In this document: piece by piece, positions 1-64,000 of the stretch
How the letters are laid out: every line of letters begins with the position of its first letter
Numbering within the stretch: the stretch's first letter is position 1
NCBI GenBank assembly: GCA_963746605.1
Contig: CAVVCH010000061.1
Coordinates: 134,441 to 198,440 of the forward strand
Source: an uncultured delta proteobacterium
GTDB taxonomy: Bacteria; Desulfobacterota; RBG-13-43-22
Reading direction: 5' to 3'
Length of the DNA: 64,000 nt
The notes under the pieces: model-generated
What the model saw: the letters and a program-made list of their open reading frames with translations, nothing else
What the model was told of the DNA's origin: nothing
Databases searched by the model: none
Position numbers and translations under genes: made by a program

Positions 1-1
1 A

Positions 2-175
2 ATTGACCCGGGATCGGGGATCGATTATGCCAATATCGGGTCGAATCTGCGGGAGTTGGGACATATTCAGGAGGCCCTCCACTGTTACCGGATCGCCCTG
101 GAACTGGACCCGACCATTGATTTTGCCCGAACGAATATTGAACGGCTATCGGCCCAATTGGAGAAGCAAAACTGA
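2..175 (+). CDS. TPR-repeat protein, C-terminal fragment (5' end outside the window). The real frame is +2; the 3..203 ORF in the track is the wrong frame.
   Basis: Frame-2 translation IDPGSGIDYANIGSNLRELGHIQEALHCYRIALELDPTIDFARTNIERL... has TPR-like A/L/Y spacing and ends at TGA 173-175. Confidence 0.45.
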   Translation: MDPGSGIDYANIGSNLRELGHIQEALHCYRIALELDPTIDFARTNIERLSAQLEKQN

Positions 176-358
176 CGGACTCGCAAAGAGTCCGTCGAGA
201 TAGCCCGAGCGCGATCTATAGCGCCGGGCTGGGGTGGGGGTGGCGCGATTTGAATTCACTTCAAATGGCGGGGAGGCGAAGCGCTCCCCGCCGAGCAGAA
301 AGTCGTTACTTCGACTTTTTGCGAGGTTATCAAAACTGACTCAGGAGCTCTCAAAGGT

Positions 359-1048
359 ATGTTTGATTATCTATCGGTCTTTGAAAAATATGAATCCCTG
401 GTTCAGGAGGTGGACAGGGCCGTCGGCCGGGTTCAAGAGGCCCATTCGGATCGGATCCGCTGCCGCCAAGGTTGCTCGGACTGCTGTTCCGCAGTATTCG
501 ACCTGACCCTGGTCGAAGCCTTTTATTTAAACGCCCATTTTCACTGGGAATTATCCGAGGAAGGGCGTCTTTCCATCACCACGCGGGCGGAGACGGCCGA
601 CCGGCAGTTTTATCAAATCAAACACCGGCTGCACCGGATGCGGCTGCGGGAGGGAAAAACAGATCAAGAATTGCTTTGGTACCTGGCGGAACAACGGGTC
701 CGCTGCCCTCTGCTGAACGCCTCGGAAGGCTGTGATCTCTATGCCTTCCGGCCGATCACCTGCCGGGTATATGGGATTCCCACGGCCATCCAGGGGGAAC
801 CCCACATTTGCGAGTTGTCAGGGTTTGAATCCGGCCGGGCTTATCCTACGGTCCATCTGGACCGGATCAACGACCGGCTTTTTTCACTCTCCCGTTTTTT
901 GTTGGGAGAAGCCGGGATTGCCGACCCCGACCAGAAATTGAACGGGCTGGTGGTTCCGGTTTCCGAGGCCTTGATGACCGAATATCATGACGACTATTTT
1001 CGTCTTTTAGCTAAAAGGAGTCTGCAGGATGCCATTGTTAACTCTTGA
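359..1048 (+). CDS. YkgJ-family (UPF0153) putative Fe-S/zinc-chelating protein
   Basis: CRQGCSDCC (CxxCxxCC) motif at the N-terminus and a second Cys pair (CPLLNASEGCDLY...C) are typical of the PF03692 family. 229-aa ORF. Confidence 0.6.
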   Translation: MFDYLSVFEKYESLVQEVDRAVGRVQEAHSDRIRCRQGCSDCCSAVFDLTLVEAFYLNAHFHWELSEEGRLSITTRAETADRQFYQIKHRLHRMRLREGKTDQELLWYLAEQRVRCPLLNASEGCDLYAFRPITCRVYGIPTAIQGEPHICELSGFESGRAYPTVHLDRINDRLFSLSRFLLGEAGIADPDQKLNGLVVPVSEALMTEYHDDYFRLLAKRSLQDAIVNS

Positions 1049-1373
1049 ATTGGAGGCAAGGAAGAAAGCCATTTTCGATCAGATGTCGCCCCGCCAGCAA
1101 AAATGGGTTTTGAAGAAGGGTTATGAATGCTGGGATCCTTTTGTCGAACCCAACGATCCCATCGACCTGCGCAAGGGTAAAATGAACGCCACGGCCACGG
1201 AGTTGACCAAGGCTTTTTTAGTCACCTGTCCGCAGGGGGGGTATAGCAATTCTTTCGGCCAGGGGGTTTGGGAGATCTGTTTGGGGTTGGTCAATGACGA
1301 TGAAAAGTACCGCGGGATGTTCGAGTTTTCCGCCTGGTATGCGCAGCAATTAAAGTCCCGGGACTTAAAATGA
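1029..1373 (+). CDS. hypothetical protein
   Basis: 114-aa ORF with coding-like composition, overlapping the upstream gene by 20 nt. No recognisable motif. Confidence 0.4.
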   Translation: MPLLTLELEARKKAIFDQMSPRQQKWVLKKGYECWDPFVEPNDPIDLRKGKMNATATELTKAFLVTCPQGGYSNSFGQGVWEICLGLVNDDEKYRGMFEFSAWYAQQLKSRDLK

Positions 1374-1478
1374 ACGCGCCGAAGGATCGTCCCCGGGACG
1401 AGGGGGAGTAATGCCTGGCCCAGCCCAGGCGGGATGCCTCGTTGAAAGCCGCTTTTAGACTTTTGACGGGGATAGCCC

Positions 1479-1838
1479 TTAGAGGAGTTTGATAAAAATA
1501 TAGGCCCCCCGCCCGGTCTTATAGGTCCATTTCCCGCCCAGGACCCGATGCTCGAAAGGGTTATAGCCTTCAAGGTGCTTGATCAAATAGTCTTGGTCCG
1601 CTTCCAGGGACAGGGCTTTGTCCCAGTCGTCCCGGCTGGCTAAGACCAGGCCCTCCATCAGGGCCTCGCCCAGATTGCTCCCCGTAGCATCATAAACCCC
1701 GATGGCTTCACAGGAGCAGGTCCATTTAAAAAAGTCGCCCTCATTCCTGGATAGTTTGGCCGGTGGACGACCGAAGGCTCGCTGACAGAAAGGACATCGG
1801 GGAATCTCGGATTCCCGACGCCTGAATTGTTGAATCAT
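1479..1838 (-). CDS. hypothetical protein with a Cys-rich N-terminus (CPFC...CSC)
   Basis: ORF 1479..1877 read from the internal Met MIQQFRRRESEIPRCPFCQ. Possible zinc-ribbon-like start; no family assigned. Confidence 0.4.
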   Translation of the reverse strand: MIQQFRRRESEIPRCPFCQRAFGRPPAKLSRNEGDFFKWTCSCEAIGVYDATGSNLGEALMEGLVLASRDDWDKALSLEADQDYLIKHLEGYNPFEHRVLGGKWTYKTGRGAYIFIKLL

Positions 1839-1934
1839 TGTTTTCCTTCTTTGTGTTTTTCGCTTATATTGGTACAATAAGAACCGGCTCCGGTCTTGTC
1901 AATCCGCTCCGGAGGCCACAGAAAGGATAGCATT

Positions 1935-2579
1935 ATGAACAAACCCCTGGTCCTGACCCGGACCCAAAACACGGATGAATATATCGAGGAACTCAAGCTC
2001 GCCCTGGCCAAGAATATGGACTGTGGAACCACCCATTACAACCTGGCGGTGGCCCTGGTCAGCAAAGGTTTGTGGGAGGAAGCCAAGGGAGAATTCCTGG
2101 CCGCCATTCAAAGCAGCCCCTCCCTGGCCGAGGCCTACGTGGATCTAGGTGGTCTTTATTTCCAACGGGGCGACGTGGAGAACTGCATCCGCCTTAATCT
2201 CGAAGCCATCAAGGTTCGGCCCAAGTTTTCTGTTCCCTACGGAAACCTGGGCTTCGCCTACCTGCAACAAGGGGACATCGATGCGGCCATCGATATCCTG
2301 GAAAAAGCGGTGGAAATCAACTCCCAATTTGTCCAGGCCCTGACCACCCTGGCCAGCGCTTACTTCATGAAAGGGCGGGTGGACGACAGCATCGCCACCT
2401 CTTTGAAGGCCCTGGAACTGGCGCCCCTTTTTGGGGTCGCCCATAACAACTTGGCCTTGGGCTACCTGGAAAAGGGGGAACACCGGAAAGCCATCCAGCA
2501 CCTCGACCAGGCGGCGGCCAATGGGTTCGCCGTGGATCCCGAGTTCCTCCGGGAGTTGGAACCGTATCGGGAACCCTAA
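1935..2579 (+). CDS. tetratricopeptide (TPR) repeat protein
   Basis: Repeated ~34-aa units with conserved A/Y/L/G pattern (AEAYVDLGGLYFQRGD, YGNLGFAYLQQGD, AHNNLALGYLEKGE). Start taken at MNKPLVL. Confidence 0.7.
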   Translation: MNKPLVLTRTQNTDEYIEELKLALAKNMDCGTTHYNLAVALVSKGLWEEAKGEFLAAIQSSPSLAEAYVDLGGLYFQRGDVENCIRLNLEAIKVRPKFSVPYGNLGFAYLQQGDIDAAIDILEKAVEINSQFVQALTTLASAYFMKGRVDDSIATSLKALELAPLFGVAHNNLALGYLEKGEHRKAIQHLDQAAANGFAVDPEFLRELEPYREP

Positions 2580-2690
2580 TACGAAAATATCCTCATGTCA
2601 TCCCGTTAATAATTAATAATTAGCAATTGATTATTGATTATTATTAATTAGTTGCCTTTTCGTAAGCTGAAGGCATTAAACTCAGCCCGG

Positions 2691-2716
2691 TGTAGGGGAG
2701 GGGTTTATCCCCTCCG
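2691..2716 (+). terminator. GC-rich hairpin (GGAGGGG-TTTAT-CCCCTCC) downstream of the TPR gene. No U-tract follows, so it may be only a structural element.
   Basis: 7-bp perfect G/C stem read directly from the sequence. Confidence 0.25.
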
Positions 2717-2860
2717 CACCCAGACTGGAATAACACGAAATCAGAATAGCTTCTTGTTCAGCCTGGAGTTTTGTTCTTGATTCGAGCTGGGCGTCCAATG
2801 TTCGACGTTCATTTTCAAGCATCAAGGGCACTTCGTGACGCGCAGAGGAACTGACTGCAT

Positions 2861-4039
2861 TTGCCTTATTCTCCTCCCATCCGCTTTCTCAGGTCATCCT
2901 TATTAGGAGAACATCCGTTCTCGGAACTTGATCCGGCGGCGACCATCCCTCTGGAGCGCCAGGGAGCCGAAAGGGGCCCGGGATTCCCCTTAGTGGCCTA
3001 TTTTCAGGCTATTCAGCAGGTTATCGAAAAAGAAGGCTATAAGAACCTGCTGGCCGCCCTCCAAATCCGGCTGGACCGCTCGGTCAGCCTGGATGAAATC
3101 AGAAAAATCAATGTTTTTTCCGAAAAGCACGGCAGCGACTATCACCCGGCCAAGATCGAGGTTTGGCTCCCCGACCGAGTCATTCCCTTTGCCGCGAATG
3201 TGGCCCTCACCGACAGGGGCAGGTTCGTTGTGTCACATGAATTTAGTCTATTAAGTGATCTCAATCATAAAGTTGGCCCCACCTATCTCCCCCAAGCCTA
3301 TTTTCTGGAACAATTGGAACCTGATTCCAACGGTTGGTCAAGTTCCCCCTTGCTGATGTACCTGGCGGATTGGCTGGAAGGGTTTTATGAATTTCATCTT
3401 TCCGTCGATCCGGCCGATGGCCGGCAAAGAATCGTTCTGTGGGACAATCCCCTCCATGACCACTACCTGGCGGAGGCCATGGTACCCCCCATTTATAAAG
3501 AAATAGCCAGAATTTTAACCGGTTATTACGACCTGGCGACCTTTGCCCAAATCCATCCCTGGCATCTGGGAGCCGGAGATTTTATCACCCGCATCGAAAA
3601 TGACCGGGTAGCGGTCCGCCTGGTGGCCGTCCGGCAGTACGGGCCATTAATCGGCCCTGAAGACCTGCCCTGGGAGGAGGCCCTGCTCTTTTTTTTGTTG
3701 AATCTGACGCTGCGGATCCGGTTGGATCGGCTGGACGGGATAGGGGAGATCGCCTGGGCGGATGAGCGGTGTCTACGTTCTGCTATGGAGGGTTTTTCCC
3801 TGGCCCTGCAGGAAAAAGCAGAAGTCTATGAATTCGCGGGGGATTATCCCCAGCGTTTCCGGAAGTTCTTGTGGTCATTGTCCTTAGAGGACCTGAAAGA
3901 GCGGTTCGCCGCCATCGTGGGGGCCTATGATCCGTCGGCCCCGGATTTGCCGATTATCGAAAAAAATCTCGACCAGCACCTCGAAGCTGTTTTCAGCCAG
4001 GAGTTCTTCCAGAAAACAAGGATCCCCTCCACCCGCTAA
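2861..4039 (+). CDS. hypothetical protein (start uncertain) immediately upstream of dsrAB
   Basis: 392-aa ORF with uniform coding signal and no recognisable motifs. The true start may be the GTG near 2993. Confidence 0.5.
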   Translation: MPYSPPIRFLRSSLLGEHPFSELDPAATIPLERQGAERGPGFPLVAYFQAIQQVIEKEGYKNLLAALQIRLDRSVSLDEIRKINVFSEKHGSDYHPAKIEVWLPDRVIPFAANVALTDRGRFVVSHEFSLLSDLNHKVGPTYLPQAYFLEQLEPDSNGWSSSPLLMYLADWLEGFYEFHLSVDPADGRQRIVLWDNPLHDHYLAEAMVPPIYKEIARILTGYYDLATFAQIHPWHLGAGDFITRIENDRVAVRLVAVRQYGPLIGPEDLPWEEALLFFLLNLTLRIRLDRLDGIGEIAWADERCLRSAMEGFSLALQEKAEVYEFAGDYPQRFRKFLWSLSLEDLKERFAAIVGAYDPSAPDLPIIEKNLDQHLEAVFSQEFFQKTRIPSTR

Positions 4040-4102
4040 AATCCCGCCCTTTTCCGGTTCTCGTCAAATCGGGAAACTCGCCCTTTTGGGCCAGTTTTTT
4101 TG

Positions 4103-4132
4103 TTGACAAAAAGGAAGATATCGGACTATAGA
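4103..4132 (+). promoter_or_regulatory. putative sigma70-like promoter for dsrAB (TTGACA, 17-18 nt spacer, TATAGA), followed by a ~230-nt AT-rich leader
   Basis: TTGACA at 4103-4108 and TATAGA at 4127-4132. A long 5'UTR is typical for dsrAB. Confidence 0.3.
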
Positions 4133-4369
4133 AGGCAGTTATATTTAAATGGCTAAATTCTTTTTCTTTTTTTGTTCCCCTTTTTCCGAATAGCAGTCGC
4201 TGGTGATTCTATATGTTTTGGATATCATGTGAAAAAGAAGACAAACTCGTCAAGGGAACAAGCAAAAATTCCGAGAGGAGGTGAACGGTTTTCTTTTCCA
4301 TCTAAAAGGTAAGACAGTCTTTCCTTCATATAAAATTGAAATAAAACCAAAAAAAGGGAGGTTTAACGA

Positions 4370-5681
4370 ATGAAACACAAAACACCCCTGCTGGATCAGT
4401 TAGAAAGCGGGCCCTGGCCAAGCTTTGTTTCGGACATCAAGCGGGAGGCCGAATCGCGGGCCAAGAACGAAAAAGGTGTGGATTTCCAGATCCCGGTCGA
4501 GGTTTGTGATGACATTCTGGGGGTGATGGAACTGACCTATGAACAAAAACGGACCCATTGGAAACACGGCGGAATCGTGGGTGTTTTCGGGTACGGCGGC
4601 GGGGTCATCGGCCGTTATTGCGACCAGCCGGAAATGTTTCCCGGCGTGGCCCATTTCCACACCATCCGGGTCAATCAACCGGGCGGGAAATATTATACCA
4701 CCGAATTCCTGAAGAAATTGTGTGATCTTTGGGATAAAAGGGGCAGCGGGCTGACCAACATGCACGGCTCCACCGGTGACATCATCCTCTTAGGGACCTA
4801 TACGCCACCAACTGGAAGAGGTTTTTTATGAGTTGACCCATGACTTCAACCAGGACCTGGGCGGGTCGGGCTCCAACCTGCGGACGCCTGCGGATTGCTT
4901 AGGCATGTCCCGCTGCGAATATGCCTGCTACGATACCATGGCCTTATGTTATGATCTGACCAATGAATACCAGGACTTCCTCCATCGGCCGGCCTTCCCT
5001 TACAAATTCAAATTCAAATTCGACGGCTGCCCCAACTGCTGTGTGGCTTCCATCGCTCGATCCGACATGTCTTTTATAGGAACGTGGCGGGATGACATCA
5101 AGGTCGACCAGGAAGCTGTCAAGGCCTATGTGGGCGGGGAGATTCCGGCCAATGCGGGGGCCTTCAAGGGAAGGGACTGGGGGGCTTTCGATATCAACGC
5201 CGAGGTCATCGACCTCTGCCCCACCAAATGCATGTCCTGGGACGGGAAGAAGCTGGGGATCTATACCCCGGAATGCACCCGCTGCATGCACTGCATCAAC
5301 GTCATGCCCAAGGCCCTGCGGGTGGGTGACGACCGCGGCGTGTCCATCCTGTTGGGCGCTAAAGCCCCTATTCTCGATGGCGCCCAGATGGGTTCCCTGG
5401 TGGTTCCTTTCATGAAAGTGGAGCCGCCCTATACGGAAATAAAAGAATTTATTGAGAAGGTCTGGGATTACTGGATGGAAGAAGGGAAAAACCGGGAACG
5501 CCTGGGCGAACTGATGAAACGTCAGGGTTTCCAGAAACTCTTGGAAGCCACCGGTCTGGAACCGATTCCGCAAATGGTCAAGGAACCCCGGACCAATCCC
5601 TATATTTTCTGGCGGGCGGATGAAGTTCCCGGCGGATTTGAACGCGACATCAAAGAATATCGCAAGCACCATCTGCGTTAG
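4370..5681 (+). pseudogene. dsrA: dissimilatory sulfite reductase alpha subunit DsrA, split by an apparent +1 frameshift near 4806-4811 into ORFs 4370..4831 and 4833..5681. This may be a sequencing artefact.
   Basis: N-terminus [56 protein letters not shown] and siroheme/Fe-S Cys motifs are hallmark DsrA. The 153+282 aa total equals normal DsrA length. Removing one C from ccaccaact restores ...[20 protein letters not shown]... Confidence 0.85.
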
Positions 5682-5694
5682 GAGGTGAGCACTC

Positions 5695-6837
5695 ATGCCA
5701 TACGATCCAAAAGAACCTTTAAAAGACAGAATCACCGACCTGGGACCGAGACATTACGAGGAGTTTCTTCCTCCGGTCATTAAAAACAACTACGGAAAAT
5801 GGGCCTACCATGAAATTCTGGAGCCCGGTATACTGGTGCACGTGGCTGAAAACGGTGACAAGGTTTTCACCGTTCGCGTCGGCGGTGCCCGGCTGATGAG
5901 CATCTCCCATATCCGGGAGCTCTGCGAAGTAGCCGACATACACTGCGACGGCCATCTGCGCTTCACCACCCGGAACAACATCGAGTTCATGGTGGATGAC
6001 CTGGCCAAGGTCGAACCCCTGAAGAAAGACCTGCTCGGTCGCAAACAGGCCGGCGGGGGCTTCAAGTTCCCTATCGGCGGGACTGGCGCCGGGATCACCA
6101 ATATCGTTCACACCCAGGGCTGGATCCATTGCCACACTCCGGCTACCGACGCCTCCGGCGTCGTCAAGGCGGTCATGGACGAATTGTTCGACGAATTCAC
6201 CAGCATGCGCATGCCGGCCCAGGTGCGGATTTCCCTGGCCTGCTGTCTCAATATGTGCGGCGCCGTGCACTGCTCGGACATCGCTATTTTGGGCTATCAT
6301 CGCAAACCGCCCATGGTCGATTGGGAAGTAATCGACAAGGTCTGTGAGATTCCTTTGGCCATCGCCGCCTGTCCGACGGCCGCCATTAAACCGGGCAAGT
6401 ACACCCGGGATGACGGGACCACGGCCCAGGGCGTCCAGGTGAATGCGGACCGCTGCATGTTTTGCGGCAACTGCTACACCATGTGCCCGGCCCTGCCCCT
6501 GGCCGACGACGTGGGCGACGGCATCGTGATCATGGCCGGCGGCAAAGTCTCCAACCGGATCAACCCGCCCAAGTTCTCCAAGGTGGTGGTGGCCTTTTTG
6601 CCCAATACCCCGCCCCGCTGGAAAGAAACCTCCGATTGCGTCAAGAACCTGGTGGAAGTATACGCCAAGGACGCCCGGAAATACGAGCGGGTGGGCGATT
6701 GGGCCGAGCGGATCGGGTGGGAGCGCTTCTTCGAGAAGACCGGCCTGCCTTTTACGCATCACCTGATCGACGACTTCCGTGATCCGGCCTATTATACGTG
6801 GCGACAGACCACGCAATATCGTTTTACTAATTCCTAA
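5695..6837 (+). CDS. dsrB: dissimilatory sulfite reductase beta subunit DsrB
   Basis: 380 aa with Cys clusters ([29 protein letters not shown]) typical of DsrB. Strong RBS GGAGGTG. Position directly after dsrA. Confidence 0.95.
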
Positions 6838-6856
6838 ACCAACCCCTTACCTATTT

Positions 6857-6899
6857 TCCCCTCCTCCTTCCCCCCGCCGGGGAATGGAGGAGGAGGGGA
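6857..6899 (+). terminator. strong GC hairpin (TCCCCTCCTCCTTCC...GGAGGAGGGGA) between dsrB and dsrD; no U-tract, so possibly an mRNA-stabilising or attenuating stem
   Basis: 11-bp perfect inverted repeat with an extension, read directly from the sequence. Confidence 0.3.
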
Positions 6900-6962
6900 A
6901 AGACAGCCATCGGAGAGCGCGTCTCATTCCATAGGGCTGAACACCAAGAAACGAGGGAAATC

Positions 6963-7199
6963 ATGGACGACGCCGAAGCCAAGAAATTTATCGTGGCGGA
7001 ACTGGAGAAAAAGAAGGGCAAGTCGAAATTCTATCTGAAGGATTTTTATGCTATGGTGCCCGACCGAAAAGCCAGGGAGGTGAACAAACTGGTCAACAAT
7101 ATGGTGCAGGAAGGGATTCTGGAGTACTGGTCCAGCGGCAGCACCACCATGTATGGGATCAAGGGCGCCGGCAAACAGCAGTCCGCCGAAGGGGAGTAA
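6963..7199 (+). CDS. dsrD: DsrD, the small winged-helix protein of dsr operons
   Basis: 78 aa, SKFYLKDFYAMVPDRKAREVNKLVNNMVQEGILEYWSSGSTTMYGIKG matches the conserved DsrD core. It sits after dsrB. Confidence 0.85.
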   Translation: MDDAEAKKFIVAELEKKKGKSKFYLKDFYAMVPDRKAREVNKLVNNMVQEGILEYWSSGSTTMYGIKGAGKQQSAEGE

Positions 7200-7255
7200 T
7201 CGGCTCTTTCTGAATACCTGGAATCCGTTGATCGGTTTTTTTTGCAGTTAACGCA

Positions 7256-8662
7256 ATGAATTCGCCCCGATTGGTGATGGCCGCCCTCCGCGGTGGAGCC
7301 GGGAAGACCGTGCTTACCATGGGCCTCCTGGCCGCCTGGCACGATCGGGGGATTAAGGTGGTACCCTTTAAGAAGGGTCCGGATTATATCGACGCCGGAT
7401 GGCTGGCCAAAGCGGCCGGACACCCCTGCTATAATCTGGACCCTTTTTTAATGGGGAAAAAGACCCTGCTGTCATCGTTCAAGAAAAGGTTCCTTGAGGG
7501 GGACCTGGCCTTGATTGAGGGCAACCGGGGAATCTTTGATGGGATCGATGCCCAGGGGACCTACAGCACCGCCCAGTTGGCCAAGTGGCTCCGGGTTCCG
7601 GTGGTCCTGATCCTCGACTGCACCAAGGCCACCCGGACCGTGGCGGCTATGGTTCTAGGTTGCCTGGCCTTTGATCCCGACCTGCCCCTAAAGGGGCTGA
7701 TTCTAAACCACATCGTTCGCAGTCGTCACGAGGCGGTTATCCGAAAGACCATCGAGCAGACCTGTGACCTGCCCATCCTGGGGGTGATTCCTCGGATGGG
7801 CGCCGGGCGTCTGCCCGAACGGCATCTGGGTCTGGTGCCTTTTCAGGAGCACCCCGAAGTGGAGCAAACCGTCCGCTTCACCCGGGAGATGGCTGAAAAG
7901 TACCTGGATTTGGCCGGACTCCAGGCCCTGGCCGGCCAGGCCCCGCCGCTGCCGGGGGGGGTGCCCCTTCCGACCGCTAAGGATAAGGGGAGGACGAAAA
8001 GACGTCCCCGGGTTGGAGTGATCCAGGATACGGCGTTTCAGTTCTATTACCCGGAGAACCTGGAAGCTCTGGAAGCCGCCGGGGCCGAGCTGGTTTTTCT
8101 GAATGCCCTTTCCGGGCAATTCCCCGGGAACCTGGAGGCCCTGTACATCGGCGGCGGTTTTCCGGAAACCCAGGCCGCCGACCTTTCCCAAAACAAGGGT
8201 TTTCGAAAAGGCCTGGCCGAGGCCATTGAGGCCGGTCTTCCGGTTTATGCCGAGTGCGGCGGTTTGATGTACCTGGGAAAAACCCTGATTTACCGGGGTG
8301 ACGCCTACCCCATGGTGGGCGTTTTTCCGTTTACCTTTTCACTGGAAAGGAAACCGCAAGGGCACGGCTACACCCGGATCAAGGTGGTCGAAGCCAATCC
8401 CTACTTCCCGCTGGGGACTGTCTTAAAGGGGCATGAATTCCACTATTCCCGGGTGATCGAGGGTGATTTGGAGGTCTGGAAAATGGCTTTTCAGATGAAC
8501 AAGGGGGAAGGATTGGATGGCCGGCGGGATGGCTTGATCTACAAAAATACCCTGGCCACCTATACCCATCTTCATGCCCTGGGAAGCCCGGAATGGGCTC
8601 GGGGTCTGGTTGCCAGGGCCGGGGGGCGCCCGGTTGGAAAAAGTCCTGCGGCCCTGGAATAA
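7256..8662 (+). CDS. dsrN: DsrN, a cobyrinic acid a,c-diamide synthase (CbiA/CobB) family amidase (siroheme amidation)
   Basis: N-terminal P-loop AAxxGAGKT, a CobQ/CbiA-type glutamine amidotransferase domain at the C-terminus (YAECGGLMYLG), and position after dsrD. Confidence 0.8.
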   Translation: MNSPRLVMAALRGGAGKTVLTMGLLAAWHDRGIKVVPFKKGPDYIDAGWLAKAAGHPCYNLDPFLMGKKTLLSSFKKRFLEGDLALIEGNRGIFDGIDAQGTYSTAQLAKWLRVPVVLILDCTKATRTVAAMVLGCLAFDPDLPLKGLILNHIVRSRHEAVIRKTIEQTCDLPILGVIPRMGAGRLPERHLGLVPFQEHPEVEQTVRFTREMAEKYLDLAGLQALAGQAPPLPGGVPLPTAKDKGRTKRRPRVGVIQDTAFQFYYPENLEALEAAGAELVFLNALSGQFPGNLEALYIGGGFPETQAADLSQNKGFRKGLAEAIEAGLPVYAECGGLMYLGKTLIYRGDAYPMVGVFPFTFSLERKPQGHGYTRIKVVEANPYFPLGTVLKGHEFHYSRVIEGDLEVWKMAFQMNKGEGLDGRRDGLIYKNTLATYTHLHALGSPEWARGLVARAGGRPVGKSPAALE

Positions 8663-8774
8663 GCATAAAATTCCTTGAAAAATTGTGGATTTTCCCTTGA
8701 CATTTTATTTAAAATAAGTCATGTATGGGCCACAAAACTTATTAACCATTAACATTATTGAGGAGGATGAAGGC

Positions 8775-9092
8775 ATGGCAACAATTGCATTTAAAGGACA
8801 TGACTTTAGTGTAGATGAAGACGGATTCATCGACGATTTCAATAGCTGGAACCGTGACTGGGTGGATTATGTAAAGGAATCCGAGGGGATCAAAGAACTG
8901 ACCGAAGAACACTGGAAGATCATCAATATCCTCCAGGATTATTACAAGAAAAATGGGATCGCCCCCATGGTTCGAATCCTTTCCAAGGTGACCGGATTCA
9001 AACTGAAATACATCTATGAACTGTTTCCTTCCGGACCGGGCAAAGGGGCCTGTAAGATGGCGGGGCTGCCCAAGCCTACCGGTTGCGTTTAA
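8775..9092 (+). CDS. dsrC: DsrC (TusE-like sulfur-transfer protein)
   Basis: C-terminal CKMAGLPKPTGCV penultimate-Cys arm is diagnostic of DsrC. Strong RBS GAGGAGGATGAAGGC before ATG 8775. 105 aa. Confidence 0.9.
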   Translation: MATIAFKGHDFSVDEDGFIDDFNSWNRDWVDYVKESEGIKELTEEHWKIINILQDYYKKNGIAPMVRILSKVTGFKLKYIYELFPSGPGKGACKMAGLPKPTGCV

Positions 9093-9104
9093 ACATTAGA
9101 ATCA

Positions 9105-9169
9105 CGGGGCAGGTGACGAGTAGCGGTTATCATACAAGGCTTTGAATTTCTGCCCCGGTACTCGTCACC
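9105..9169 (+). promoter_or_regulatory. structured dsrC-dsrT intergenic element with two crossing inverted repeats (CGGGGCAG/CTGCCCCG and GGTGACGAGTA/TACTCGTCACC)
   Basis: Segments A-B ... A'-B' are read directly. The two possible stems are mutually exclusive, which would suit an attenuator or processing site. Confidence 0.3.
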
Positions 9170-9175
9170 CCGCCC

Positions 9176-9718
9176 ATGGATCTGAACACATTTTTTAAAG
9201 AAAAAAAGTCTGCTTTCCTAAAACGGTGGTTCAACCTCATCGTGGAAACCTACCCCGATGAGACCACGCGGTTTCTGAAATACCAAAAAGATCGCTTTGC
9301 CAATCCGGTCGGTTATGCCTTGACGCAATCCCTCGACCGGTTATATGAAGAGGTTGTTTCCGGAGTGGACCCCGAGCGGGCCGCTCCGGCCTTGGATCAG
9401 ATTATACGGATTCGAGCCATACAAAACTTTTCCCCCTCCCAGGCGGTCGCCTTCGTCTTTTTTTTGAAAACCGTCATCCGCGATGCCCTGGAGGAGGAGA
9501 TTAGACAATCCGGGATCAAGGAAGAACTGCTGATCATCGAGACCCGCATCGACCAGTTGGCGCTGTTGGCCTTTGATCAGTACATGGCTTGCCGGGAAAA
9601 GCTCTATGACCTCAAGGCCAACGAACTTCGCCGGCAGACCCATCGACTGTTGCAGCGGGCCAAAATTATCGGGGAGCCCCCCGCCTCCGACCTGAACTCC
9701 GAAGAAGGTAACGTTTGA
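9176..9718 (+). CDS. dsrT: DsrT-like protein (RsbRD-N-like conserved protein preceding dsrMKJOP); assignment tentative
   Basis: 180-aa soluble ORF in the position dsrT occupies in dsrTMKJOP clusters of Desulfobacterota and Chlorobi. Called from context and size, not from a motif. Confidence 0.45.
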   Translation: MDLNTFFKEKKSAFLKRWFNLIVETYPDETTRFLKYQKDRFANPVGYALTQSLDRLYEEVVSGVDPERAAPALDQIIRIRAIQNFSPSQAVAFVFFLKTVIRDALEEEIRQSGIKEELLIIETRIDQLALLAFDQYMACREKLYDLKANELRRQTHRLLQRAKIIGEPPASDLNSEEGNV

Positions 9719-9748
9719 ACGGTTTAAAATAAAGGAGAGGGTAGGTCC

Positions 9749-10777
9749 ATGAATTTCATACTCAGTTTAATCATAGCGCTTGTGGTTGTTAACGTCCTGG
9801 TTATGATCCCCCTGGTAGGAATACTGGCGGCCAATATGCAATTTCTGTTCGGGGTGATCCTTCCCTACGCGGCGGTGCTGATTTTCCTGATCGGAATGAT
9901 CTGGCGGGTCACCACCTGGGCCAAGGCCCCGGTTCCCTTCCGGATCCCTACCACGGCGGGACAGCAAAAGACACTGCCCTGGATCAAGGACAGTAAATTG
10001 GACAACCCCACCACCACCGCCGGCGTCGTGGGGCGCATGCTCCTGGAAGTCCTGCTCTTTCGGTCGCTCTTCCGGAATACCAAAATGGAATACCGCGAAG
10101 GCCCCCGGGTCACCTATGAATGGGAAAAATGGTTGTGGCTGTTTGCGCTCGTTTTTCATTATGCCTTCCTGGTGGTTTTGATCCGGCATCTTCGTTTTTT
10201 TACCGAGCCCGTGCCGGTCTTCGTTCAAATCCTGGAATCGCTGGACGGTTTTGTCCAGATGGGGATCGCCCCCTTAAACGGACTGGGACTGCCGGTGATG
10301 CTGCTCAGCGGAGTGGTCCTCCCGGCGGCCGTTACCTTTCTGTTGCTTCGTCGCCTGCTGGTTCCCAGTGTCCGTTATATTTCCCTTCCGGCCGATTACT
10401 TTCCCCTGCTTCTGATCCTCGGCATTGCCACCACCGGAATTCTGATGCGGTACCTCCTTAAATTGGACGTGGTCGGCGTCAAACAGTTGATGATCGGTCT
10501 GGTGACCTTCAAGCCCGTGGTGCCCCAGGGGATCGGGGTCCTTTTTTATATCCATCTATTTATGATCTGCACCCTTTTTGCCTATTTTCCCTTCAGCAAG
10601 CTGGTCCATCTGGGCGGCATCTTTCTCAGCCCGACCCGTAACCTGGCCAACAACAACCGGATGGTCCGCCACGTGAACCCCTGGTGGTATCCGGTCAAGG
10701 TGCACACCTATGAACATTACGAGGATGAATTCCGAGAAAAAATGATTGAGGCTGGAATCCCAGTGGAAAAGGAGTAA
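9749..10777 (+). CDS. dsrM: DsrM, membrane di-haem b subunit (NarI-like)
   Basis: 342 aa, multiple TM helices with conserved His, good RBS AAAGGAGAGGG, followed directly by dsrK. Confidence 0.85.
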   Translation: MNFILSLIIALVVVNVLVMIPLVGILAANMQFLFGVILPYAAVLIFLIGMIWRVTTWAKAPVPFRIPTTAGQQKTLPWIKDSKLDNPTTTAGVVGRMLLEVLLFRSLFRNTKMEYREGPRVTYEWEKWLWLFALVFHYAFLVVLIRHLRFFTEPVPVFVQILESLDGFVQMGIAPLNGLGLPVMLLSGVVLPAAVTFLLLRRLLVPSVRYISLPADYFPLLLILGIATTGILMRYLLKLDVVGVKQLMIGLVTFKPVVPQGIGVLFYIHLFMICTLFAYFPFSKLVHLGGIFLSPTRNLANNNRMVRHVNPWWYPVKVHTYEHYEDEFREKMIEAGIPVEKE

Positions 10778-10779
10778 TC

Positions 10780-12417
10780 ATGGCCTTCAAGAATATTCCC
10801 AAGCCCAATGAATTAGCCCAGATCGGCCATAATCCCCCCTCGATGAAGGGCTGGATGGATGTCCCAGCGGATATCCGGCCGGGGATGTTTTGTTACGCCG
10901 GTCAGCCTAAGAATTTGGAGGCGGTGGGCCTGCCCAATCCGCGGAAATGGGCTCCGACCGATGACGACTGGCAACTGCCCGACAACTGGAAAGAGATATT
11001 CCTGGAGGGCATGCGGGAACGGTTGAAGAAGTATCGCACCTTCCAGATCTTCATGGACATCTGCGTCCGCTGCGGGGCCTGCGCGGACAAGTGCCATTTT
11101 TTCATCGGCTCCGGGGATCCTAAAAACATGCCGGTCCTGCGGGCCGAGCTGTTGCGCTCTATCTACCGGCGGGAGTTCACCGTCGCCGGAAAGCTGCTGG
11201 GAAAGATGGCCGGTGCCCGGGAGCTGACTCCCGAGGTATTGAAGGAAATCTGGCATTACATGTTCCAGTGTACGGAGTGCCGCCGCTGTTCCCTCTTCTG
11301 CCCCTACGGCATCGACACCGCTGAAATCACGATTATCGGCCGGGAATTGCTCAACCTGCTGGGGTTGAACATCGACTGGATCGCCGGGCCCGTGGCCAAC
11401 TGTTACCGGAAAGGAAATCACCTGGGCATCGAGCCCCATGCCTTTAAAGACATGATCGAGTTTTTCCTCGATGAGGTCGAGGGCGTTTGTGGGATCCGGC
11501 CGGAGCCGACCTTTAACCGCAAAGGGGCTGAAATCCTGTTCGTCACCCCTTCGGGTGACGTCTTTGCCGACCCCGGGACTTATACCGCCATGGGCTACCT
11601 GATGCTCTTCCATCAATTGGGACTGGATTACACCTGGAGCACCTATGCCTCCGAAGGCGGGAACTTCGGGTTTTTCACCTCCAATGAAATGGCCCAGCGG
11701 TTGAATTATAAGATCTACGCCGAGGCCAAACGCCTGGGGGTCAAATGGATCCTGGGCGGCGAGTGCGGCCACATGTGGCGCCTGATCCATCAATACATGG
11801 ACACCTGGAACGGGCCGGCGGATTTCCTGGAGGAACCGGTGTCGCCCATCACCGGGACTAAATTTGAAAATGCCAAGGCCACCAAGATGGTCCATTTGGT
11901 GGAGTTCACCGCCGACCTGATCCGGAACGGCAAATTGAAGCTGGATCCCAGCCGCAACGACAACCTGCGGGTCACGTTTCATGACTCCTGCAACACCGCC
12001 CGAGGCATGGGATTTTTCGAAGAGCCTCGATATGTCATCAAACACGTCTGTAATAATTTTTTTGAAATGCCGGAAAACACGATCCGGGAGCAGACCTTCT
12101 GCTGCGGCAGCGGCTCCGGGCTGAACGCCGGTGAGGATATGGAGCTGCGGATGCGGGGCGGGTTTCCCCGGGCCAATGCCGTCCGCTTCGTTCACGATAG
12201 GTTTGGGGTCAATATGCTGGCTAATATCTGCGCCATCGACCGGGCAGCCTTATCCACTTCCATGGAATATTGGGTTCCGGAGGTAGGGGTCACCGGGGTT
12301 CACGAGATGGTGGCCAATGCCCTGATCATGGACGGCGAAGGGGAGCGGACCACCGATCTGCGCGGGGAACCCCTGCCTGGATTCGAGGAAAAGGAGGAGG
12401 GCGAAGAAGATGTATGA
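10780..12417 (+). CDS. dsrK: DsrK, HdrD-like Fe-S catalytic subunit with CCG domains
   Basis: 545 aa with CVRCGACADKC, CTECRRCSLFCP and C-terminal CCG-type Cys motifs (TFHDSCNTARG, TFCCGSGSG). Confidence 0.9.
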   Translation: MAFKNIPKPNELAQIGHNPPSMKGWMDVPADIRPGMFCYAGQPKNLEAVGLPNPRKWAPTDDDWQLPDNWKEIFLEGMRERLKKYRTFQIFMDICVRCGACADKCHFFIGSGDPKNMPVLRAELLRSIYRREFTVAGKLLGKMAGARELTPEVLKEIWHYMFQCTECRRCSLFCPYGIDTAEITIIGRELLNLLGLNIDWIAGPVANCYRKGNHLGIEPHAFKDMIEFFLDEVEGVCGIRPEPTFNRKGAEILFVTPSGDVFADPGTYTAMGYLMLFHQLGLDYTWSTYASEGGNFGFFTSNEMAQRLNYKIYAEAKRLGVKWILGGECGHMWRLIHQYMDTWNGPADFLEEPVSPITGTKFENAKATKMVHLVEFTADLIRNGKLKLDPSRNDNLRVTFHDSCNTARGMGFFEEPRYVIKHVCNNFFEMPENTIREQTFCCGSGSGLNAGEDMELRMRGGFPRANAVRFVHDRFGVNMLANICAIDRAALSTSMEYWVPEVGVTGVHEMVANALIMDGEGERTTDLRGEPLPGFEEKEEGEEDV

Positions 12418-12806
12418 CAGCGGCAAGATCATCACGGGGATAGTCATTTTCGTCATTCTGGTGACTTTTCCGATCTGGTACAATCTGGGTCGGGCCACGC
12501 CGCCACCGGATCCCAAAATTGATACCCCGGTCATTCAGGCGCTGGCGGAAAAGAAGTGTATCGAACCGAAAAGCCAGATGAAATACACCCATATGAAGAT
12601 TCTGGATGAATGGCGCCATACGGTCGTGCGGACCCAGGAGCGGATTTATACGGCCGCCGACGGGAAGACAGTATGATATGAGCCTTCAGAATACCTGTAT
12701 GAAATGCCATTCCAACAAAAGCCAGTTCTGCGATCAGTGCCATAATTATTTGCAGGTCAAACCCTATTGCTGGGATTGCCACATCGCGCCAAAGGAGAAA
12801 AAGTAA
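12410..12806 (+). pseudogene. dsrJ: DsrJ tri-haem cytochrome c, interrupted by an apparent +1 frameshift near 12670-12676 (ORFs 12410..12676 and 12606..12806); possibly a sequencing artefact
   Basis: The N-terminal TM anchor plus ...TAADGKTV are in frame 2. Three CxxCH motifs (CMKCH, CDQCH, CWDCH) follow in frame 0. Combined length ~132 aa fits DsrJ. Confidence 0.8.
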
Positions 12807-13582
12807 TGGGCCTCAATCGAAGAGATTTCCTGAAAATAGCCGGGATTTCCAGCCTCATGGGGCTGGGAGGGAAGGCGGCGCTGGAGGTCCTCCGGCCGGG
12901 GGAGTTGGAGGCGTCCCTGCCCCTCGCCCCTCCGATCGCAGCCAAGCACTGGGCCATGGTCATCGATACCCGGAAGCTTAAAACCGAAGAAGATTTTCAG
13001 CGGTGTATCGATGCCTGCCACCGGACGCACAATGTGCCCAAAATTCCCAGTGCCAAGGAAGAAATCAAGTGGATTTGGACGGAGGCCTATAAAAACGCCT
13101 TTCCCGACGATGAACACGAATACGTAGCCGAAGCGGTGGAGCATAAAAAGTTTTTAACCTTCTGCAACCACTGCACCAATCCCCCTTGTGTCCGGGTTTG
13201 TCCCACCAAGGCCACTTTTAAACGGGCCGACGGGATCGTCATGATGGACTTTCACCGGTGCATCGGCTGCCGGTTCTGTATGGCCGGCTGTCCCTACGGT
13301 TCCCGGAGTTTCAACTGGGGGGACCCGCGCCGTTACCTCAAGGAACCCACCAATCCGGCTTTTCCAACGCGCGCCAAGGGGGTGGTGGAGAAATGTAATT
13401 TCTGTGAGGATCGTTTGGCCAAGGGACAAAATCCGGCCTGTGTGGAGGCCTCCAACGGGGCCCTGGTGTTCGGCGATTTAGCCAATCCGAATTCCGAGGT
13501 CAGGAAGCTGCTGAAAGAGAATTATTCGATTCGCCGTAAACCCGGTCTGGGAACGTATCCCAACCTTTTCTATTTGGTATGA
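12806..13582 (+). CDS. dsrO: DsrO, periplasmic Fe-S subunit with a Tat signal
   Basis: MGLNRRDFLKIAG twin-arginine signal and four-Cys ferredoxin motifs (CNHCTNPPCVRVCP, CIGCRFCMAGCP, CNFCEDR). The start overlaps the dsrJ stop (TAATG). Confidence 0.85.
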   Translation: MGLNRRDFLKIAGISSLMGLGGKAALEVLRPGELEASLPLAPPIAAKHWAMVIDTRKLKTEEDFQRCIDACHRTHNVPKIPSAKEEIKWIWTEAYKNAFPDDEHEYVAEAVEHKKFLTFCNHCTNPPCVRVCPTKATFKRADGIVMMDFHRCIGCRFCMAGCPYGSRSFNWGDPRRYLKEPTNPAFPTRAKGVVEKCNFCEDRLAKGQNPACVEASNGALVFGDLANPNSEVRKLLKENYSIRRKPGLGTYPNLFYLV

Positions 13583-13589
13583 GGTGGTT

Positions 13590-14759
13590 ATGTTCGAGAA
13601 AGCGCTTACAGGAAGCAAGGGATATTATACATGGTTGGCCTTCTTGGGGATTTTTATCGCCACCGGAGTGGCCTGCTACCTCTATCAATTTAACGAGGGC
13701 CTGCGCATCACCGGATTGAGCCGGGATGTCTCCTGGGGTTTCTATATCGCCCAATTTACCTTTCTGGTCGGGGTGGCGGCGTCGGCGGTCATGCTGGTGT
13801 TGCCCTATTACCTGCATGACGTCAAGGTTTTTGGCAAGATTACCATCCTGGGTGAATTCCTGGCCATCGCTTCGGTGACCATGTGTCTGCTTTTTATCTT
13901 TGTGGACCTCGGCAACCCCGTGCGGATCTTGAACGTCATCCTCTACCCGACGCCCAATTCCATCCTCTTCTGGGATATGATCGTGCTGAACGTGTATTTG
14001 ATCCTCAATATCCTGATCGGCTGGAATGTCCTGGCTGCGGAACGCAAGGCCGTGGCCCCGCCCCGATGGGTCACCCCCCTGATCTACCTTTCCATCCCCT
14101 GGGCCGTCAGCATTCACACGGTCACGGCGTTCCTCTACGCCGGCCTTCCGGGGCGCCATTTCTGGCTCAGCGCCATTATGGCGGTCCGCTTTCTGGGGTC
14201 GGCCTTTGCCGCCGGCCCGGCCCTGCTGGTGCTCCTGGCCCTGATCGTCCGCCGGGCCACCGGGTTTGATGCCGGCAACGAGGCCCTGAAAAAATTGATC
14301 AACATCATCACCTACGCCATGCTGGCCAGTATCTTCTTCGTCATCCTGGAGCTATTCACCGCCTTCTACAGCCAGATCCCGGGTCATATGCATGCCTTCC
14401 AATATCTCTTCTGGGGATTGGAAGGCCATAACAAATACACCACCTGGACCTGGATTTCCGTGTGCATGGGGCTGACCTCGGCCCTGCTGCTGGTCATCCC
14501 CTGGACCCGGAACAAGATGGGTATTGCCGCCATAGCCTGCTTCGGCGTGTTTGGTTCCTTGTGGATTGAAAAGGGGCTCACCCTGGTGGTCACCGGCTTT
14601 ATCCCCAACCCGCTGGAAAAGGTGGTCGAATATGCCCCCACCGCCCCGGAGATTTTCATCGCCTTGGGGGTCTGGGCCACCGGTTTTCTGGTGTTGACCC
14701 TCTTGTATAAGATTGCCATCTCCGTAAAGCTGGATCCCAACAGCGCTTCTGTACATTAA
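13590..14759 (+). CDS. dsrP: DsrP, NrfD/PsrC-like integral membrane subunit
   Basis: ~390 aa, about ten predicted TM helices, last gene of dsrMKJOP. ATG 13590 preferred over GTG 13584 because of SD spacing. Confidence 0.85.
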   Translation: MFEKALTGSKGYYTWLAFLGIFIATGVACYLYQFNEGLRITGLSRDVSWGFYIAQFTFLVGVAASAVMLVLPYYLHDVKVFGKITILGEFLAIASVTMCLLFIFVDLGNPVRILNVILYPTPNSILFWDMIVLNVYLILNILIGWNVLAAERKAVAPPRWVTPLIYLSIPWAVSIHTVTAFLYAGLPGRHFWLSAIMAVRFLGSAFAAGPALLVLLALIVRRATGFDAGNEALKKLINIITYAMLASIFFVILELFTAFYSQIPGHMHAFQYLFWGLEGHNKYTTWTWISVCMGLTSALLLVIPWTRNKMGIAAIACFGVFGSLWIEKGLTLVVTGFIPNPLEKVVEYAPTAPEIFIALGVWATGFLVLTLLYKIAISVKLDPNSASVH

Positions 14760-14774
14760 TACATCTGCTTGAAA

Positions 14775-14813
14775 CAAAAAAGGCCCATCCGGTATTCGGA
14801 TGGGCCTTTTTTG
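14775..14813. terminator. bidirectional rho-independent terminator (AAAAAA-GGCCCATCCG-GTATT-CGGATGGGCC-TTTTTT) shared by dsrP (+) and the convergent VOC gene (-)
   Basis: Perfect 10-bp GC-rich stem, 5-nt loop, flanked by an A6 and a T6 run. Confidence 0.8.
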
Positions 14814-14829
14814 TCCTGCTCGCTTCCCT

Positions 14830-15420
14830 TTATGGGTCTTTTCTTATCCCGTGAAACAGCTCGCTTCCCACGCCGGGATAGATCTTTCTTCTTTCAGGCG
14901 GGGTGGGATTAACTACCGGAGGCCAGGCATCCCGGTGAGGCTCGGATCCTTCCCGAGAGACGGCCGAGGGGGCCGTATCCTTCAAGGAAGGCCGGAGACG
15001 CAGCTCGATTCCTTCCACGTCATGACTGAATTCGATGGGGATCCCGTTGGGGTCATAGGTGTAAATGGAGTGGATGAAGCCATGGTTGATAACCTCCGAG
15101 ACCTCGAAGCCCCCGGCCTCCAATTTATCCTTCAGCTCCCAGAGGTGCTCTTCCTGTTCGACGCCGAAGGAAACATGATCGAAGATGAAAGGGCCTTTGA
15201 CCGGGTAGCCATGCTCCTTCTCCTCTACCGGTTCCACATCCGGCCATTCAAAAAAGGCGATCAGGTCCTGGGGGGAGATTTCCAGGAAATAGTGGCGGTA
15301 GCCGGGATGGCCCAGGCCGGCCACCAGCCGCATTCCCAGGAGATCACGCCAAAAGCGGATAGTCCTATCCATATCGCCGGTAGCCATGGCCAAATGATTA
15401 ATTCCCGTATAATGGATCAT
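14830..15420 (-). CDS. VOC/glyoxalase-family protein (lactoylglutathione lyase-like)
   Basis: MIHYTGINHLAMATGDMDRTIRFWRDLLGM... HGFIHSIYTYDPNGIPIEF is the typical VOC beta-alpha-beta-beta-beta module. RBS AGGAGGG upstream of ATG (complement of 15418-15420). Confidence 0.7.
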   Translation of the reverse strand: MIHYTGINHLAMATGDMDRTIRFWRDLLGMRLVAGLGHPGYRHYFLEISPQDLIAFFEWPDVEPVEEKEHGYPVKGPFIFDHVSFGVEQEEHLWELKDKLEAGGFEVSEVINHGFIHSIYTYDPNGIPIEFSHDVEGIELRLRPSLKDTAPSAVSREGSEPHRDAWPPVVNPTPPERRKIYPGVGSELFHGIRKDP

Positions 15421-15583
15421 TGATCCCTCCTGGAAAAGGTGATATTCTTTGGCTTTGCGCCCTTTTTTTGGGTGAGTGGCGGCTCTCGCGGAGAAAAAGG
15501 TTCCCAACCAAAAAGGGGAAACACCCTTTCTATTTTAAGGCCAAAATAGAAATCGTCAACCCCGTCCGAATTCTGTTAGAAAC

Positions 15584-15612
15584 TTGACAGGAGGGAAAAT
15601 TTTTATTAGATT
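15584..15612 (+). promoter_or_regulatory. putative sigma70 promoter of the liv-type ABC operon (TTGACA, 17 nt, TAGATT)
   Basis: TTGACA 15584-15589 and TAGATT 15607-15612, about 30 nt upstream of the RBS GAAGGAGG. Confidence 0.35.
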
Positions 15613-15644
15613 GCCTGATCACCTTTTCTAGAGAAGGAGGACCT

Positions 15645-16943
15645 ATGAAGAAGCGCATGGTGTCTTGGCTGGTTTTTTCCCTGATGGTTTTGCTGGCCGT
15701 GGGACTGGCCTCGGCCGCTACCATCAAAATCGGGGTCATCTACCCCTTGACGGGCGGGGCGGCCGCCGAGGGACGGGAACTGCGGGCCGGCGCTGAACTG
15801 GCGGCGGAGATCGCCAATAGCGCCAACGCGGCCATGGCCATGAGTATGGCCAGAAATGCCGGGATCAAAAGTCTGGGCGGCGCCAAGATCGAGTTGATTT
15901 TCAAGGATCACGAAGGTAATCCAACCCTGGGGGCCGACTTGGCAAAAAAACTTATCCTGGACGACAAGGTGGTGGGAATCCTGGGCTGCTATCATAGCGC
16001 CGTCACCAAAACCGTCAGCGCCGTGGCTGAGCAGTACGGCATCCCCATGATCAATGACTCCTCCACCTCTCCAGATCTGACCAAACGGGGCTTCAAGTGG
16101 TTCTGGCGCACCACCCCCCATGACGGCACCTTCACGCGGGACCTTTTTGAGTTTATGAAAGGGCTGACCCAGGGGAAGGCGAAGGGGATCAAGGCCGTCC
16201 CCAAGGCGGATATCAATGATCTGGCTTCGGCCTGTGAAAAAACGGAGTGGGGCTCCCATGTCTCCCAGTTGATCGAGGTCTACGGCAAGGAATATGGGTT
16301 TAACGTCAAGAAGTCGATTCTCTATGCCGCCAAATCGGCCGACCTGTCGAGCGAGGTGGGATCTTTGAAAGCGGTCAAACCGGATGTGATGCTCTTCGCC
16401 TCCTACGCCTCCGACGCCATTTTAATGATGAAAACCTTGAAGGCCCAGAAGGCCCAACCGAAGATCCTTTGGGGACAGGATGCCGGTTTTGAGGCCCCCG
16501 AGTTTCGGACTTCAATGGGAGATGACGTGGTGGGCATCCTGACCCGAACTGTTTTTTCGCCCAAGATCGCCGAGGTGAAGAAAGTGGCCGGGCAGGTCAA
16601 CGACCTCTACAAGAAAAAACACAACCGTGATTTGAGCGGAGCCTCGGCCCGGGCCTTTACCGGGGTCCAGGCCTGGGTGGAGGTGCTGGAAAAAGCGGGA
16701 TCCACCAAACCGGCCGACATCCAGAAGGCCGCCAATGCCATCAATATCCCAGGGGATCAATTGATTGTGCCCTGGGCCGGGATCAAGTTCGCTACCAGCG
16801 GAGACGACCTGGGCCAGAACGTTCTGGGTTCGGGCATGATCGGCCAGTATCAGAAAGGAAAAGACGGCCAGATCGTTCTGGAAATCGCCTATCCCTTTGA
16901 CGTAGCCACGGCCAATCTGGTGTATCCGTTTAAAGGTTTTTAG
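15645..16943 (+). CDS. ABC transporter substrate-binding protein, branched-chain amino acid (LivK/LivJ) family
   Basis: Signal peptide followed by IKIGVIYPLTGGAAAEGRELRAGAELA and GILGCYHSAVT, as in type-I periplasmic Leu/Ile/Val-binding proteins. Confidence 0.85.
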   Translation: MKKRMVSWLVFSLMVLLAVGLASAATIKIGVIYPLTGGAAAEGRELRAGAELAAEIANSANAAMAMSMARNAGIKSLGGAKIELIFKDHEGNPTLGADLAKKLILDDKVVGILGCYHSAVTKTVSAVAEQYGIPMINDSSTSPDLTKRGFKWFWRTTPHDGTFTRDLFEFMKGLTQGKAKGIKAVPKADINDLASACEKTEWGSHVSQLIEVYGKEYGFNVKKSILYAAKSADLSSEVGSLKAVKPDVMLFASYASDAILMMKTLKAQKAQPKILWGQDAGFEAPEFRTSMGDDVVGILTRTVFSPKIAEVKKVAGQVNDLYKKKHNRDLSGASARAFTGVQAWVEVLEKAGSTKPADIQKAANAINIPGDQLIVPWAGIKFATSGDDLGQNVLGSGMIGQYQKGKDGQIVLEIAYPFDVATANLVYPFKGF

Positions 16944-17058
16944 ACAAGACCATTCGGCGTCGGGCCTGTGCGTTCGACGACGGATGAACTGGATGGGTTA
17001 AATGGGGGAGGGCCGGGCGGGTCGCTCCCCCATTTTCAATGATTCAAACGCGATCCTT

Positions 17059-17973
17059 ATGGAAATATTACTCAGCGCGCTGGTCTCCGGATTGATGCTC
17101 GGCCTGGTCCTGGCCATCATGGCCCTGGGGTTGACCATCATCTTCGGCGTGATGGATATGGTCAATTTCGCCCACGGCGAATTTCTGATGATCGGCATGT
17201 ATGCCGGACTGCTGACCGCCCAGATCACCGGGGCCGACCCCTTGTTCGGCCTACCCGTGGCGGCCGCCATTGGCTTCCTCCTGGGGGTACTCTGTTATTA
17301 CGGCCTGGCCAGATACCTGCTTCGCGGCCCCATGGTGGCCCAGCTTTTAGGCACTTTCGGACTGATGCTCTTCCTGCGCAACCTGGCACTTCTGATTATG
17401 GGTTCGGAAGACCGGGCTCTGCACGAGGGGCTTCTGGTCGGCAAAAGTCTGGAAATCGGGTTGGGGGTTATCATTCCGGCCACCAAGCTGGCCGCCGCCG
17501 TCTTCGCGATCATGGCTTTTGGGGCCGTCTGGTTGCTGATGAATAAAACCAGGGTCGGCCAGGCGCTGACGGCCACCTCGCTGAACGCCGAGGGAGCCCG
17601 CTACATGGGCATTCACACGGAAAAGATGAACGCCCTGGCTTGGGGATTAGGAGCGGCTACGGCCACCCTCGCCGGAGCACTGTTGGTAAATTTCTGGTCG
17701 GTCAACCCTTTCGTGGGCCTGCTTTTTACCATGATCGCTTTTACGGTGGTGGCCCTGGGGGGATTCGGCAGCGTTCCCGGGGCCTTTTTTGCCGGCCTGG
17801 TAGTGGGGGTGATCACCGAACTGCCCGGGATCTGGGACTTCTTCACCTACACTTTTCATTTTCAATGGATGCAAAAAGTCCCCATGACTTCCTTTAAATA
17901 CACCTTCGTTTATCTGGCCTACTTCCTGATCATGGTTTTTCGGCCTCGGGGGCTCTTCGGATGGAAGCCGTAA
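17059..17973 (+). CDS. livH: branched-chain amino acid ABC transporter permease (LivH-like)
   Basis: Multi-TM protein with MDMVNFAHGEFLMIGMY matching the conserved LivH motif. Start taken at MEILLSAL. Confidence 0.8.
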   Translation: MEILLSALVSGLMLGLVLAIMALGLTIIFGVMDMVNFAHGEFLMIGMYAGLLTAQITGADPLFGLPVAAAIGFLLGVLCYYGLARYLLRGPMVAQLLGTFGLMLFLRNLALLIMGSEDRALHEGLLVGKSLEIGLGVIIPATKLAAAVFAIMAFGAVWLLMNKTRVGQALTATSLNAEGARYMGIHTEKMNALAWGLGAATATLAGALLVNFWSVNPFVGLLFTMIAFTVVALGGFGSVPGAFFAGLVVGVITELPGIWDFFTYTFHFQWMQKVPMTSFKYTFVYLAYFLIMVFRPRGLFGWKP

Positions 17974-18974
17974 AGAGCGCCGTCGACTTTTCAGATTTCC
18001 CGCGCCTGGATCGGATGGTGGCTGCGCTGGGAGCCGTCTTCCTTCTTTTTTTCCCCTGGATACCCCATTCCTCTTTCGCCATGACCACCATGATCCAGTT
18101 TCTGATGTTCAGCACCTACGGGATGGGCTGGAATACTATCGGCGGCTACGGCGGGCAGGTGGATCTGGGGAAAGCCCAATACGTGGGCATCGGGGCCTAT
18201 ACCACCGCGGTGATGCTGATCCGCTGGGATGTCCCCTTTTGGGTCTCCATGCCCATCGGGTTGGGTCTTTCGGTGGGCTGGTCGTTTCTGATCGGGTATC
18301 CCCTGTTTCGGTTGAAGGGGCATTATTTCGCCATCGCCACCATTGCCACCTCTCTGGTTCTGAAGGACGTTTTCGAGGTCTGGAATTTTTTGGGCGCCTC
18401 CCGGGGGCTGGAGATTTCCCCCATCAAGTACCAACCCCCCGACTTCCTGCGGCTGATTTTCCGGAGCGACGTTCCCTACTATTATATTATGCTGGGCATC
18501 TTTTTCCTCGGGCTCCTGATCATCAACTGGTTCAGAAAATCGCGTTTAGGTTTTCAACTGCGGTCGATCAAAGATAATGAGGATATCGCCCGTTCGCTGG
18601 GCATCGATGTCCATTGGGCCAAGATCAAGACCTATGCCGTGGCTACGGCTTTCGTCAGCGTGGTCGGTTCGTTTCATGCCTGTTACATCAAAAACATCGA
18701 ACCGGAAGATACGATGAGTCTGGATATCTCGGTGCTCATCGCCTTGATGGCCATGCTGGGCGGAGCCGGTTCTCTCTGGGGTCCGGTTATCGGGGCGGCC
18801 ATTCTGATCCCCATGAAAAGCTACTTCAAGGAATGGCTCGGTGCCCAGGCCGGACTGGTTGGATTGGACCTGATCCTTTATAGTGCTATTATCATGCTGG
18901 TAGCCGCCGTGGAGCCCCGGGGCATCTGGGGGTTCGTGGAAAAGGCCCGGAGAAAAAAAAGAAGCCAACCATGA
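17961..18974 (+). CDS. livM: branched-chain amino acid ABC transporter permease (LivM-like)
   Basis: Multi-TM permease that overlaps the livH end and precedes the ATPase genes. Confidence 0.8.
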   Translation: MEAVKSAVDFSDFPRLDRMVAALGAVFLLFFPWIPHSSFAMTTMIQFLMFSTYGMGWNTIGGYGGQVDLGKAQYVGIGAYTTAVMLIRWDVPFWVSMPIGLGLSVGWSFLIGYPLFRLKGHYFAIATIATSLVLKDVFEVWNFLGASRGLEISPIKYQPPDFLRLIFRSDVPYYYIMLGIFFLGLLIINWFRKSRLGFQLRSIKDNEDIARSLGIDVHWAKIKTYAVATAFVSVVGSFHACYIKNIEPEDTMSLDISVLIALMAMLGGAGSLWGPVIGAAILIPMKSYFKEWLGAQAGLVGLDLILYSAIIMLVAAVEPRGIWGFVEKARRKKRSQP

Positions 18975-19720
18975 GTCTGTTGGAAGTCAAAGAGGTCACC
19001 AAGGATTTCGGCGGACTGCGGGCCAATGACCGCGTTTCTTTCCGGGTGGAAAGCGGAGAAGTCATGGGTCTGATCGGCCCCAACGGGGCTGGAAAGACCA
19101 CCCTGTTCAACTGCATTGCCGGTTTTCACAGCCCGAGCGAAGGAACTATTTTTTTTGACGGCCGGGACATTACCCGGCTGAAGGATTTTGAGGTAGCCCG
19201 TCTGGGACTGGCCCGCACCTTCCAGGTCTACACCGCCGCCGGGGATCTGAATGTGCTGGAAAACATCATGATCGGCGTTTTTCTGAAGACCCGGTCCAGG
19301 AATGAGGCCCTCCGCAAGAGCCGGGAGATCATGGCTTTCATGGGCATCGAGGCCCAGGGGAAGAGCCTGATGGCCGAACTGCCGGTGGCCGCCCAGAAAA
19401 GAGTGACCCTGGCCACCACCCTGGCCGCGGATCCCAAAATGATCCTGCTCGACGAAGTGGCCGCCGGTCTCAACCCCTCCGAGATCGAAGAATTTATCGG
19501 CCTGCTGGAAGATATCAACCGGAAAAGGGGGATCACCCTGCTGCTCACCGAACATGTGATGGAGTTGGTCATGCGCCTGAGCCATCGGGTCGTCGTTCTG
19601 GAGAGCGGCCGGAAGATCGCGGAAGGGGAACCCGGGGAAGTGGTCAAAAGCGAGGCCGTGATCAAGGCCTACCTGGGGGAAAGCTACGTCAATAGAAAGA
19701 CGCAGAGCGCGGGGCGCTGA
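18971..19720 (+). CDS. livG: ABC transporter ATP-binding protein (LivG-like)
   Basis: Walker A GPNGAGKTT, an ABC signature region and Walker B ILLDEVAAG. Confidence 0.85.
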   Translation: MSLLEVKEVTKDFGGLRANDRVSFRVESGEVMGLIGPNGAGKTTLFNCIAGFHSPSEGTIFFDGRDITRLKDFEVARLGLARTFQVYTAAGDLNVLENIMIGVFLKTRSRNEALRKSREIMAFMGIEAQGKSLMAELPVAAQKRVTLATTLAADPKMILLDEVAAGLNPSEIEEFIGLLEDINRKRGITLLLTEHVMELVMRLSHRVVVLESGRKIAEGEPGEVVKSEAVIKAYLGESYVNRKTQSAGR

Positions 19721-19862
19721 GCGCTGGAAAAGATGGAAGAGGGAAGATGGAAGAGGGAAGAAAAAACCGACCCCTGACGCGGGTCGAAGTTCAGTTGGTA
19801 ACGGTTAACGGGTTATTGGCGCTACGCGATCTGCGCTCTGTGCATTACGCTCTGCCGATATT

Positions 19863-20567
19863 ATGCTGGAAGTACAAAACATAGAGGTCCGCTATTCCGG
19901 TCTGCCGGTGATCCAGGATATTTCCCTGAACGTCAGGGAAGGGGAGCTGGTTTCCGTGGTGGGGGGAAATGGGGCCGGCAAATCCACTCTGTTCAAGGCC
20001 ATTATGGGGGTCTTGAGGCCCACTCGGGGAGAGATCACCTTCCGGGGCGAGACGGTGTCCGGGAAGACCACGGCGGAAATAGTTCGTCGAGGGGTCGTCT
20101 GTATCCCGGAGGACCGGAAACTTTTCCGTCCCCTTTCGGTGGAAGAAAACCTGCACCTGGGTGCTTATATTCTCAAGGATCGGCATCAGCACCTGACCTT
20201 GATGGAGGAAGTCTTCGCCCTTTTCCCCCGCCTGAAGGAACGGCGCCGTCAGCCGGCGGCCACCCTGTCCGGCGGGGAACAGCAGATGCTGGCCATCGGG
20301 CGGGGACTCATGGCCGATCCGAAACTTCTGCTCCTGGATGAACCTTCCCTGGGGCTGGCCCCTTTATTGGTGGACGAGGTCTTCAAAGTGGTTAAGAAAC
20401 TGAAGGAGCGGGGCATGACCATTCTGCTGGTGGAACAAAATGTCCGGGAGGCCCTGGAGATATGCAGCCGGGGTTATATCCTGCAAACCGGGAGGATCGT
20501 TCAGGAAGGGACCGGAACCGAACTTCTTCAAAGCAACGCCGTCCGGAAGGCTTTTCTGGGGTTATAG
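19863..20567 (+). CDS. livF: ABC transporter ATP-binding protein (LivF-like)
   Basis: Walker A GGNGAGKST, signature LSGGEQQMLAIGRGL and Walker B LLLLDEPS. Confidence 0.85.
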   Translation: MLEVQNIEVRYSGLPVIQDISLNVREGELVSVVGGNGAGKSTLFKAIMGVLRPTRGEITFRGETVSGKTTAEIVRRGVVCIPEDRKLFRPLSVEENLHLGAYILKDRHQHLTLMEEVFALFPRLKERRRQPAATLSGGEQQMLAIGRGLMADPKLLLLDEPSLGLAPLLVDEVFKVVKKLKERGMTILLVEQNVREALEICSRGYILQTGRIVQEGTGTELLQSNAVRKAFLGL

Positions 20568-20577
20568 GGGGCGGGGT

Positions 20578-21258
20578 TTGGAATACGAGGCCCCTAAAAT
20601 CCTTCTCTGCGGCGACCAGGCTGTGAGCGTTGAATTCGGGGACAGCATCGACCCGAAAATAAACCGCAAGGTTCTTCAGTTTTTTGAACGGCTCCGCTCC
20701 CGACCTGTCCCCGGGATCAAGGATCTGATACCCAGTTATCGATCCCTCCTGGTTCAGTATGACCCGCTGAATCTCTCCGCCGAGACGTTGGTGAAGAGCC
20801 TCAGGAAGGAGCTGGCCGGCATAGGGCCGGCGATTTCCGAAACGGGACGGACGATCACGATTCCGGTTTACTACGGCGGATCCTTCGGACCGGACCTGGC
20901 GGAGGTGGCCGAGTACCATGGAATGACCCCGGCGGAAGTCATCGCCCTTCATGCGGCAGTCACGTATCGGGTCTACATGATCGGGTTCAGTCCGGGCTTT
21001 CCTTTTCTAGGGGGGTTGGATCCCCGCCTGTATACGCCCAGAAAAAAAACTCCCCGGGAAAAAGTGCCGGCCGGCAGTGTGGGTATTGCCAATCAGCAAA
21101 CCGGCATCTATTCTCTGGACAGTCCCGGAGGCTGGCGATTGATCGGCCGGACACCGATAAAACTCTTCGATCTTTCCAGGGAAGAACCGTTGCTCCTCGG
21201 GGTCGGCGACCGGGTTCTTTTCCAACCGATTACGGAAAAAGAATTTGACGACGATTAG
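20578..21258 (+). CDS. pxpB: 5-oxoprolinase subunit B (PxpB / KipI / allophanate hydrolase subunit 1 family)
   Basis: KILLCGDQAVSVEFGDSIDP... IPVYYGG...GFSPGFPFLGGLD is characteristic of PxpB. Probable TTG start at 20578 just after livF. Confidence 0.7.
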   Translation: MEYEAPKILLCGDQAVSVEFGDSIDPKINRKVLQFFERLRSRPVPGIKDLIPSYRSLLVQYDPLNLSAETLVKSLRKELAGIGPAISETGRTITIPVYYGGSFGPDLAEVAEYHGMTPAEVIALHAAVTYRVYMIGFSPGFPFLGGLDPRLYTPRKKTPREKVPAGSVGIANQQTGIYSLDSPGGWRLIGRTPIKLFDLSREEPLLLGVGDRVLFQPITEKEFDDD

Positions 21259-22186
21259 GATCATCAAGCCCGGTCCCTTGACGACCGTCCAGGATTTAGG
21301 CCGGGTGGGATACCAGGATCGGGGCGTGCCGGTCTCCGGGGCCGTCGATTCATACGCCCTGCGGCTGGGTAATCTGATCGTCGGCAACCGGGAAGGCGAG
21401 GCGGCTCTGGAAATTACCCTGGGGGGATTTGAGGTTGAATTTGTTCAGGAGGTTGCTTTTGCCTTGACCGGGGCTGAATCCGCCGCCCGGTTAAACGGGG
21501 AGGACGTTTCCTTCTGGAGAAGGATTGCCGCTTCCAAGGGAGACCGGTTATTCATCGACCACAGCCGGACCGGGGCCCGGGTCTACCTGGCTCTGGCCGG
21601 AGGGATCGCTGTTCCTTTGGTCATGGGCAGCAAATCGACCTACCTTCGCGGTGGGTTCGGAGGATACCAGGGGAGGGCTTTGCGGAAGGGAGATCGCTTG
21701 CATTGCGGACCGGCACGGGAGGCCTTCATTCGTGAAATTCCTCTCGGATTAAGGCCGGCACCCTCAGGCCACCCTACCTTGCGCGTGGTGCTGGGACCCC
21801 AGGACGAAGAAATTACGGACGAAGGACTTTTGACGTTCCGGTCTTCCCCCTATGTCCTGACCAGGCAGATGGATCGCATGGGTTGCCGGCTTGAAGGTCC
21901 AAGGATAACCCATCGGAGAGGCGCGGATATCATTTCCGACGGTACCAGCTTCGGCTCCATCCAGATCCCTGGAGACGGTCAGCCCATCATTCTCTTAGCC
22001 GACCGCCAGACCACGGGGGGCTACGTGAAGATTGGCTCGGTCATCGCCGCGGACTGGCCTCTGATCGCCCAGGCCTTGCCCGGCCGGGTCGTTCGTTTTC
22101 AGACCGTCGGGCTGGAAGAAGCCCAGGAAAGCTATTTTCAAAGAGAATCTGCCCTGACCCGCTTTCTAACGTCATTAGGTGATTGA
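21245..22186 (+). CDS. pxpC: 5-oxoprolinase subunit C (PxpC / KipA / allophanate hydrolase subunit 2 family)
   Basis: IKPGPLTTVQDLGRVGYQDRGVPVSGAVD and DRQTTGGYVKIGSVIAADW motifs. Overlaps the pxpB end. Confidence 0.75.
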   Translation: MTTIRIIKPGPLTTVQDLGRVGYQDRGVPVSGAVDSYALRLGNLIVGNREGEAALEITLGGFEVEFVQEVAFALTGAESAARLNGEDVSFWRRIAASKGDRLFIDHSRTGARVYLALAGGIAVPLVMGSKSTYLRGGFGGYQGRALRKGDRLHCGPAREAFIREIPLGLRPAPSGHPTLRVVLGPQDEEITDEGLLTFRSSPYVLTRQMDRMGCRLEGPRITHRRGADIISDGTSFGSIQIPGDGQPIILLADRQTTGGYVKIGSVIAADWPLIAQALPGRVVRFQTVGLEEAQESYFQRESALTRFLTSLGD

Positions 22187-22279
22187 CCTTTGATCGGTTT
22201 GAGGGCATATTAGGGAATATTGGCCCGAGGTTCAGGGCCGGCTATTCTTTACGAAAGAACAGGAGTGAGAGAAACGGCG

Positions 22280-22489
22280 ATGGTGGATATCAAATTGCTT
22301 GAAAAAGTCTTGAAGGAGTTTGAGCAGGAGAATGAAGAGGATCCGATCGAGGATCCCGAATACATCAAAGGGATTAATTTTATTGCCGATGAAATGCGGA
22401 CCCTGGACGAAAACTATTTCGCCAAGGGAATCATTGATTTCATTCGCGAGTATGACCGACGAAGGAAAAAAAAGATGGGAAAGTCTTGA
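22280..22489 (+). CDS. small acidic hypothetical protein (70 aa)
   Basis: MVDIKLLEKVLKEFEQENEEDP... with RBS AGGAGTGAG. Heads a tightly spaced four-gene group. Confidence 0.4.
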   Translation: MVDIKLLEKVLKEFEQENEEDPIEDPEYIKGINFIADEMRTLDENYFAKGIIDFIREYDRRRKKKMGKS

Positions 22490-22527
22490 TTGCAATTTCC
22501 AAATAATACATAAAAAGGAGTTTTGAA

Positions 22528-22908
22528 ATGAGAATAGCTTTTCCGGTAACGGAAGATCGAGGAATGGAAAGTCCGGTCTATGGGCATTTTGGTTCAGCCC
22601 CCCTCTTTATGGTAGTCGACAGCGCCAATGGCACACTCGAACCCATCGGAAATACGGATGCCCATCATGCCCACGGGCAATGCCAGCCGATCAAGGCCTT
22701 GGGGGGGACCCCCGTGGACCTGGTCGTGGTGGGTGGAATCGGCGGCGGAGCCCTGATGAAGCTCCAGGGATTGGGAATAAAGGTTTTCAGGGCCGTGGAA
22801 GGCAGCGTGATGGAAAACCTGGAACTGCTCAAATCCGGCCAATTGCCCGAGTTCGCTGTGAATATGACCTGTGCCGGACACCAGGGCGGCCAGGGCTGCC
22901 ATCACTAA
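22528..22908 (+). CDS. NifX/NifB-like protein (dinitrogenase FeMo-cofactor biosynthesis domain, PF02579)
   Basis: 126 aa, MRIAFPVTEDRG...VYGHFGSAPLFMVVD...VDLVVVGGIGGGALMKL is the canonical fold signature. Confidence 0.65.
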   Translation: MRIAFPVTEDRGMESPVYGHFGSAPLFMVVDSANGTLEPIGNTDAHHAHGQCQPIKALGGTPVDLVVVGGIGGGALMKLQGLGIKVFRAVEGSVMENLELLKSGQLPEFAVNMTCAGHQGGQGCHH

Positions 22909-22922
22909 AAGGGAGGGGCGCC

Positions 22923-23351
22923 ATGGAGCAGGAGGAGATGACCCCTCCGCTTGATTTATCAAGCATTCGGGAAATGTTGCGTAGCTCGGGGTATGCTGAA
23001 AGAGCGATTGATTATTACCTGACCAAGCCCAATCAGGGTCCCCTGGAGGACGCCGACCAGATTTCCGAATTGACCGGTCCTTGCGGGGACACCATGAAAT
23101 GCTATCTGAAAGTGGATCAGGGAATCATCCGGGAAGCCAGGTTTCAGGTTTTGGGTTGCCCGGGGGCGATTTCCGCGGCCATGGCCTTGGCCGACCTGGT
23201 CAAAGGGAAAGCCTTCAAAAAAGCCCTGGAGGTCAAAGACGGGGACGTCTTCAGGGAGTTGGTCCAGATTCCCGACCAGAAACAGCATTGCATCCGCTTG
23301 GCGGTCAAAACTCTGGAAAAGGCCATTACGGAATTTAACGATAAGCAATAA
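22923..23351 (+). CDS. NifU/IscU-like Fe-S cluster assembly scaffold domain protein
   Basis: Three conserved scaffold Cys (GPCGDTM, LGCPGAISAAM, QKQHCIRLAVKTLEKA). ATG at 22923 begins MEQEEMT. Confidence 0.6.
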   Translation: MEQEEMTPPLDLSSIREMLRSSGYAERAIDYYLTKPNQGPLEDADQISELTGPCGDTMKCYLKVDQGIIREARFQVLGCPGAISAAMALADLVKGKAFKKALEVKDGDVFRELVQIPDQKQHCIRLAVKTLEKAITEFNDKQ

Positions 23352-23362
23352 GGAGAAAAACC

Positions 23363-23617
23363 ATGCCCTTGTTTGATTTCCTCTGTCTGGATTGCGGGAG
23401 GGTCCATGAAATGCTGGTGATCGGTTCCAGCGAAGAACCGGGGTGCCCTGAATGCGGGAGCAAACACCTGAAGCGGATGCTTTCCGCCCCCTCCTCCTTA
23501 TCCGGGGTTGCCCAGCACGGCCTGCCTGGGTCAAAGGATACGGCTTGCTGTGGATCGGCCCCTGGCCAGGGAGCGGGCTGTGCCGGCCCAGGGAGCTGTT
23601 GCGGCCACGGTCACTAA
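23363..23617 (+). CDS. FmdB-family zinc-ribbon protein with a Cys/Gly-rich C-terminal tail
   Basis: N-terminal CLDCG...CPECG zinc ribbon. Tail is DTACCGSAPGQGAGCAGPGSCCGHGH. Confidence 0.65.
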   Translation: MPLFDFLCLDCGRVHEMLVIGSSEEPGCPECGSKHLKRMLSAPSSLSGVAQHGLPGSKDTACCGSAPGQGAGCAGPGSCCGHGH

Positions 23618-23654
23618 GGGGACTCCTCTCTAATCCGGCAATCTCTATTCAGGA

Positions 23655-23683
23655 TTGACGGGAACCAGCGCCTTGAAAATAAT
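23655..23683 (+). promoter_or_regulatory. putative sigma70 promoter for yebC (TTGACG, 17 nt, AATAAT)
   Basis: TTGACG 23655-23660 and AATAAT 23678-23683, followed by RBS GGAGGTGG. Confidence 0.3.
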
Positions 23684-23696
23684 GTAGGAGGTGGCT

Positions 23697-24443
23697 ATGT
23701 CTGGGCACTCTAAGTGGAGTACGATTAAACGGAAAAAAGGCGCCGCCGATGCCAAGCGGGGAAAGGTATTTTCCAAACTGATCAAGGAAATTACCGTGTC
23801 GGCTCGCATGGGGGGTGGAGACCAGAGTGGGAATCCTCGCCTGCGGGCAGCCATTCTGGCCGCCAAGGCGGAAAACATGCCCAAGGATAATATCGACCGG
23901 GCCATAAAGAAAGGCACCGGAGATTTGGAGGGGGCGGCTTACGAAGAAACCGTCTATGAGGGCTATGGGCCGGGTGGGGTGGCGATTTTGGTTCAAGTAT
24001 TGACCGACAATAAAAATCGTACGGTTTCCGATGTGAGACATATTTTTACTAAAAACGGGGGCAATATGGGCGAGGCCGGCTCCGTGGCCTGGCTTTTCGA
24101 TAAGAAGGGCTTCGTGGTCTTCGACAAGGGAAAGGTGGATGAAGAGGCCTTAATGGAATGGGCCCTGGAGGCCGGAGTGGAGGATGTGCGGGAACAGGAA
24201 AACGAGTGGGAAGTGATCACGTCGCCGGAAATTTTTGAACAGGTGCGCACGGCTATGGAAGAAAAAAAGTGGATCCCGCAAGTTGCCGAAGTAACCATGC
24301 TGCCCAAGAATACCATTACCCTGGAGGCCAAACAGGCGGAGCAGATGCTGCGCATGATGGAGGCCCTGGAAGATCACGAAGATGTTCAAAATGTGTACGC
24401 CAATTTTGATATCCCCGATCAGGTCATGGAGGCCCTAGGCTGA
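23697..24443 (+). CDS. yebC: YebC/PmpR-family transcriptional regulatory protein
   Basis: [32 protein letters not shown] is the invariant YebC N-terminus. Confidence 0.9.
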
Positions 24444-24446
24444 TTC

Positions 24447-24938
24447 ATGGGCGTTCGGCAACCGGGGCGGACCTTGGGGATCGACCCGGGATCACAAGTC
24501 ACCGGGGTGGGGATTCTGGAAAGAGACGGATCTCGGTTTCGGCATATTTACAGCGACGCCATCCGCCTTACGCCCTTGCCGACCCTGGTCCTGCGGTTGG
24601 AAAAAATACATCACCGGCTGAAGGAAATTATCGGGGAATTCCGACCCACCGAGATGGCGGTGGAAAAAGTATTCTTATCCAAAAACGTGCATAGCGCCCT
24701 GATCCTCGGGCATGTCCGCGGGGTGGCCCTGCTTTCAGCCGTGGAAGCGGGACTGGAACTTTTTGAATATAGCGCCCTGGAGATCAAGAAGGCGGTCACC
24801 GGCTATGGCCGGGCGGAAAAAACGCAAGTCCACTCCATGGTCGGAAATTTATTGGGACTGACGCTTCCTCGAAACCGGGACATCTCCGATGCCCTGGCCG
24901 TGGCCATCTGCCATCTGAATTGGTTCCGACCCCTCTGA
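24447..24938 (+). CDS. ruvC: Holliday junction resolvase RuvC
   Basis: LGIDPGSQVTGVGI...EMAVEKVFLSKNVHSALILGHVRG...DALAVAICH carry the catalytic Asp/Glu/His residues. Confidence 0.85.
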   Translation: MGVRQPGRTLGIDPGSQVTGVGILERDGSRFRHIYSDAIRLTPLPTLVLRLEKIHHRLKEIIGEFRPTEMAVEKVFLSKNVHSALILGHVRGVALLSAVEAGLELFEYSALEIKKAVTGYGRAEKTQVHSMVGNLLGLTLPRNRDISDALAVAICHLNWFRPL

Positions 24939-24954
24939 CACCGGAGCCTATCGA

Positions 24955-25554
24955 ATGATTGCCTTTCTGACCGGCCAATTGCGGTTCAAATCCCCTGAAT
25001 ACAGCATCATCGATGTGCAGGGCGTCGGCTATCAAGTGGTCTTGCCGTTATCTTCTTTTTATGAATTGCCCCCTTTGAAAGAAGAAATTCAGTTGCACAT
25101 CTATACCCACGTTCGGGAAGATGCGCTTAGCCTGTTCGGCTTTTTGACTCTTTTGGAAAAAAAGCTATTTCTATTGCTTCTGGAAGTGACCGGGGTCGGC
25201 GCCAAAGTGGCCTTGAATATCCTCTCCGGCATTTCGGCGCCGGAGCTTTATCAGGCCTTGGCGACGGCCGACAGCCAACGGGTCCAGCGTGTTCCCGGCG
25301 TGGGCAAAAAAACGTCCGAACGGATCATCCTGGAGCTGAAGGACCGGGTCAAAAAGATTGAAATAGCGGCCCCACCGCCGCCCGAGAAGGGAACGTGGGA
25401 CCGGACTTGGGAAGATGCCCTTTCGGCCTTGCTCAACCTGGGCTATGGTCGTCCCCTGGCCGAAAAGGCCCTCGAATCCATCCGCCGGGATTCGGACCCT
25501 GGAATGACCCTGGAAGAACTGCTGCGCCGAAGTTTACGGTCTTTGTCGCAATGA
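24955..25554 (+). CDS. ruvA: Holliday junction DNA helicase subunit RuvA
   Basis: MIAFLTGQL...[10 protein letters not shown] and a helix-hairpin-helix region ([18 protein letters not shown]). Confidence 0.85.
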
Positions 25555-26606
25555 CGACTCCTCGCCTGCTGGATCTCGAGAACCTGGAAGGGGAAATGCA
25601 GCTCGAAGTCGGGTTGCGGCCCCGGAGCCTGGACGAGTTTATCGGGCAGAGCACGGTAAAAGAAAATCTGCGGATTTTCATCGAAGCCGCCAAGGCCCGC
25701 TCCGAGGCGCTGGATCACGTCTTGGTCCACGGTTTTCCGGGGTTGGGCAAGACAACCTTGGCCTATATTATTTCCCAGGAATTGCAGGTCAACCTGAAGA
25801 CCACCTCCGGTCCGGTTATCGAGCGGCCGGGCGACCTGGCGGCCCTGCTGACCAATCTGCAACCCAAGGAAGTCTTATTTATCGACGAAATCCATCGGCT
25901 CAACCACGTGGTCGAAGAGATTTTGTATCCGGCCATGGAAGATTTTCAATTGGATCTCCTGATCGGGCAAGGACCCAGCGCCCGGTCCGTCAAACTGGAC
26001 CTGCCCAAGTTCACCCTGGTGGGGGCCACCACCAGGGCCGGTCTGTTGACCCCGCCGCTGCGCGATCGTTTTGGGGTCATCCTGCGGGTGGATTTTTATT
26101 CGCCGGAAGAATTGCGGATTATCCTGACCCGCTCGGCGGCCATCATGAAGATCGCCGCGGACGACGAAGGGCTGTTGGAGATCGCCCGACGCTCCCGAGG
26201 GACGCCGCGGGTGGCGAATCGCTTGCTGCGGCGGGTCCGGGATTTTGCCCAGGTCAGGGCGGACGGCCGCATCTCGCTGCCCGTGGCCCAGGAGGCCCTG
26301 CAGATGCTGGAAGTGGATCGTTTGGGGCTGGACCGAATGGATCGGAAGATTTTGTTGACCATCATGGAGAAATTCAGCGGCGGTCCGGTGGGGGTAGACG
26401 CCCTTTCCGTGGGCCTGTCTGAAGAAAGGGATACCTTGGAGGACGTGTACGAACCCTTCCTCATTCAACTGGGTTTTTTGAACCGGACCCCCCGAGGCCG
26501 CATGGCCACCCCTTTAGCCTATAGACATTTTGGGAAAAAGGCGCCCGCGGAGATTCAGGGACTTCTGTTTGAGCCCGAGGAGGAAGAGCGTTCCGTGACG
26601 TTCTAG
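25551..26606 (+). CDS. ruvB: Holliday junction DNA helicase RuvB
   Basis: AAA+ Walker [12 protein letters not shown] and Walker [10 protein letters not shown], plus the conserved RuvB C-terminus. Start MTTPRLL overlaps the ruvA stop. Confidence 0.9.
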
Positions 26607-26644
26607 AAAACGGCAGAAACGATGACGGTACAGGGAGAAGGCTT

Positions 26645-27442
26645 ATGCGTTCGCTGGCGGTGTTCAGTTTAAAAGGAGGGACCGGAAAGACTACCTTAAG
26701 CAGTTCCCTAGGCTGGATTTTAGCCGAAGAGGGGCTCCGGGTGCTGTTGGTCGATCTGGACCCTCAGGGACATCTGACGCATTATCTAAAAGCCGGGCCC
26801 GCTAAAAACCAGCCGACCCTTTTTCAGGCGTTGATTCATGACCAACCGCTCAGCGGGGCCGTGGTCTCCACGGAGCATCCGGGGTTGCACCTGCTGCCGG
26901 CCAGTGAAGAAAACCTGTATTTAAACGAGGCCCTGTTTTCCAGACCCTGGAAGGAATGGAAATTAAAGGATGCCCTGGAAGCCGCTCAGCCCTTTCCTTA
27001 TGATTTGGTCCTGATGGACGTGGGGGGCAATTTGAACCTGATTACCTACAATGCCCTGATGGCGGCCAACGCCCTGGTGATCCCCGTGTTGCCCGACCTG
27101 TTTTCCTACCTGAGTCTGAAGACCCTGTTTGCCTTCCTGAAAAAAACCGGTGACCAGTACCAGGTTGCTTTTCAAATGATCTGGGTCCTGATCAATAAAA
27201 TCAACAACCACCGTCCCCTGGACCGGGAAAACCGGGACGCTTTACAGAAATATTACGGCAAGTTTTTAATGCCCGAAATGGTTCGAGAGGACCCTAAATT
27301 GGTTCAGGCCCTGCGCCTTCAGGAGCCGATTACCCGATACGCCCCCGAGTCCATTGCGGCCCGGGACTTAAAGAAGGTGGCGCGATTCATTCAAAAAGCC
27401 TTTCTGGGCGTCGGTTCGCAACAAGACAATGAGACGGATTGA
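26645..27442 (+). CDS. ParA/MinD-family P-loop ATPase (orphan; no ParB seen)
   Basis: Deviant Walker A KGGTGKTT and a ParA-like length of 265 aa. Confidence 0.75.
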   Translation: MRSLAVFSLKGGTGKTTLSSSLGWILAEEGLRVLLVDLDPQGHLTHYLKAGPAKNQPTLFQALIHDQPLSGAVVSTEHPGLHLLPASEENLYLNEALFSRPWKEWKLKDALEAAQPFPYDLVLMDVGGNLNLITYNALMAANALVIPVLPDLFSYLSLKTLFAFLKKTGDQYQVAFQMIWVLINKINNHRPLDRENRDALQKYYGKFLMPEMVREDPKLVQALRLQEPITRYAPESIAARDLKKVARFIQKAFLGVGSQQDNETD

Positions 27443-27515
27443 GCCTAAAGGACTTTATTCCGGATTCCAATTCCAGAATTCCAACCCTACACTATCTTGA
27501 TAAGGAGGACCTTTC

Positions 27516-27810
27516 ATGGACGATGTGTATAAAAACAATGCCCCCCGGGAATTCCCAACCCTCAAGCCCAACCGGAAATCAAGGAGAAAAAAGCCGTCAG
27601 GCTGGAGACGATGAAAGTCTCCGAGCTTAAGGAAACAGTGTCCCGCTGGAAGAAGGATATCCTGGACCGTATTCAGTTTCTGAAGGAGAATTATGACCAG
27701 GCTCTACAGGACAAGGGAGCGTTGACTTGGAGGTGGATAAGTGGAAGGCCGAACTGACCGCTTCGGAATTCCGGGTCCAGGAACTGGAAAGACAATCGTG
27801 GCCGAGGTGA
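27516..27810 (+). pseudogene. decayed coiled-coil ORF readable only across three frames (…EIKEKKAVRLETMKVSELKETVSRWKKDILDRIQFLKENYDQALQDKGALT / LEVDKWKAELTASEFRVQELERQSWPR)
   Basis: A protein-like heptad sequence is split by at least two frameshifts. No intact ORF longer than 50 aa. Confidence 0.3.
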
Positions 27811-27939
27811 TGGAAGACCTATAAAGTAATTTACTCAAGGGAGGTAACGCCGGCGCCTTGCTTCAAGGAAGTAGTACCGGCGCTTTGCAGAGATTACGAT
27901 TGCAGGCGGCGTTCCAGAATGGGGTGCAGGATTATCGAT

Positions 27940-28040
27940 TCTTACACCCTCCGTCCAGCGCCGAATTCGGTGATGTCAGGGACGACCACGTCGCTGTGCA
28001 GGGAGCGGCTAATCCGCTATGGTTGGTCTTGGTCGATTCC
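27940..28040 (-). pseudogene. acyl-CoA dehydrogenase gene fragment (~35 codons), paralogous to the N-terminal region of the ACAD at 29219..30361, with an internal frameshift
   Basis: ~80% nucleotide identity to 30061-30130. Encodes ...TKTNHSGLAAP then, in another frame, LHSDVVVPDITEFG, against ACAD TKTNHSGLAAPLHSDVVVPYLTEFG. Confidence 0.5.
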
Positions 28041-28554
28041 GGTGGATGGAAAGCCAGGGGTAAGGGGAGGTTGAAAATGGAATGTTTATCCTGATACTTA
28101 AGGTGGTTCGTCTGGCAATATAAGCCCCCATCAATATTATTGTGGTGCCGACGGCTGAGCCAACCAGGCCATTGGACCGCGATGGTGCGCACATGGGCCT
28201 TGGCCCGGCACGCTCGGGCCATGGTCAACCGATTGACGTCTCGTCCAAAGACAGAGGAGGTGCGGATGATTACCGTATTACAGGATACTGCAAAGCCAAA
28301 CTCGGACGAAGGCAGATCTATGAGCACCGCGAAGAAGACGAGGTACAGGATTGGCTCGGAAGACGCGGCTTCAAGACGGGACCAGTAGATTGGCACTGGA
28401 AGATACAGCTGAATGGATTCAAGAGTTCAGCGATCTATGGAACCGAGAATCAGGGGCTAGGTCCTGAAAGAGGAGCGCAATGGCAACAAGCCAATCCGGC
28501 CGACTCCGACCAATATTGATGATTTTCTCGTTGGATTTCAGAAAGAATGAACCG

Positions 28555-28897
28555 ATGAAGATTATCTCAAACCGTGCCGCCATCATCGTCAGGGCGAAAG
28601 CTCCTTTTGTTGAGTGGGTTCAAAGCGCCGATGCCGACAGCTCCCATATCACTACCGAGGAAGTCAACGAAGACCCTAACGTATACTTGATCTACGATCC
28701 AAAGAAGGAAGGCGAGATCGACATCGATTGATCGCGAAGAACTATCGTGAGATTTTCGAAGAGGAATTGAATAGCTGGTTCACAGACGAGTCCTGTGGCC
28801 AGAAGAGGGACCTTAAAACATTCCGGCAATGGTTTCAGGTTGATTTCCATGGCATGGTGGTAGATCTCAGCGAAGAAGACTTCTACACCGAAGAATG
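28555..28897 (+). pseudogene. hypothetical ~113-aa ORF interrupted by a frameshift/stop near 28728-28735 (MKIISNRAAIIVRAKAPFVEW...GEIDID | IAKNYREIFEEELNSWFTDESCGQ...)
   Basis: Two consecutive protein-like segments in different frames. No family recognised. Confidence 0.3.
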
Positions 28898-28930
28898 AAA
28901 AAATCGAGCCGCTTGACTACCTTCGCCATA

Positions 28931-29213
28931 TCAAGGTGGAGGTAGAGTCGGCGCCCTGCCTTGACTACCTAAAAATTTTCCTGTGTCTTTAAAAAAGTCG
29001 CTGATATAGGAGATTTTTCCCTCCTCGAACTCCATCAGGGTCACCCCCTCATTCTCGTAGGGTTCCCCGCGTCGGTTTTTCCCTCGATTGCTCCAATGGA
29101 CCGCTCCCCGGTTCCCCTGAACAATGGTCCGGTGAACGGTGAAGACCAACTCCGGGTATTGGCGGAAGAGGATCTGGAGTGAAAAAGTCAGAAATGAGTT
29201 TTTCGGCATTCAC
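28931..29213 (-). pseudogene. SnoaL-like/NTF2-fold protein remnant whose N-terminal segment (GTG start, NAEKLISDFFTPD) is in a different frame from the body; short and likely disrupted
   Basis: C-terminal ...GEPYENEGVTLMEFEEGKISYISDFFKDTG matches the SnoaL-like C-terminus. A frame change near 29170. Starts 5 nt after the ACAD stop. Confidence 0.35.
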
Positions 29214-29218
29214 AGCGG

Positions 29219-30361
29219 CTACAATCCCATCATCTTGGCCACGATGGTCTTCATGATCTCGTTGGTGCCGGCAAAGATGGACATGACCCGCACGTCCCGC
29301 CAGGCGCGGGCAATGGGGTATTCCTCGCAGTAGCCGTAACCGCCGTGGAGCTGGAGGCATTCGTCGGCTACGCGTCGGGCCATTTCGGTGGTCCAATATT
29401 TGGCCATGGAGACCTCGGTGACCACATTTTTTCCCTCCAGATGGTCGGCGATCAGTTTGTCCAGGAAGGTGCGCCCCAGCTTGACCTCGGTGGCCATCTC
29501 CACGATCTTGAACTGGTTGACCTGAAACTTGGAGATCGGTCTGCCGAAGGCGGTGCGTTCCTTCGTATACTTGATGGTTAAATCCAACATATGTTCCGCC
29601 CCGGCGACGGCGGCGATGGCGCACATCAGCCGTTCCTGCTGGAGCTTCTGCATCAGCATGATAAAGCCGGTCCCCTTAAGGCCCAATCGATTGCCTTTGG
29701 GGATGCGACAGTCGGTGAAATAGAGCTCGGCCGTATCCTGGCTGTGCCAGCCGATTTTTTTTATTTTTTTGCCTTTTTCAAAACCGGGGGTCCCGGCCTC
29801 CACCAGGAAGAGGTCGATGGCCTGGTAGGGTTCGCTGACCTCGGGGTCCCGGGCGGCCAGAACCAGCAGGTCGCAGTTGATTCCGTTGCTGATAAAGGTT
29901 TTCTGGCCGTTGAGGATCAATTCGTCCCCCGCTTCCACCGCCGTGGTCCGGATGGCCGCCAGATCGCTTCCCGTGTTGGGCTCGGTCATGGCGATGGCGG
30001 TGATGAGGTCCCCGGAACAGCAGCCGGGCAGGTATTTCCTTTTCATTTCTTCCGTGCCGAATTCGGTAAGGTAAGGGACGACCACATCACTGTGCAAGGG
30101 GGCGGCCAAGCCACTGTGGTTGGTCTTGGTCAATTCCTCACAGACGATCACGGAATAGAGAAAGTCGGCCCCGGACCCGCCGTATTCCTCCGGGACCATG
30201 GGGCAGAGAAAACCCTGGTCGCCCATCTTCTTCCAGGCGCTTCGGGGGACGATCCCCGCTTCTTCCCATTCGTCAATATAGGGAATCACCTCTTTTTCAA
30301 AAAACTTCCGTAAGGCGTCGCGAAAGATGCGGTGTTCTTCGGTATAGTGTAAAATGTCCAT
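29219..30361 (-). CDS. acyl-CoA dehydrogenase
   Basis: 380 aa with ...TEPNTGSDLAAIRTTA..., ...ISNG... and a C-terminal ...HGGYGYCEEYPIARAWRDVRVMSIFAGTNEIM (catalytic Glu in the YGY..E context). Confidence 0.85.
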   Translation of the reverse strand: MDILHYTEEHRIFRDALRKFFEKEVIPYIDEWEEAGIVPRSAWKKMGDQGFLCPMVPEEYGGSGADFLYSVIVCEELTKTNHSGLAAPLHSDVVVPYLTEFGTEEMKRKYLPGCCSGDLITAIAMTEPNTGSDLAAIRTTAVEAGDELILNGQKTFISNGINCDLLVLAARDPEVSEPYQAIDLFLVEAGTPGFEKGKKIKKIGWHSQDTAELYFTDCRIPKGNRLGLKGTGFIMLMQKLQQERLMCAIAAVAGAEHMLDLTIKYTKERTAFGRPISKFQVNQFKIVEMATEVKLGRTFLDKLIADHLEGKNVVTEVSMAKYWTTEMARRVADECLQLHGGYGYCEEYPIARAWRDVRVMSIFAGTNEIMKTIVAKMMGL

Positions 30362-30513
30362 AGTCCATTTTCCTTTTTGTATTTACGGGTAATTTCTCGT
30401 CATCCCCGAAGGTCTTTATCGGGGATCCACTGTTCCTTAAGAAAAGCCTGGATTCCCGCTCAGAAGCGTTGCGGGAATGACGCTTTATGAGGTGGTATCT
30501 ATTGTGAAACCAT

Positions 30514-30867
30514 TTATAAAATCGGGACCGGATAGCGGTTCCCGTCCCGGTCATAAAAAATCACTCTCCCGGTTCTTTTCCAGAGGGTTTCGTCCATGAA
30601 ACAATAGAAGGCCTTGATTTCCCCCGGTTCGATGCGCAGGTCTCCCGAGGGCACGAGGTGGTCAAACCTCCGGATCCCTCCGGAAGTTTCCAGGTCGAAA
30701 TGGCTGGGCACAACCAATCGGGGCCAGAGCCCTGGTTGGTAAGATGGATTTCCAGGTTCTGGTCGAACATCTTCAGCCCGCAGCAGGTTTTGAAGCTCAA
30801 GATGTCTTCGGCCGAAGAGTTCATGATGAAACGGATTTCGAGCATGTGGTATTTTTCTCAGCAGCAA
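30514..30867 (-). pseudogene. DUF35 (zinc-ribbon/OB-fold, BbsA/ChsH2-C-like) thiolase-partner protein, N- and C-terminal parts in different frames (ATG 30845 frame, then the 30867..30514 frame)
   Basis: C-terminal LVVPSHFDLETSGGIRRFDHLVPSGDLRIEPGEIKAFY resembles the DUF35 OB-fold. ...SFKTCCGLKMFDQ sits in the other frame. A terminator-like hairpin (30522-30548) and T-rich tract overlap the stop. Confidence 0.45.
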
Positions 30868-30869
30868 TT

Positions 30870-32078
30870 TTACTGTATCTTTCCCACAATGGCGATGCTG
30901 CAGACGTTCATGAAGGGCACCCCGCCCAGATTGTGGGTCAGGCCGAAGCGGGGATTTTCGATTTGCCTTTCTCCGGCCCTTCCATGAAGCTGGAGATACA
31001 TTTCATAGAGCATGCGCAGGCCCGAGGCCCCGATGGGATGGCCGAAGCATTTCAGCCCACCATCCACCTGACAGGGAATCCCTCCCCCGTCCCGATTGTA
31101 GAAACCGTCCAAGGAATCCCGCACGGCCCGGCCCCGTTCCGAAATATGCAGGTCCTCGTAGGTGACCAGTTCGGTGATGGAGAAGCAGTCGTGGAGTTCC
31201 ATCATGCTGATCTCCCGGCGTGGGTCGGTGATCCCGGCTTCCTGATAGGCCCGCCGGCTGCAGACGTCGGTGGTCACAAAGTGGTCCCCGTCCCATTGAT
31301 TAAAGCCCATTTCGGCCCCGCCGCTTAAGGCCAGTTGCAGGGCCTTGACGGTGACAAAATCCTTTCGTCCCATCTCCTTGGCCTTTTCCACGGTGGTGAC
31401 GATGGCGCAGGCCGCTCCGTCGCTCACCCCGCAACAGTCGAACAGCCCCAGAGGATGGGCGATGATCGGGGCGGCCATGATCTGTTCCACGGTCACGGCC
31501 TTACGCAAGTGGGCCTTAGGGTTGAGGACTCCGTTGGCGTGGCTCTTGGCCGAAACCTGGGCCAGCGCGCGTTTGAGTTCCTGGTCCGGAATGCGGTATT
31601 TGGCCGCGTAAGCGCTGGCCAGTTGGGCAAAGGCCCCGGGGGCAGAGATGTTGGGGAACCAGAGCCAGTTCAAAGAGCCCAGCCCGGAACCCGGATTGGG
31701 CAGCCCGCCGTAGCCCGTGTCCTTGAGCTTCTCCACACCCATGGCCAGACAGATATCGTAGGCCCCGGAGGCCACGGCATAGACCGCCCCCCGAAAAGAC
31801 TCGGTTCCGCTGGCACAAAAGTTTTCTGTCCGGGTGGCAGGTATCAAGGGCAGGCGGAGGGTCATGGTAAGGGGAAGGGCGCTTTTGCCCACGTTGATCT
31901 CCTCCATGCAGGTGCCCAGCCAGGCGGCCTCGATATCATCGGGCACGATTCCGGAATCCTCCAGACACTCGGCGAAAGCCTCCACCATCAGTTCTTCGGC
32001 CCCCACATCCCAGCGCTCGCCAAAGCGGGTGCAGCCCATGCCGAGGATGGCGACTTTATCTTTGATACCGGTAGCCAT
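30870..32078 (-). CDS. thiolase, SCP-x/nonspecific lipid-transfer-protein type (acetyl-CoA C-acyltransferase)
   Basis: 402 aa with nucleophile context ENFCASGTESF and C-terminal CFGHPIGASGLRM with catalytic His. No second C-terminal Cys, as in SCP-x-type thiolases. Confidence 0.85.
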   Translation of the reverse strand: MATGIKDKVAILGMGCTRFGERWDVGAEELMVEAFAECLEDSGIVPDDIEAAWLGTCMEEINVGKSALPLTMTLRLPLIPATRTENFCASGTESFRGAVYAVASGAYDICLAMGVEKLKDTGYGGLPNPGSGLGSLNWLWFPNISAPGAFAQLASAYAAKYRIPDQELKRALAQVSAKSHANGVLNPKAHLRKAVTVEQIMAAPIIAHPLGLFDCCGVSDGAACAIVTTVEKAKEMGRKDFVTVKALQLALSGGAEMGFNQWDGDHFVTTDVCSRRAYQEAGITDPRREISMMELHDCFSITELVTYEDLHISERGRAVRDSLDGFYNRDGGGIPCQVDGGLKCFGHPIGASGLRMLYEMYLQLHGRAGERQIENPRFGLTHNLGGVPFMNVCSIAIVGKIQ

Positions 32079-32089
32079 ACAGCTCTCCT

Positions 32090-33430
32090 TTAGAATTTAA
32101 ACAGCTTTTCTATCAGTTGGGATTTCATCAGATCCCCTTCGATTTTCAGTTTTCCGCTAGTGAAGGCCTGCATGGCCGGCAATTGACCGGTGATCAGCCC
32201 CAGAAAGTCGGCATCGGCCATGTGGATGGTGGTGGTCGGCTTTGCATGAAGCCCCGGGCCTACGGTGCAGGAGGCCTCTTTGATCACCGCCTGCCAATCC
32301 CCGCCCTCGGGCCCGGAGATCCGGAACTGGAAGACCACGTCCACCCCGGCCGCTTTTTCGGCCTGAAAGGCCTCCGGCATCCGCTCGAACACGGACCGAA
32401 CCGTAGGTCCGGAGGGTGAGGATTTGGCCGCCTCCGGCTCCCTTTGCCCGCCGGTCAGCATTTCTCCCAGGGCCGCGGTGGCATTGTAAAATTCCTTTCC
32501 TCCTACGAGGGTGTTGATGGCCGTCCAATTTTGGTGAACCTCTTCCGGGGTAGGGACATTCCCTCCTTCACCGATCAGGATTCCCGGCCCGGAAACGATC
32601 GCCGCCTTGTTGAAATACCCCGCCCCGGCGTTGAAGACCTGGCCGGTCTCGGCGCAGGCGGCGGAGCAGAGATAGATGACCAAGGGGGCCGACGAATTCG
32701 GGTTTAAGTCTTTCAAAGAGATCGGGGGGCAGGATGTCTTCGGTCAGGCGAGTGGCGGCGATAGGGGCCACGGTGTTGACCTTGATGTTGTATTTCTCGC
32801 CCTCCAGTTTCAAGGTGTTCATCAAGCCCACCAACCCCAGTTTGGCTGCCGAATAGTTGGCCTGTCCGAAATTGCCGAACAAACCGGCGGCCGAGGTGGT
32901 CAGGACGATTCGGCCGTATTGCTGTTCCCGCATCTGCCGGAGCGCCGGCCGGGTGACATAATAGGCCCCATCCAGATGGACGGAGAGGACCTGATTCCAA
33001 TCCTCGGAGTCCATCTTGAGCAGGGTCTTGTCCCGGAGGATTCCGGCGTTGTTGATCAGGATATCCACGCGGCCAAAGGTCTCCAGGGCTTTCTCGACAA
33101 TGGCTTCGCCGCCTGCGGGAGTGGATACGGAATCGTAACTGACCACGGCTTCGCCGCCCAGGGCCTTGATTTCTTCAACCACCCTGTCAGCCGGACCGGT
33201 AGAACCAGTGCCGGAACCGTCCCGGGAGCCGCCCAGATCGTTCACCACCACTTTCGCTCCGCGCTTGGCCAAGTCCAGGGCATAGGTCCGACCCAGACCG
33301 GCCCCGGCCCCGGTGACGATCGCCACCTGACCGTCAAATCGGATTTCGGCCTTTTTTTCCTCTGTTGTCGGCGGCTTGACCGGCAGAGGCACGGCTTTCC
33401 AGAAGTAGCCGGAGAACCCGCGGTCCTTAT
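32090..33430 (-). repeat. paralogous SDR+SCP2 module; partner at ~34926..36210 in the adjacent gene (~85-90% amino-acid identity)
   Basis: Near-identical stretches, e.g. RVDILINNAGILRDKTLLKM...GRIVLTTSAAGLFGNFGQANYSAAKLGLVGLMNTLKLEGEKYNIKVN.VAPIAATRLTEDILPPDLF.RLKPE, occur in both proteins. Confidence 0.6.
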
Positions 33431-34826
33431 CGGTGTACCGCTTCCGGAAAGAGAGCCTGACCGGCTGGCCGACCCAGACTTCGGCCAGTTCGCAATCGGT
33501 AAAATCGGCCATGAACCGCCCCCCGTCATCAAATTGGATCATGCCGTAGACTGCCGGCGGGTCGACAGAAACCGTCAACAGGTCTCCGGTAAAGGTCTTG
33601 ATAAAGGCCGATTTTTCGGCAAACTCGTACTCTTCCTGGGTATGGAATTTCCGGCAGTCCGGGTTGACGCAGATATCCATTTTTGGAAACTGAGGGGTGC
33701 CGCAGGCCGTACAGCGGCCGCCCACCAGGCCGAGGATCATCTGCCGTTTCCGATAGAGGACGGTCATGGCCGTCTGCGTGGGGGCCTCGGCCCTGATCCC
33801 CATCTCGGTCTGGATCAGGTCTCGGAACTTGAGGAATTTGGGATATTGGTCGATCGTCTTTTTGTTCTTCAGAGACCCTTCAATCCCCACCCGAGGGGCT
33901 AGATTTAGGATATGCTCGGTCACCCGGAAATACAGCGCGTCGCAGCCCTGTCCGAAACCGGCCAGCAGGATCCGATCTCCAGGCTTGGCCTGCTCCAGGG
34001 CTTGGGTAAACAGGACCAGGGGATGGGCGGCGCCGGTTTCCCCGCAGACCTCGTGGAGGTTGTCCTGAACTTTTTCCGGAGCAGCCCCCAGTTTCTTGGC
34101 GATGTTGCGGTGTTCGGCCTTGAAGAAGCAGGGGAAAACAAGCTTATCCACGTCGTCCATGGTGATGGACAGTTTTTCAGGAGACCGTTTACCGCCGCGG
34201 GGATGATCTTGGCCATATCCTTCATCCCGGACCCAGCGCTCTTCCCACATGTAATCGTATTTGTTTTGGGAGCCGCGGTAGTGATCGATAAAATCCAGAG
34301 AGAGGCTATAAGAACCCAGGAATTCAGCAATTACGCTGCTATTGCCGACCAGGAGTGAGGCGGCCCCGTCGCCGAACCACATCTCATAAAAATAGGCGGC
34401 CTTGGTCTCCCGCTTGTCGGCCGCGGTGACCAGGATGCTTTGGGGGACGCCTTCCCGAAGGGAGTTCAAGGCGGTGATCAGCGCGCTGGTGCCGGAACGA
34501 AGGGAGGCGGTAACGTCCTGGGTCAGCAGGTCATCCCGAAGGTTCAGGGCCGTTTTGACAATAGCGGCGTTGAGGCGGTCGGCAAAGGGCAGCGTGGTGG
34601 AGCACAGGTAGAGGGCCTCCATCGCCGATTTATCCGCTCCCTTCAGGCAGTCCTGCGAGGCGGCAACGGCCATGGTCAGGCTGTCTTCATCCCAGTTGCA
34701 GAAAGAACGCTCACCCTGGGCGACCATGACGATGGCCGGGGCAAACCAGCCCATTTCCTGAAAGATGCTCATGCGGTTTAGACGGAGCCGGGGAAGGTAG
34801 CCGCCGTAGGATACGATGCCGATCAT
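32090..34826 (-). pseudogene. four-domain fusion (HMG-CoA-synthase-like + DUF35 + short-chain dehydrogenase + SCP2 sterol-carrier), interrupted by a +1 frameshift at the G5 run 32683-32687 (ORFs 32568..34826 and 32090..32716)
   Basis: N-terminal MIGIVSYGGYLPRLRL is the HMGCS start. CTACGT...NPDCRKF...VWVGQPVRLSFRK is DUF35. TGAGAGLG...YSAAK is SDR. The C-terminus continues in the other frame as PLVIYLCSAACAETG...GKLKIEGDLMKSQLIEKLFKF (SCP2). Deleting one G restores EFVGPLVIYLC, matching the paralog RLKPEYVTPLVLYLC. Confidence 0.75.
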
Positions 34827-34925
34827 GGGACCTCCTTAAAATTCAAATCCGAAATTCGACGCACGAAACTCGAAACAAAAAACAATATTCAAAATTCAAA
34901 TGACCGAAACAACTTCACCTCCCGA

Positions 34926-37032
34926 TCAGAACTTAAAAAGTTTTTCTATGAGCTGGGATTTCATCAGGTCGCCTTCAATTTTCAGTTTGCCCGAGGTGTA
35001 GGCCTGCATGGCCGGCAGTTTTCCGGCCATCAAATCCAGGAAATCTTCGATCCGACATTTTAATGAGGGTCGTCGGTTTTTCGTGGAGCCCCGGGGTGGT
35101 AGTACAGGTCGCGTCTTTGATGGCGGTAAACCAATCTCCCCCGCCCGCTCCGGAAATCCGGAATTGAAAAACCACGTCCACCCCGGCGGCCTTGTCGGCC
35201 TGAAAGGCCCGGGGCATCTCATCAAAAACCGACCGAACGGTGGCCCCGGGGGCCTCGACCGGCGCCGCCTCGGTTGGGGAGGGGGGGCCGGTCAATAGGA
35301 CGCCCAAGGCCTCGGTGGCATTGTAAAATTCCCGGGCCCCGGTCATCCGGAGAATGTCCGGCAGGCGGGCGGAAAGGCTCTCGGGAGAAGGGATCTGGTG
35401 CCCGTCGCTGAGCATTACCCCGGGACCGGAAAGTACGGCGGCCCGATTGAAAAAACCCATCCCGGCATTATAGACCGCGCCGCTCACCGGGCATTGTTCG
35501 GCGCAGAGGTAGAGGACCAGCGGGGTTACGTATTCGGGTTTGAGCCGGGCGAAAAGATCGGGGGGCAGGATGTCCTCGGTCAGACGGGTGGCGGCGATGG
35601 GGGCCACGGCGTTGACCTTGATGTTGTATTTTTCGCCCTCCAGTTTCAACGTGTTCATCAAGCCCACTAACCCCAGCTTGGCCGCCGAATAGTTGGCCTG
35701 CCCGAAATTGCCGAACAGACCGGCCGCCGAGGTGGTCAGGACAATTCTTCCGTACCCCTGTTCCCTCATCCTTTGGAAGGCTGCCCGGGTTACGTAGAAG
35801 GCCCCGTCCAGATGAACGGCCCGGACCTGTTCCCAATCCGCTTTCTCCATTTTAAGCAGGGTCTTGTCGCGCAGGATGCCGGCATTATTGATCAGGATAT
35901 CCACGCGGCCAAAGGCTTCGACGGCCCGCCGGGTGATGGCTTCCCCGCCTTCCGGGGTCGATACGGAATCGTAGCTGGCCACGGCCTCACCGCCCAGGGC
36001 CATAATTTCCGCAACCACCCGGTCCGCCGGACCGGCCGATCCGGTCCCGGATCCATCCCGAGCGCCGCCCAGGTCATTGACCACCACCCGTGCGCCTCGC
36101 CGGGCCAGTTCCAGGGCGTAGGCCCGGCCTAACCCGGCCCCGGCGCCGGTGACGATGGCCACCCGGCCGTCCAGGCGAATCTCCATCTTTGGGGTCTCCC
36201 CATATTCGAAGATTCCCTGGTCAATGACCACCTCGCCTGTCTCGGCGTTGATGACCCGCCAGAGGGCCTTCCCTTCGTCCACCCGCCAGATCTGGGTTTT
36301 GATGGCGTTCCCGGGATAAAGCGGGCTGCGGAAACGATTGGCCATCCGTCGTACCTTCTCCGGGGCGCCCGGGACCAGTTGCCGGATCAAGGCCCGGGAA
36401 GCATAGCCGTGGGTGCAAAGGCCGTGCATGATGGGTCGGGTAAAACCGGCCGTCTTGGCAAATTCCAAATCCACGTGCAGGGGGAAGATGTCCCCGGAAA
36501 GACGGTAAATCAGCGGCTGATCGACCGGGGGGGTAGCCGGCACCTCAAAATCCGGAGGTCGTTCCGGGAACGAAATGGCATTCTTAGGGGCATCTTCCCC
36601 GCCAAAGCCCCCGTCCAAACGTGCCAAGACGGTAACGATGCTGGTGAAAAGTTTTCGGCCGCCTTCATTCCGGGTGTCAAACTCGGCCACGATCAGCGCT
36701 CCCTTGTCGGGGCCTTTGTCGTAATAATGGGTGATGGCCCCCTCGGTTATCAGTTTTCCCTCCGAAGGGATGGGCTGGTGAAAGATCAACTCCTGCCCGG
36801 CGTGAAGAATTCCCGCCAGGTTGACATTGCTGATGGAGGCCAACTCCGGCATGAAATCGTACAGCGTCACAATGCCAAAGCTCGGCAAGACCCTGAGGTC
36901 CTTTTCGTAACAGTAGTCTAGATCGGAAAAACCCGCACCCACGCCCAGGGCATAGAGGACCGTGTCCTTCCAGGTATAGTCCTTGGAAAAGGGGCCGATC
37001 TTTTTTCCAATGCTGTCCAAGTTAAGGGCCAT
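34926..37032 (-). pseudogene. MFE-2-like fusion (2x MaoC hot-dog hydratase + SDR + SCP2), C-terminal SCP2 end displaced by a 1-nt insertion near 35058 (ORFs 34975..37032 and 34926..35225)
   Basis: N-terminal YTWKDTVLYALGVGA is the hydratase-2 N-domain, then TGAGAGLG...YSAAK (SDR). The tail ...TLIKMSD then shifts to EDFLDLMAGKLPAMQAYTSGKLKIEGDLMKSQLIEKLFKF, identical in sequence to the paralog's C-terminus. Confidence 0.75.
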
Positions 37033-37077
37033 CTTTTTTCCTCCCGGTTCAAATTGTGCTGTTGGGTATCGCGCTGG

Positions 37078-37725
37078 TTAGGGGCTGTCGGCCCGGTTTT
37101 CTCCCCCTCTGTCGAAGGCCGGGATCAAGATATATTTCAAGGTCTCTTTGGCCAGCGCCATGTATTCCGGACGTTCGATCTTAAGGAGCGACCGAAAAAA
37201 GGTTTCCCCGGAAATAAAATTATGAATGGCATTCATGATGACCAGGACCTGCATTTTAACGGAAACGGAGACGCTTTCCTTGTCCCGGCTGAGACCCATG
37301 GAGCGGGCGATATCGGAAATGAATTCCGGAACCCTGAAATCCAGGCTGGTTTCAGGGCGGGTCTTTCCGAAATATCGAAAAAGGACCAGGTTGGATATTT
37401 CCGGGTGTTGGAAGAGAAAGGCCACAATCCGGTCGATGGAAATGTCCATTCTCTGGGCCAGGGGCCGCCCGTGGATTATTTTTTCCACGGCCACCAGTTG
37501 CTGGCGCAAGTCCTCGTTGATATCCAGGACCACGGCCTCGTAGAGGTCCCCTTTTTCGCCCCAATGGTAATACAGCGTGGAAATGTCAATACCCACCCGT
37601 TGGGCGATCATGCGGGTGGTCGTTCCATGATAGCCGTATTCACCAAAAAGCTGCCGGGCTATCTTGAGGATCCGGGCCTTCATGGATTCCGGATCCCGCC
37701 GGGCTTTTTCCAAAGGGGTGCTCAC
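37078..37725 (-). CDS. TetR/AcrR-family transcriptional regulator
   Basis: N-terminal HTH ARILKIARQLFGEYGYHGTTTRMIAQRVGIDISTLYYHW. It is the first gene of the minus-strand cluster. Confidence 0.8.
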   Translation of the reverse strand: MSTPLEKARRDPESMKARILKIARQLFGEYGYHGTTTRMIAQRVGIDISTLYYHWGEKGDLYEAVVLDINEDLRQQLVAVEKIIHGRPLAQRMDISIDRIVAFLFQHPEISNLVLFRYFGKTRPETSLDFRVPEFISDIARSMGLSRDKESVSVSVKMQVLVIMNAIHNFISGETFFRSLLKIERPEYMALAKETLKYILIPAFDRGGENRADSP

Positions 37726-38046
37726 AACCGGTCTCCAAAAAATGTTTCCATCAAATGATGGAGAAACCCTAGCATGATGGGGGACAAAGTCAAGAGAAAA
37801 TTTTGTGGAAAGTGCATTTCCAAAGAATTGCGCAGCAACTACTCAAAAAATCCACGAATACCGAATTCGCAAACCGGGGAGGGTGTTCGACCCGAGGCAG
37901 GCTGACCGGGTTTTTAGTAACGAAATCGTAAAGGTGAATAGGTAACCCGGCGGAAAGGTCCCCTGACTCGAAAGGCCCACGGCCGGCTACCCCATGTTGG
38001 CCTCAGTCTTGCTGATCAACCGGTCAGGTGAACGGGTATGGTTCTC

Positions 38047-38448
38047 ATGAAAAAAGGTGTCAATTCAAATTCAGCCTCAAAAACGGGTGGCTTTACGCTG
38101 TTGGAAACGGTGATCGCCTTGGGCCTTTTTAGCCTGGTCCTTTTATTTTCCACCCACACCTTGGTAACCATCATCAAGACCAACGCCTTCAGCCAAAATC
38201 GAACCGGTGCCTTGGCCCTGGCCCAGGGGAAGCTGGAGTCTCTGAAGTCGCAGCCGGGGTTGGTCCTCACAGGGGAAACGGAGGCGCAGGTTACCAATGG
38301 AAACCTGCCGGTGGTTTACCGCCGAGAAACCTCCATTTCTCCGGGGACGCCAGTGGGCTGTGCCTTGGTGACCGTGAAAGTCACCTGGCCCTCGGAAACG
38401 GCCTCCAAACCGCACCAGGTGGAACTGGCCACCCTGATTGCCGAGTAA
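38047..38448 (+). CDS. prepilin-type N-terminal cleavage/methylation domain protein (type IV pilin or pseudopilin-like)
   Basis: Class-III signal G|FTLLETVIALGLFSL followed by a hydrophobic helix. 133 aa. Confidence 0.65.
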   Translation: MKKGVNSNSASKTGGFTLLETVIALGLFSLVLLFSTHTLVTIIKTNAFSQNRTGALALAQGKLESLKSQPGLVLTGETEAQVTNGNLPVVYRRETSISPGTPVGCALVTVKVTWPSETASKPHQVELATLIAE

Positions 38449-38492
38449 GAAAGGCGGCCGCCCCTATCAAACACCAGTTGCTTGGCGCGCGA

Positions 38493-40288
38493 TGGAGTCG
38501 GAGGGAGCACCTGAAAAAGACGAACGTCGAACATCGAACGTTCAACATCGAACATCGAATTTTCGAAAGCATTTGACACCGCGAGGAGATTTCTGGAGAA
38601 TACCGTTTACTGGGGAGGGCATTCTATTGAGAGAGAAAAAAACAAAGCCGCGTTCTTCCAAGTCCGCCATAAAACCAAAAGGGAACGGGGAATCCACCGT
38701 GGTTCTCCGGAAAGGTGCGCCCAGCCATCAGGGAGTCCTTCGCCAACTCCAGGCAGCCGAGGAAAAACTGCGAAGGACCGAGCACCGCTACCAGACACTG
38801 ATCGAGAGTATACCGGATATCATTTACACGCTCGATTTGGACGGGTCCCTGAGCTATATCAGCCCCCGCTGGGAAACAATCCTCGGTCACAACGAATCCG
38901 AAGTGTTAGGCAGATTTTTTATTGAATTTGCCCCGCCGGAAGATCACCCTTTTTTAGTTCGAGTATTTAAGGACGTCCGGAACCATAAAAAAAATGTGGA
39001 GAACGTCCATTGGCATTATTTAAGGAAGGATGGAGCTCGTCGGTTTTTCTTAGGCAGTGCGGCCCCGCTCTATGATGAAGAAGGCCGGGTGACCGGTATG
39101 ATCGGCATGGCCCGGGATGTGACCGACCACAAACGGCTGGAGGAACAGCTCCTGCAATCGCAAAAAATGGAATCCATCGGCAACCTGGCCGGAGGGATTG
39201 CCCATGATTTCAACAACCTCCTGGGGGGTATTTTAGGCTATGCGACCTTTGTGAAGAGAAAACTTTCGACCCGGGACAAAATCTATCAGTCGATCGAGGC
39301 GATTGAGCGATCGGCCCAAAGAGCGGCGGAATTAACCAAGCAGTTGTTGGGGTTCGCCCGGCGGGGGAAATTCCAGGTCAGGCCCATCGACTGTAACGCC
39401 TTGATCGGGGAGATCGTGCTCATCCTTCAGCGAACCATTGATCCCCGGATTGCCATTGAGGTGGACCCTGACCCGCGACTATCCCTTATTGAGGGCGACG
39501 AAGCCCAAGTCCAGCAGGCCCTGATGAATATTTGTCTAAATGCCCGAGATGCCATGCCCCAAGGGGGGACTTTAAAGATTGCCAGCCGAAATCAGCGGAT
39601 GGTTCCGGATCAGGCTTCCCGCCAACGGGGAATGAAGGAAGGAAATTATATCCGTCTGACCCTGGCGGATACCGGCACCGGCATGAGCCCAGAGGTTCGG
39701 GACCGGATTTTTGAGCCCTTTTTCACCACCAAGGCCAAAGGCCAGGGTACCGGACTGGGCCTGTCCATGGTCTACGGAATCATTCAGAACCATGGGGGGA
39801 TGATCGAAATGCAAAGTCACGCCGGGAGAGGCAGTACCTTTTCGGTATTCCTTCCGGCCATAGACTCCGCCGCTCTGAACGGCGAAGAGCTGCCCCCGGT
39901 CCTGGATATCCATCAGGGGCAGGAAACTATTCTCTTAGTCGATGATGAGGAAATTATCCGCGGGTTGGGCGTCGATATTTTGGAAGACCGCGGGTATCGG
40001 GTCTTTTCGGCCTCTGAGGGAAGGGAGGCCATCAGGATTTACCGGGAACGTATTCGCGAAATCGATTTGGTCATTCTCGACGTGATGATGCCCGGCATTG
40101 GGGGAAAGGAAACCTATCGGCAGTTAAGGGCGATAAACCCGCAGGTTAAAGTGCTGCTTTCTTCCGGCTACAGTACCAATGGTGAAGTGGGCGAAATCCT
40201 TAAACAGGGTGTGTCCGGTTTCGTTCAAAAGCCCTATCGAGAAGAGGAACTGGCCGCCAAGGTGCGGGAAGTATTAGACATTCTATAA
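38493..40288 (+). CDS. hybrid sensor histidine kinase (PAS + HisKA + HATPase_c + C-terminal receiver domain); start uncertain (ATG 38493, TTG 38627 or GTG 38698)
   Basis: PAS domain [19 protein letters not shown]-box [11 protein letters not shown] boxes ...[11 protein letters not shown]...DTGTGM...[11 protein letters not shown], and a receiver ILLVDDEE...[11 protein letters not shown]...K. Confidence 0.75.
38497..38578 (+). repeat. cluster of short palindromic/direct repeats (CGAACGTCGAACATCGAACGTTCAACATCGAACATCGAATTTTCGAAA) upstream of or at the 5' end of the histidine kinase
   Basis: TCGAACA repeated four times, with GAACGTTC and TTCGAA palindromes embedded. Confidence 0.4.
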
Positions 40289-40343
40289 ATTCCTTGATTA
40301 TCCTCCGGTATTGCGTTACATATTTTTGATGTTAATCGAAGCC

Positions 40344-41051
40344 ATGACCATGACGGAGTTTGACCAGCGGCTCCGCACGAACCGGACGGTCTTGATCCCG
40401 GTGGGTTCCGTGGAAGAACACGGCGATCATCTGCCCCTGGGCACAGATACAATTCACGCCTTTGAGGTCTGCCGCCTGGCCGGCGAACGAACCGGGGCTT
40501 TTGTCGCTCCGTCCGTCTTTTACGGGGTTTGTCGCAGCACCAGCCAGCATCCCGGAACCCTGACGATCTCCGGAAATACCTTGCGGGCCTTGATTGAGGA
40601 TATCGGATCGGCCCTCTACCGGCAGGGGCTGCGCAATATGATCATCCTTTCAGGCCATGCCGGGGGGACCCACACCGCGGCTTTGGTCGAAGCGGGGGAA
40701 GCTCTGTTGGAAAAGCTTCCAGAGGCCCGAATCGCTGCCTTGAACATCTTGGATTTGGGGGCGGCGGTTTGGGAGCCGATCGTTGAAACCAAAGGGGACG
40801 CCCACGCCGGGGAGCTGGAGACATCGGTCATGATGGCTTTAAGGCCGGACTGGGTCAAGGGAAGCAGTCCGGAAGAGTATCCCCGTTTTCCAAAGGCCGT
40901 TCTGGTCCGGAATAAAAGAAAATTCTGGCCGGGAGGGGTTTGGGGTGATCCGGCCAAGGCCTCGTTGGAAAAAGGTGCGGCCCTTCTGGAAGCGACCACC
41001 GGGGCTCTGGTGCAATTGATCAATGTCCTGGAGAGCGGAGAGAGTCTATAG
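40344..41051 (+). CDS. creatininase-family protein (creatinine amidohydrolase/ArfB/MftE-like)
   Basis: VLIPVGSVEEHGDHLPLGTDT...ILSGHAGG...ELETS metal-ligand pattern of PF02633. Confidence 0.65.
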   Translation: MTMTEFDQRLRTNRTVLIPVGSVEEHGDHLPLGTDTIHAFEVCRLAGERTGAFVAPSVFYGVCRSTSQHPGTLTISGNTLRALIEDIGSALYRQGLRNMIILSGHAGGTHTAALVEAGEALLEKLPEARIAALNILDLGAAVWEPIVETKGDAHAGELETSVMMALRPDWVKGSSPEEYPRFPKAVLVRNKRKFWPGGVWGDPAKASLEKGAALLEATTGALVQLINVLESGESL

Positions 41052-41054
41052 CTT

Positions 41055-41564
41055 ATGAAATCAAATAAAAAAAAATTATTCCTGGTCCCTTTTATTCTTT
41101 TGATCCTTTGGTGGGCCCTACCCTGGGAACAAGCGCCCTTAGGGGCTCAAGGGGTGAGGGTGGCGCCTGATTTCATCCTCAAGGATCTCAGTCAAAAGAA
41201 AGTGAAATTATCCGACTATAAGGGCAAAGTGGTTATTTTGAATTTTTTTGCCACCTGGTGCCCCCCCTGCCGGGCGGAAATTCCCGATCTGATTAAATTA
41301 TATCGTCTGAATAAAGAGAAGGGGTTGGTGGTCCTGGGGGTCTCCCTGGATATGGACGTGTCTCCCCAGGGCCTGGTGACCTTCGTAAAGAACATGAAAA
41401 TCTCCTACCCGATCTTGATGGGAACCGCGGACCTGGCGGAAAAGTACCAAGTCAACGGGGTGCCGACCACTATCCTGATCAACCGGGAGGGGAAAGTGCA
41501 CACTCGCTATGACGGTCTGGTGTCCGCCAGTCGTTTTGAAAAAGATTTTGGTAGTTTGCTGTAA
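41055..41564 (+). CDS. TlpA-like periplasmic thiol:disulfide oxidoreductase (thioredoxin fold)
   Basis: Signal peptide/TM, FFATWCPPCRAEIP active site, ...VLGVSLD...YQVNGVPTTILIN. Confidence 0.8.
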   Translation: MKSNKKKLFLVPFILLILWWALPWEQAPLGAQGVRVAPDFILKDLSQKKVKLSDYKGKVVILNFFATWCPPCRAEIPDLIKLYRLNKEKGLVVLGVSLDMDVSPQGLVTFVKNMKISYPILMGTADLAEKYQVNGVPTTILINREGKVHTRYDGLVSASRFEKDFGSLL

Positions 41565-41609
41565 TCTTGATTTTATGTAATCAGGAACCCGCCAAAGGTA
41601 CGCCGTTCT

Positions 41610-42068
41610 TCAAAGCAGCCTTTCCCGTCGGAGGATTTGTTCCACCTTTTTCTTAACATCAAAGGGCCGCTCCAACCCAAACCACCAAAGATCCGCTGAT
41701 CCGGCAGTCGCGGGCTGGAATTGCAGATGGCCTATCCCGATCAAACGATGTACCACGCCCCGACGGACGACAACGGAACCAATTTCATCCAGAGGCATCT
41801 TTTTCACCTGAAGAAGACCCCCCCGCCCAAATTCCCGGCTAAAAATGCCGGAGGCGTATTTATAGGAAGAGTATTTTCTAATCAGGACTATAAAGGCGAC
41901 CAAAACGGCGGCGATGAGCAACCCGGCCTCCGGGCTGAAGGGGGCTTCCGGGTTTATGACCGGCCCGACACCGAAGATAAGAATGGCCGCGTAGAAAATG
42001 AAATAGCTTTTCCATGACGGCTTCAGACATAATTCTTCCCGGGAGGGATTGGCGGATGCTGGTTTCAT
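41610..42068 (-). CDS. membrane protein with a bacterial PH (YdbS/DUF304-like) domain
   Basis: Two N-terminal TM helices followed by a ~80-aa segment (YKYASGIFSREFGRGGLLQVKKMPLDEIGSVVVRRGV). Confidence 0.45.
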   Translation of the reverse strand: MKPASANPSREELCLKPSWKSYFIFYAAILIFGVGPVINPEAPFSPEAGLLIAAVLVAFIVLIRKYSSYKYASGIFSREFGRGGLLQVKKMPLDEIGSVVVRRGVVHRLIGIGHLQFQPATAGSADLWWFGLERPFDVKKKVEQILRRERLL

Positions 42069-42310
42069 GGCGGGCAGTGCTCCTTTACTGAAAACATTAT
42101 CAAAACGGAGCCTTGGCGCAATAAGGCTTCTGTCGTAGTCCTTCGGGAGGCCGGCTCCAGTGTACCGTACTTACTCAGATCTAGGGCATATAAACATAAC
42201 CCTCGGAATTAAGCAATTTGAAAATGCCCGGGAGCAATGCCAGTGCAGGGGCGCTCCGAGTGCTAATGCCGGATCTTCGCCTAGGCGCTTGAACTTTTTT
42301 TATTTTTTTA

Positions 42311-42339
42311 TTGATTTTTTAAAAATATATTATTATAAT
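42311..42339 (+). promoter_or_regulatory. near-consensus sigma70 promoter (TTGATT, 17 nt, TATAAT) for the tRNA-tuf operon, in an AT-rich UP-like region
   Basis: TTGATT 42311-42316 and TATAAT 42334-42339, about 70 nt upstream of the first tRNA. Confidence 0.5.
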
Positions 42340-42410
42340 TTATGTTTTACATGCCCCGGAATAACAGGGGAGATGAACAAATTGTTTGTAAATAGAAGGG
42401 GTTAAAAAAA

Positions 42411-42486
42411 GCCAGCGTAGCTCAGCAGGTAGAGCGACTGATTTGTAATCAGTTGGTCGGGGGTTCGAATCCCTTCGCTGGCTCCA
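42411..42486 (+). tRNA. tRNA-Thr (anticodon TGT)
   Basis: Cloverleaf: acceptor GCCAGCG/CGCTGGC, anticodon loop TTTGTAA, TPsiC GGTTCGAATCC, CCA end. Confidence 0.85.
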
Positions 42487-42557
42487 GGTAACGGGGCGGC
42501 AGTAGAGATTTCCTGCTGGCAATTACCGCGCTTTGTTAGTGTAAGTCCCTAATTTTA

Positions 42558-42642
42558 GGAGGGGTTCCCGAGCGGCCAAAGGGAACAGACTGTAAATCTG
42601 TCGGCCATGCCTTCGGAGGTTCGAATCCTCCCCCCTCCACCA
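42558..42642 (+). tRNA. tRNA-Tyr (anticodon GTA), long variable arm
   Basis: Acceptor GGAGGGG/CCCCTCC, anticodon loop CTGTAAA, extra arm, GGTTCGAATCC, CCA. Confidence 0.85.
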
Positions 42643-42773
42643 TCCTGTTAGAATATGGTTTCCATTGGCGGATTGTCCCGGCCAATGAAAGATGTAGGAG
42701 ATTAGGTTCGTTTTACCAAATTGGTTTGACTACAGCCATAAAATCCAGTTCTACGAATTTTTTCCAAAATGAC

Positions 42774-42850
42774 GCGGGAGTAGCTCAGTTGGCTAGAGCG
42801 TCAGCCTTCCAAGCTGAGGGTCGCGGGTTCGAATCCCGTTTCCCGCTCCA
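42774..42850 (+). tRNA. tRNA-Gly (anticodon TCC)
   Basis: Anticodon stem TCAGC/GCTGA with loop CTTCCAA, GGTTCGAATCC, CCA. Confidence 0.85.
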
Positions 42851-42914
42851 TTAATCAGCGCCGCCGGCCTGGATTTTTCCGGGCGGCCTTAGGCGAATCA
42901 AATATAAGGAAAAA

Positions 42915-42990
<76 letters not shown>

Positions 42991-43056
42991 TAAGGTATGA
43001 ATCTTTCAACTCTTGATCAATTTAACTAACGTAACATCCAGATTGAAAATTTAACG

Positions 43057-44272
43057 AAGGGGGACGAGACTGATGGGCAAGAAGAAATTTGAACGGACGA
43101 AGCCACATGTGAATGTGGGGACGATCGGGCATATTGATCATGGGAAGACGACCTTGACGGCGGCGATCACGCTCTGTTTATCGAAGAGCGGATTTGCGAA
43201 TTTCATACCCTTTGACGAGATCGACAAGGCGCCGGAAGAGAAGGAGCGGGGGATCACGATCGCGACGGCCCACGTGGAATACGAGACCAAGAAGCGGCAT
43301 TATGCGCACGTGGACTGTCCGGGGCACGCGGACTATATCAAGAACATGATCACCGGAGCGGCTCAGATGGACGGAGCGATTCTGGTGGTTGGAGCGGATG
43401 ACGGGCCGATGCCGCAGACGCGGGAGCATATATTGCTGGGACGTCAGGTCGGAGTGCCGTATATAGTAGTTTTTTTAAACAAGGTGGACATGGTCGACGA
43501 TCCGGAGCTGATCGAGCTGGTGGAACTGGAGCTGCGGGAGCTGTTGAGCAAGTATGAGTATCCCGGGGACGATATACCGATCATCAAGGGATCGGCGCTG
43601 AAGGCCTTGGAGTGCGGCTGCGGGAAAGGGGACTGTCCTGCCTGCCAGCCGATATTGGAGCTGATGGACGCGATCGACAACTATGTACCGGAGCCGGTGC
43701 GGGATATAGAGAAGCCGTTTTTGATGCCGGTGGAGGACGTCTTCAGTATTTCGGGCCGGGGGACGGTCGTCACGGGCCGGGTGGAACGGGGGATGATCAA
43801 GGTTGGTGAGGAAGTGGAGATCGTGGGGATTCGCCCGACGATCAAGACGATCTGCACCGGGGTGGAGATGTTCCGGAAGACCCTGGACCAGGGCCAGGCG
43901 GGAGACAACGTGGGGTTGCTGCTGCGGGGGACCAAGCGGGACGATGTGGAGCGGGGCCAGGTCGTGGCCAAGACGGGATCGATCACGCCGCACACCAAGT
44001 TCAAGGCGGAATCGTATATTCTGTCGAAAGAGGAAGGCGGGCGGCACACGCCGTTTTTCAACGGCTATCGGCCGCAGTTTTATTTTCGGACGACGGACGT
44101 GACCGGGGTGGTGACCTTGCCGGAAGGGGTGGAGATGGTGATGCCGGGCGACAACGTGTCGATGACGGTGTCCTTGATCATGCCCATCGCCATGGAGAAG
44201 GAACTGCGGTTTGCCATTCGGGAGGGGGGCCGGACCGTAGGCGCCGGCGTGATCTCCGAAATCTTGGAATAA
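43057..44272 (+). repeat. ~1.2-kb near-identical direct repeat (tuf copy 1); partner at 59708..60923
   Basis: Identity begins 16 nt upstream of the ATG (AAGGGGGACGAGACTG) and ends at the stop codon. At least three synonymous substitutions. Confidence 0.9.
43073..44272 (+). CDS. tuf: elongation factor Tu (copy 1, tufB-like position after the tRNA operon)
   Basis: [28 protein letters not shown]-domain motifs. 399 aa. Confidence 0.97.
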
Positions 44273-44320
44273 CAGCCAGGACGAGAAGGAAACCTCGCCT
44301 GTCGGGATCAGGGAACGAAT

Positions 44321-44470
44321 ATGCGCGATATTATCAATTTGTCTTGTACGACCTGTAAACAGAAAAATTATACCACCACCAAAAACAAGCGGAAGACCCC
44401 GGATAAACTGGAATTTAAGAAATATTGCCGCTTCTGTCAGACCCACACGGTCCACAAGGAAACCAAATAG
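44321..44470 (+). CDS. rpmG: 50S ribosomal protein L33
   Basis: [49 protein letters not shown], 49 aa, classic L33. Confidence 0.85.
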
Positions 44471-44502
44471 CGGAACGTCGTTATTCGCCGGAGTTAATCC
44501 GC

Positions 44503-44579
44503 AGGCCAGTAGCTCCAACGGTTAGAGCACCGGACTCCAAATCCGGGTGTTGGGGGTTCGAATCCCTCCTGGCCTGCCA
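44503..44579 (+). tRNA. tRNA-Trp (anticodon CCA)
   Basis: Anticodon stem CCGGA/TCCGG with loop CTCCAAA, GGTTCGAATCC, CCA end. Usual position before secE. Confidence 0.85.
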
Positions 44580-44612
44580 AATTCATTCAAAGGGACTGGG
44601 AACCCGGGGGAG

Positions 44613-44987
44613 ATGAAGAAACTTAAACCGAAAAAAAAGGGTGGGGCGGGCGACATTGAAAAGACGGTCGAGGAAAAGCCATCCAAAGACCCCCAATCCG
44701 CTTTGGCTCCTAAGGAAACCAAAACCAGCCTAAAAAAAACGTCCTCGGACGAAGGCGTTTCCGAGGGACTGGTTGCCGAGTGGACAAAAAAACTGAAATT
44801 CGTGGGCCTGACCAAGACTTTTTTCAGGGAAGTTCGGATGGAACTGAAAAAGGTCACCTGGCCGACCCGCAAAGAGACCTTGGCCGCCACCGTCATGGTC
44901 ATTATTCTTTCGGTGGTTGTAGCCTTTTTTTTGGGGATCTTGGATGTGGCCTTAGCCAAATTGGTTGGTTCCATTATGGGTCGCTGA
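44613..44987 (+). CDS. secE: preprotein translocase subunit SecE (with a long Lys/Glu-rich N-terminal extension)
   Basis: C-terminal FFREVRMELKKVTWPTRKETLAATVMVIILSVVVAFFLGILD is the conserved SecE TM region. Position before nusG. Confidence 0.8.
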   Translation: MKKLKPKKKGGAGDIEKTVEEKPSKDPQSALAPKETKTSLKKTSSDEGVSEGLVAEWTKKLKFVGLTKTFFREVRMELKKVTWPTRKETLAATVMVIILSVVVAFFLGILDVALAKLVGSIMGR

Positions 44988-45059
44988 GCGGCTTCCTTCT
45001 GGGGAGCGGCGGCGGAAGGATTTATCGATTTACCCAAGAAGGGATAACGGGGTTGGGCC

Positions 45060-45590
45060 ATGGCGCATAAATGGTATATCGTACACACCTATTCGGGATT
45101 TGAGCACAAGGTCAAGCTGGCCTTGGATGAGCAGATAAAGTCCCAGGGCCTGGAAGGTCTTTTTTCGCAAGTCTTGGTCCCTACCGAACAAGTTGTGGAA
45201 CTGGTCAAAGGCGAAAGGAAGACATCCTCCCGCAAGTTTTATCCGGGATACGTGCTGATTAAGATGGAGTTGAATGACGATACCTGGCACCTGGTTAAAG
45301 ATACCCCCAAGGTGACCGGGTTTATCGGGGAAAAGAACAAGCCGGCGCCGATCCCGGACGAGGAAGCTGAGAAGGTCATCGAACAAATGGCCGAAGGGGC
45401 CATTCGTCCGAAGCCCAAATTTTACTTTGAGGAAGGGGATGAAGTTCAGGTGATCGACGGCCCTTTCTCCAACTTTAACGGGGTGGTGGATGAAGTCAAA
45501 CCGGAAAAGAGCAAGCTTAAAGTGCTGATTAGTATTTTTGGCCGCTCAACGCCGGTGGAATTGGATTTTGTCCAGGTGGCCAAGTCATAG
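45060..45590 (+). CDS. nusG: transcription termination/antitermination factor NusG
   Basis: WYIVHTYSGFEHKV (NGN domain) and C-terminal KOW (FEEGDEVQVIDGPFSNFNGVV). Confidence 0.9.
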   Translation: MAHKWYIVHTYSGFEHKVKLALDEQIKSQGLEGLFSQVLVPTEQVVELVKGERKTSSRKFYPGYVLIKMELNDDTWHLVKDTPKVTGFIGEKNKPAPIPDEEAEKVIEQMAEGAIRPKPKFYFEEGDEVQVIDGPFSNFNGVVDEVKPEKSKLKVLISIFGRSTPVELDFVQVAKS

Positions 45591-45735
45591 CCGGAGCCTG
45601 ATAAAGGCCCACGGGTTGATCGGCCGGCGACAAGTCATCAGCCGATTCCCGGAAAGTTTGGAAGGTCCCCTCGGCAATTCGAAGGATTGTTTTTCGAAGG
45701 GGAAAGGCTTTTAATGAAGAAGGAGAATCGTTGAG

Positions 45736-46158
45736 ATGGCTAAAAAAATCATTGCCTATATAAAACTGCAGGTGCCGGCGGGACAGGCCAATCCTTCACC
45801 CCCTATCGGACCGGCGCTCGGCCAGCACGGCGTCAATATCATGGAATTCTGCAAAGCCTTCAATGCCCGCACGCAGGGTCAGGAAGGGATGATCATCCCC
45901 GTGGTGCTGACCGTTTTTGCCGATCGTTCCTTCACGTTTATAACCAAGACTCCGCCGGCCTCGGTGCTTTTGAAGAAGGCGGCCCAGATTGCTAAAGGAT
46001 CCAGTGTGCCGAATCGGGATAAGGTGGGACGGGTTTCACCGTCCCAGGTGGAGGAGATCGCCAAGTTAAAAATGCCGGATTTAAATGCCGCCAGTTTAGA
46101 CGCTGCGATTAAGATCATCGAAGGCACGGCGCGCAGTATGGGCATTGACATCGGCTGA
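45736..46158 (+). CDS. rplK: 50S ribosomal protein L11
   Basis: [44 protein letters not shown]. Confidence 0.95.
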
Positions 46159-46192
46159 GTTAACTATCAGGAAAAGAGGTAGGAAATAAGCT

Positions 46193-46897
46193 ATGCCAAA
46201 GAATGGGAAGAACTATAATCAGGCTCGTGAGCAAGTGGATCGAACCAAGCGGTATCCCTTGGAAGAAGGCGTTCAGTTGGCCGTTAAATCCTCCTATGTC
46301 AAATTTGACGAGACGGTGGATATGGCGGTCCGACTGGGGGTGGACCCCCGGCATGCCGATCAGATGGTTCGGGGGGCCGTTGTCCTCCCCAACGGTACGG
46401 GAAAGACCACCCGGGTGCTGGTGTTTGCCAAAGGGGAAAAGGAAAAGGAAGCTCTGGATTCAGGCGCCGATGTAGTGGGTTCGGAAGAATTGATTGAGAA
46501 GATCAAAGGCGGTTGGCTGGAATTCGATAAGGCCGTCGCCACCCCCGACCTGATGGGCCAAGTGGGCAAAATCGGAAAGATTTTAGGGCCTCGGGGGCTG
46601 ATGCCCAACGCCAAGACCGGCACCGTAACCTTTGACGTGGCCAAGGCCATTCGTGAGATCAAGGCCGGCAAGATCGAATTCCGCGTAGAAAAAAACGGCA
46701 TCGTCCATGCCCCGATGGGACGGGTTTCCTTCGGGCTGGATAAACTGATCCCCAATATCTTATCTTTTTTCGATACAATCCTGCGTCTTAAACCATCCAG
46801 CGCCAAAGGAACTTATCTTAAAAGCATAACTATTTCGACTACCATGGGTCCAGGGATCAAAATCGACCCTTCTTTTATCAAAGAAATCGGTAAATAG
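46193..46897 (+). CDS. rplA: 50S ribosomal protein L1
   Basis: ...[20 protein letters not shown]...GPRGLMPN... Confidence 0.95.
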
Positions 46898-47190
46898 ACA
46901 GCCAGGTCACCTTTTTGAGCCCCTCAAGGAATTTTTTCTGCGAGGCGCTGATGCAAAAAGGGACTCTCGGGCCTTCCCGGGAGGCCCGGCGAACCGATCG
47001 ATTTGTTCCGCGGATTATTAATGATCAACCAAAACCAACCGTTCCGCGAGTTAAAGACCGTAGGTGCCTGCCAGGCTTTAAATGATTTTTTTCAGCCTAC
47101 CGAGACTCGGAAATTTCCGACTGAACTCAGCTGTCGGCCCCACGGATTTGACCTCCGAAGAACGAATGGTAAGAAAGGAGGGATGCATTC
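46898..47190 (+). promoter_or_regulatory. rplJ-rplL leader region (probable L10(L12)4 autoregulatory leader)
   Basis: ~290-nt non-coding gap before rplJ, as conserved in bacteria. Structure not verified. Confidence 0.3.
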
Positions 47191-47712
47191 TTGAAAAAGA
47201 CGGATAAGGAAAAGATCGTGGCCGATCTTCACCAGCGTCTGGCCCGCTCTCAGGCCGTTTTTGTTACCGATTTTACAGGGTTGAATGTCGAATCGATCAA
47301 CAAGTTACGCCGGGATCTGAAACAGCGGGGAGACGAGTACCAGGTTGTGAAGAAGACCTTGCTGCGGCGGGCCTCTCAGGAGACTCCGGTGGCGGCGATC
47401 GAGGACATTCTGGTAGGTCCCTGCGGGATTACCATCAGTTATGGGGATCCGGTGGCTTCGGCCAAACTGCTGGCGGACTTCGCCAAGGACCGGGAGAAAT
47501 TTGCTTTTAAAGGCGGGATTCTCCAGGGAAGGTCGATTTCGGCAGAGGATGTGGGACAATTGGCCAAGATGCCGTCCCGGGAGATTCTCCTGGGGCAGTT
47601 GTTGTCCGCCTTGGTGGCCGTGCCGACCGGATTGGTTTCGACCCTGTCCGCTATCATTCAGAAATTTTTGTTAACCTTAAAAGCCGTGGAAGACCAAAAA
47701 GCCCAGGCTTAA
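47191..47712 (+). CDS. rplJ: 50S ribosomal protein L10 (TTG start)
   Basis: KEKIVADLHQRLARSQAVFVTDFTGLNVESINKLRRDL. Confidence 0.9.
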   Translation: MKKTDKEKIVADLHQRLARSQAVFVTDFTGLNVESINKLRRDLKQRGDEYQVVKKTLLRRASQETPVAAIEDILVGPCGITISYGDPVASAKLLADFAKDREKFAFKGGILQGRSISAEDVGQLAKMPSREILLGQLLSALVAVPTGLVSTLSAIIQKFLLTLKAVEDQKAQA

Positions 47713-47739
47713 GAATCATTATGAGGAGGAAACCTAACG

Positions 47740-48129
47740 ATGGCTGAGAAAATCACTAAAGAAGAGGTAATCGAGTTCATTTCCAATATGACCGTTTTGG
47801 AGCTTTCGGAATTGGTCAAGGAGTTAGAGGATAAATTCGGCGTTAAGGCCTCGGCCCCGGTTATGGCCATGGCGGGCCCGATGCCGGGGGCCGGAGAAGC
47901 GGCGGTTCAGGAAGAGCAAACCGAGTTCGCCGTTATCCTGACCGGCGTAGGAGACAAAAAGATTCAAGTGATCAAAGAAGTCCGGGCCATTACCAACTTA
48001 GGACTGAAGGAGGCCAAGGACGCCGTGGAAACCCTGCCCAGTACCATTAAAGAAGGCATCCCGAAAGAGGAAGCGGAAAATGTGAAAAAGCAGCTGGAAG
48101 GCGCTGGGGCTACGGTAGAGATTAAGTAG
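47740..48129 (+). CDS. rplL: 50S ribosomal protein L7/L12
   Basis: [35 protein letters not shown]...EIK C-terminus. Confidence 0.95.
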
Positions 48130-48192
48130 TCCGGCGGCCGATGAGACAATCGGCCCCGCTGTAATGAAAGCTTGTCACGTAAAGGAGACGGG

Positions 48193-51100
48193 ATGAAAGA
48201 TCGTTCTTTCCTCAACGTTCGTTTTCGAAAGAATTTCGGACACATCGAAAAAATTATCGACATTCCCAATTTGATGGATATGCAGAAGCAATCCTACGAA
48301 CGGTTTCTGCAATACCATGGGAATCCCGATAAACGGGAAAATACCGGCCTGCAGGGGGTCTTTAAAAGTGTTTTTCCTATTCGGGATTTTAGCGGATTAT
48401 CCTCTCTGGAGTTTGTTCGATACAGTTTCGGTGAGGTAAAATACGATGAGGCGGAATGCCTGCAAAGAGGCATGACTTATGACGTGCCGATGAAGATCAC
48501 CGTCCGCCTCATCGTCAACGATCTGGACAAGGATACCGGGAGCCAGACGATTCGGGATATCAAGGAGCAGGACATTTATTTCGGGACGATACCCTTGATG
48601 ACCGATAAGGGTACGTTCATCATCAACGGTACCGAGCGGGTGGTGGTCAGTCAATTGCATCGGTCGCCGGGGGTGTTCTTTGCCCATGACAAGGGGAAGA
48701 CCCACAGCAGCGGGCGTCTTTTGTATTCGGCGCGGGTCATTCCCTTGCGCGGTTCCTGGATTGATCTGGAGTTTGATCCGAAAAATATCCTTTTTGTGCG
48801 CATTGACCGTCGGAGAAAATTTCCGGTAACCATCCTGTTGAAGGCACTCGGGTATTCCAATCAGGAATTACTGAACTATTTTTACGAGCGGGAGCGGATC
48901 AACCTGGAAGACGGGAAGATCCGCCGGGAAGTCAACCCGGATTTCCTTTTGGGCAAAAAGGCTCCTCGGGACATTGTGAATCCCCTGACGGGAGAAGTGA
49001 TCGTCCGCAAAAACCGCAAGATCAATAAACGAATTATCAAATCGCTGCAGGACGCGGAAATTCGATCGCTTCCGGCCAGGGCCGAGGACATCGAAGGGTA
49101 TTTTCTGGCGCAGGAAGTGGTGGATCCCGAAACCGGAGAGGTCCTGATCGAAAGCAACGAGGAATTGACCCGGGAAAAGCTGAACCTCCTGCTGCAGAAA
49201 AAAACGCCTTTTGTGGATTTGTTGTTCATCGACGGGGTCAATGTCAGTTCTTCCCTGCGGGATACCTTGATTATGGACAAGGTGCCGGGCAGCAACGAGG
49301 CCATCCTGGAGATTTACAAGAAATTGCGCCCCAGCAACCCGCCGACTCTGGAAGTGGCCACCAACTTTTTTTACAACCTTTTTTTCAATCCGGACAATTA
49401 CGATCTCTCCTCGGTGGGTCGGCTCAAGCTGAATCATCGCTTGGGTCTGGAGGTTCCTCTGGAGGAGCGGACCCTGCGCAAAGAGGATATCCTGCTGACG
49501 GTGAAGAAGCTGATCGAGCTGAAGGATACCAACGGTGCCGTGGATGATATCGATCATTTGGGCAACCGTCGGGTCCGGGCGGTGGGCGAGCTTCTGGAAA
49601 ACCAGTATCGTATCGGTCTGGTGCGGATGGAACGAGCGATCAAGGAGCGCATGACGCTGCAGGAGATCGAGACCCTGATGCCCCATGACCTGATCAATCC
49701 CAAACCGGTGGCCGCCGTGGTGAAGGAATTTTTCGGGACCAGCCAGCTTTCCCAATTCATGGATCAGACCAATCCGCTCTCCGAGATTACCCACAAAAGG
49801 CGGTTGAGCGCCTTGGGTCCGGGAGGCCTTACCCGGGAGCGGGCCGGGTTTGAGGTCCGGGACGTGCATCCCACCCATTACGGGCGGATCTGTCCGATTG
49901 AAACGCCGGAAGGCCCCAATATCGGCCTCATTGTTTCCTTGAGTACCTATGCCCGGGTGAATGAATTCGGTTTTATCGAGACCCCTTACCGGGTGGTCCG
50001 GGAGGGCACGGCTACCCCGGAAGTGAAATTTTTGAGCGCTTTGGATGAGCAAGGGTTCAATATCGCCCAGGCCAATATCCCCTTGGACCGGGCCGGTCGT
50101 CTGGTCGACCCCATGGTTTCAGCCAGAAAGGACGGGGAATTTGTGATGGTCAATAGGGAGGAAGAATCCATTGACCTGATGGACGTTTCTCCCAACCAGT
50201 TGGTCAGCGTGGCCGCCTCTCTAATTCCTTTCCTAGAAAATGATGACGCCAACCGGGCCTTGATGGGTTCCAACATGCAGCGGCAGGCCGTGCCCTTACT
50301 CTCCTGCCGCGCTCCGATCATCGGCACCGGGATTGAAGAGGTGGTGGCCCGGGACTCCGGAGTAACCGTGGTGGCTAAAAATAACGGCGTGGTGGAAGAC
50401 GTGGACGCCGACCGGATCGTGGTCCGGTATATCACGGAGGAAACGAAAGACCGTCCTTTGGGGGCGGGGGTGGAACTGTATAAATTGAATAAGTTTCAGC
50501 GGTCCAACCAGAATACCTGCTTCAGCCAAAAACCGATCGTTCGCAAAGGGGACCCGATTCAAAAAGGACAGGTCATCGCCGACGGCCCCTCCACCGAAAA
50601 AGGGGAACTGGCCTTGGGACGCAATGTGCTGGTGGCCTTCATGTCCTGGGGCGGTTATAATTTCGAAGACTCCATCCTGGTGGGGGAGCATCTGGTTAAA
50701 GACGATGTCTTCACCTCGATCCATATTGAAGAATTCGAGCTGGTGGCCCGGGATACCAAACTGGGCCGGGAAGAAATTACCCGGGATATACCCAACTTGG
50801 GCGATGAATCCTTAAAAAATCTGGATGAAAGCGGCATCATTCGCATCGGAGCGGAAGTGAAGGCCGGCGACATTTTAGTCGGTAAGGTTACCCCGAAAGG
50901 GGAGACCCAGCTGTCGCCGGAGGAGAAACTACTCCGAGCGATCTTCGGGGAAAAGGCCGGAGACGTGAAGGACTCTTCCCTCCGGGTTCCGCCGGGAATC
51001 GAGGGCGTCGTTATCGAGGCCAAGGTCTTTTCCCGTAAAGGGGTGGAGCGGGATGCCCGGTCCAAGGCCATTGAGGAGGAAGAAGTAGCCCGGATCATGA

Positions 51101-52338
51101 AGGATCAAAACGACGAGATCCAGATTCTTCACCGAGAGGCCCTACAGCGCTTGAAGGCCCTGGTGGTGGGAAAACTATCGAGCAATACCATCAAAGAAGA
51201 TCGCGGCGACAAGGTCCTGATCGCCCGGGGAGAAAAGATTTCGCTGGAAAAATTGACCAAACTTCCGGTCAAAAAATGGAAAGATTTGGCCGTTTCCAAA
51301 GGGAAGGACCTGAAGGAAGAGTTGGAAGGGATTATCCGGGATTATCAAGAAAAGGTGGCCATGATCAAAGGGACCTTTGAGGGAAAGGTAGCCAAGTTGA
51401 AAAAAGGGGATGAACTGCCCCCCGGAGTGGTCAAGATGGTCAAAATCTACCTGGCCGTTAAGCGCAAGCTGGCCGTGGGAGATAAGATGGCCGGACGGCA
51501 CGGGAACAAGGGCGTGGTTTCCCGGATTCTTCCCAGGGAGGACATGCCTTATTTTGCCGACGGCACCTCGGTGGATATTGTCCTCAATCCTTTGGGAGTT
51601 CCCTCGCGCATGAATGTGGGGCAGGTGTTGGAGACCCACTTGGGCTGGGCCTCCCGAGAGTTGGGCAAGAAGGTTGCCGATTTGGTCGACGACTTCCAGC
51701 GAACCGCCGAAGCCCGGAAGCTGCTCAAGAAAATCTACGAATCGAAAAAAATAGAAGGCTATTTCGAGGCCATTCCGGATGAGGGGCTGCCCCTCTTAGG
51801 CGATCAGTTTCGGGAGGGTATTCACATGGCCACGCCGGTCTTCGATGGGGCCGATGAGGCGGATATCCAGCGACTGCTGAAACTGGCCGGGATTTCTGAA
51901 ACCGGAAAGGCCGTCCTCTTCGACGGCCGGACCGGCGAAGCTTTTGACCGCCCGGTGACCGTGGGGGTCATGTATATGCTCAAGCTGCATCATTTGGTGG
52001 ATGACAAGATCCATGCCCGGTCCATCGGCCCGTATTCGCTGGTGACCCAGCAACCCCTGGGCGGAAAGGCGCAATTCGGCGGGCAGCGTTTGGGAGAGAT
52101 GGAAGTCTGGGCCATGGAGGCTTACGGAGCCGCTTATACACTTCAGGAATTCCTGACCGTCAAATCCGACGATGTGGCCGGCCGGACTCGCATGTACGAG
52201 AAAATCGTCAAGGGGGACAACGTGCTGGAAGCCGGTCTGCCGGAATCCTTCAACGTGTTGATGAAAGAATTGCAGAGTCTGGGATTGAATATCGAGCTCT
52301 TGGAGGGTGGGTCGCCGGACTCGTCGCCGAACGCCTAA
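48193..52338 (+). CDS. rpoB: DNA-directed RNA polymerase beta subunit
   Basis: ATG 48193 after [31 protein letters not shown] at the N-terminus, and ...NMQRQAVPL..., ...[15 protein letters not shown]... invariant motifs. Confidence 0.95.
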
Positions 52339-52368
52339 GCCCGAAGCCTTTTTTAGAGGAGTGTTGCC

Positions 52369-55300
52369 GTGGAAGACTTATTCAGTTATTTCGCTAAGCC
52401 GAAAGATCCGCTGAACTATTACGCCGTCAGGATTTCCCTGGCTTCCCCGCAAAAGATCCGGGAGTGGTCATTTGGGGAGGTTAAGAAGCCGGAGACGATC
52501 AACTATCGGACCTTTAAGCCCGAACGGGAAGGTCTTTTCTGCGCCAAAATCTTTGGACCGACCAAGGATTACGAATGTAACTGCGGGAAATACAAGCGGA
52601 TGAAACACCGCGGGGTGGTCTGCGAGAAATGCGGGGTGGAAGTCATCCAGTCCAAGGTCCGGCGGGAAAGGATGGGGCACATCGAGCTGGCCACTCCGGT
52701 GGCGCACATCTGGTTTTTGAAAAGCCTGCCCAGCAAGATCGGTAATCTGCTCGACCTGACCCTTAAAGAACTGGAAAAGATACTTTATTTTGAGTCCTAC
52801 ATCGTCCTGGAATCCGAGGAGGCCTCGTTGCCTCCAAAAACCCTGCTTCCGGAGGAGCGGTACCGCCAGGCCCGGGAGGAATTCGGGGATAAGTTTAAGG
52901 CCGGTATCGGCGCCGAGGCCATCCAAGTCCTGCTTCAGGCCCAGGACCTGGAAGGGGAATCCAAAACCTTGCGGGAGGAGGTTCACACCACCCATTCGGA
53001 GGCCAAAAAGAAAAAATACATCAAACGCCTGAAGGTCATCGAGGCCTTCAAGGATTCCGGAAACCGTCCCGAGTGGATGGTCATGGACGTGATCCCGGTG
53101 CTGCCCCCGGATTTGCGGCCCTTGGTGCCGCTGGATGGGGGACGGTTCGCCACTTCGGATCTTAACGATCTTTACCGCCGGGTGATCAACCGCAACAATC
53201 GCCTTAAAAGGCTTCTGGAACTCAACGCCCCGGATATCATCATTCGCAATGAGAAACGGATGCTTCAGGAGGCCGTGGACGTTTTGTTCGACAATGGCCG
53301 GAGAGGTAAGGTCATCACCGGTACCAATAAACGTCCCCTGAAATCCCTGAGCGATATGCTCAAGGGAAAACAGGGCCGGTTTCGCCAAAATCTATTGGGC
53401 AAAAGGGTGGACTATTCCGGTCGTACCGTGATCGTGATCGGACCCAATCTCCGTTTACACCAATGCGGTCTGCCTAAAAAGATGGCCTTGGAGCTTTTTA
53501 AACCCTTCATCTATAACAAATTGGAAGAAAAAGGATTCGTCAGCACCATCAAGACCGCCAAACGGATGGTAGAAAAAGAGACCCCCGAGGTCTGGGATAC
53601 CCTGGATGAAGTGGTTCGGGAATATCCTATCCTGCTCAACCGGGCGCCCACCCTGCACCGTTTGGGGATCCAGGCCTTTGAACCCATTTTGGTCGAAGGG
53701 AAGGCCATTCAGCTTCACCCGCTGGTCTGCGCGGCCTTTAACGCCGACTTTGACGGGGACCAGATGGCCGTCCATGTCCCCCTTTCCATCCAAGCCCAGA
53801 TCGAGGCCCGGGTGCTGATGATGTCCACCAACAACATCCTTTCTCCAGCGAACGGGGAACCGATTATCGTGCCTTCCCAGGATATCGTGCTGGGGCTGTA
53901 TTACCTGACTCGGGACCGTCTCTTTAAAAAAGGGGAGGGGAGAACTTTTTCCGGGCCGGAGGAAGTCCGCCGGGCCTATGACGCCAAGGAAGCGGACCTT
54001 CATGCCCGCATCCGGATGCGCCTGAACGGCCAGATAGTAGATACTACGGTAGGACGGGTTTTGCTGTTCGAAGTGATCCCGCCCATGATCCCCTTCGAGC
54101 GAGTCAACCGGGTCATGACCAAGAAGGAAATCCGTAAGCTGATCGACGATTGTTACCGAAAAGCCGGCATCAAAGAGACGGTCATTCTAGCCGACCGGTT
54201 GAAGGATGTGGGTTTTCACTTTGCCACCTTATCGGGGATCTCGATTTCGGTGGCCGACATGAAGGTCCCCCCCCAGAAAAAAGAGATATTGCGGAAGGCC
54301 GAAGATGAAGTCCGGCGGGTGGAGAAACAGTATGTCGACGGTTTGATCACCGACGGAGAAAAATATAACAAGCTGGTGGATATCTGGGCCAAAGCCAGTG
54401 AGGATGTGGCCCAGGAGATGATGGAAGTAATGGGCACCGAAATGGTGGCCGGCCCGCAAAATAAACAGGTGATGGTGCCCAGTTTCAACCCCATTTTTAT
54501 GATGTCCGATTCCGGATCCCGGGGCAGCAAAGACCAGATGCGTCAGTTGGCCGGCATGCGGGGACTGATGGCCAAACCCTCTGGAGAAATTATCGAGACG
54601 CCGATCCGGGCCAATTTTCGAGAAGGTCTGAGCGTGCTGGAATATTTCATTTCCACCCACGGAGCCCGGAAAGGGCTCGCCGATACGGCCTTGAAGACCG
54701 CGAATTCCGGCTATTTGACCCGGCGCCTGGTGGATGTCTCCCAGGATATGATCATCCACGAAGAAGACTGCGGCACGATCGACGGGATTATCGTCGAGGC
54801 CCTGCGGGAAGCCGGAGAGGTGATCCAGCCCATCGGGGAACGGGTGTTGGGACGGGTAGCCCTGACCGATATCAAAGACCCCTACAGCGAGGAGGTGCTC
54901 GTCCAGGCCAATACCGAGATCGACGAGTCGGCGGTGGAACGGCTGGAGGAGGCGGGCATCGAACGGGTCTCCATCCGCTCGGTGCTGACCTGCCAGAGTG
55001 CTCGCGGGGTTTGCGCCCGCTGCTACGGCCGTGATTTGGCTTACGGGAAACCGGTGAATATTGGTGAGGCCATCGGTATCATTGCCGCCCAATCCATTGG
55101 CGAACCGGGAACCCAGCTCACCATGCGGACCTTTCATATCGGTGGCGTGGCCAAACAACGCAGCGAACAATCGACCCTTCATGCCCGAACCGACGGGCGG
55201 GTCCGATTCGTTCAATTGAATACGGTCGAGAACCGCGACGGCGATTTGGTGGTCATGAACCGAAACGGCCAGATGGCCATCGAGGACGATAAAGGCCGGG

Positions 55301-56466
55301 AACGGGAGCGCTATCCCCTGATTTACGGAACCCAGTTGAAAATTAAGGAAGGACACCCGGTGAAGGCCGGGGACTTGCTGGCCAATTGGGACCCCTTCAC
55401 CATTCCCATTATTACCGCGGTTTCCGGGAAGGTAAAATTTGGTGATGTCAACGAAGGGATGACCATGGAAGAGCGGCGGGATGTGGTGACCGGAAAATCC
55501 AGCAAAGTGATCGTGGAATACCGGGATGCGGAAATGCGTCCTCGGATTTCCATTAAGGATGAGCAGGGCCGCACAGCCAAGTTGCCCCAGTCCAACGCCT
55601 GGGCCCGGTATTTGCTGCCATTGGGGGCCATTATCCTGGTCACCGAGGGGGACGCTATTTTGGCCGGCGACGTCATAGCCAAGATCCCTCGGGAAACCAC
55701 CAAGACCAAAGACATTACCGGCGGTCTGCCGCGGGTGGCCGAGTTATTTGAAGTCCGCAAACCCAAAGAACACGCCGTGATCACCGAAATCGACGGCATG
55801 GTGACTTTTGGAAAGCACAGCAAGGGAAAACGAAAGGTAGTGGTCACCCCGGAGGTGGGCGAGCCCCGGGAGTACCTCATTCCCAAAGGGAAGCACGTGA
55901 GCGTCCAGGAGGGGGACGTCATCCTGGCCGGCGAAGCCCTGATGGACGGGTCGGCCAACCCCCACGACATCCTGAGTGTCAGCGGGATCAAGGAGTTAGC
56001 CAAATACCTGGTCAATGAAGTCCAGGAAGTCTACCGCCTCCAGGGGGTGAAAATCAACGACAAGCACATCGAGGTCATCGTCCGGCAGATGCTCCGCAAA
56101 GTTAAGATCAAGGATCCCGGAGACAGCGATTACTTGGTGGGTGATCAGGTGGAGTGGCAGCTTTTCACTCAGAAGAACCAGGAAATCCTGGCCCAGGGAG
56201 GAAGACCGGCCCAGGCCGAGCCGCTCCTCCAGGGGATTACCAAGGCTTCCCTCTCCACCGACAGTTTCATTTCGGCGGCTTCCTTCCAGGAGACGACCAA
56301 GGTCCTGACTGATGCCAGCATCGGCGGGGAAAAAGATTATTTACGGGGATTAAAAGAAAACGTCATTCTGGGGCGGATCATTCCGGCCGGTACCGGGATG
56401 GCCGTGTATCGGAATATTATTTTGCCGCAACCGGGCAAAGGTGCGGTGGAACGGATTGAACCGTAA
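52369..56466 (+). CDS. rpoC: DNA-directed RNA polymerase beta' subunit (GTG start)
   Basis: Zinc-binding [23 protein letters not shown] and [14 protein letters not shown] catalytic Mg-binding motif. 1365 aa. Confidence 0.95.
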
Positions 56467-56492
56467 TTCCGGGAAACAAGGCCAAAAAAAAG

Positions 56493-56521
56493 TTGACAAC
56501 CTCAAAAAAATAATATAATAA
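56493..56521 (+). promoter_or_regulatory. putative sigma70 promoter of the str operon (TTGACA plus an AT-rich -10 region, TAATAA/TATAAT)
   Basis: TTGACA 56493-56498. Several overlapping -10 candidates follow 15-17 nt downstream, ~90 nt before rpsL. Confidence 0.3.
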
Positions 56522-56609
56522 TATAAATTTTTTAAAAATAGTCAAATATTTGCGGCCGACAGCCTTCAGGGAAGATCGGCCAACGGGATGTTCTAAAAAA
56601 AGGAGCGGT

Positions 56610-56981
56610 ATGGCCACCATCAATCAATTGATCCGTCAGGGCAGAACCAAGATGAAAGGGAAAGTATCCACTCCGGCCTTAAAGGCCTGCCCTCAGAAAC
56701 GGGGTGTCTGCATCCGGGTTTATACCTCAACGCCCAAGAAGCCTAATTCTGCCTTGCGGAAGGTCGCCCGGGTTCGGTTGACGAACGGTATGGAGGTGAC
56801 CACCTATATCCCGGGGGTCGGGCATAACCTCCAGGAACATTCCGTGGTCCTGATCCGGGGGGGGCGGGTGAAAGATTTGCCCGGGGTTCGTTACCATATC
56901 ATCCGCGGTACCTTGGACTCCATCGGGGTAGCCGATCGTAAAAAGAGTCGGTCCAAATACGGGGCCAAAAGGCCTAAGTAG
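56610..56981 (+). CDS. rpsL: 30S ribosomal protein S12
   Basis: [12 protein letters not shown]...[11 protein letters not shown]... Confidence 0.95.
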
Positions 56982-57064
56982 CCCGGGTCCGAAAAAAGCG
57001 GGGTGCACCAGAGACTGCGCTCCCAGTCCGAATTAATAAAACGTCACTCACATAGAGGTCAAAC

Positions 57065-57535
57065 ATGCCGCGCAAAAGAGAAGTTCAAAAAAGGGAGATC
57101 CTGCCCGATCCTAAATATCATAGCCCTTTGGCGGCCAAATTTGTCAACAGCCTGATGGGCCGCGGGAAAAAAAGCACCGCCGAGTCCATCCTCTATCGGG
57201 CCCTGGAGATTATTGGAAAGAAAAGCGAAGAGGAACCGCTGAAGGTTTTTGAGAAGGCCTTGGACAACGTGAAACCGGTCATCGAAGTGAAGTCCCGGCG
57301 GGTCGGCGGGTCCACCTATCAGGTCCCGGTGGAGGTTCGGGCCAATCGCCGGCTTTCGCTCAGTATCCGCTGGCTGATTGCCTATGCCCAGGCCCGTTCG
57401 GAAAAAACCATGGAGGCCAAACTGGCCGGTGAGTTCCTGGATGCCGCCAATAACCGCGGGGCGGCCATCAAGAAAAAAGAGGATACCCATAAAATGGCGG
57501 AGGCTAACAAGGCCTTTGCCCATTACCGCTGGTAG
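57065..57535 (+). CDS. rpsG: 30S ribosomal protein S7
   Basis: [18 protein letters not shown]... Confidence 0.95.
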
Positions 57536-57576
57536 TCGGAGCAGGCCGGGCCAGAAGTCGATGCGACAGGGAGAAT

Positions 57577-59661
57577 TTGAATTTGTCCGAAAAACAAGCG
57601 CTTTCACGAATCCGGAACATTGGTATTATGGCCCATATCGATGCCGGGAAGACTACGACTACCGAACGCATCCTCTATTATACCGGGGTATCCTACAAAA
57701 TGGGTGAGGTTCACGAAGGTTCAGCGGTCATGGATTGGATGGAACAGGAACAGGAAAGAGGCATCACCATCACCTCGGCCGCAACCACTTGCTACTGGCA
57801 GGATCACCGGATCAATATCATCGATACCCCCGGGCATGTGGATTTTACCATGGAAGTGGAGCGGGCCTTGAGGGTCCTGGATGGGGCGATAGCCGTCTTC
57901 GACGCCGTGGCCGGCGTGGAACCGCAGTCAGAAACGGTTTGGCGACAGGCCGACCGCTACGGGATCCCGCGGTTGGCGTTTATCAACAAGATGGACCGTG
58001 TGGGGGCCGATCCGGAGCGCTGCCTGCGGATGATGGAAGAACGATTGGGAGCCAAACCGGTTTTTATCCAATGGCCAATAGGACGTGAAGAAAAATTTAG
58101 CGGGCTGATTGACTTGATCCGGGAAGAAGCGGTGCTCTTTGATGAAGCCTCCCTGGGAAGGCAGTTGGTTCGCGAGCCCGTGCCGGAAGCCTTGCGCCCT
58201 TCAGCCCTCGAACAGCGACAGCGACTGATCGAGACCTTGGCCGAACACGACGACAATCTGATGGAAAAATATGTCGAGGGGCAGCCCGTCACCTTGGAGG
58301 AGATCCAAGGGGCTTTGCGCCGGGCCACCTTGAGCCAGGCCGTAGTCCCCGTCCTGTGCGGCTCGGCCTTTAAGAACAAGGGAATCCAGCCTTTATTGGA
58401 CGCCATCGTGGACTACCTGCCTTCGCCCACCGATGTGCCGCCGATCACCGGGCTCAATCCCAAGGGAGAGGTCGAACCCCGCCCGGCCGATGAAAAGGGC
58501 CCGTTTACAGCCTTGGCTTTTAAAATCATGTCCGATCCCTATGTGGGGCACCTGACCTTCCTGCGGGTCTACTCGGGCCGGGTCACTTCCGGGGGGACCG
58601 TGGTCAATGTCAATAAAGGGAAAAAGGAGAAGATCGGACGTCTGCTGAAAATGCATGCCAACCAACGGGAAGATATTAAGGAAATCCAGGCAGGGGATAT
58701 CGTGGCGGTGGTGGGTCTGAAGAACACCACCACCGGCGACAGCCTCTGTTCTCCCGAAGCGCCTCTCCTGTTGGAGTCGCTGCAGGTTCCTTTCCCGGTC
58801 ATTTCCATTGCCGTGGAGCCTCGGACCAAGGCCGATATGGACAAATTGGGCCTCTCCCTGCAGCGGATCGTGGCCGAAGACCCATCCTTCCTGGTTCATA
58901 CCGATGAGGAAACCGGACAAACGCTGCTATCGGGGATGGGAGAACTTCATTTAGAGATTATCGTTGATCGTTTGACTCGGGAATTCAAGGTGGATGCCAA
59001 TATCGGTCAACCCCAGGTGGCCTATAAGGAAACGATCACCCAGGTAGTGAAGCAGGAAGGAAAGTATATTCGGCAGAGCGGGGGCCGAGGGCAATACGGC
59101 CATGTGGTACTGGAGATCTCCCCCCGGGAAGCCGGCGGCGGGTTCCTGTTTGAAAATAAGATTTTCGGCGGCGTAGTGCCCAAGGAATATATCCCGGCTA
59201 TCGAAAAGGGGGTCCGGGAGGCCATGGCCGGAGGCGTTCTGGCCGGATACCCCCTGATTGATTTGGGGGTCCGGTTGCTGGACGGTTCGTATCATGAAGT
59301 GGATTCTTCGGAGCGAGCTTTCCATTTTGCCGCTTCCATCGCCCTCAAGGAAGCGGTGGGGAAGGCGCGACCGGTCTTGCTGGAGCCGGTTATGGGGTTG
59401 GAGATCGTCACCCCGGAGGAGTTTGTCGGCGATGTCATGGGAGACATTACCGGTCGCCGGGGTAAAATCCTGGGGCTGGAGGCTCGGGGCCAGGCCCGCA
59501 TCATTGAAGCCCAGGCCCCCATGGCGGAAATGTTTGGTTATTCCACCTCCATTCGGTCGTCGACCCAGGGCCGGGCAACGTTTACCCTGCAATTCTCCCA
59601 TTATGAAAAAGTACCACAGTCCATATTGGAAGCCCTGTTAGCTGGCCGGAAAAAGAAATAA
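57577..59661 (+). CDS. fusA: elongation factor G (TTG start; exact start ±6 nt)
   Basis: [39 protein letters not shown]. 694 aa. Confidence 0.95.
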
Positions 59662-59723
59662 TCGTCTTCGGACTGCAACCAAAAAAGGGATTGGACCACA
59701 TTTAACCAAGGGGGACGAGACTG

Positions 59724-60923
59724 ATGGGCAAGAAGAAATTTGAACGGACGAAGCCACATGTGAATGTGGGGACGATCGGGCATATTGATCATGGGAAGAC
59801 GACCTTGACGGCGGCGATCACGCTCTGTTTATCGAAGAGCGGATTTGCGAATTTCATACCCTTTGACGAGATCGACAAGGCGCCGGAAGAGAAGGAGCGG
59901 GGGATCACGATCGCGACGGCCCACGTGGAATACGAGACCAAGAAGCGGCATTATGCGCACGTGGACTGTCCGGGGCACGCGGACTATATCAAGAACATGA
60001 TCACCGGAGCGGCTCAGATGGACGGAGCGATTCTGGTGGTTGGAGCGGATGACGGGCCGATGCCGCAGACGCGGGAGCATATATTGCTGGGACGTCAGGT
60101 CGGAGTGCCGTATATAGTAGTTTTTTTAAACAAGGTGGACATGGTCGACGATCCGGAGCTGATCGAGCTGGTGGAACTGGAGCTGCGGGAGCTGTTGAGC
60201 AAGTATGAGTATCCCGGGGACGATATACCGATCATCAAGGGATCGGCGCTGAAGGCCTTGGAGTGCGGCTGCGGGAAAGGGGACTGTCCTGCTTGCCAGC
60301 CGATTTTGGAGCTGATGGACGCGATCGACAACTATGTACCGGAGCCGGTGCGGGATATAGAGAAGCCGTTTTTGATGCCGGTGGAGGACGTCTTCAGTAT
60401 TTCGGGCCGGGGGACGGTCGTCACGGGCCGGGTGGAACGGGGGATGATCAAGGTTGGTGAGGAAGTGGAGATCGTGGGGATTCGCCCGACGATCAAGACG
60501 ATCTGCACCGGGGTGGAGATGTTCCGGAAGACCCTGGACCAGGGCCAGGCGGGAGACAACGTGGGGTTGCTGCTGCGGGGGACCAAGCGGGACGATGTGG
60601 AGCGGGGCCAGGTCGTGGCCAAGACGGGATCGATCACGCCGCACACCAAGTTCAAGGCGGAATCGTATATTCTGTCGAAAGAGGAAGGCGGGCGGCACAC
60701 GCCGTTTTTCAACGGCTATCGGCCGCAGTTTTATTTTCGGACGACGGACGTGACCGGGGTGGTGACCTTGCCGGAAGGGGTGGAGATGGTGATGCCGGGC
60801 GACAACGTGTCGATGACGGTGTCCTTGATCATGCCCATCGCCATGGAGAAGGAACTGCGGTTTGCCATTCGGGAGGGGGGCCGGACCGTAGGTGCCGGCG
60901 TGATCTCCGAAATCTTGGAATAA
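59724..60923 (+). CDS. tuf: elongation factor Tu (copy 2, tufA-like position after fusA)
   Basis: Protein identical to copy 1. Nucleotide differences seen are synonymous (e.g. gcc/gct, ata/att, ggc/ggt). Confidence 0.97.
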
Positions 60924-60946
60924 TGGAATACCCAAAGGACTAGATT

Positions 60947-61258
60947 ATGATGACCAGTCAGAAGATCCGAATTCAACTCAGGGCCTTTGATCATAGACTC
61001 CTGGACCAGTCGGCGGCCGAAATCGTGGAGACGGCCAAACGGACCGGGGCACGAATCGCCGGACCGATACCTTTACCGACCAAGATCAAGAAGTTTTGCG
61101 TCCTTCGGTCCCCTCACGTGGACAAGAAATCACGGGAGCAGTTTGAAATTCGGACGCACAAACGGGTACTGGATATCCTGGAACCTACCCAAGCCACGGT
61201 GGATGCCTTGATGAAGTTAGACCTTTCCGCCGGTGTGGATGTGGAGATAAAATTGTAA
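60947..61258 (+). CDS. rpsJ: 30S ribosomal protein S10
   Basis: [18 protein letters not shown]... Confidence 0.95.
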
Positions 61259-61282
61259 GGGGCATGGAAGGGACGTGAGCAG

Positions 61283-61903
61283 ATGGTACATGGAATACTA
61301 GGGAAAAAAATAGGGATGACCCGCCTGTTTGTCGAAGAAGGAAGGTCTGTGCCCGTCACGCTGATCGAGGTCGGGCCCTGCCAGGTGGTTCAAGTCAAGC
61401 CGGAATCGACCACCCAGCGGATCGCCCTGCAGTTAGGCTATCAGCCGAGTAAAAAAAAGGCGGTCACCAAACCGCAGGCCGGCTATTTTAAAAAGCAGGG
61501 GCTGGAACCCTTCGTCCATTTGAAGGAATTTTCAGCCGATCCCGAGCCGCCCTATCAGATCGGCGACGAAATCAGGGTCGATATTTTTGAGGTTGGAGAA
61601 CGGGTCAAAATCCGGGGAGTATCCAAGGGCAAGGGATTTGCCGGGGTGGTCAAGCGCTGGGGGTTTGCCGGCGGGAAAGCCACCCATGGCTGTACCTCTC
61701 ACGCGGTCCCTGGTTCCATCGGTTCCAGTGCCTATCCGTCCCGGGTAATCAAAGGAAAGAAAATGCCCGGTCATTTAGGCCATCGCCAAGTCACTGTGAA
61801 AAACCTGTCGGTGGTGGATATCCGACCGGAATTGAATTTGATTATAATCAAAGGGGCCGTCCCCGGGGCTCGCAACTCCATGGTCGCCGTGTACAAACAG
61901 TAG
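61283..61903 (+). CDS. rplC: 50S ribosomal protein L3
   Basis: GILGKKIGMTRLFVEEG... Confidence 0.9.
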   Translation: MVHGILGKKIGMTRLFVEEGRSVPVTLIEVGPCQVVQVKPESTTQRIALQLGYQPSKKKAVTKPQAGYFKKQGLEPFVHLKEFSADPEPPYQIGDEIRVDIFEVGERVKIRGVSKGKGFAGVVKRWGFAGGKATHGCTSHAVPGSIGSSAYPSRVIKGKKMPGHLGHRQVTVKNLSVVDIRPELNLIIIKGAVPGARNSMVAVYKQ

Positions 61904-61970
61904 GCGGATAGCTGCCGGGGTCGGAACGGACCGATCCCCTTGGGACCTCAGGAAAGACAAGGAATTCGTT

Positions 61971-62594
61971 ATGCCAACGGTTAGTGTATATAATATAAGC
62001 AAGGAAAAAGTGGGAGAGCTGACCCTCAACGAAGCCATTTTTGATCGCCCGGTCGATCCGCATCTGCTCCACCGGGTGGTGACCATGCAGTTGACCAACC
62101 GCCGGTCCGGCACTTCGGCAACCAAAGGCCGTTCCGACGTCAGGGGGGGCGGTAAAAAGCCCTTTCGCCAGAAGGGCGGCGGTCGGGCTAGGGCCGGGTC
62201 GATAACTTCACCTCTGATGCGCAAGGGCGGGGTGGTTTTCGGACCTCAACCCCGGGTGTATCAGGTGAGAGTTCCCAAAAAGATGAAGAAATTAGCTTTG
62301 CGGATGGCCCTTTCCTCCAAGTGGCAGAGTGATCGCCTTCTGGTTCTGGAGGATTTCAATCTGGACGAAATAAAAACCAAGAAATTCTGCCAACTGTTAG
62401 ATCGCTTTGACCTAAAAAAGACCCTCTTTGTGATGGATCAGGACCATTTGAATTTTGAAAAGTCCGCGCATAACTTGCCCTTCGTCAAGACCTTGCGGGT
62501 CGAAGGCCTCAACGTCTACGATATCCTGAAATTCGAACATTTGGTGCTGAACCAACCCAGCGTGTTGCGTCTTGAGGAGACCTTAAGCCAATGA
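61971..62594 (+). CDS. rplD: 50S ribosomal protein L4
   Basis: ...KPFRQKGGGRARAGS... Confidence 0.9.
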   Translation: MPTVSVYNISKEKVGELTLNEAIFDRPVDPHLLHRVVTMQLTNRRSGTSATKGRSDVRGGGKKPFRQKGGGRARAGSITSPLMRKGGVVFGPQPRVYQVRVPKKMKKLALRMALSSKWQSDRLLVLEDFNLDEIKTKKFCQLLDRFDLKKTLFVMDQDHLNFEKSAHNLPFVKTLRVEGLNVYDILKFEHLVLNQPSVLRLEETLSQ

Positions 62595-62872
62595 AAGATA
62601 TCTATCAAGTCATCAAGCGCCCTTTGGTCACAGAGAAAAACACCCGGCAAAAGGAAGCGTTCAACCAGCTTTCCTTTGAAGTCGACCGGCGGGCCAATCG
62701 GTCCGAGGTGAAACAGGCCATTGAAAAATTATTTAAAGTCAAGGTGCTGCGGGTCAACCTGATGCAGATGGAGGGCAAGAAGAAAAAAGTGGGACGTTTC
62801 CAGGGCCAGAAGGCCGATTGGAAAAAAGCCCTGGTCCGCTTGGCGCCGGGGGAAATGATTGAAAACTTATAG
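62591..62872 (+). CDS. rplW: 50S ribosomal protein L23
   Basis: [18 protein letters not shown]... Confidence 0.9.
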
Positions 62873-62910
62873 GCTGGGATCGTTACCGATCCTTTAAGCA
62901 GGAGAAAAAT

Positions 62911-63735
62911 ATGGCCATCAAAACCTGTACCCCTACCTCCGCCGGACGTCGGTGGCAAACCTTCGATACGTTTGAAGGAATCAGCACCGAACGACCGGTA
63001 CGCGGATTGGTGGAACCGCTGCACAAGACCGGTGGTCGAAACGCCTATGGGCGGATTACCAGCCGGCATCGCGGTGGGGGACACAAACGTCTGTATCGCC
63101 TGATCGACTTTAAACGGGATAAAGTAGACATTCCCGCCCGTGTAGCCCGGATCGAGTACGATCCCAACCGGACCACCCGCATTGCCTTGTTGACGTATGC
63201 CGACGGGGAGAAAAGATACATTCTGGCTCCGGCCAAGCTCAAGGTTGGTGATCTCGTTCTCAGCAGTTCCCACGCGGACATCAAGCCGGGAAACACCTTG
63301 CCCCTGGCCAACATCCCCATGGGAACCCAGGTACATAACCTCGAACTTCAGCCTGGCAAGGGGGGGCAAATGGTCCGCAGCGCCGGTACCTATGCCCAGT
63401 TGATGGCCAAGGAAGGGAAATACGCCCAGATCAAAATGCCTTCCGGGGAAGTGCGCAAGGTTCTTTTGACTTGTAGGGCCACTATCGGACAGAACGGCAA
63501 TTTGGAGCAGGAAAATATCACCATCGGCAAGGCTGGCCGGAGCCGGTGGCTGGGAAAACGGCCTCAGTCCCGGGGGGTGGCCATGAATCCGGTGGACCAT
63601 CCGCACGGCGGCGGGGAGGGAAAGAGTTCGGGGGGACGCCATCCGGTAACTCCCTGGGGGGTCCCGACCAAGGGGTATCGTACTCGTAAAAACAAGGCCA
63701 GTGATCGGCTGATTGTCAAACGCCGGAAATCTTAG
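62911..63735 (+). CDS. rplB: 50S ribosomal protein L2
   Basis: ...[15 protein letters not shown]...[11 protein letters not shown]... Confidence 0.95.
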
Positions 63736-63757
63736 AGGGGAAGGATAGGGGGAAGAC

Positions 63758-64000
63758 GTGGCGCGTTCAATAAAAAAAGGACCCTTTGTCGATGGTCATC
63801 TTGTTCGAAAAGTGCAAGAGGCCCAGGATAACAAAAGTCGGAAAGTCATAAAAACATGGTCTCGCCGTTCAACGATCCTTCCCGAATTCGTCGGCGCCAC
63901 CTTTGCCGTGCATAACGGGAAAAAATTCATTCCGGTTTTCGTCAGCGAGAACATGGTCGGCCATAAATTAGGAGAATTTGCCCCGACCCGTATTTTTTAT
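63758..64000 (+). CDS. rpsS: 30S ribosomal protein S19 (GTG start; 3' end beyond the window)
   Basis: [18 protein letters not shown]...[26 protein letters not shown]. Confidence 0.85.

Follow-up and report, generated by a model that had tools for sequence, protein, structure and literature searches.

A four-domain fusion protein with a catalytically dead HMG-CoA-synthase-like domain: a probable thiolase-docking scaffold in a putative R-specific beta-oxidation operon of an uncultured Desulfobacterota bacterium

Background

Both in sequence and in structure, the N-terminal domain described in this work is matched best by proteins of two antibiotic-biosynthesis complexes, PhlA/PhlB/PhlC (Pseudomonas PpATase, PDB 5M3K, 9SKH) and MucA/MucC/MucB (Streptococcus SmaATase, PDB 9VBO), each of which consists of three separate but jointly encoded proteins: an “HMGS-like” subunit that lacks the catalytic tetrad, an ACAT-like catalytic subunit and a DUF35 protein that bridges them. 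Two HMGCS-like subunits with no catalytic role are already known from thiolase/DUF35 complexes: PhlA, in which Gly115 stands at the position of the catalytic Cys and Cys83 at that of the Glu (PMC6392133), and MucA (PMC12960953). The dead subunits are required for an active, soluble complex: PhlC is active only together with PhlA and PhlB (PMC6392133), while MucB alone is insoluble and inactive, and a shared CoA chamber is kept in MucABC (PMC12960953). The thiolase-like subunit of these complexes has lost its HDxF motif and catalyzes Friedel-Crafts C-acylation.

In the archaeal thiolase/HMGCS/DUF35 complex (6ESQ), the HMGCS is active and pulls condensation for the mevalonate pathway. The fatty-acid synthase complex of Sulfolobus acidocaldarius consists of a KT/DUF35 pair (Saci_1121 and Saci_1120) that binds an SDR ketoacyl-CoA reductase (Saci_1104) and a MaoC dehydratase (Saci_1085), the DUF35 protein joining the thiolase to the (R)-specific SDR and the MaoC hot-dog enzyme; this complex is non-covalent, NADPH-dependent and biosynthetic, and it has no HMGCS-like subunit (bioRxiv 10.1101/2024.07.05.601840). 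DUF35 is also the obligatory partner of an SCP2-thiolase-like enzyme in the benzoylsuccinyl-CoA thiolase BbsAB and the steroid aldolase ChsH2(DUF35)-Ltp2, which likewise have no HMGCS-like component, and in ChsH2 the fusion partner of DUF35 is a hydratase rather than an SDR. A publication of 2010 (PMC2954200) already lists proteins in which DUF35 is joined to a thiolase-superfamily, SDR, SCP2 or hot-dog domain.

Results

The fusion gene and its reading frame

The window, which is the whole stretch of 64,000 nucleotides that was analysed, contains a gene whose product combines four domains:

32090..34826, minus strand: four-domain fusion gene, 911 aa once the extra base near 32684 is removed; N-terminal start MIGIVSYGGYLPRLRL
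33807..34826, minus strand: HMG-CoA-synthase-like thiolase-fold domain, catalytically dead, aa 1-340
33378..33764, minus strand: DUF35 module (Pfam zf-ChsH2 and OB_ChsH2_C), a zinc ribbon followed by an OB fold, aa 355-483
32486..33341, minus strand: MFE-2 / HSD17B4-type (3R)-hydroxyacyl-CoA dehydrogenase (SDR) domain, aa ~496-780
32096..32365, minus strand: C-terminal SCP2 lipid-binding domain (Pfam SCP2, E 2.5e-17), aa 821-910

The coding region that an earlier note placed at 32090-34826 is present, but it lies on the minus strand, which that note overlooked, and it is not the single ORF that was assumed there, a frameshift having been silently read through. As found in the window, the gene is divided into two ORFs, 34826->32568 (752 aa) and 32716->32090 (208 aa), and frameshifts were called in it by homology checks at two sites:

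~32681..32686: single-base insertion that breaks the frame between KPEFV and APLVIYLC, placed by alignment to loci L001-L004, L013 and L044
34160..34215, minus strand: out-of-frame stretch of ~14 codons (aa 205-218, GQDHPRGGKRSPEK), flanked by two compensating indels

At the insertion the window has GTCGGCCCCCTTGGTC where the relatives have GTC-GCCCCCCTGGTC, and aa 205-218 become AKIIPAAVNGLLK when read in another frame, in agreement with the family's AKIIPAAVNGLFQK. The catalytic positions of the fusion are untouched by either defect. Intact full-length homologues form at least 120 clusters (907-913 aa, 64-89% identity, 100% coverage).

Domain architecture

The domain order proposed earlier is borne out, with an HMGCS-like part (Pfam ACP_syn_III/ACP_syn_III_C) followed by DUF35 (zf-ChsH2, aa 367-392; OB_ChsH2_C, aa 421-461), SDR (adh_short, aa 500-689) and SCP2 (aa 821-910). 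The DUF35 module has the four-Cys rubredoxin-like zinc ribbon (Cys372, Cys375, Cys386 and Cys391, invariant in 113 homologues) and then the OB fold, with residues 368-480 beta-rich in the model; it matches 6ESQ_E (E 3.5e-11) and PhlB (5M3K_B), and in the AF2 model (pTM 0.95) it forms one rigid unit with the N-terminal domain. It is the sole DUF35 in the window; a small ORF downstream of the thiolase was considered as a stand-alone DUF35 and rejected, having no match in Pfam or to an HMM built from the family's own DUF35 sequences.

The SDR domain matches peroxisomal MFE-2 (HSD17B4; yeast Fox2), with E 7e-131 to the Candida enzyme (2ET6), 9e-95 to 1GZ6, 1e-93 to human HSD17B4 (1ZBQ) and 6e-86 to 3OML, in alignments to the MFE-2 structures that reach query residue ~287-306 and so include the C-terminal extension. 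It has the classical cofactor motifs and the Ser-Tyr-Lys residues: TGAGAGLG, NNAG, Ser645, Tyr658, Lys662 and Asp530 are found in all, or in at least 90%, of the 113 homologues. Asp530 follows strand beta2, a placement which we take to be an NAD-type signature, and this suggests that the SDR of the fusion is of the NAD type. The SCP2 domain matches human SCP2 (2C0L_B, E 2e-10) and the SCP2-like domain of MFE-2 (1IKT, E 2e-9). The likeness to MFE-2 and SCPx extends to the R-specific chemistry and to the hydratase 2 encoded in the neighbouring gene, but the fusion itself has no hot-dog domain, so that hydratase 2, dehydrogenase and SCP2 are not united in one polypeptide as in a whole MFE-2 protein; MFE-2, for its part, has no HMGCS-like or DUF35 part, and the domains are partitioned here as hydratase-SDR-SCP2 and scaffold-SDR-SCP2. 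The full-length AF2 model, computed with P0001 and 113 homologues at 69-84% identity to P0001, is unusable as a guide to inter-domain packing (pLDDT 77.7, pTM 0.52): it has no confident contact between the SDR or SCP2 domain and the scaffold, and residues 1-46 are mis-folded.

Loss of the catalytic tetrad

The absence of the nucleophilic Cys, which had been suspected from the sequence, is confirmed by two alignment methods: HMMER (E 8e-26) places Leu109 (dvtasLRSGT) opposite the nucleophile Cys114 (dlefaCKAGT) of the archaeal HMGCS 6ESQ_I, and MAFFT also puts Leu109 at the Cys position. The catalytic loss is wider than was first seen, since the whole E-C-H-N tetrad has been replaced, as defined, together with the motifs used here, in PMC12960953 and PMC6392133. 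The Glu has become Thr77 (codon 34596-34598), the Cys Leu109 (34500-34502), the His Pro232 (34131-34133) and the Asn Glu263 (34038-34040). All 120 of the 120 full-length homologues have T, P and E at the first, third and fourth of these positions, and at the second they have L in 110 cases and Q, P, M, V or I in the others; among 123 diverse two-domain relatives (clusters at <=50% identity) E, C or H occurs at the tetrad positions in none. The loss cannot be put down to chance.

The fold has nevertheless been retained. The structural check named in the earlier note yields a predicted HMGCS fold (AF2 pLDDT 96.4, pTM 0.95), and a Foldseek search returns 6ESQ_I with a target-TM of 0.91 (rmsd 2.3 A), PhlA with a TM of 0.88 and MucA with 0.85; PhlA is also matched in sequence (E 2.7e-38). 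The alignment to 6ESQ_I shows that, the tetrad excepted, genuine HMGCS shares the positions conserved to at least 90% across the broad family (R15, D46-E47-D48, P80, D104, E148, R184, R197, G262, G265, G292 and G294). The dead part is under purifying selection, with a dN/dS of 0.10-0.15 as against 0.04-0.10 for the thiolase; its mean identity across loci is 74.6%, and it is better conserved than the active-type SDR in 53 of 55 loci.

The operon and its thiolase

The fusion gene stands third in an operon of the order TetR / hydratase-dehydrogenase-SCP2 / fusion / thiolase / acyl-CoA dehydrogenase (ACAD), with a small conserved gene before the last member:

37078..37725, minus strand: TetR-family regulator, head of the operon
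34926..37032, minus strand: hydratase-2 (double hot-dog MaoC) - SDR - SCP2 gene, true stop at 34926-34928
30870..32078, minus strand: archaeal-ACAT / SCP2-thiolase-type thiolase, which starts 12 nt past the fusion stop
30514..30846, minus strand: conserved small gene, ~100-115 aa, between thiolase and ACAD
29219..30361, minus strand: acyl-CoA dehydrogenase

The protein encoded upstream resembles MFE-2 with a permuted domain order, and its gene is frameshifted near 35049. The small gene, which has the pattern MLEIR.IMNS..EDIL.FKTCCGLKMFDQNLEI...FYD..GN.YPV and belongs to no Pfam family, is frameshifted near 30715.

The enzyme which the earlier note had called a real thiolase deserves the name. 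It is of the archaeal type (E 2.5e-54 to 7YVY, 1.3e-50 to 6ESQ_A), it scores 672 bits against NF004810 (cutoff 403), and its CxS (FCASG), HDCF and GHP (GHPIGASG) motifs are intact when aligned to 7YVY and 6ESQ_A; by these motifs it is predicted to be catalytically competent. It is related to SCPx/SCP2-thiolase, but has no SCP2 domain, and to BbsB (7PXP, E 1e-39). It is the sole thiolase in the window, and in 61 of 61 related loci the gene that comes immediately after the fusion, in the same orientation, is a thiolase gene (mean identity 83%); the thiolase is presumed to be the docking partner of the fusion.

The locus shares with the PhlA and MucA systems an HMGS fold that has lost its tetrad, accompanied by DUF35 and an adjacent thiolase, but here the HMGS-like part and DUF35 (in cis) form one chain, which is also fused to SDR and SCP2; the partner, with its HDCF, CxS and GHP motifs, is not of the HDxF-less Friedel-Crafts kind, and the context is beta-oxidation rather than antibiotic biosynthesis. 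All three parts are homologous to those of the archaeal complex (HMGCS, E 8e-26 and TM 0.91; DUF35, 3.5e-11; thiolase, 1.3e-50, with the same three motifs), but the HMGCS-like part is dead here, and the second enzyme would be the tethered dehydrogenase. The operon encodes the same three activities as the S. acidocaldarius complex, but its SDR, probably an NAD-type enzyme, is joined covalently to the scaffold and stands beside an ACAD.

Relatives and unfused operons

Relatives of the N-terminal part were found in 332 species genomes (N-terminal scan) and in 2,923 representative clusters at E <= 1e-3, under generic names such as “HMG-CoA synthase”, “OB-fold domain-containing protein” and “SDR family oxidoreductase”. 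Fusion variants carry SDR only, SCP2 only or two SCP2 domains. A two-domain “HMG-CoA synthase / OB-fold domain-containing protein” family of ~465-490 aa, which includes Novosphingobium sp. ES2-1 IM701_RS20355, Sphingomonas paeninsulae D3Y57_RS02230 and Azoarcus KH32C AZKH_RS24540, is 31-48% identical over 99% of 483 aa. This family also lacks the tetrad and has a thiolase directly after it and SDR, hydratase and ACAD genes alongside, but its SDR and SCP2 are separate genes and not C-terminal domains. In S. paeninsulae the SDR, MaoC, HMGCS-like-DUF35 and thiolase genes are unfused neighbours, the thiolase being 61% identical to that of the window; the order SDR / HMGCS-like-DUF35 / thiolase recurs in Novosphingobium ES2-1 and in L085, and related beta-oxidation-type gene orders occur in L087 and L088. 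Two of seven two-domain relatives (L084 and L089) have no adjacent thiolase and are preceded instead by a CoA-transferase gene, so not every relative need have a thiolase as its partner. N. tardaugens EGO55_13555, from the oestrogen edc cluster, is assigned to the two-domain family on the basis of synteny; it is annotated “HMG-CoA synthase”, and the authors who described that cluster were unable to give it a step in the pathway (PMC7793797).

Discussion

The fusion is most likely a fused variant of the known thiolase complexes, and we consider it probable that it acts as a PhlA/PhlB-like pseudoenzyme scaffold which docks the thiolase and tethers the dehydrogenase within an R-specific beta-oxidation operon. 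The N-terminal half (HMGCS fold and DUF35), in which the tetrad is gone and the fold and interface residues are kept, would be the scaffold. Its homologues PhlA/PhlB, MucA/MucC and archaeal HMGCS/DUF35 suggest that it binds the dimeric archaeal-type thiolase, and we infer that this docking is physical; the scaffold would probably also complete the CoA-binding chamber of the thiolase. The C-terminal half would carry, on short flexible linkers, a (3R)-hydroxyacyl-CoA dehydrogenase like that of peroxisomal MFE-2, presumably of the NAD type, and then SCP2. Fusion and thiolase would belong to an R-specific (“peroxisome-like”) beta-oxidation operon that also supplies the ACAD and the hydratase-2/SDR/SCP2 protein encoded upstream, under the TetR regulator, and whose flux appears to run in the catabolic direction because an ACAD and a TetR regulator are present. 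If dehydrogenase and thiolase are in one complex, then 3-ketoacyl-CoA would be consumed at the site of its formation. A module of this kind fits the adjacency in 61 of 61 loci, the sole DUF35, the purifying selection, the unfused operons and the precedents. True substrate channelling from dehydrogenase to thiolase is speculative, as is the nature of the substrate, which is probably a long or a bulky/branched acyl-CoA.

A bolder and doubtful extension is that of a bacterial beta-oxidation “metabolon” assembled on a dead enzyme. The pseudo-HMGCS/DUF35 part and the thiolase would share a CoA-binding chamber, as in the archaeal thiolase/HMGCS complex, 3-ketoacyl-CoA would be handed over directly, and the unfavourable NAD-dependent oxidation step would be pulled by thiolysis; the hydratase protein might be joined through SDR heterodimers, and the gene fusion would have become fixed in energy-limited sulfate reducers and syntrophs. 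The same logic without fusion would, if true, explain orphan “HMG-CoA synthase” genes in the oestrogen and other catabolic clusters of aerobes.

The same complex could instead be run backwards, with the thiolase carrying out an uphill Claisen condensation that the tethered ketoreductase pulls; the outcome would be ACP-independent acyl-CoA elongation or (R)-3-hydroxyacyl-CoA, in the manner of the archaeal fatty-acid synthase complex or the PhaA/PhaB pair. The archaeal KT/DUF35 complex with its (R)-specific SDR reductase and MaoC dehydratase is indeed biosynthetic, the archaeal thiolase/HMGCS/DUF35 complex serves to pull condensation, the MFE-2 SDR and hydratase 2 likewise give this operon R-type stereochemistry, and pathways are often reversible in organisms near thermodynamic equilibrium. 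We nevertheless regard condensation as unlikely, since the operon has an ACAD and not an enoyl-CoA reductase, its TetR regulator is typical of fatty-acid catabolic operons, Asp530 is of the presumed NAD type whereas the archaeal reductase is strictly NADPH-dependent, and MFE-2 and SCPx, the nearest homologues that have been characterised, serve catabolism. It is less likely still that the HMGCS-like domain now catalyzes a different reaction or processes a ligand by means of other residues, for example by hydrolysing or transferring acyl-CoA or by serving a step specific to steroids or lipids. Cys233, Glu238, His258, Glu263 and His268 are invariant around the former active site in the four-domain subfamily, the domain is very strongly conserved (mean identity 74.6%, dN/dS ~0.1), and the N. 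tardaugens authors proposed “other activities” for the homologous edc-cluster protein. Those residues, however, are not among the positions conserved to at least 90% in the broad two-domain family, which has the same genomic context and no family-wide conserved Cys or His nucleophile, and structure and mutagenesis of PhlACB assign catalysis to PhlC residues only.

Decay of the gene, and perhaps of the operon, into a pseudogene without functional product would account for the uncompensated frameshift and two compensating indels in the fusion gene and for the frameshifts in the upstream MaoC gene and the small downstream ORF, while rpoB, rpoC, S7, EF-G and EF-Tu are intact. But dsrA, which is essential to a sulfate reducer, is frameshifted as well, which implies that the indels are window-wide; with dsrA and two other operon genes so affected, those of the fusion gene are most likely sequencing errors. 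They are located in G/C and A runs, the gene has no in-frame stops, and the dN/dS between window and nearest relative is 0.15. Of the 18 loci that come from “MFD...bin” MAGs, those of the two closest relatives (L001 and L002) among them, 5 have a truncated ORF, and outside that group short ORFs are confined to three domain-architecture variants and one 892-codon ORF. Decay as the cause of the clustered frameshifts is therefore largely rejected, and a pseudogene is improbable. A genuine HMG-CoA synthase (EC 2.3.3.10), catalyzing the first committed step of the mevalonate pathway, is hardly credible, and that function is rejected, even though the JGI name of homologues is [quoted passage not shown], as some automatic annotations have it, and the best NCBIfam match is an HMGCS model: all four catalytic residues, the Glu, Cys and His among them, are missing, the scores fall below both equivalog cutoffs (NF003274, 177.8 bits against 244; TIGR00748, 124.3 against 353), and the context is beta-oxidation, not mevalonate.

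The docking scaffold is new only in part. The architecture had been called undescribed, yet dead HMGCS-like subunits (PhlA and MucA) and DUF35 fusions have been published, and the four-domain protein is present in at least 120 database clusters; no experimental or dedicated description of it was found, nor anything specific in the literature on this architecture in Desulfobacterota or Syntrophus. If the scaffold reading is true, an obligatory non-catalytic thiolase partner becomes the function of a very large set of bacterial proteins, and the question, raised in print (PMC7793797), of what the edc cluster's “HMG-CoA synthase” does in oestrogen degradation is answered. The SDR fusion serves as a Rosetta stone which predicts dehydrogenase and thiolase in one complex, and that complex would provide uncultured Desulfobacterota with an R-specific, peroxisome-like route of beta-oxidation, which is relevant to lipid oxidation by anaerobes near the thermodynamic limit. 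The family also bears on annotation: some members, P0200 for instance, pass the curated HMGCS cutoff without the catalytic residues, and these can give rise to false mevalonate-pathway calls.

An HMG-CoA-synthase-like domain without its active site

The fusion gene (32090-34826, minus strand) encodes an HMGCS-like domain (residues 1-340), DUF35 (355-483), an SDR (about 496-780) and SCP2 (821-910); residues 1-483 are referred to here as the scaffold. A Glu-Cys-His-Asn tetrad is the defining feature of HMG-CoA synthases (PMC12960953). When the tetrad positions are read from HMMER and MAFFT alignments, all four residues prove to be replaced, so that the earlier note, which had reported an apparent lack of the catalytic Cys, was correct but understated the loss.

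Tetrad positions in HMGCS and in the fusion
Tetrad residue; fusion residue; HMGCS motif; window motif
Glu; Thr77; GSESHPY; CSTTLPF
Cys; Leu109; FACKAGT; ASLRSGT
His; Pro232; VFHQPN; VFPCFF
Asn; Glu263; GNTYS; GETGA

The pattern T/x/P/E is found at these positions in 120 of 120 full-length homologues, with x being Leu in 110 and otherwise Gln, Pro, Met, Val or Ile. The domain is not a genuine HMGCS, since the tetrad is gone and the score of the protein reaches neither of the two curated HMGCS cutoffs.

The HMGCS-type fold has nevertheless been kept. Pfam assigns to the fusion ACP_syn_III/ACP_syn_III_C, which are thiolase-fold families of the FabH/HMGCS type, followed by zf-ChsH2 and OB_ChsH2_C (DUF35), adh_short and SCP2. 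In sequence searches of the PDB the N-terminal domain matches PhlA first (9SKH, 2.7e-38; 5M3K, 2.5e-33) and then archaeal HMGCS (6ESQ_I, 7.9e-26) and MucA (9VBO), residues 364-481 match the archaeal DUF35 chain 6ESQ_E (3.5e-11) and PhlB, the SDR matches the (3R)-hydroxyacyl-CoA dehydrogenases of MFE-2 (Candida 2ET6, 7e-131; rat 1GZ6, 9e-95; human HSD17B4 1ZBQ, 1e-93), and the C-terminus matches human SCP2 and the SCP2-like domain of MFE-2. For residues 1-483, an AF2 model computed from an alignment of 120 diverse relatives is confident enough (pLDDT 96.4, pTM 0.95) to indicate that the HMGCS-like and DUF35 domains form one rigid unit, and its best Foldseek matches are PhlA, archaeal HMGCS (TM 0.91, rmsd 2.3 A) and MucA. 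For the full-length protein, AF2 gave a model of too low quality to place the SDR against the other domains.

The dead domain is the best-conserved part of the fusion: its mean identity is 74.6%, that of the active SDR is 70.8%, and it surpasses the SDR in 53 of 55 loci. The dead N-terminal part is under purifying selection, with a dN/dS of 0.10-0.15. The positions conserved at 90% or more in the broad family (R15, D46-E47-D48, P80, D104, E148, R184, R197 and glycine loops) coincide with matches to genuine HMGCS in the sequence alignment with 6ESQ_I. This conservation pattern is the signature of a pseudoenzyme retained for its surfaces, and not of a domain in decay.

Reading frame of the fusion gene

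In the window the fusion gene appears as two overlapping ORFs, 34826->32568 (752 aa, ATG) and 32716->32090 (208 aa). A DNA alignment with six related loci reveals one extra base in the window (GTCGGCCCCCTTGGTC versus GTC-GCCCCCCTGGTC in the relatives), deletion of which gives a 911-aa protein, and the upstream paralogous gene continues across the break point with ...KPEYVTPLVLYLC.... Residues 205-218 (GQDHPRGGKRSPEK) are unlike every homologue, and an alternative frame gives the family sequence AKIIPAAVNGLLK, which implies that, inside the N-terminal domain, one indel is offset by a second some 40 nt away. The earlier description of the N-terminus, the ASLRSGT motif, the domain order and the neighbouring thiolase stands, but it passed over the frameshift and left the minus strand unstated.

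Other genes of the window are interrupted as well:

34926-37032, minus strand: upstream MaoC(hydratase 2)-SDR-SCP2 gene, frameshifted near 35049 (...IKMSD / EDFLDLMAGKLPAMQAYTSGKLKIEGDLMKSQLIEKLFKF) by an extra base in a GATC context; its real stop is 34926-34928, not 34975
30514-30846, minus strand: conserved small gene (about 100-115 aa), found between thiolase and acyl-CoA dehydrogenase (ACAD) in many loci, frameshifted near 30715
4370-5681, plus strand: dsrA, which a frameshift near 4815, after GTYTPP, splits into ORFs 4370-4831 and 4833-5681; dsrB (5695-6837) is intact

Since dsrA is essential to a sulfate reducer, its breakage points to assembly indel errors throughout the window, and the frame breaks of the fusion gene are probably sequencing or assembly errors as well. 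Real pseudogenisation in the window's genome would fit the uneven spread of the indels, since rpoB, rpoC, S7, EF-G and EF-Tu are intact, which counts against pure sequencing error; it is nevertheless improbable, given the further frameshifts in the upstream gene, the small ORF and dsrA, and a dN/dS of 0.15 between the window and its nearest relative over the N-terminal 483 codons. The related loci also argue against it. Of the 66 long enough to contain the entire gene, most carry an unbroken ORF of 906-922 codons, and frameshift-like truncations are concentrated in 5 of the 18 loci from "MFD...bin" MAGs, the group that contains the window's two closest relatives (L001 and L002); the only short ORFs in the other 48 loci are three domain-architecture variants and one ORF of 892 codons.

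Operon and thiolase partner

The genes of the operon come in essentially the same order from locus to locus: TetR, MaoC(hydratase 2)-SDR-SCP2, fusion, thiolase, (small ORF), ACAD. The last two enzyme genes lie in the window as follows:

30870-32078, minus strand: thiolase
29219-30361, minus strand: ACAD

The thiolase is immediately downstream on the same strand in all 61 loci with enough sequence. It is of the archaeal-ACAT/SCP2-thiolase type (7YVY, 2.5e-54; 6ESQ_A, 1.3e-50), its CxS, HDCF and GHP loops are intact, and it is the single thiolase of the window, just as the fusion carries the window's sole DUF35. The small gene, which recurs elsewhere (L002 11287-11628, L003 7491-7835, and other loci), has the consensus MLEIR.IMNS..EDIL.FKTCCGLKMFDQNLEI ... 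PGE..AFYC.MDE.LW ... FYD..GN.YPV, for which no Pfam family was found.

Distribution and the wider family

The four-domain protein forms at least 120 database clusters (64-89% identity, full coverage), named "SDR family NAD(P)-dependent oxidoreductase" or [quoted passage not shown]. Relatives of the N-terminal 483 aa occur in 332 species (one genome scanned per species), and the best 80 of these are nearly all labelled as MAGs of Desulfobacterota or "Deltaproteobacteria" (Desulfomonilaceae, Syntrophales, Desulfatiglandales, Desulfobacteraceae). Architectures vary within the Desulfobacterota subfamily, so that the scaffold is the constant core and the SDR and SCP2 are add-ons.

Architecture variants
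Scaffold + SCP2, no SDR; locus L059 7001-8803, 601 aa
Scaffold + two SCP2; protein P0121, 722 aa
Scaffold + SDR, no SCP2; loci L071 and L077, protein P0131
Four domains + second SCP2; proteins P0068, P0105 and P0118, 1036-1040 aa

An exhaustive HMMER search with residues 1-483 matches 2,923 representative clusters (545 at E <= 1e-30), the majority of them two-domain proteins of 465-490 aa with the HMGCS-like and DUF35 domains only. All 123 wider-family members examined lack the Glu, Cys and His of the tetrad. Some two-domain members exceed the NCBIfam HMGCS cutoff and are named "hydroxymethylglutaryl-CoA synthase"; the 470-aa homologue P0200 reaches 248.7 bits against the curated cutoff of 244, though it lacks the Glu, Cys and His. 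Judged by these residues, the naming is a systematic misannotation.

A thiolase directly follows 5 of 7 sampled two-domain members, in gene clusters where ACAD, SDR, hydratase and, in many cases, TetR are present as well. Sphingomonas paeninsulae has four consecutive genes for SDR, MaoC dehydratase, an "OB-fold domain-containing protein" and a thiolase 61% identical to that of the window, and Novosphingobium sp. ES2-1 has ACAD, SDR, the two-domain protein (plasmid p3, L091 7992-9395) and thiolase in an oestrogen-degradation (edc-type) cluster. The same gene order was reported in N. tardaugens, and the "HMG-CoA synthase" of the oestrogen-degradation cluster is unexplained in the literature (PMC7793797).

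The other two sampled members (L084 4084-7425 and L089 3033-6398), of a Methylomirabilota-type subfamily, are instead preceded by a CoA-transferase gene of about 590 aa and have no adjacent thiolase; members of this kind may have a different partner. In L084 the gene after the two-domain gene encodes a phage integrase.

Relation to known complexes and proposed role

One assembly of an HMGS-type subunit, DUF35 and an ACAT-type thiolase recurs in three solved systems, where DUF35 forms the bridge and the HMGS-type subunit and the thiolase share a CoA chamber at their interface (PMC6392133, PMC12960953). The HMGCS of the archaeal complex is active, whereas the window's domain is dead; the HMGS-type subunits of PhlACB and MucABC are dead like the window's, and are indispensable for a soluble, active thiolase subunit (PMC6392133, PMC12960953). 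The Sulfolobus KT/DUF35 pair has two further binding partners, an (R)-specific SDR reductase and a MaoC dehydratase (bioRxiv 10.1101/2024.07.05.601840). The window protein joins the themes of all these complexes in one chain, and it is on this basis that docking of the downstream thiolase is proposed.

In the proposed mechanism, the pseudo-HMGCS/DUF35 half would dock the downstream thiolase, the linker-attached MFE-2-type dehydrogenase and SCP2 would deliver and oxidise (3R)-hydroxyacyl-CoA beside it, and an R-specific beta-oxidation cycle would be complete once the upstream hydratase-2 protein and ACAD are included. Such a cycle would correspond in bacteria to the peroxisomal MFE-2/SCPx system, whose substrates include long, branched and steroid-side-chain acyl-CoAs. 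The dead active site, the fold, the intact partner enzymes, the selection and the synteny are shown, while docking, direction and channelling are inferred from them. Docking by the scaffold is probable, and true channelling is possible but rather doubtful. A new catalytic activity of the N-terminal domain could draw on Cys233, His258 and His268, which are invariant in the four-domain subfamily; these are not among the positions conserved at 90% or more in the broad family, however, and such an activity seems very unlikely. The direction of the proposed cycle is fairly likely to be catabolic, because of Asp530 in the SDR, which we take to be of the NAD type, the ACAD and the TetR regulator; the same three features weigh against a biosynthetic (reverse) role like that of archaeal FAS, which is unlikely.

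The earlier claim that the four-domain fusion is undescribed holds in part. No description or experiment was found in the literature for the four-domain form, or for a role of the HMGCS-like-DUF35 fusion family in partnering a catabolic thiolase, but dead HMGS-like subunits in thiolase/DUF35 complexes are already known, and a 2010 publication catalogued fusions of DUF35 with thiolase-superfamily, SDR, SCP2 and hot-dog domains (PMC2954200). The interest of the fusion lies in its Rosetta-stone link between scaffold and dehydrogenase, in the size of the misannotated family, and in a candidate answer to a question that the literature on oestrogen catabolism has left open.

Other features of the window

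The two SDR modules of the operon (32486-33341 and 35330-36190) have a mean identity of 76.6% within a genome versus 71-73% for the same module between genomes (62 genomes), and no column of that alignment separates the two module types. This likeness points to concerted evolution by gene conversion, or to a constraint that both modules share, such as heterodimerisation, of which the A/B dehydrogenase pair of yeast MFE-2 is an example.

The window is an ordinary piece of the chromosome of a dsrAB-carrying sulfate or sulfite reducer. Three further features were observed:

9749-12417, plus strand: nitrate-reductase-gamma-like domain gene and Fe-S dicluster gene downstream of dsrAB, which may be DsrMK-like
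43000-63000: ribosomal-protein/rpoB-rpoC/S7/EF-G/EF-Tu cluster, apparently intact by ORF size and order
28931-29209, minus strand: SnoaL-like ORF downstream of ACAD

The SnoaL-like ORF matches positions 46-101 only of the 102 in the Pfam model, and a candidate N-terminal part was found in another frame; the ORF may be broken by a further frameshift near 29170.
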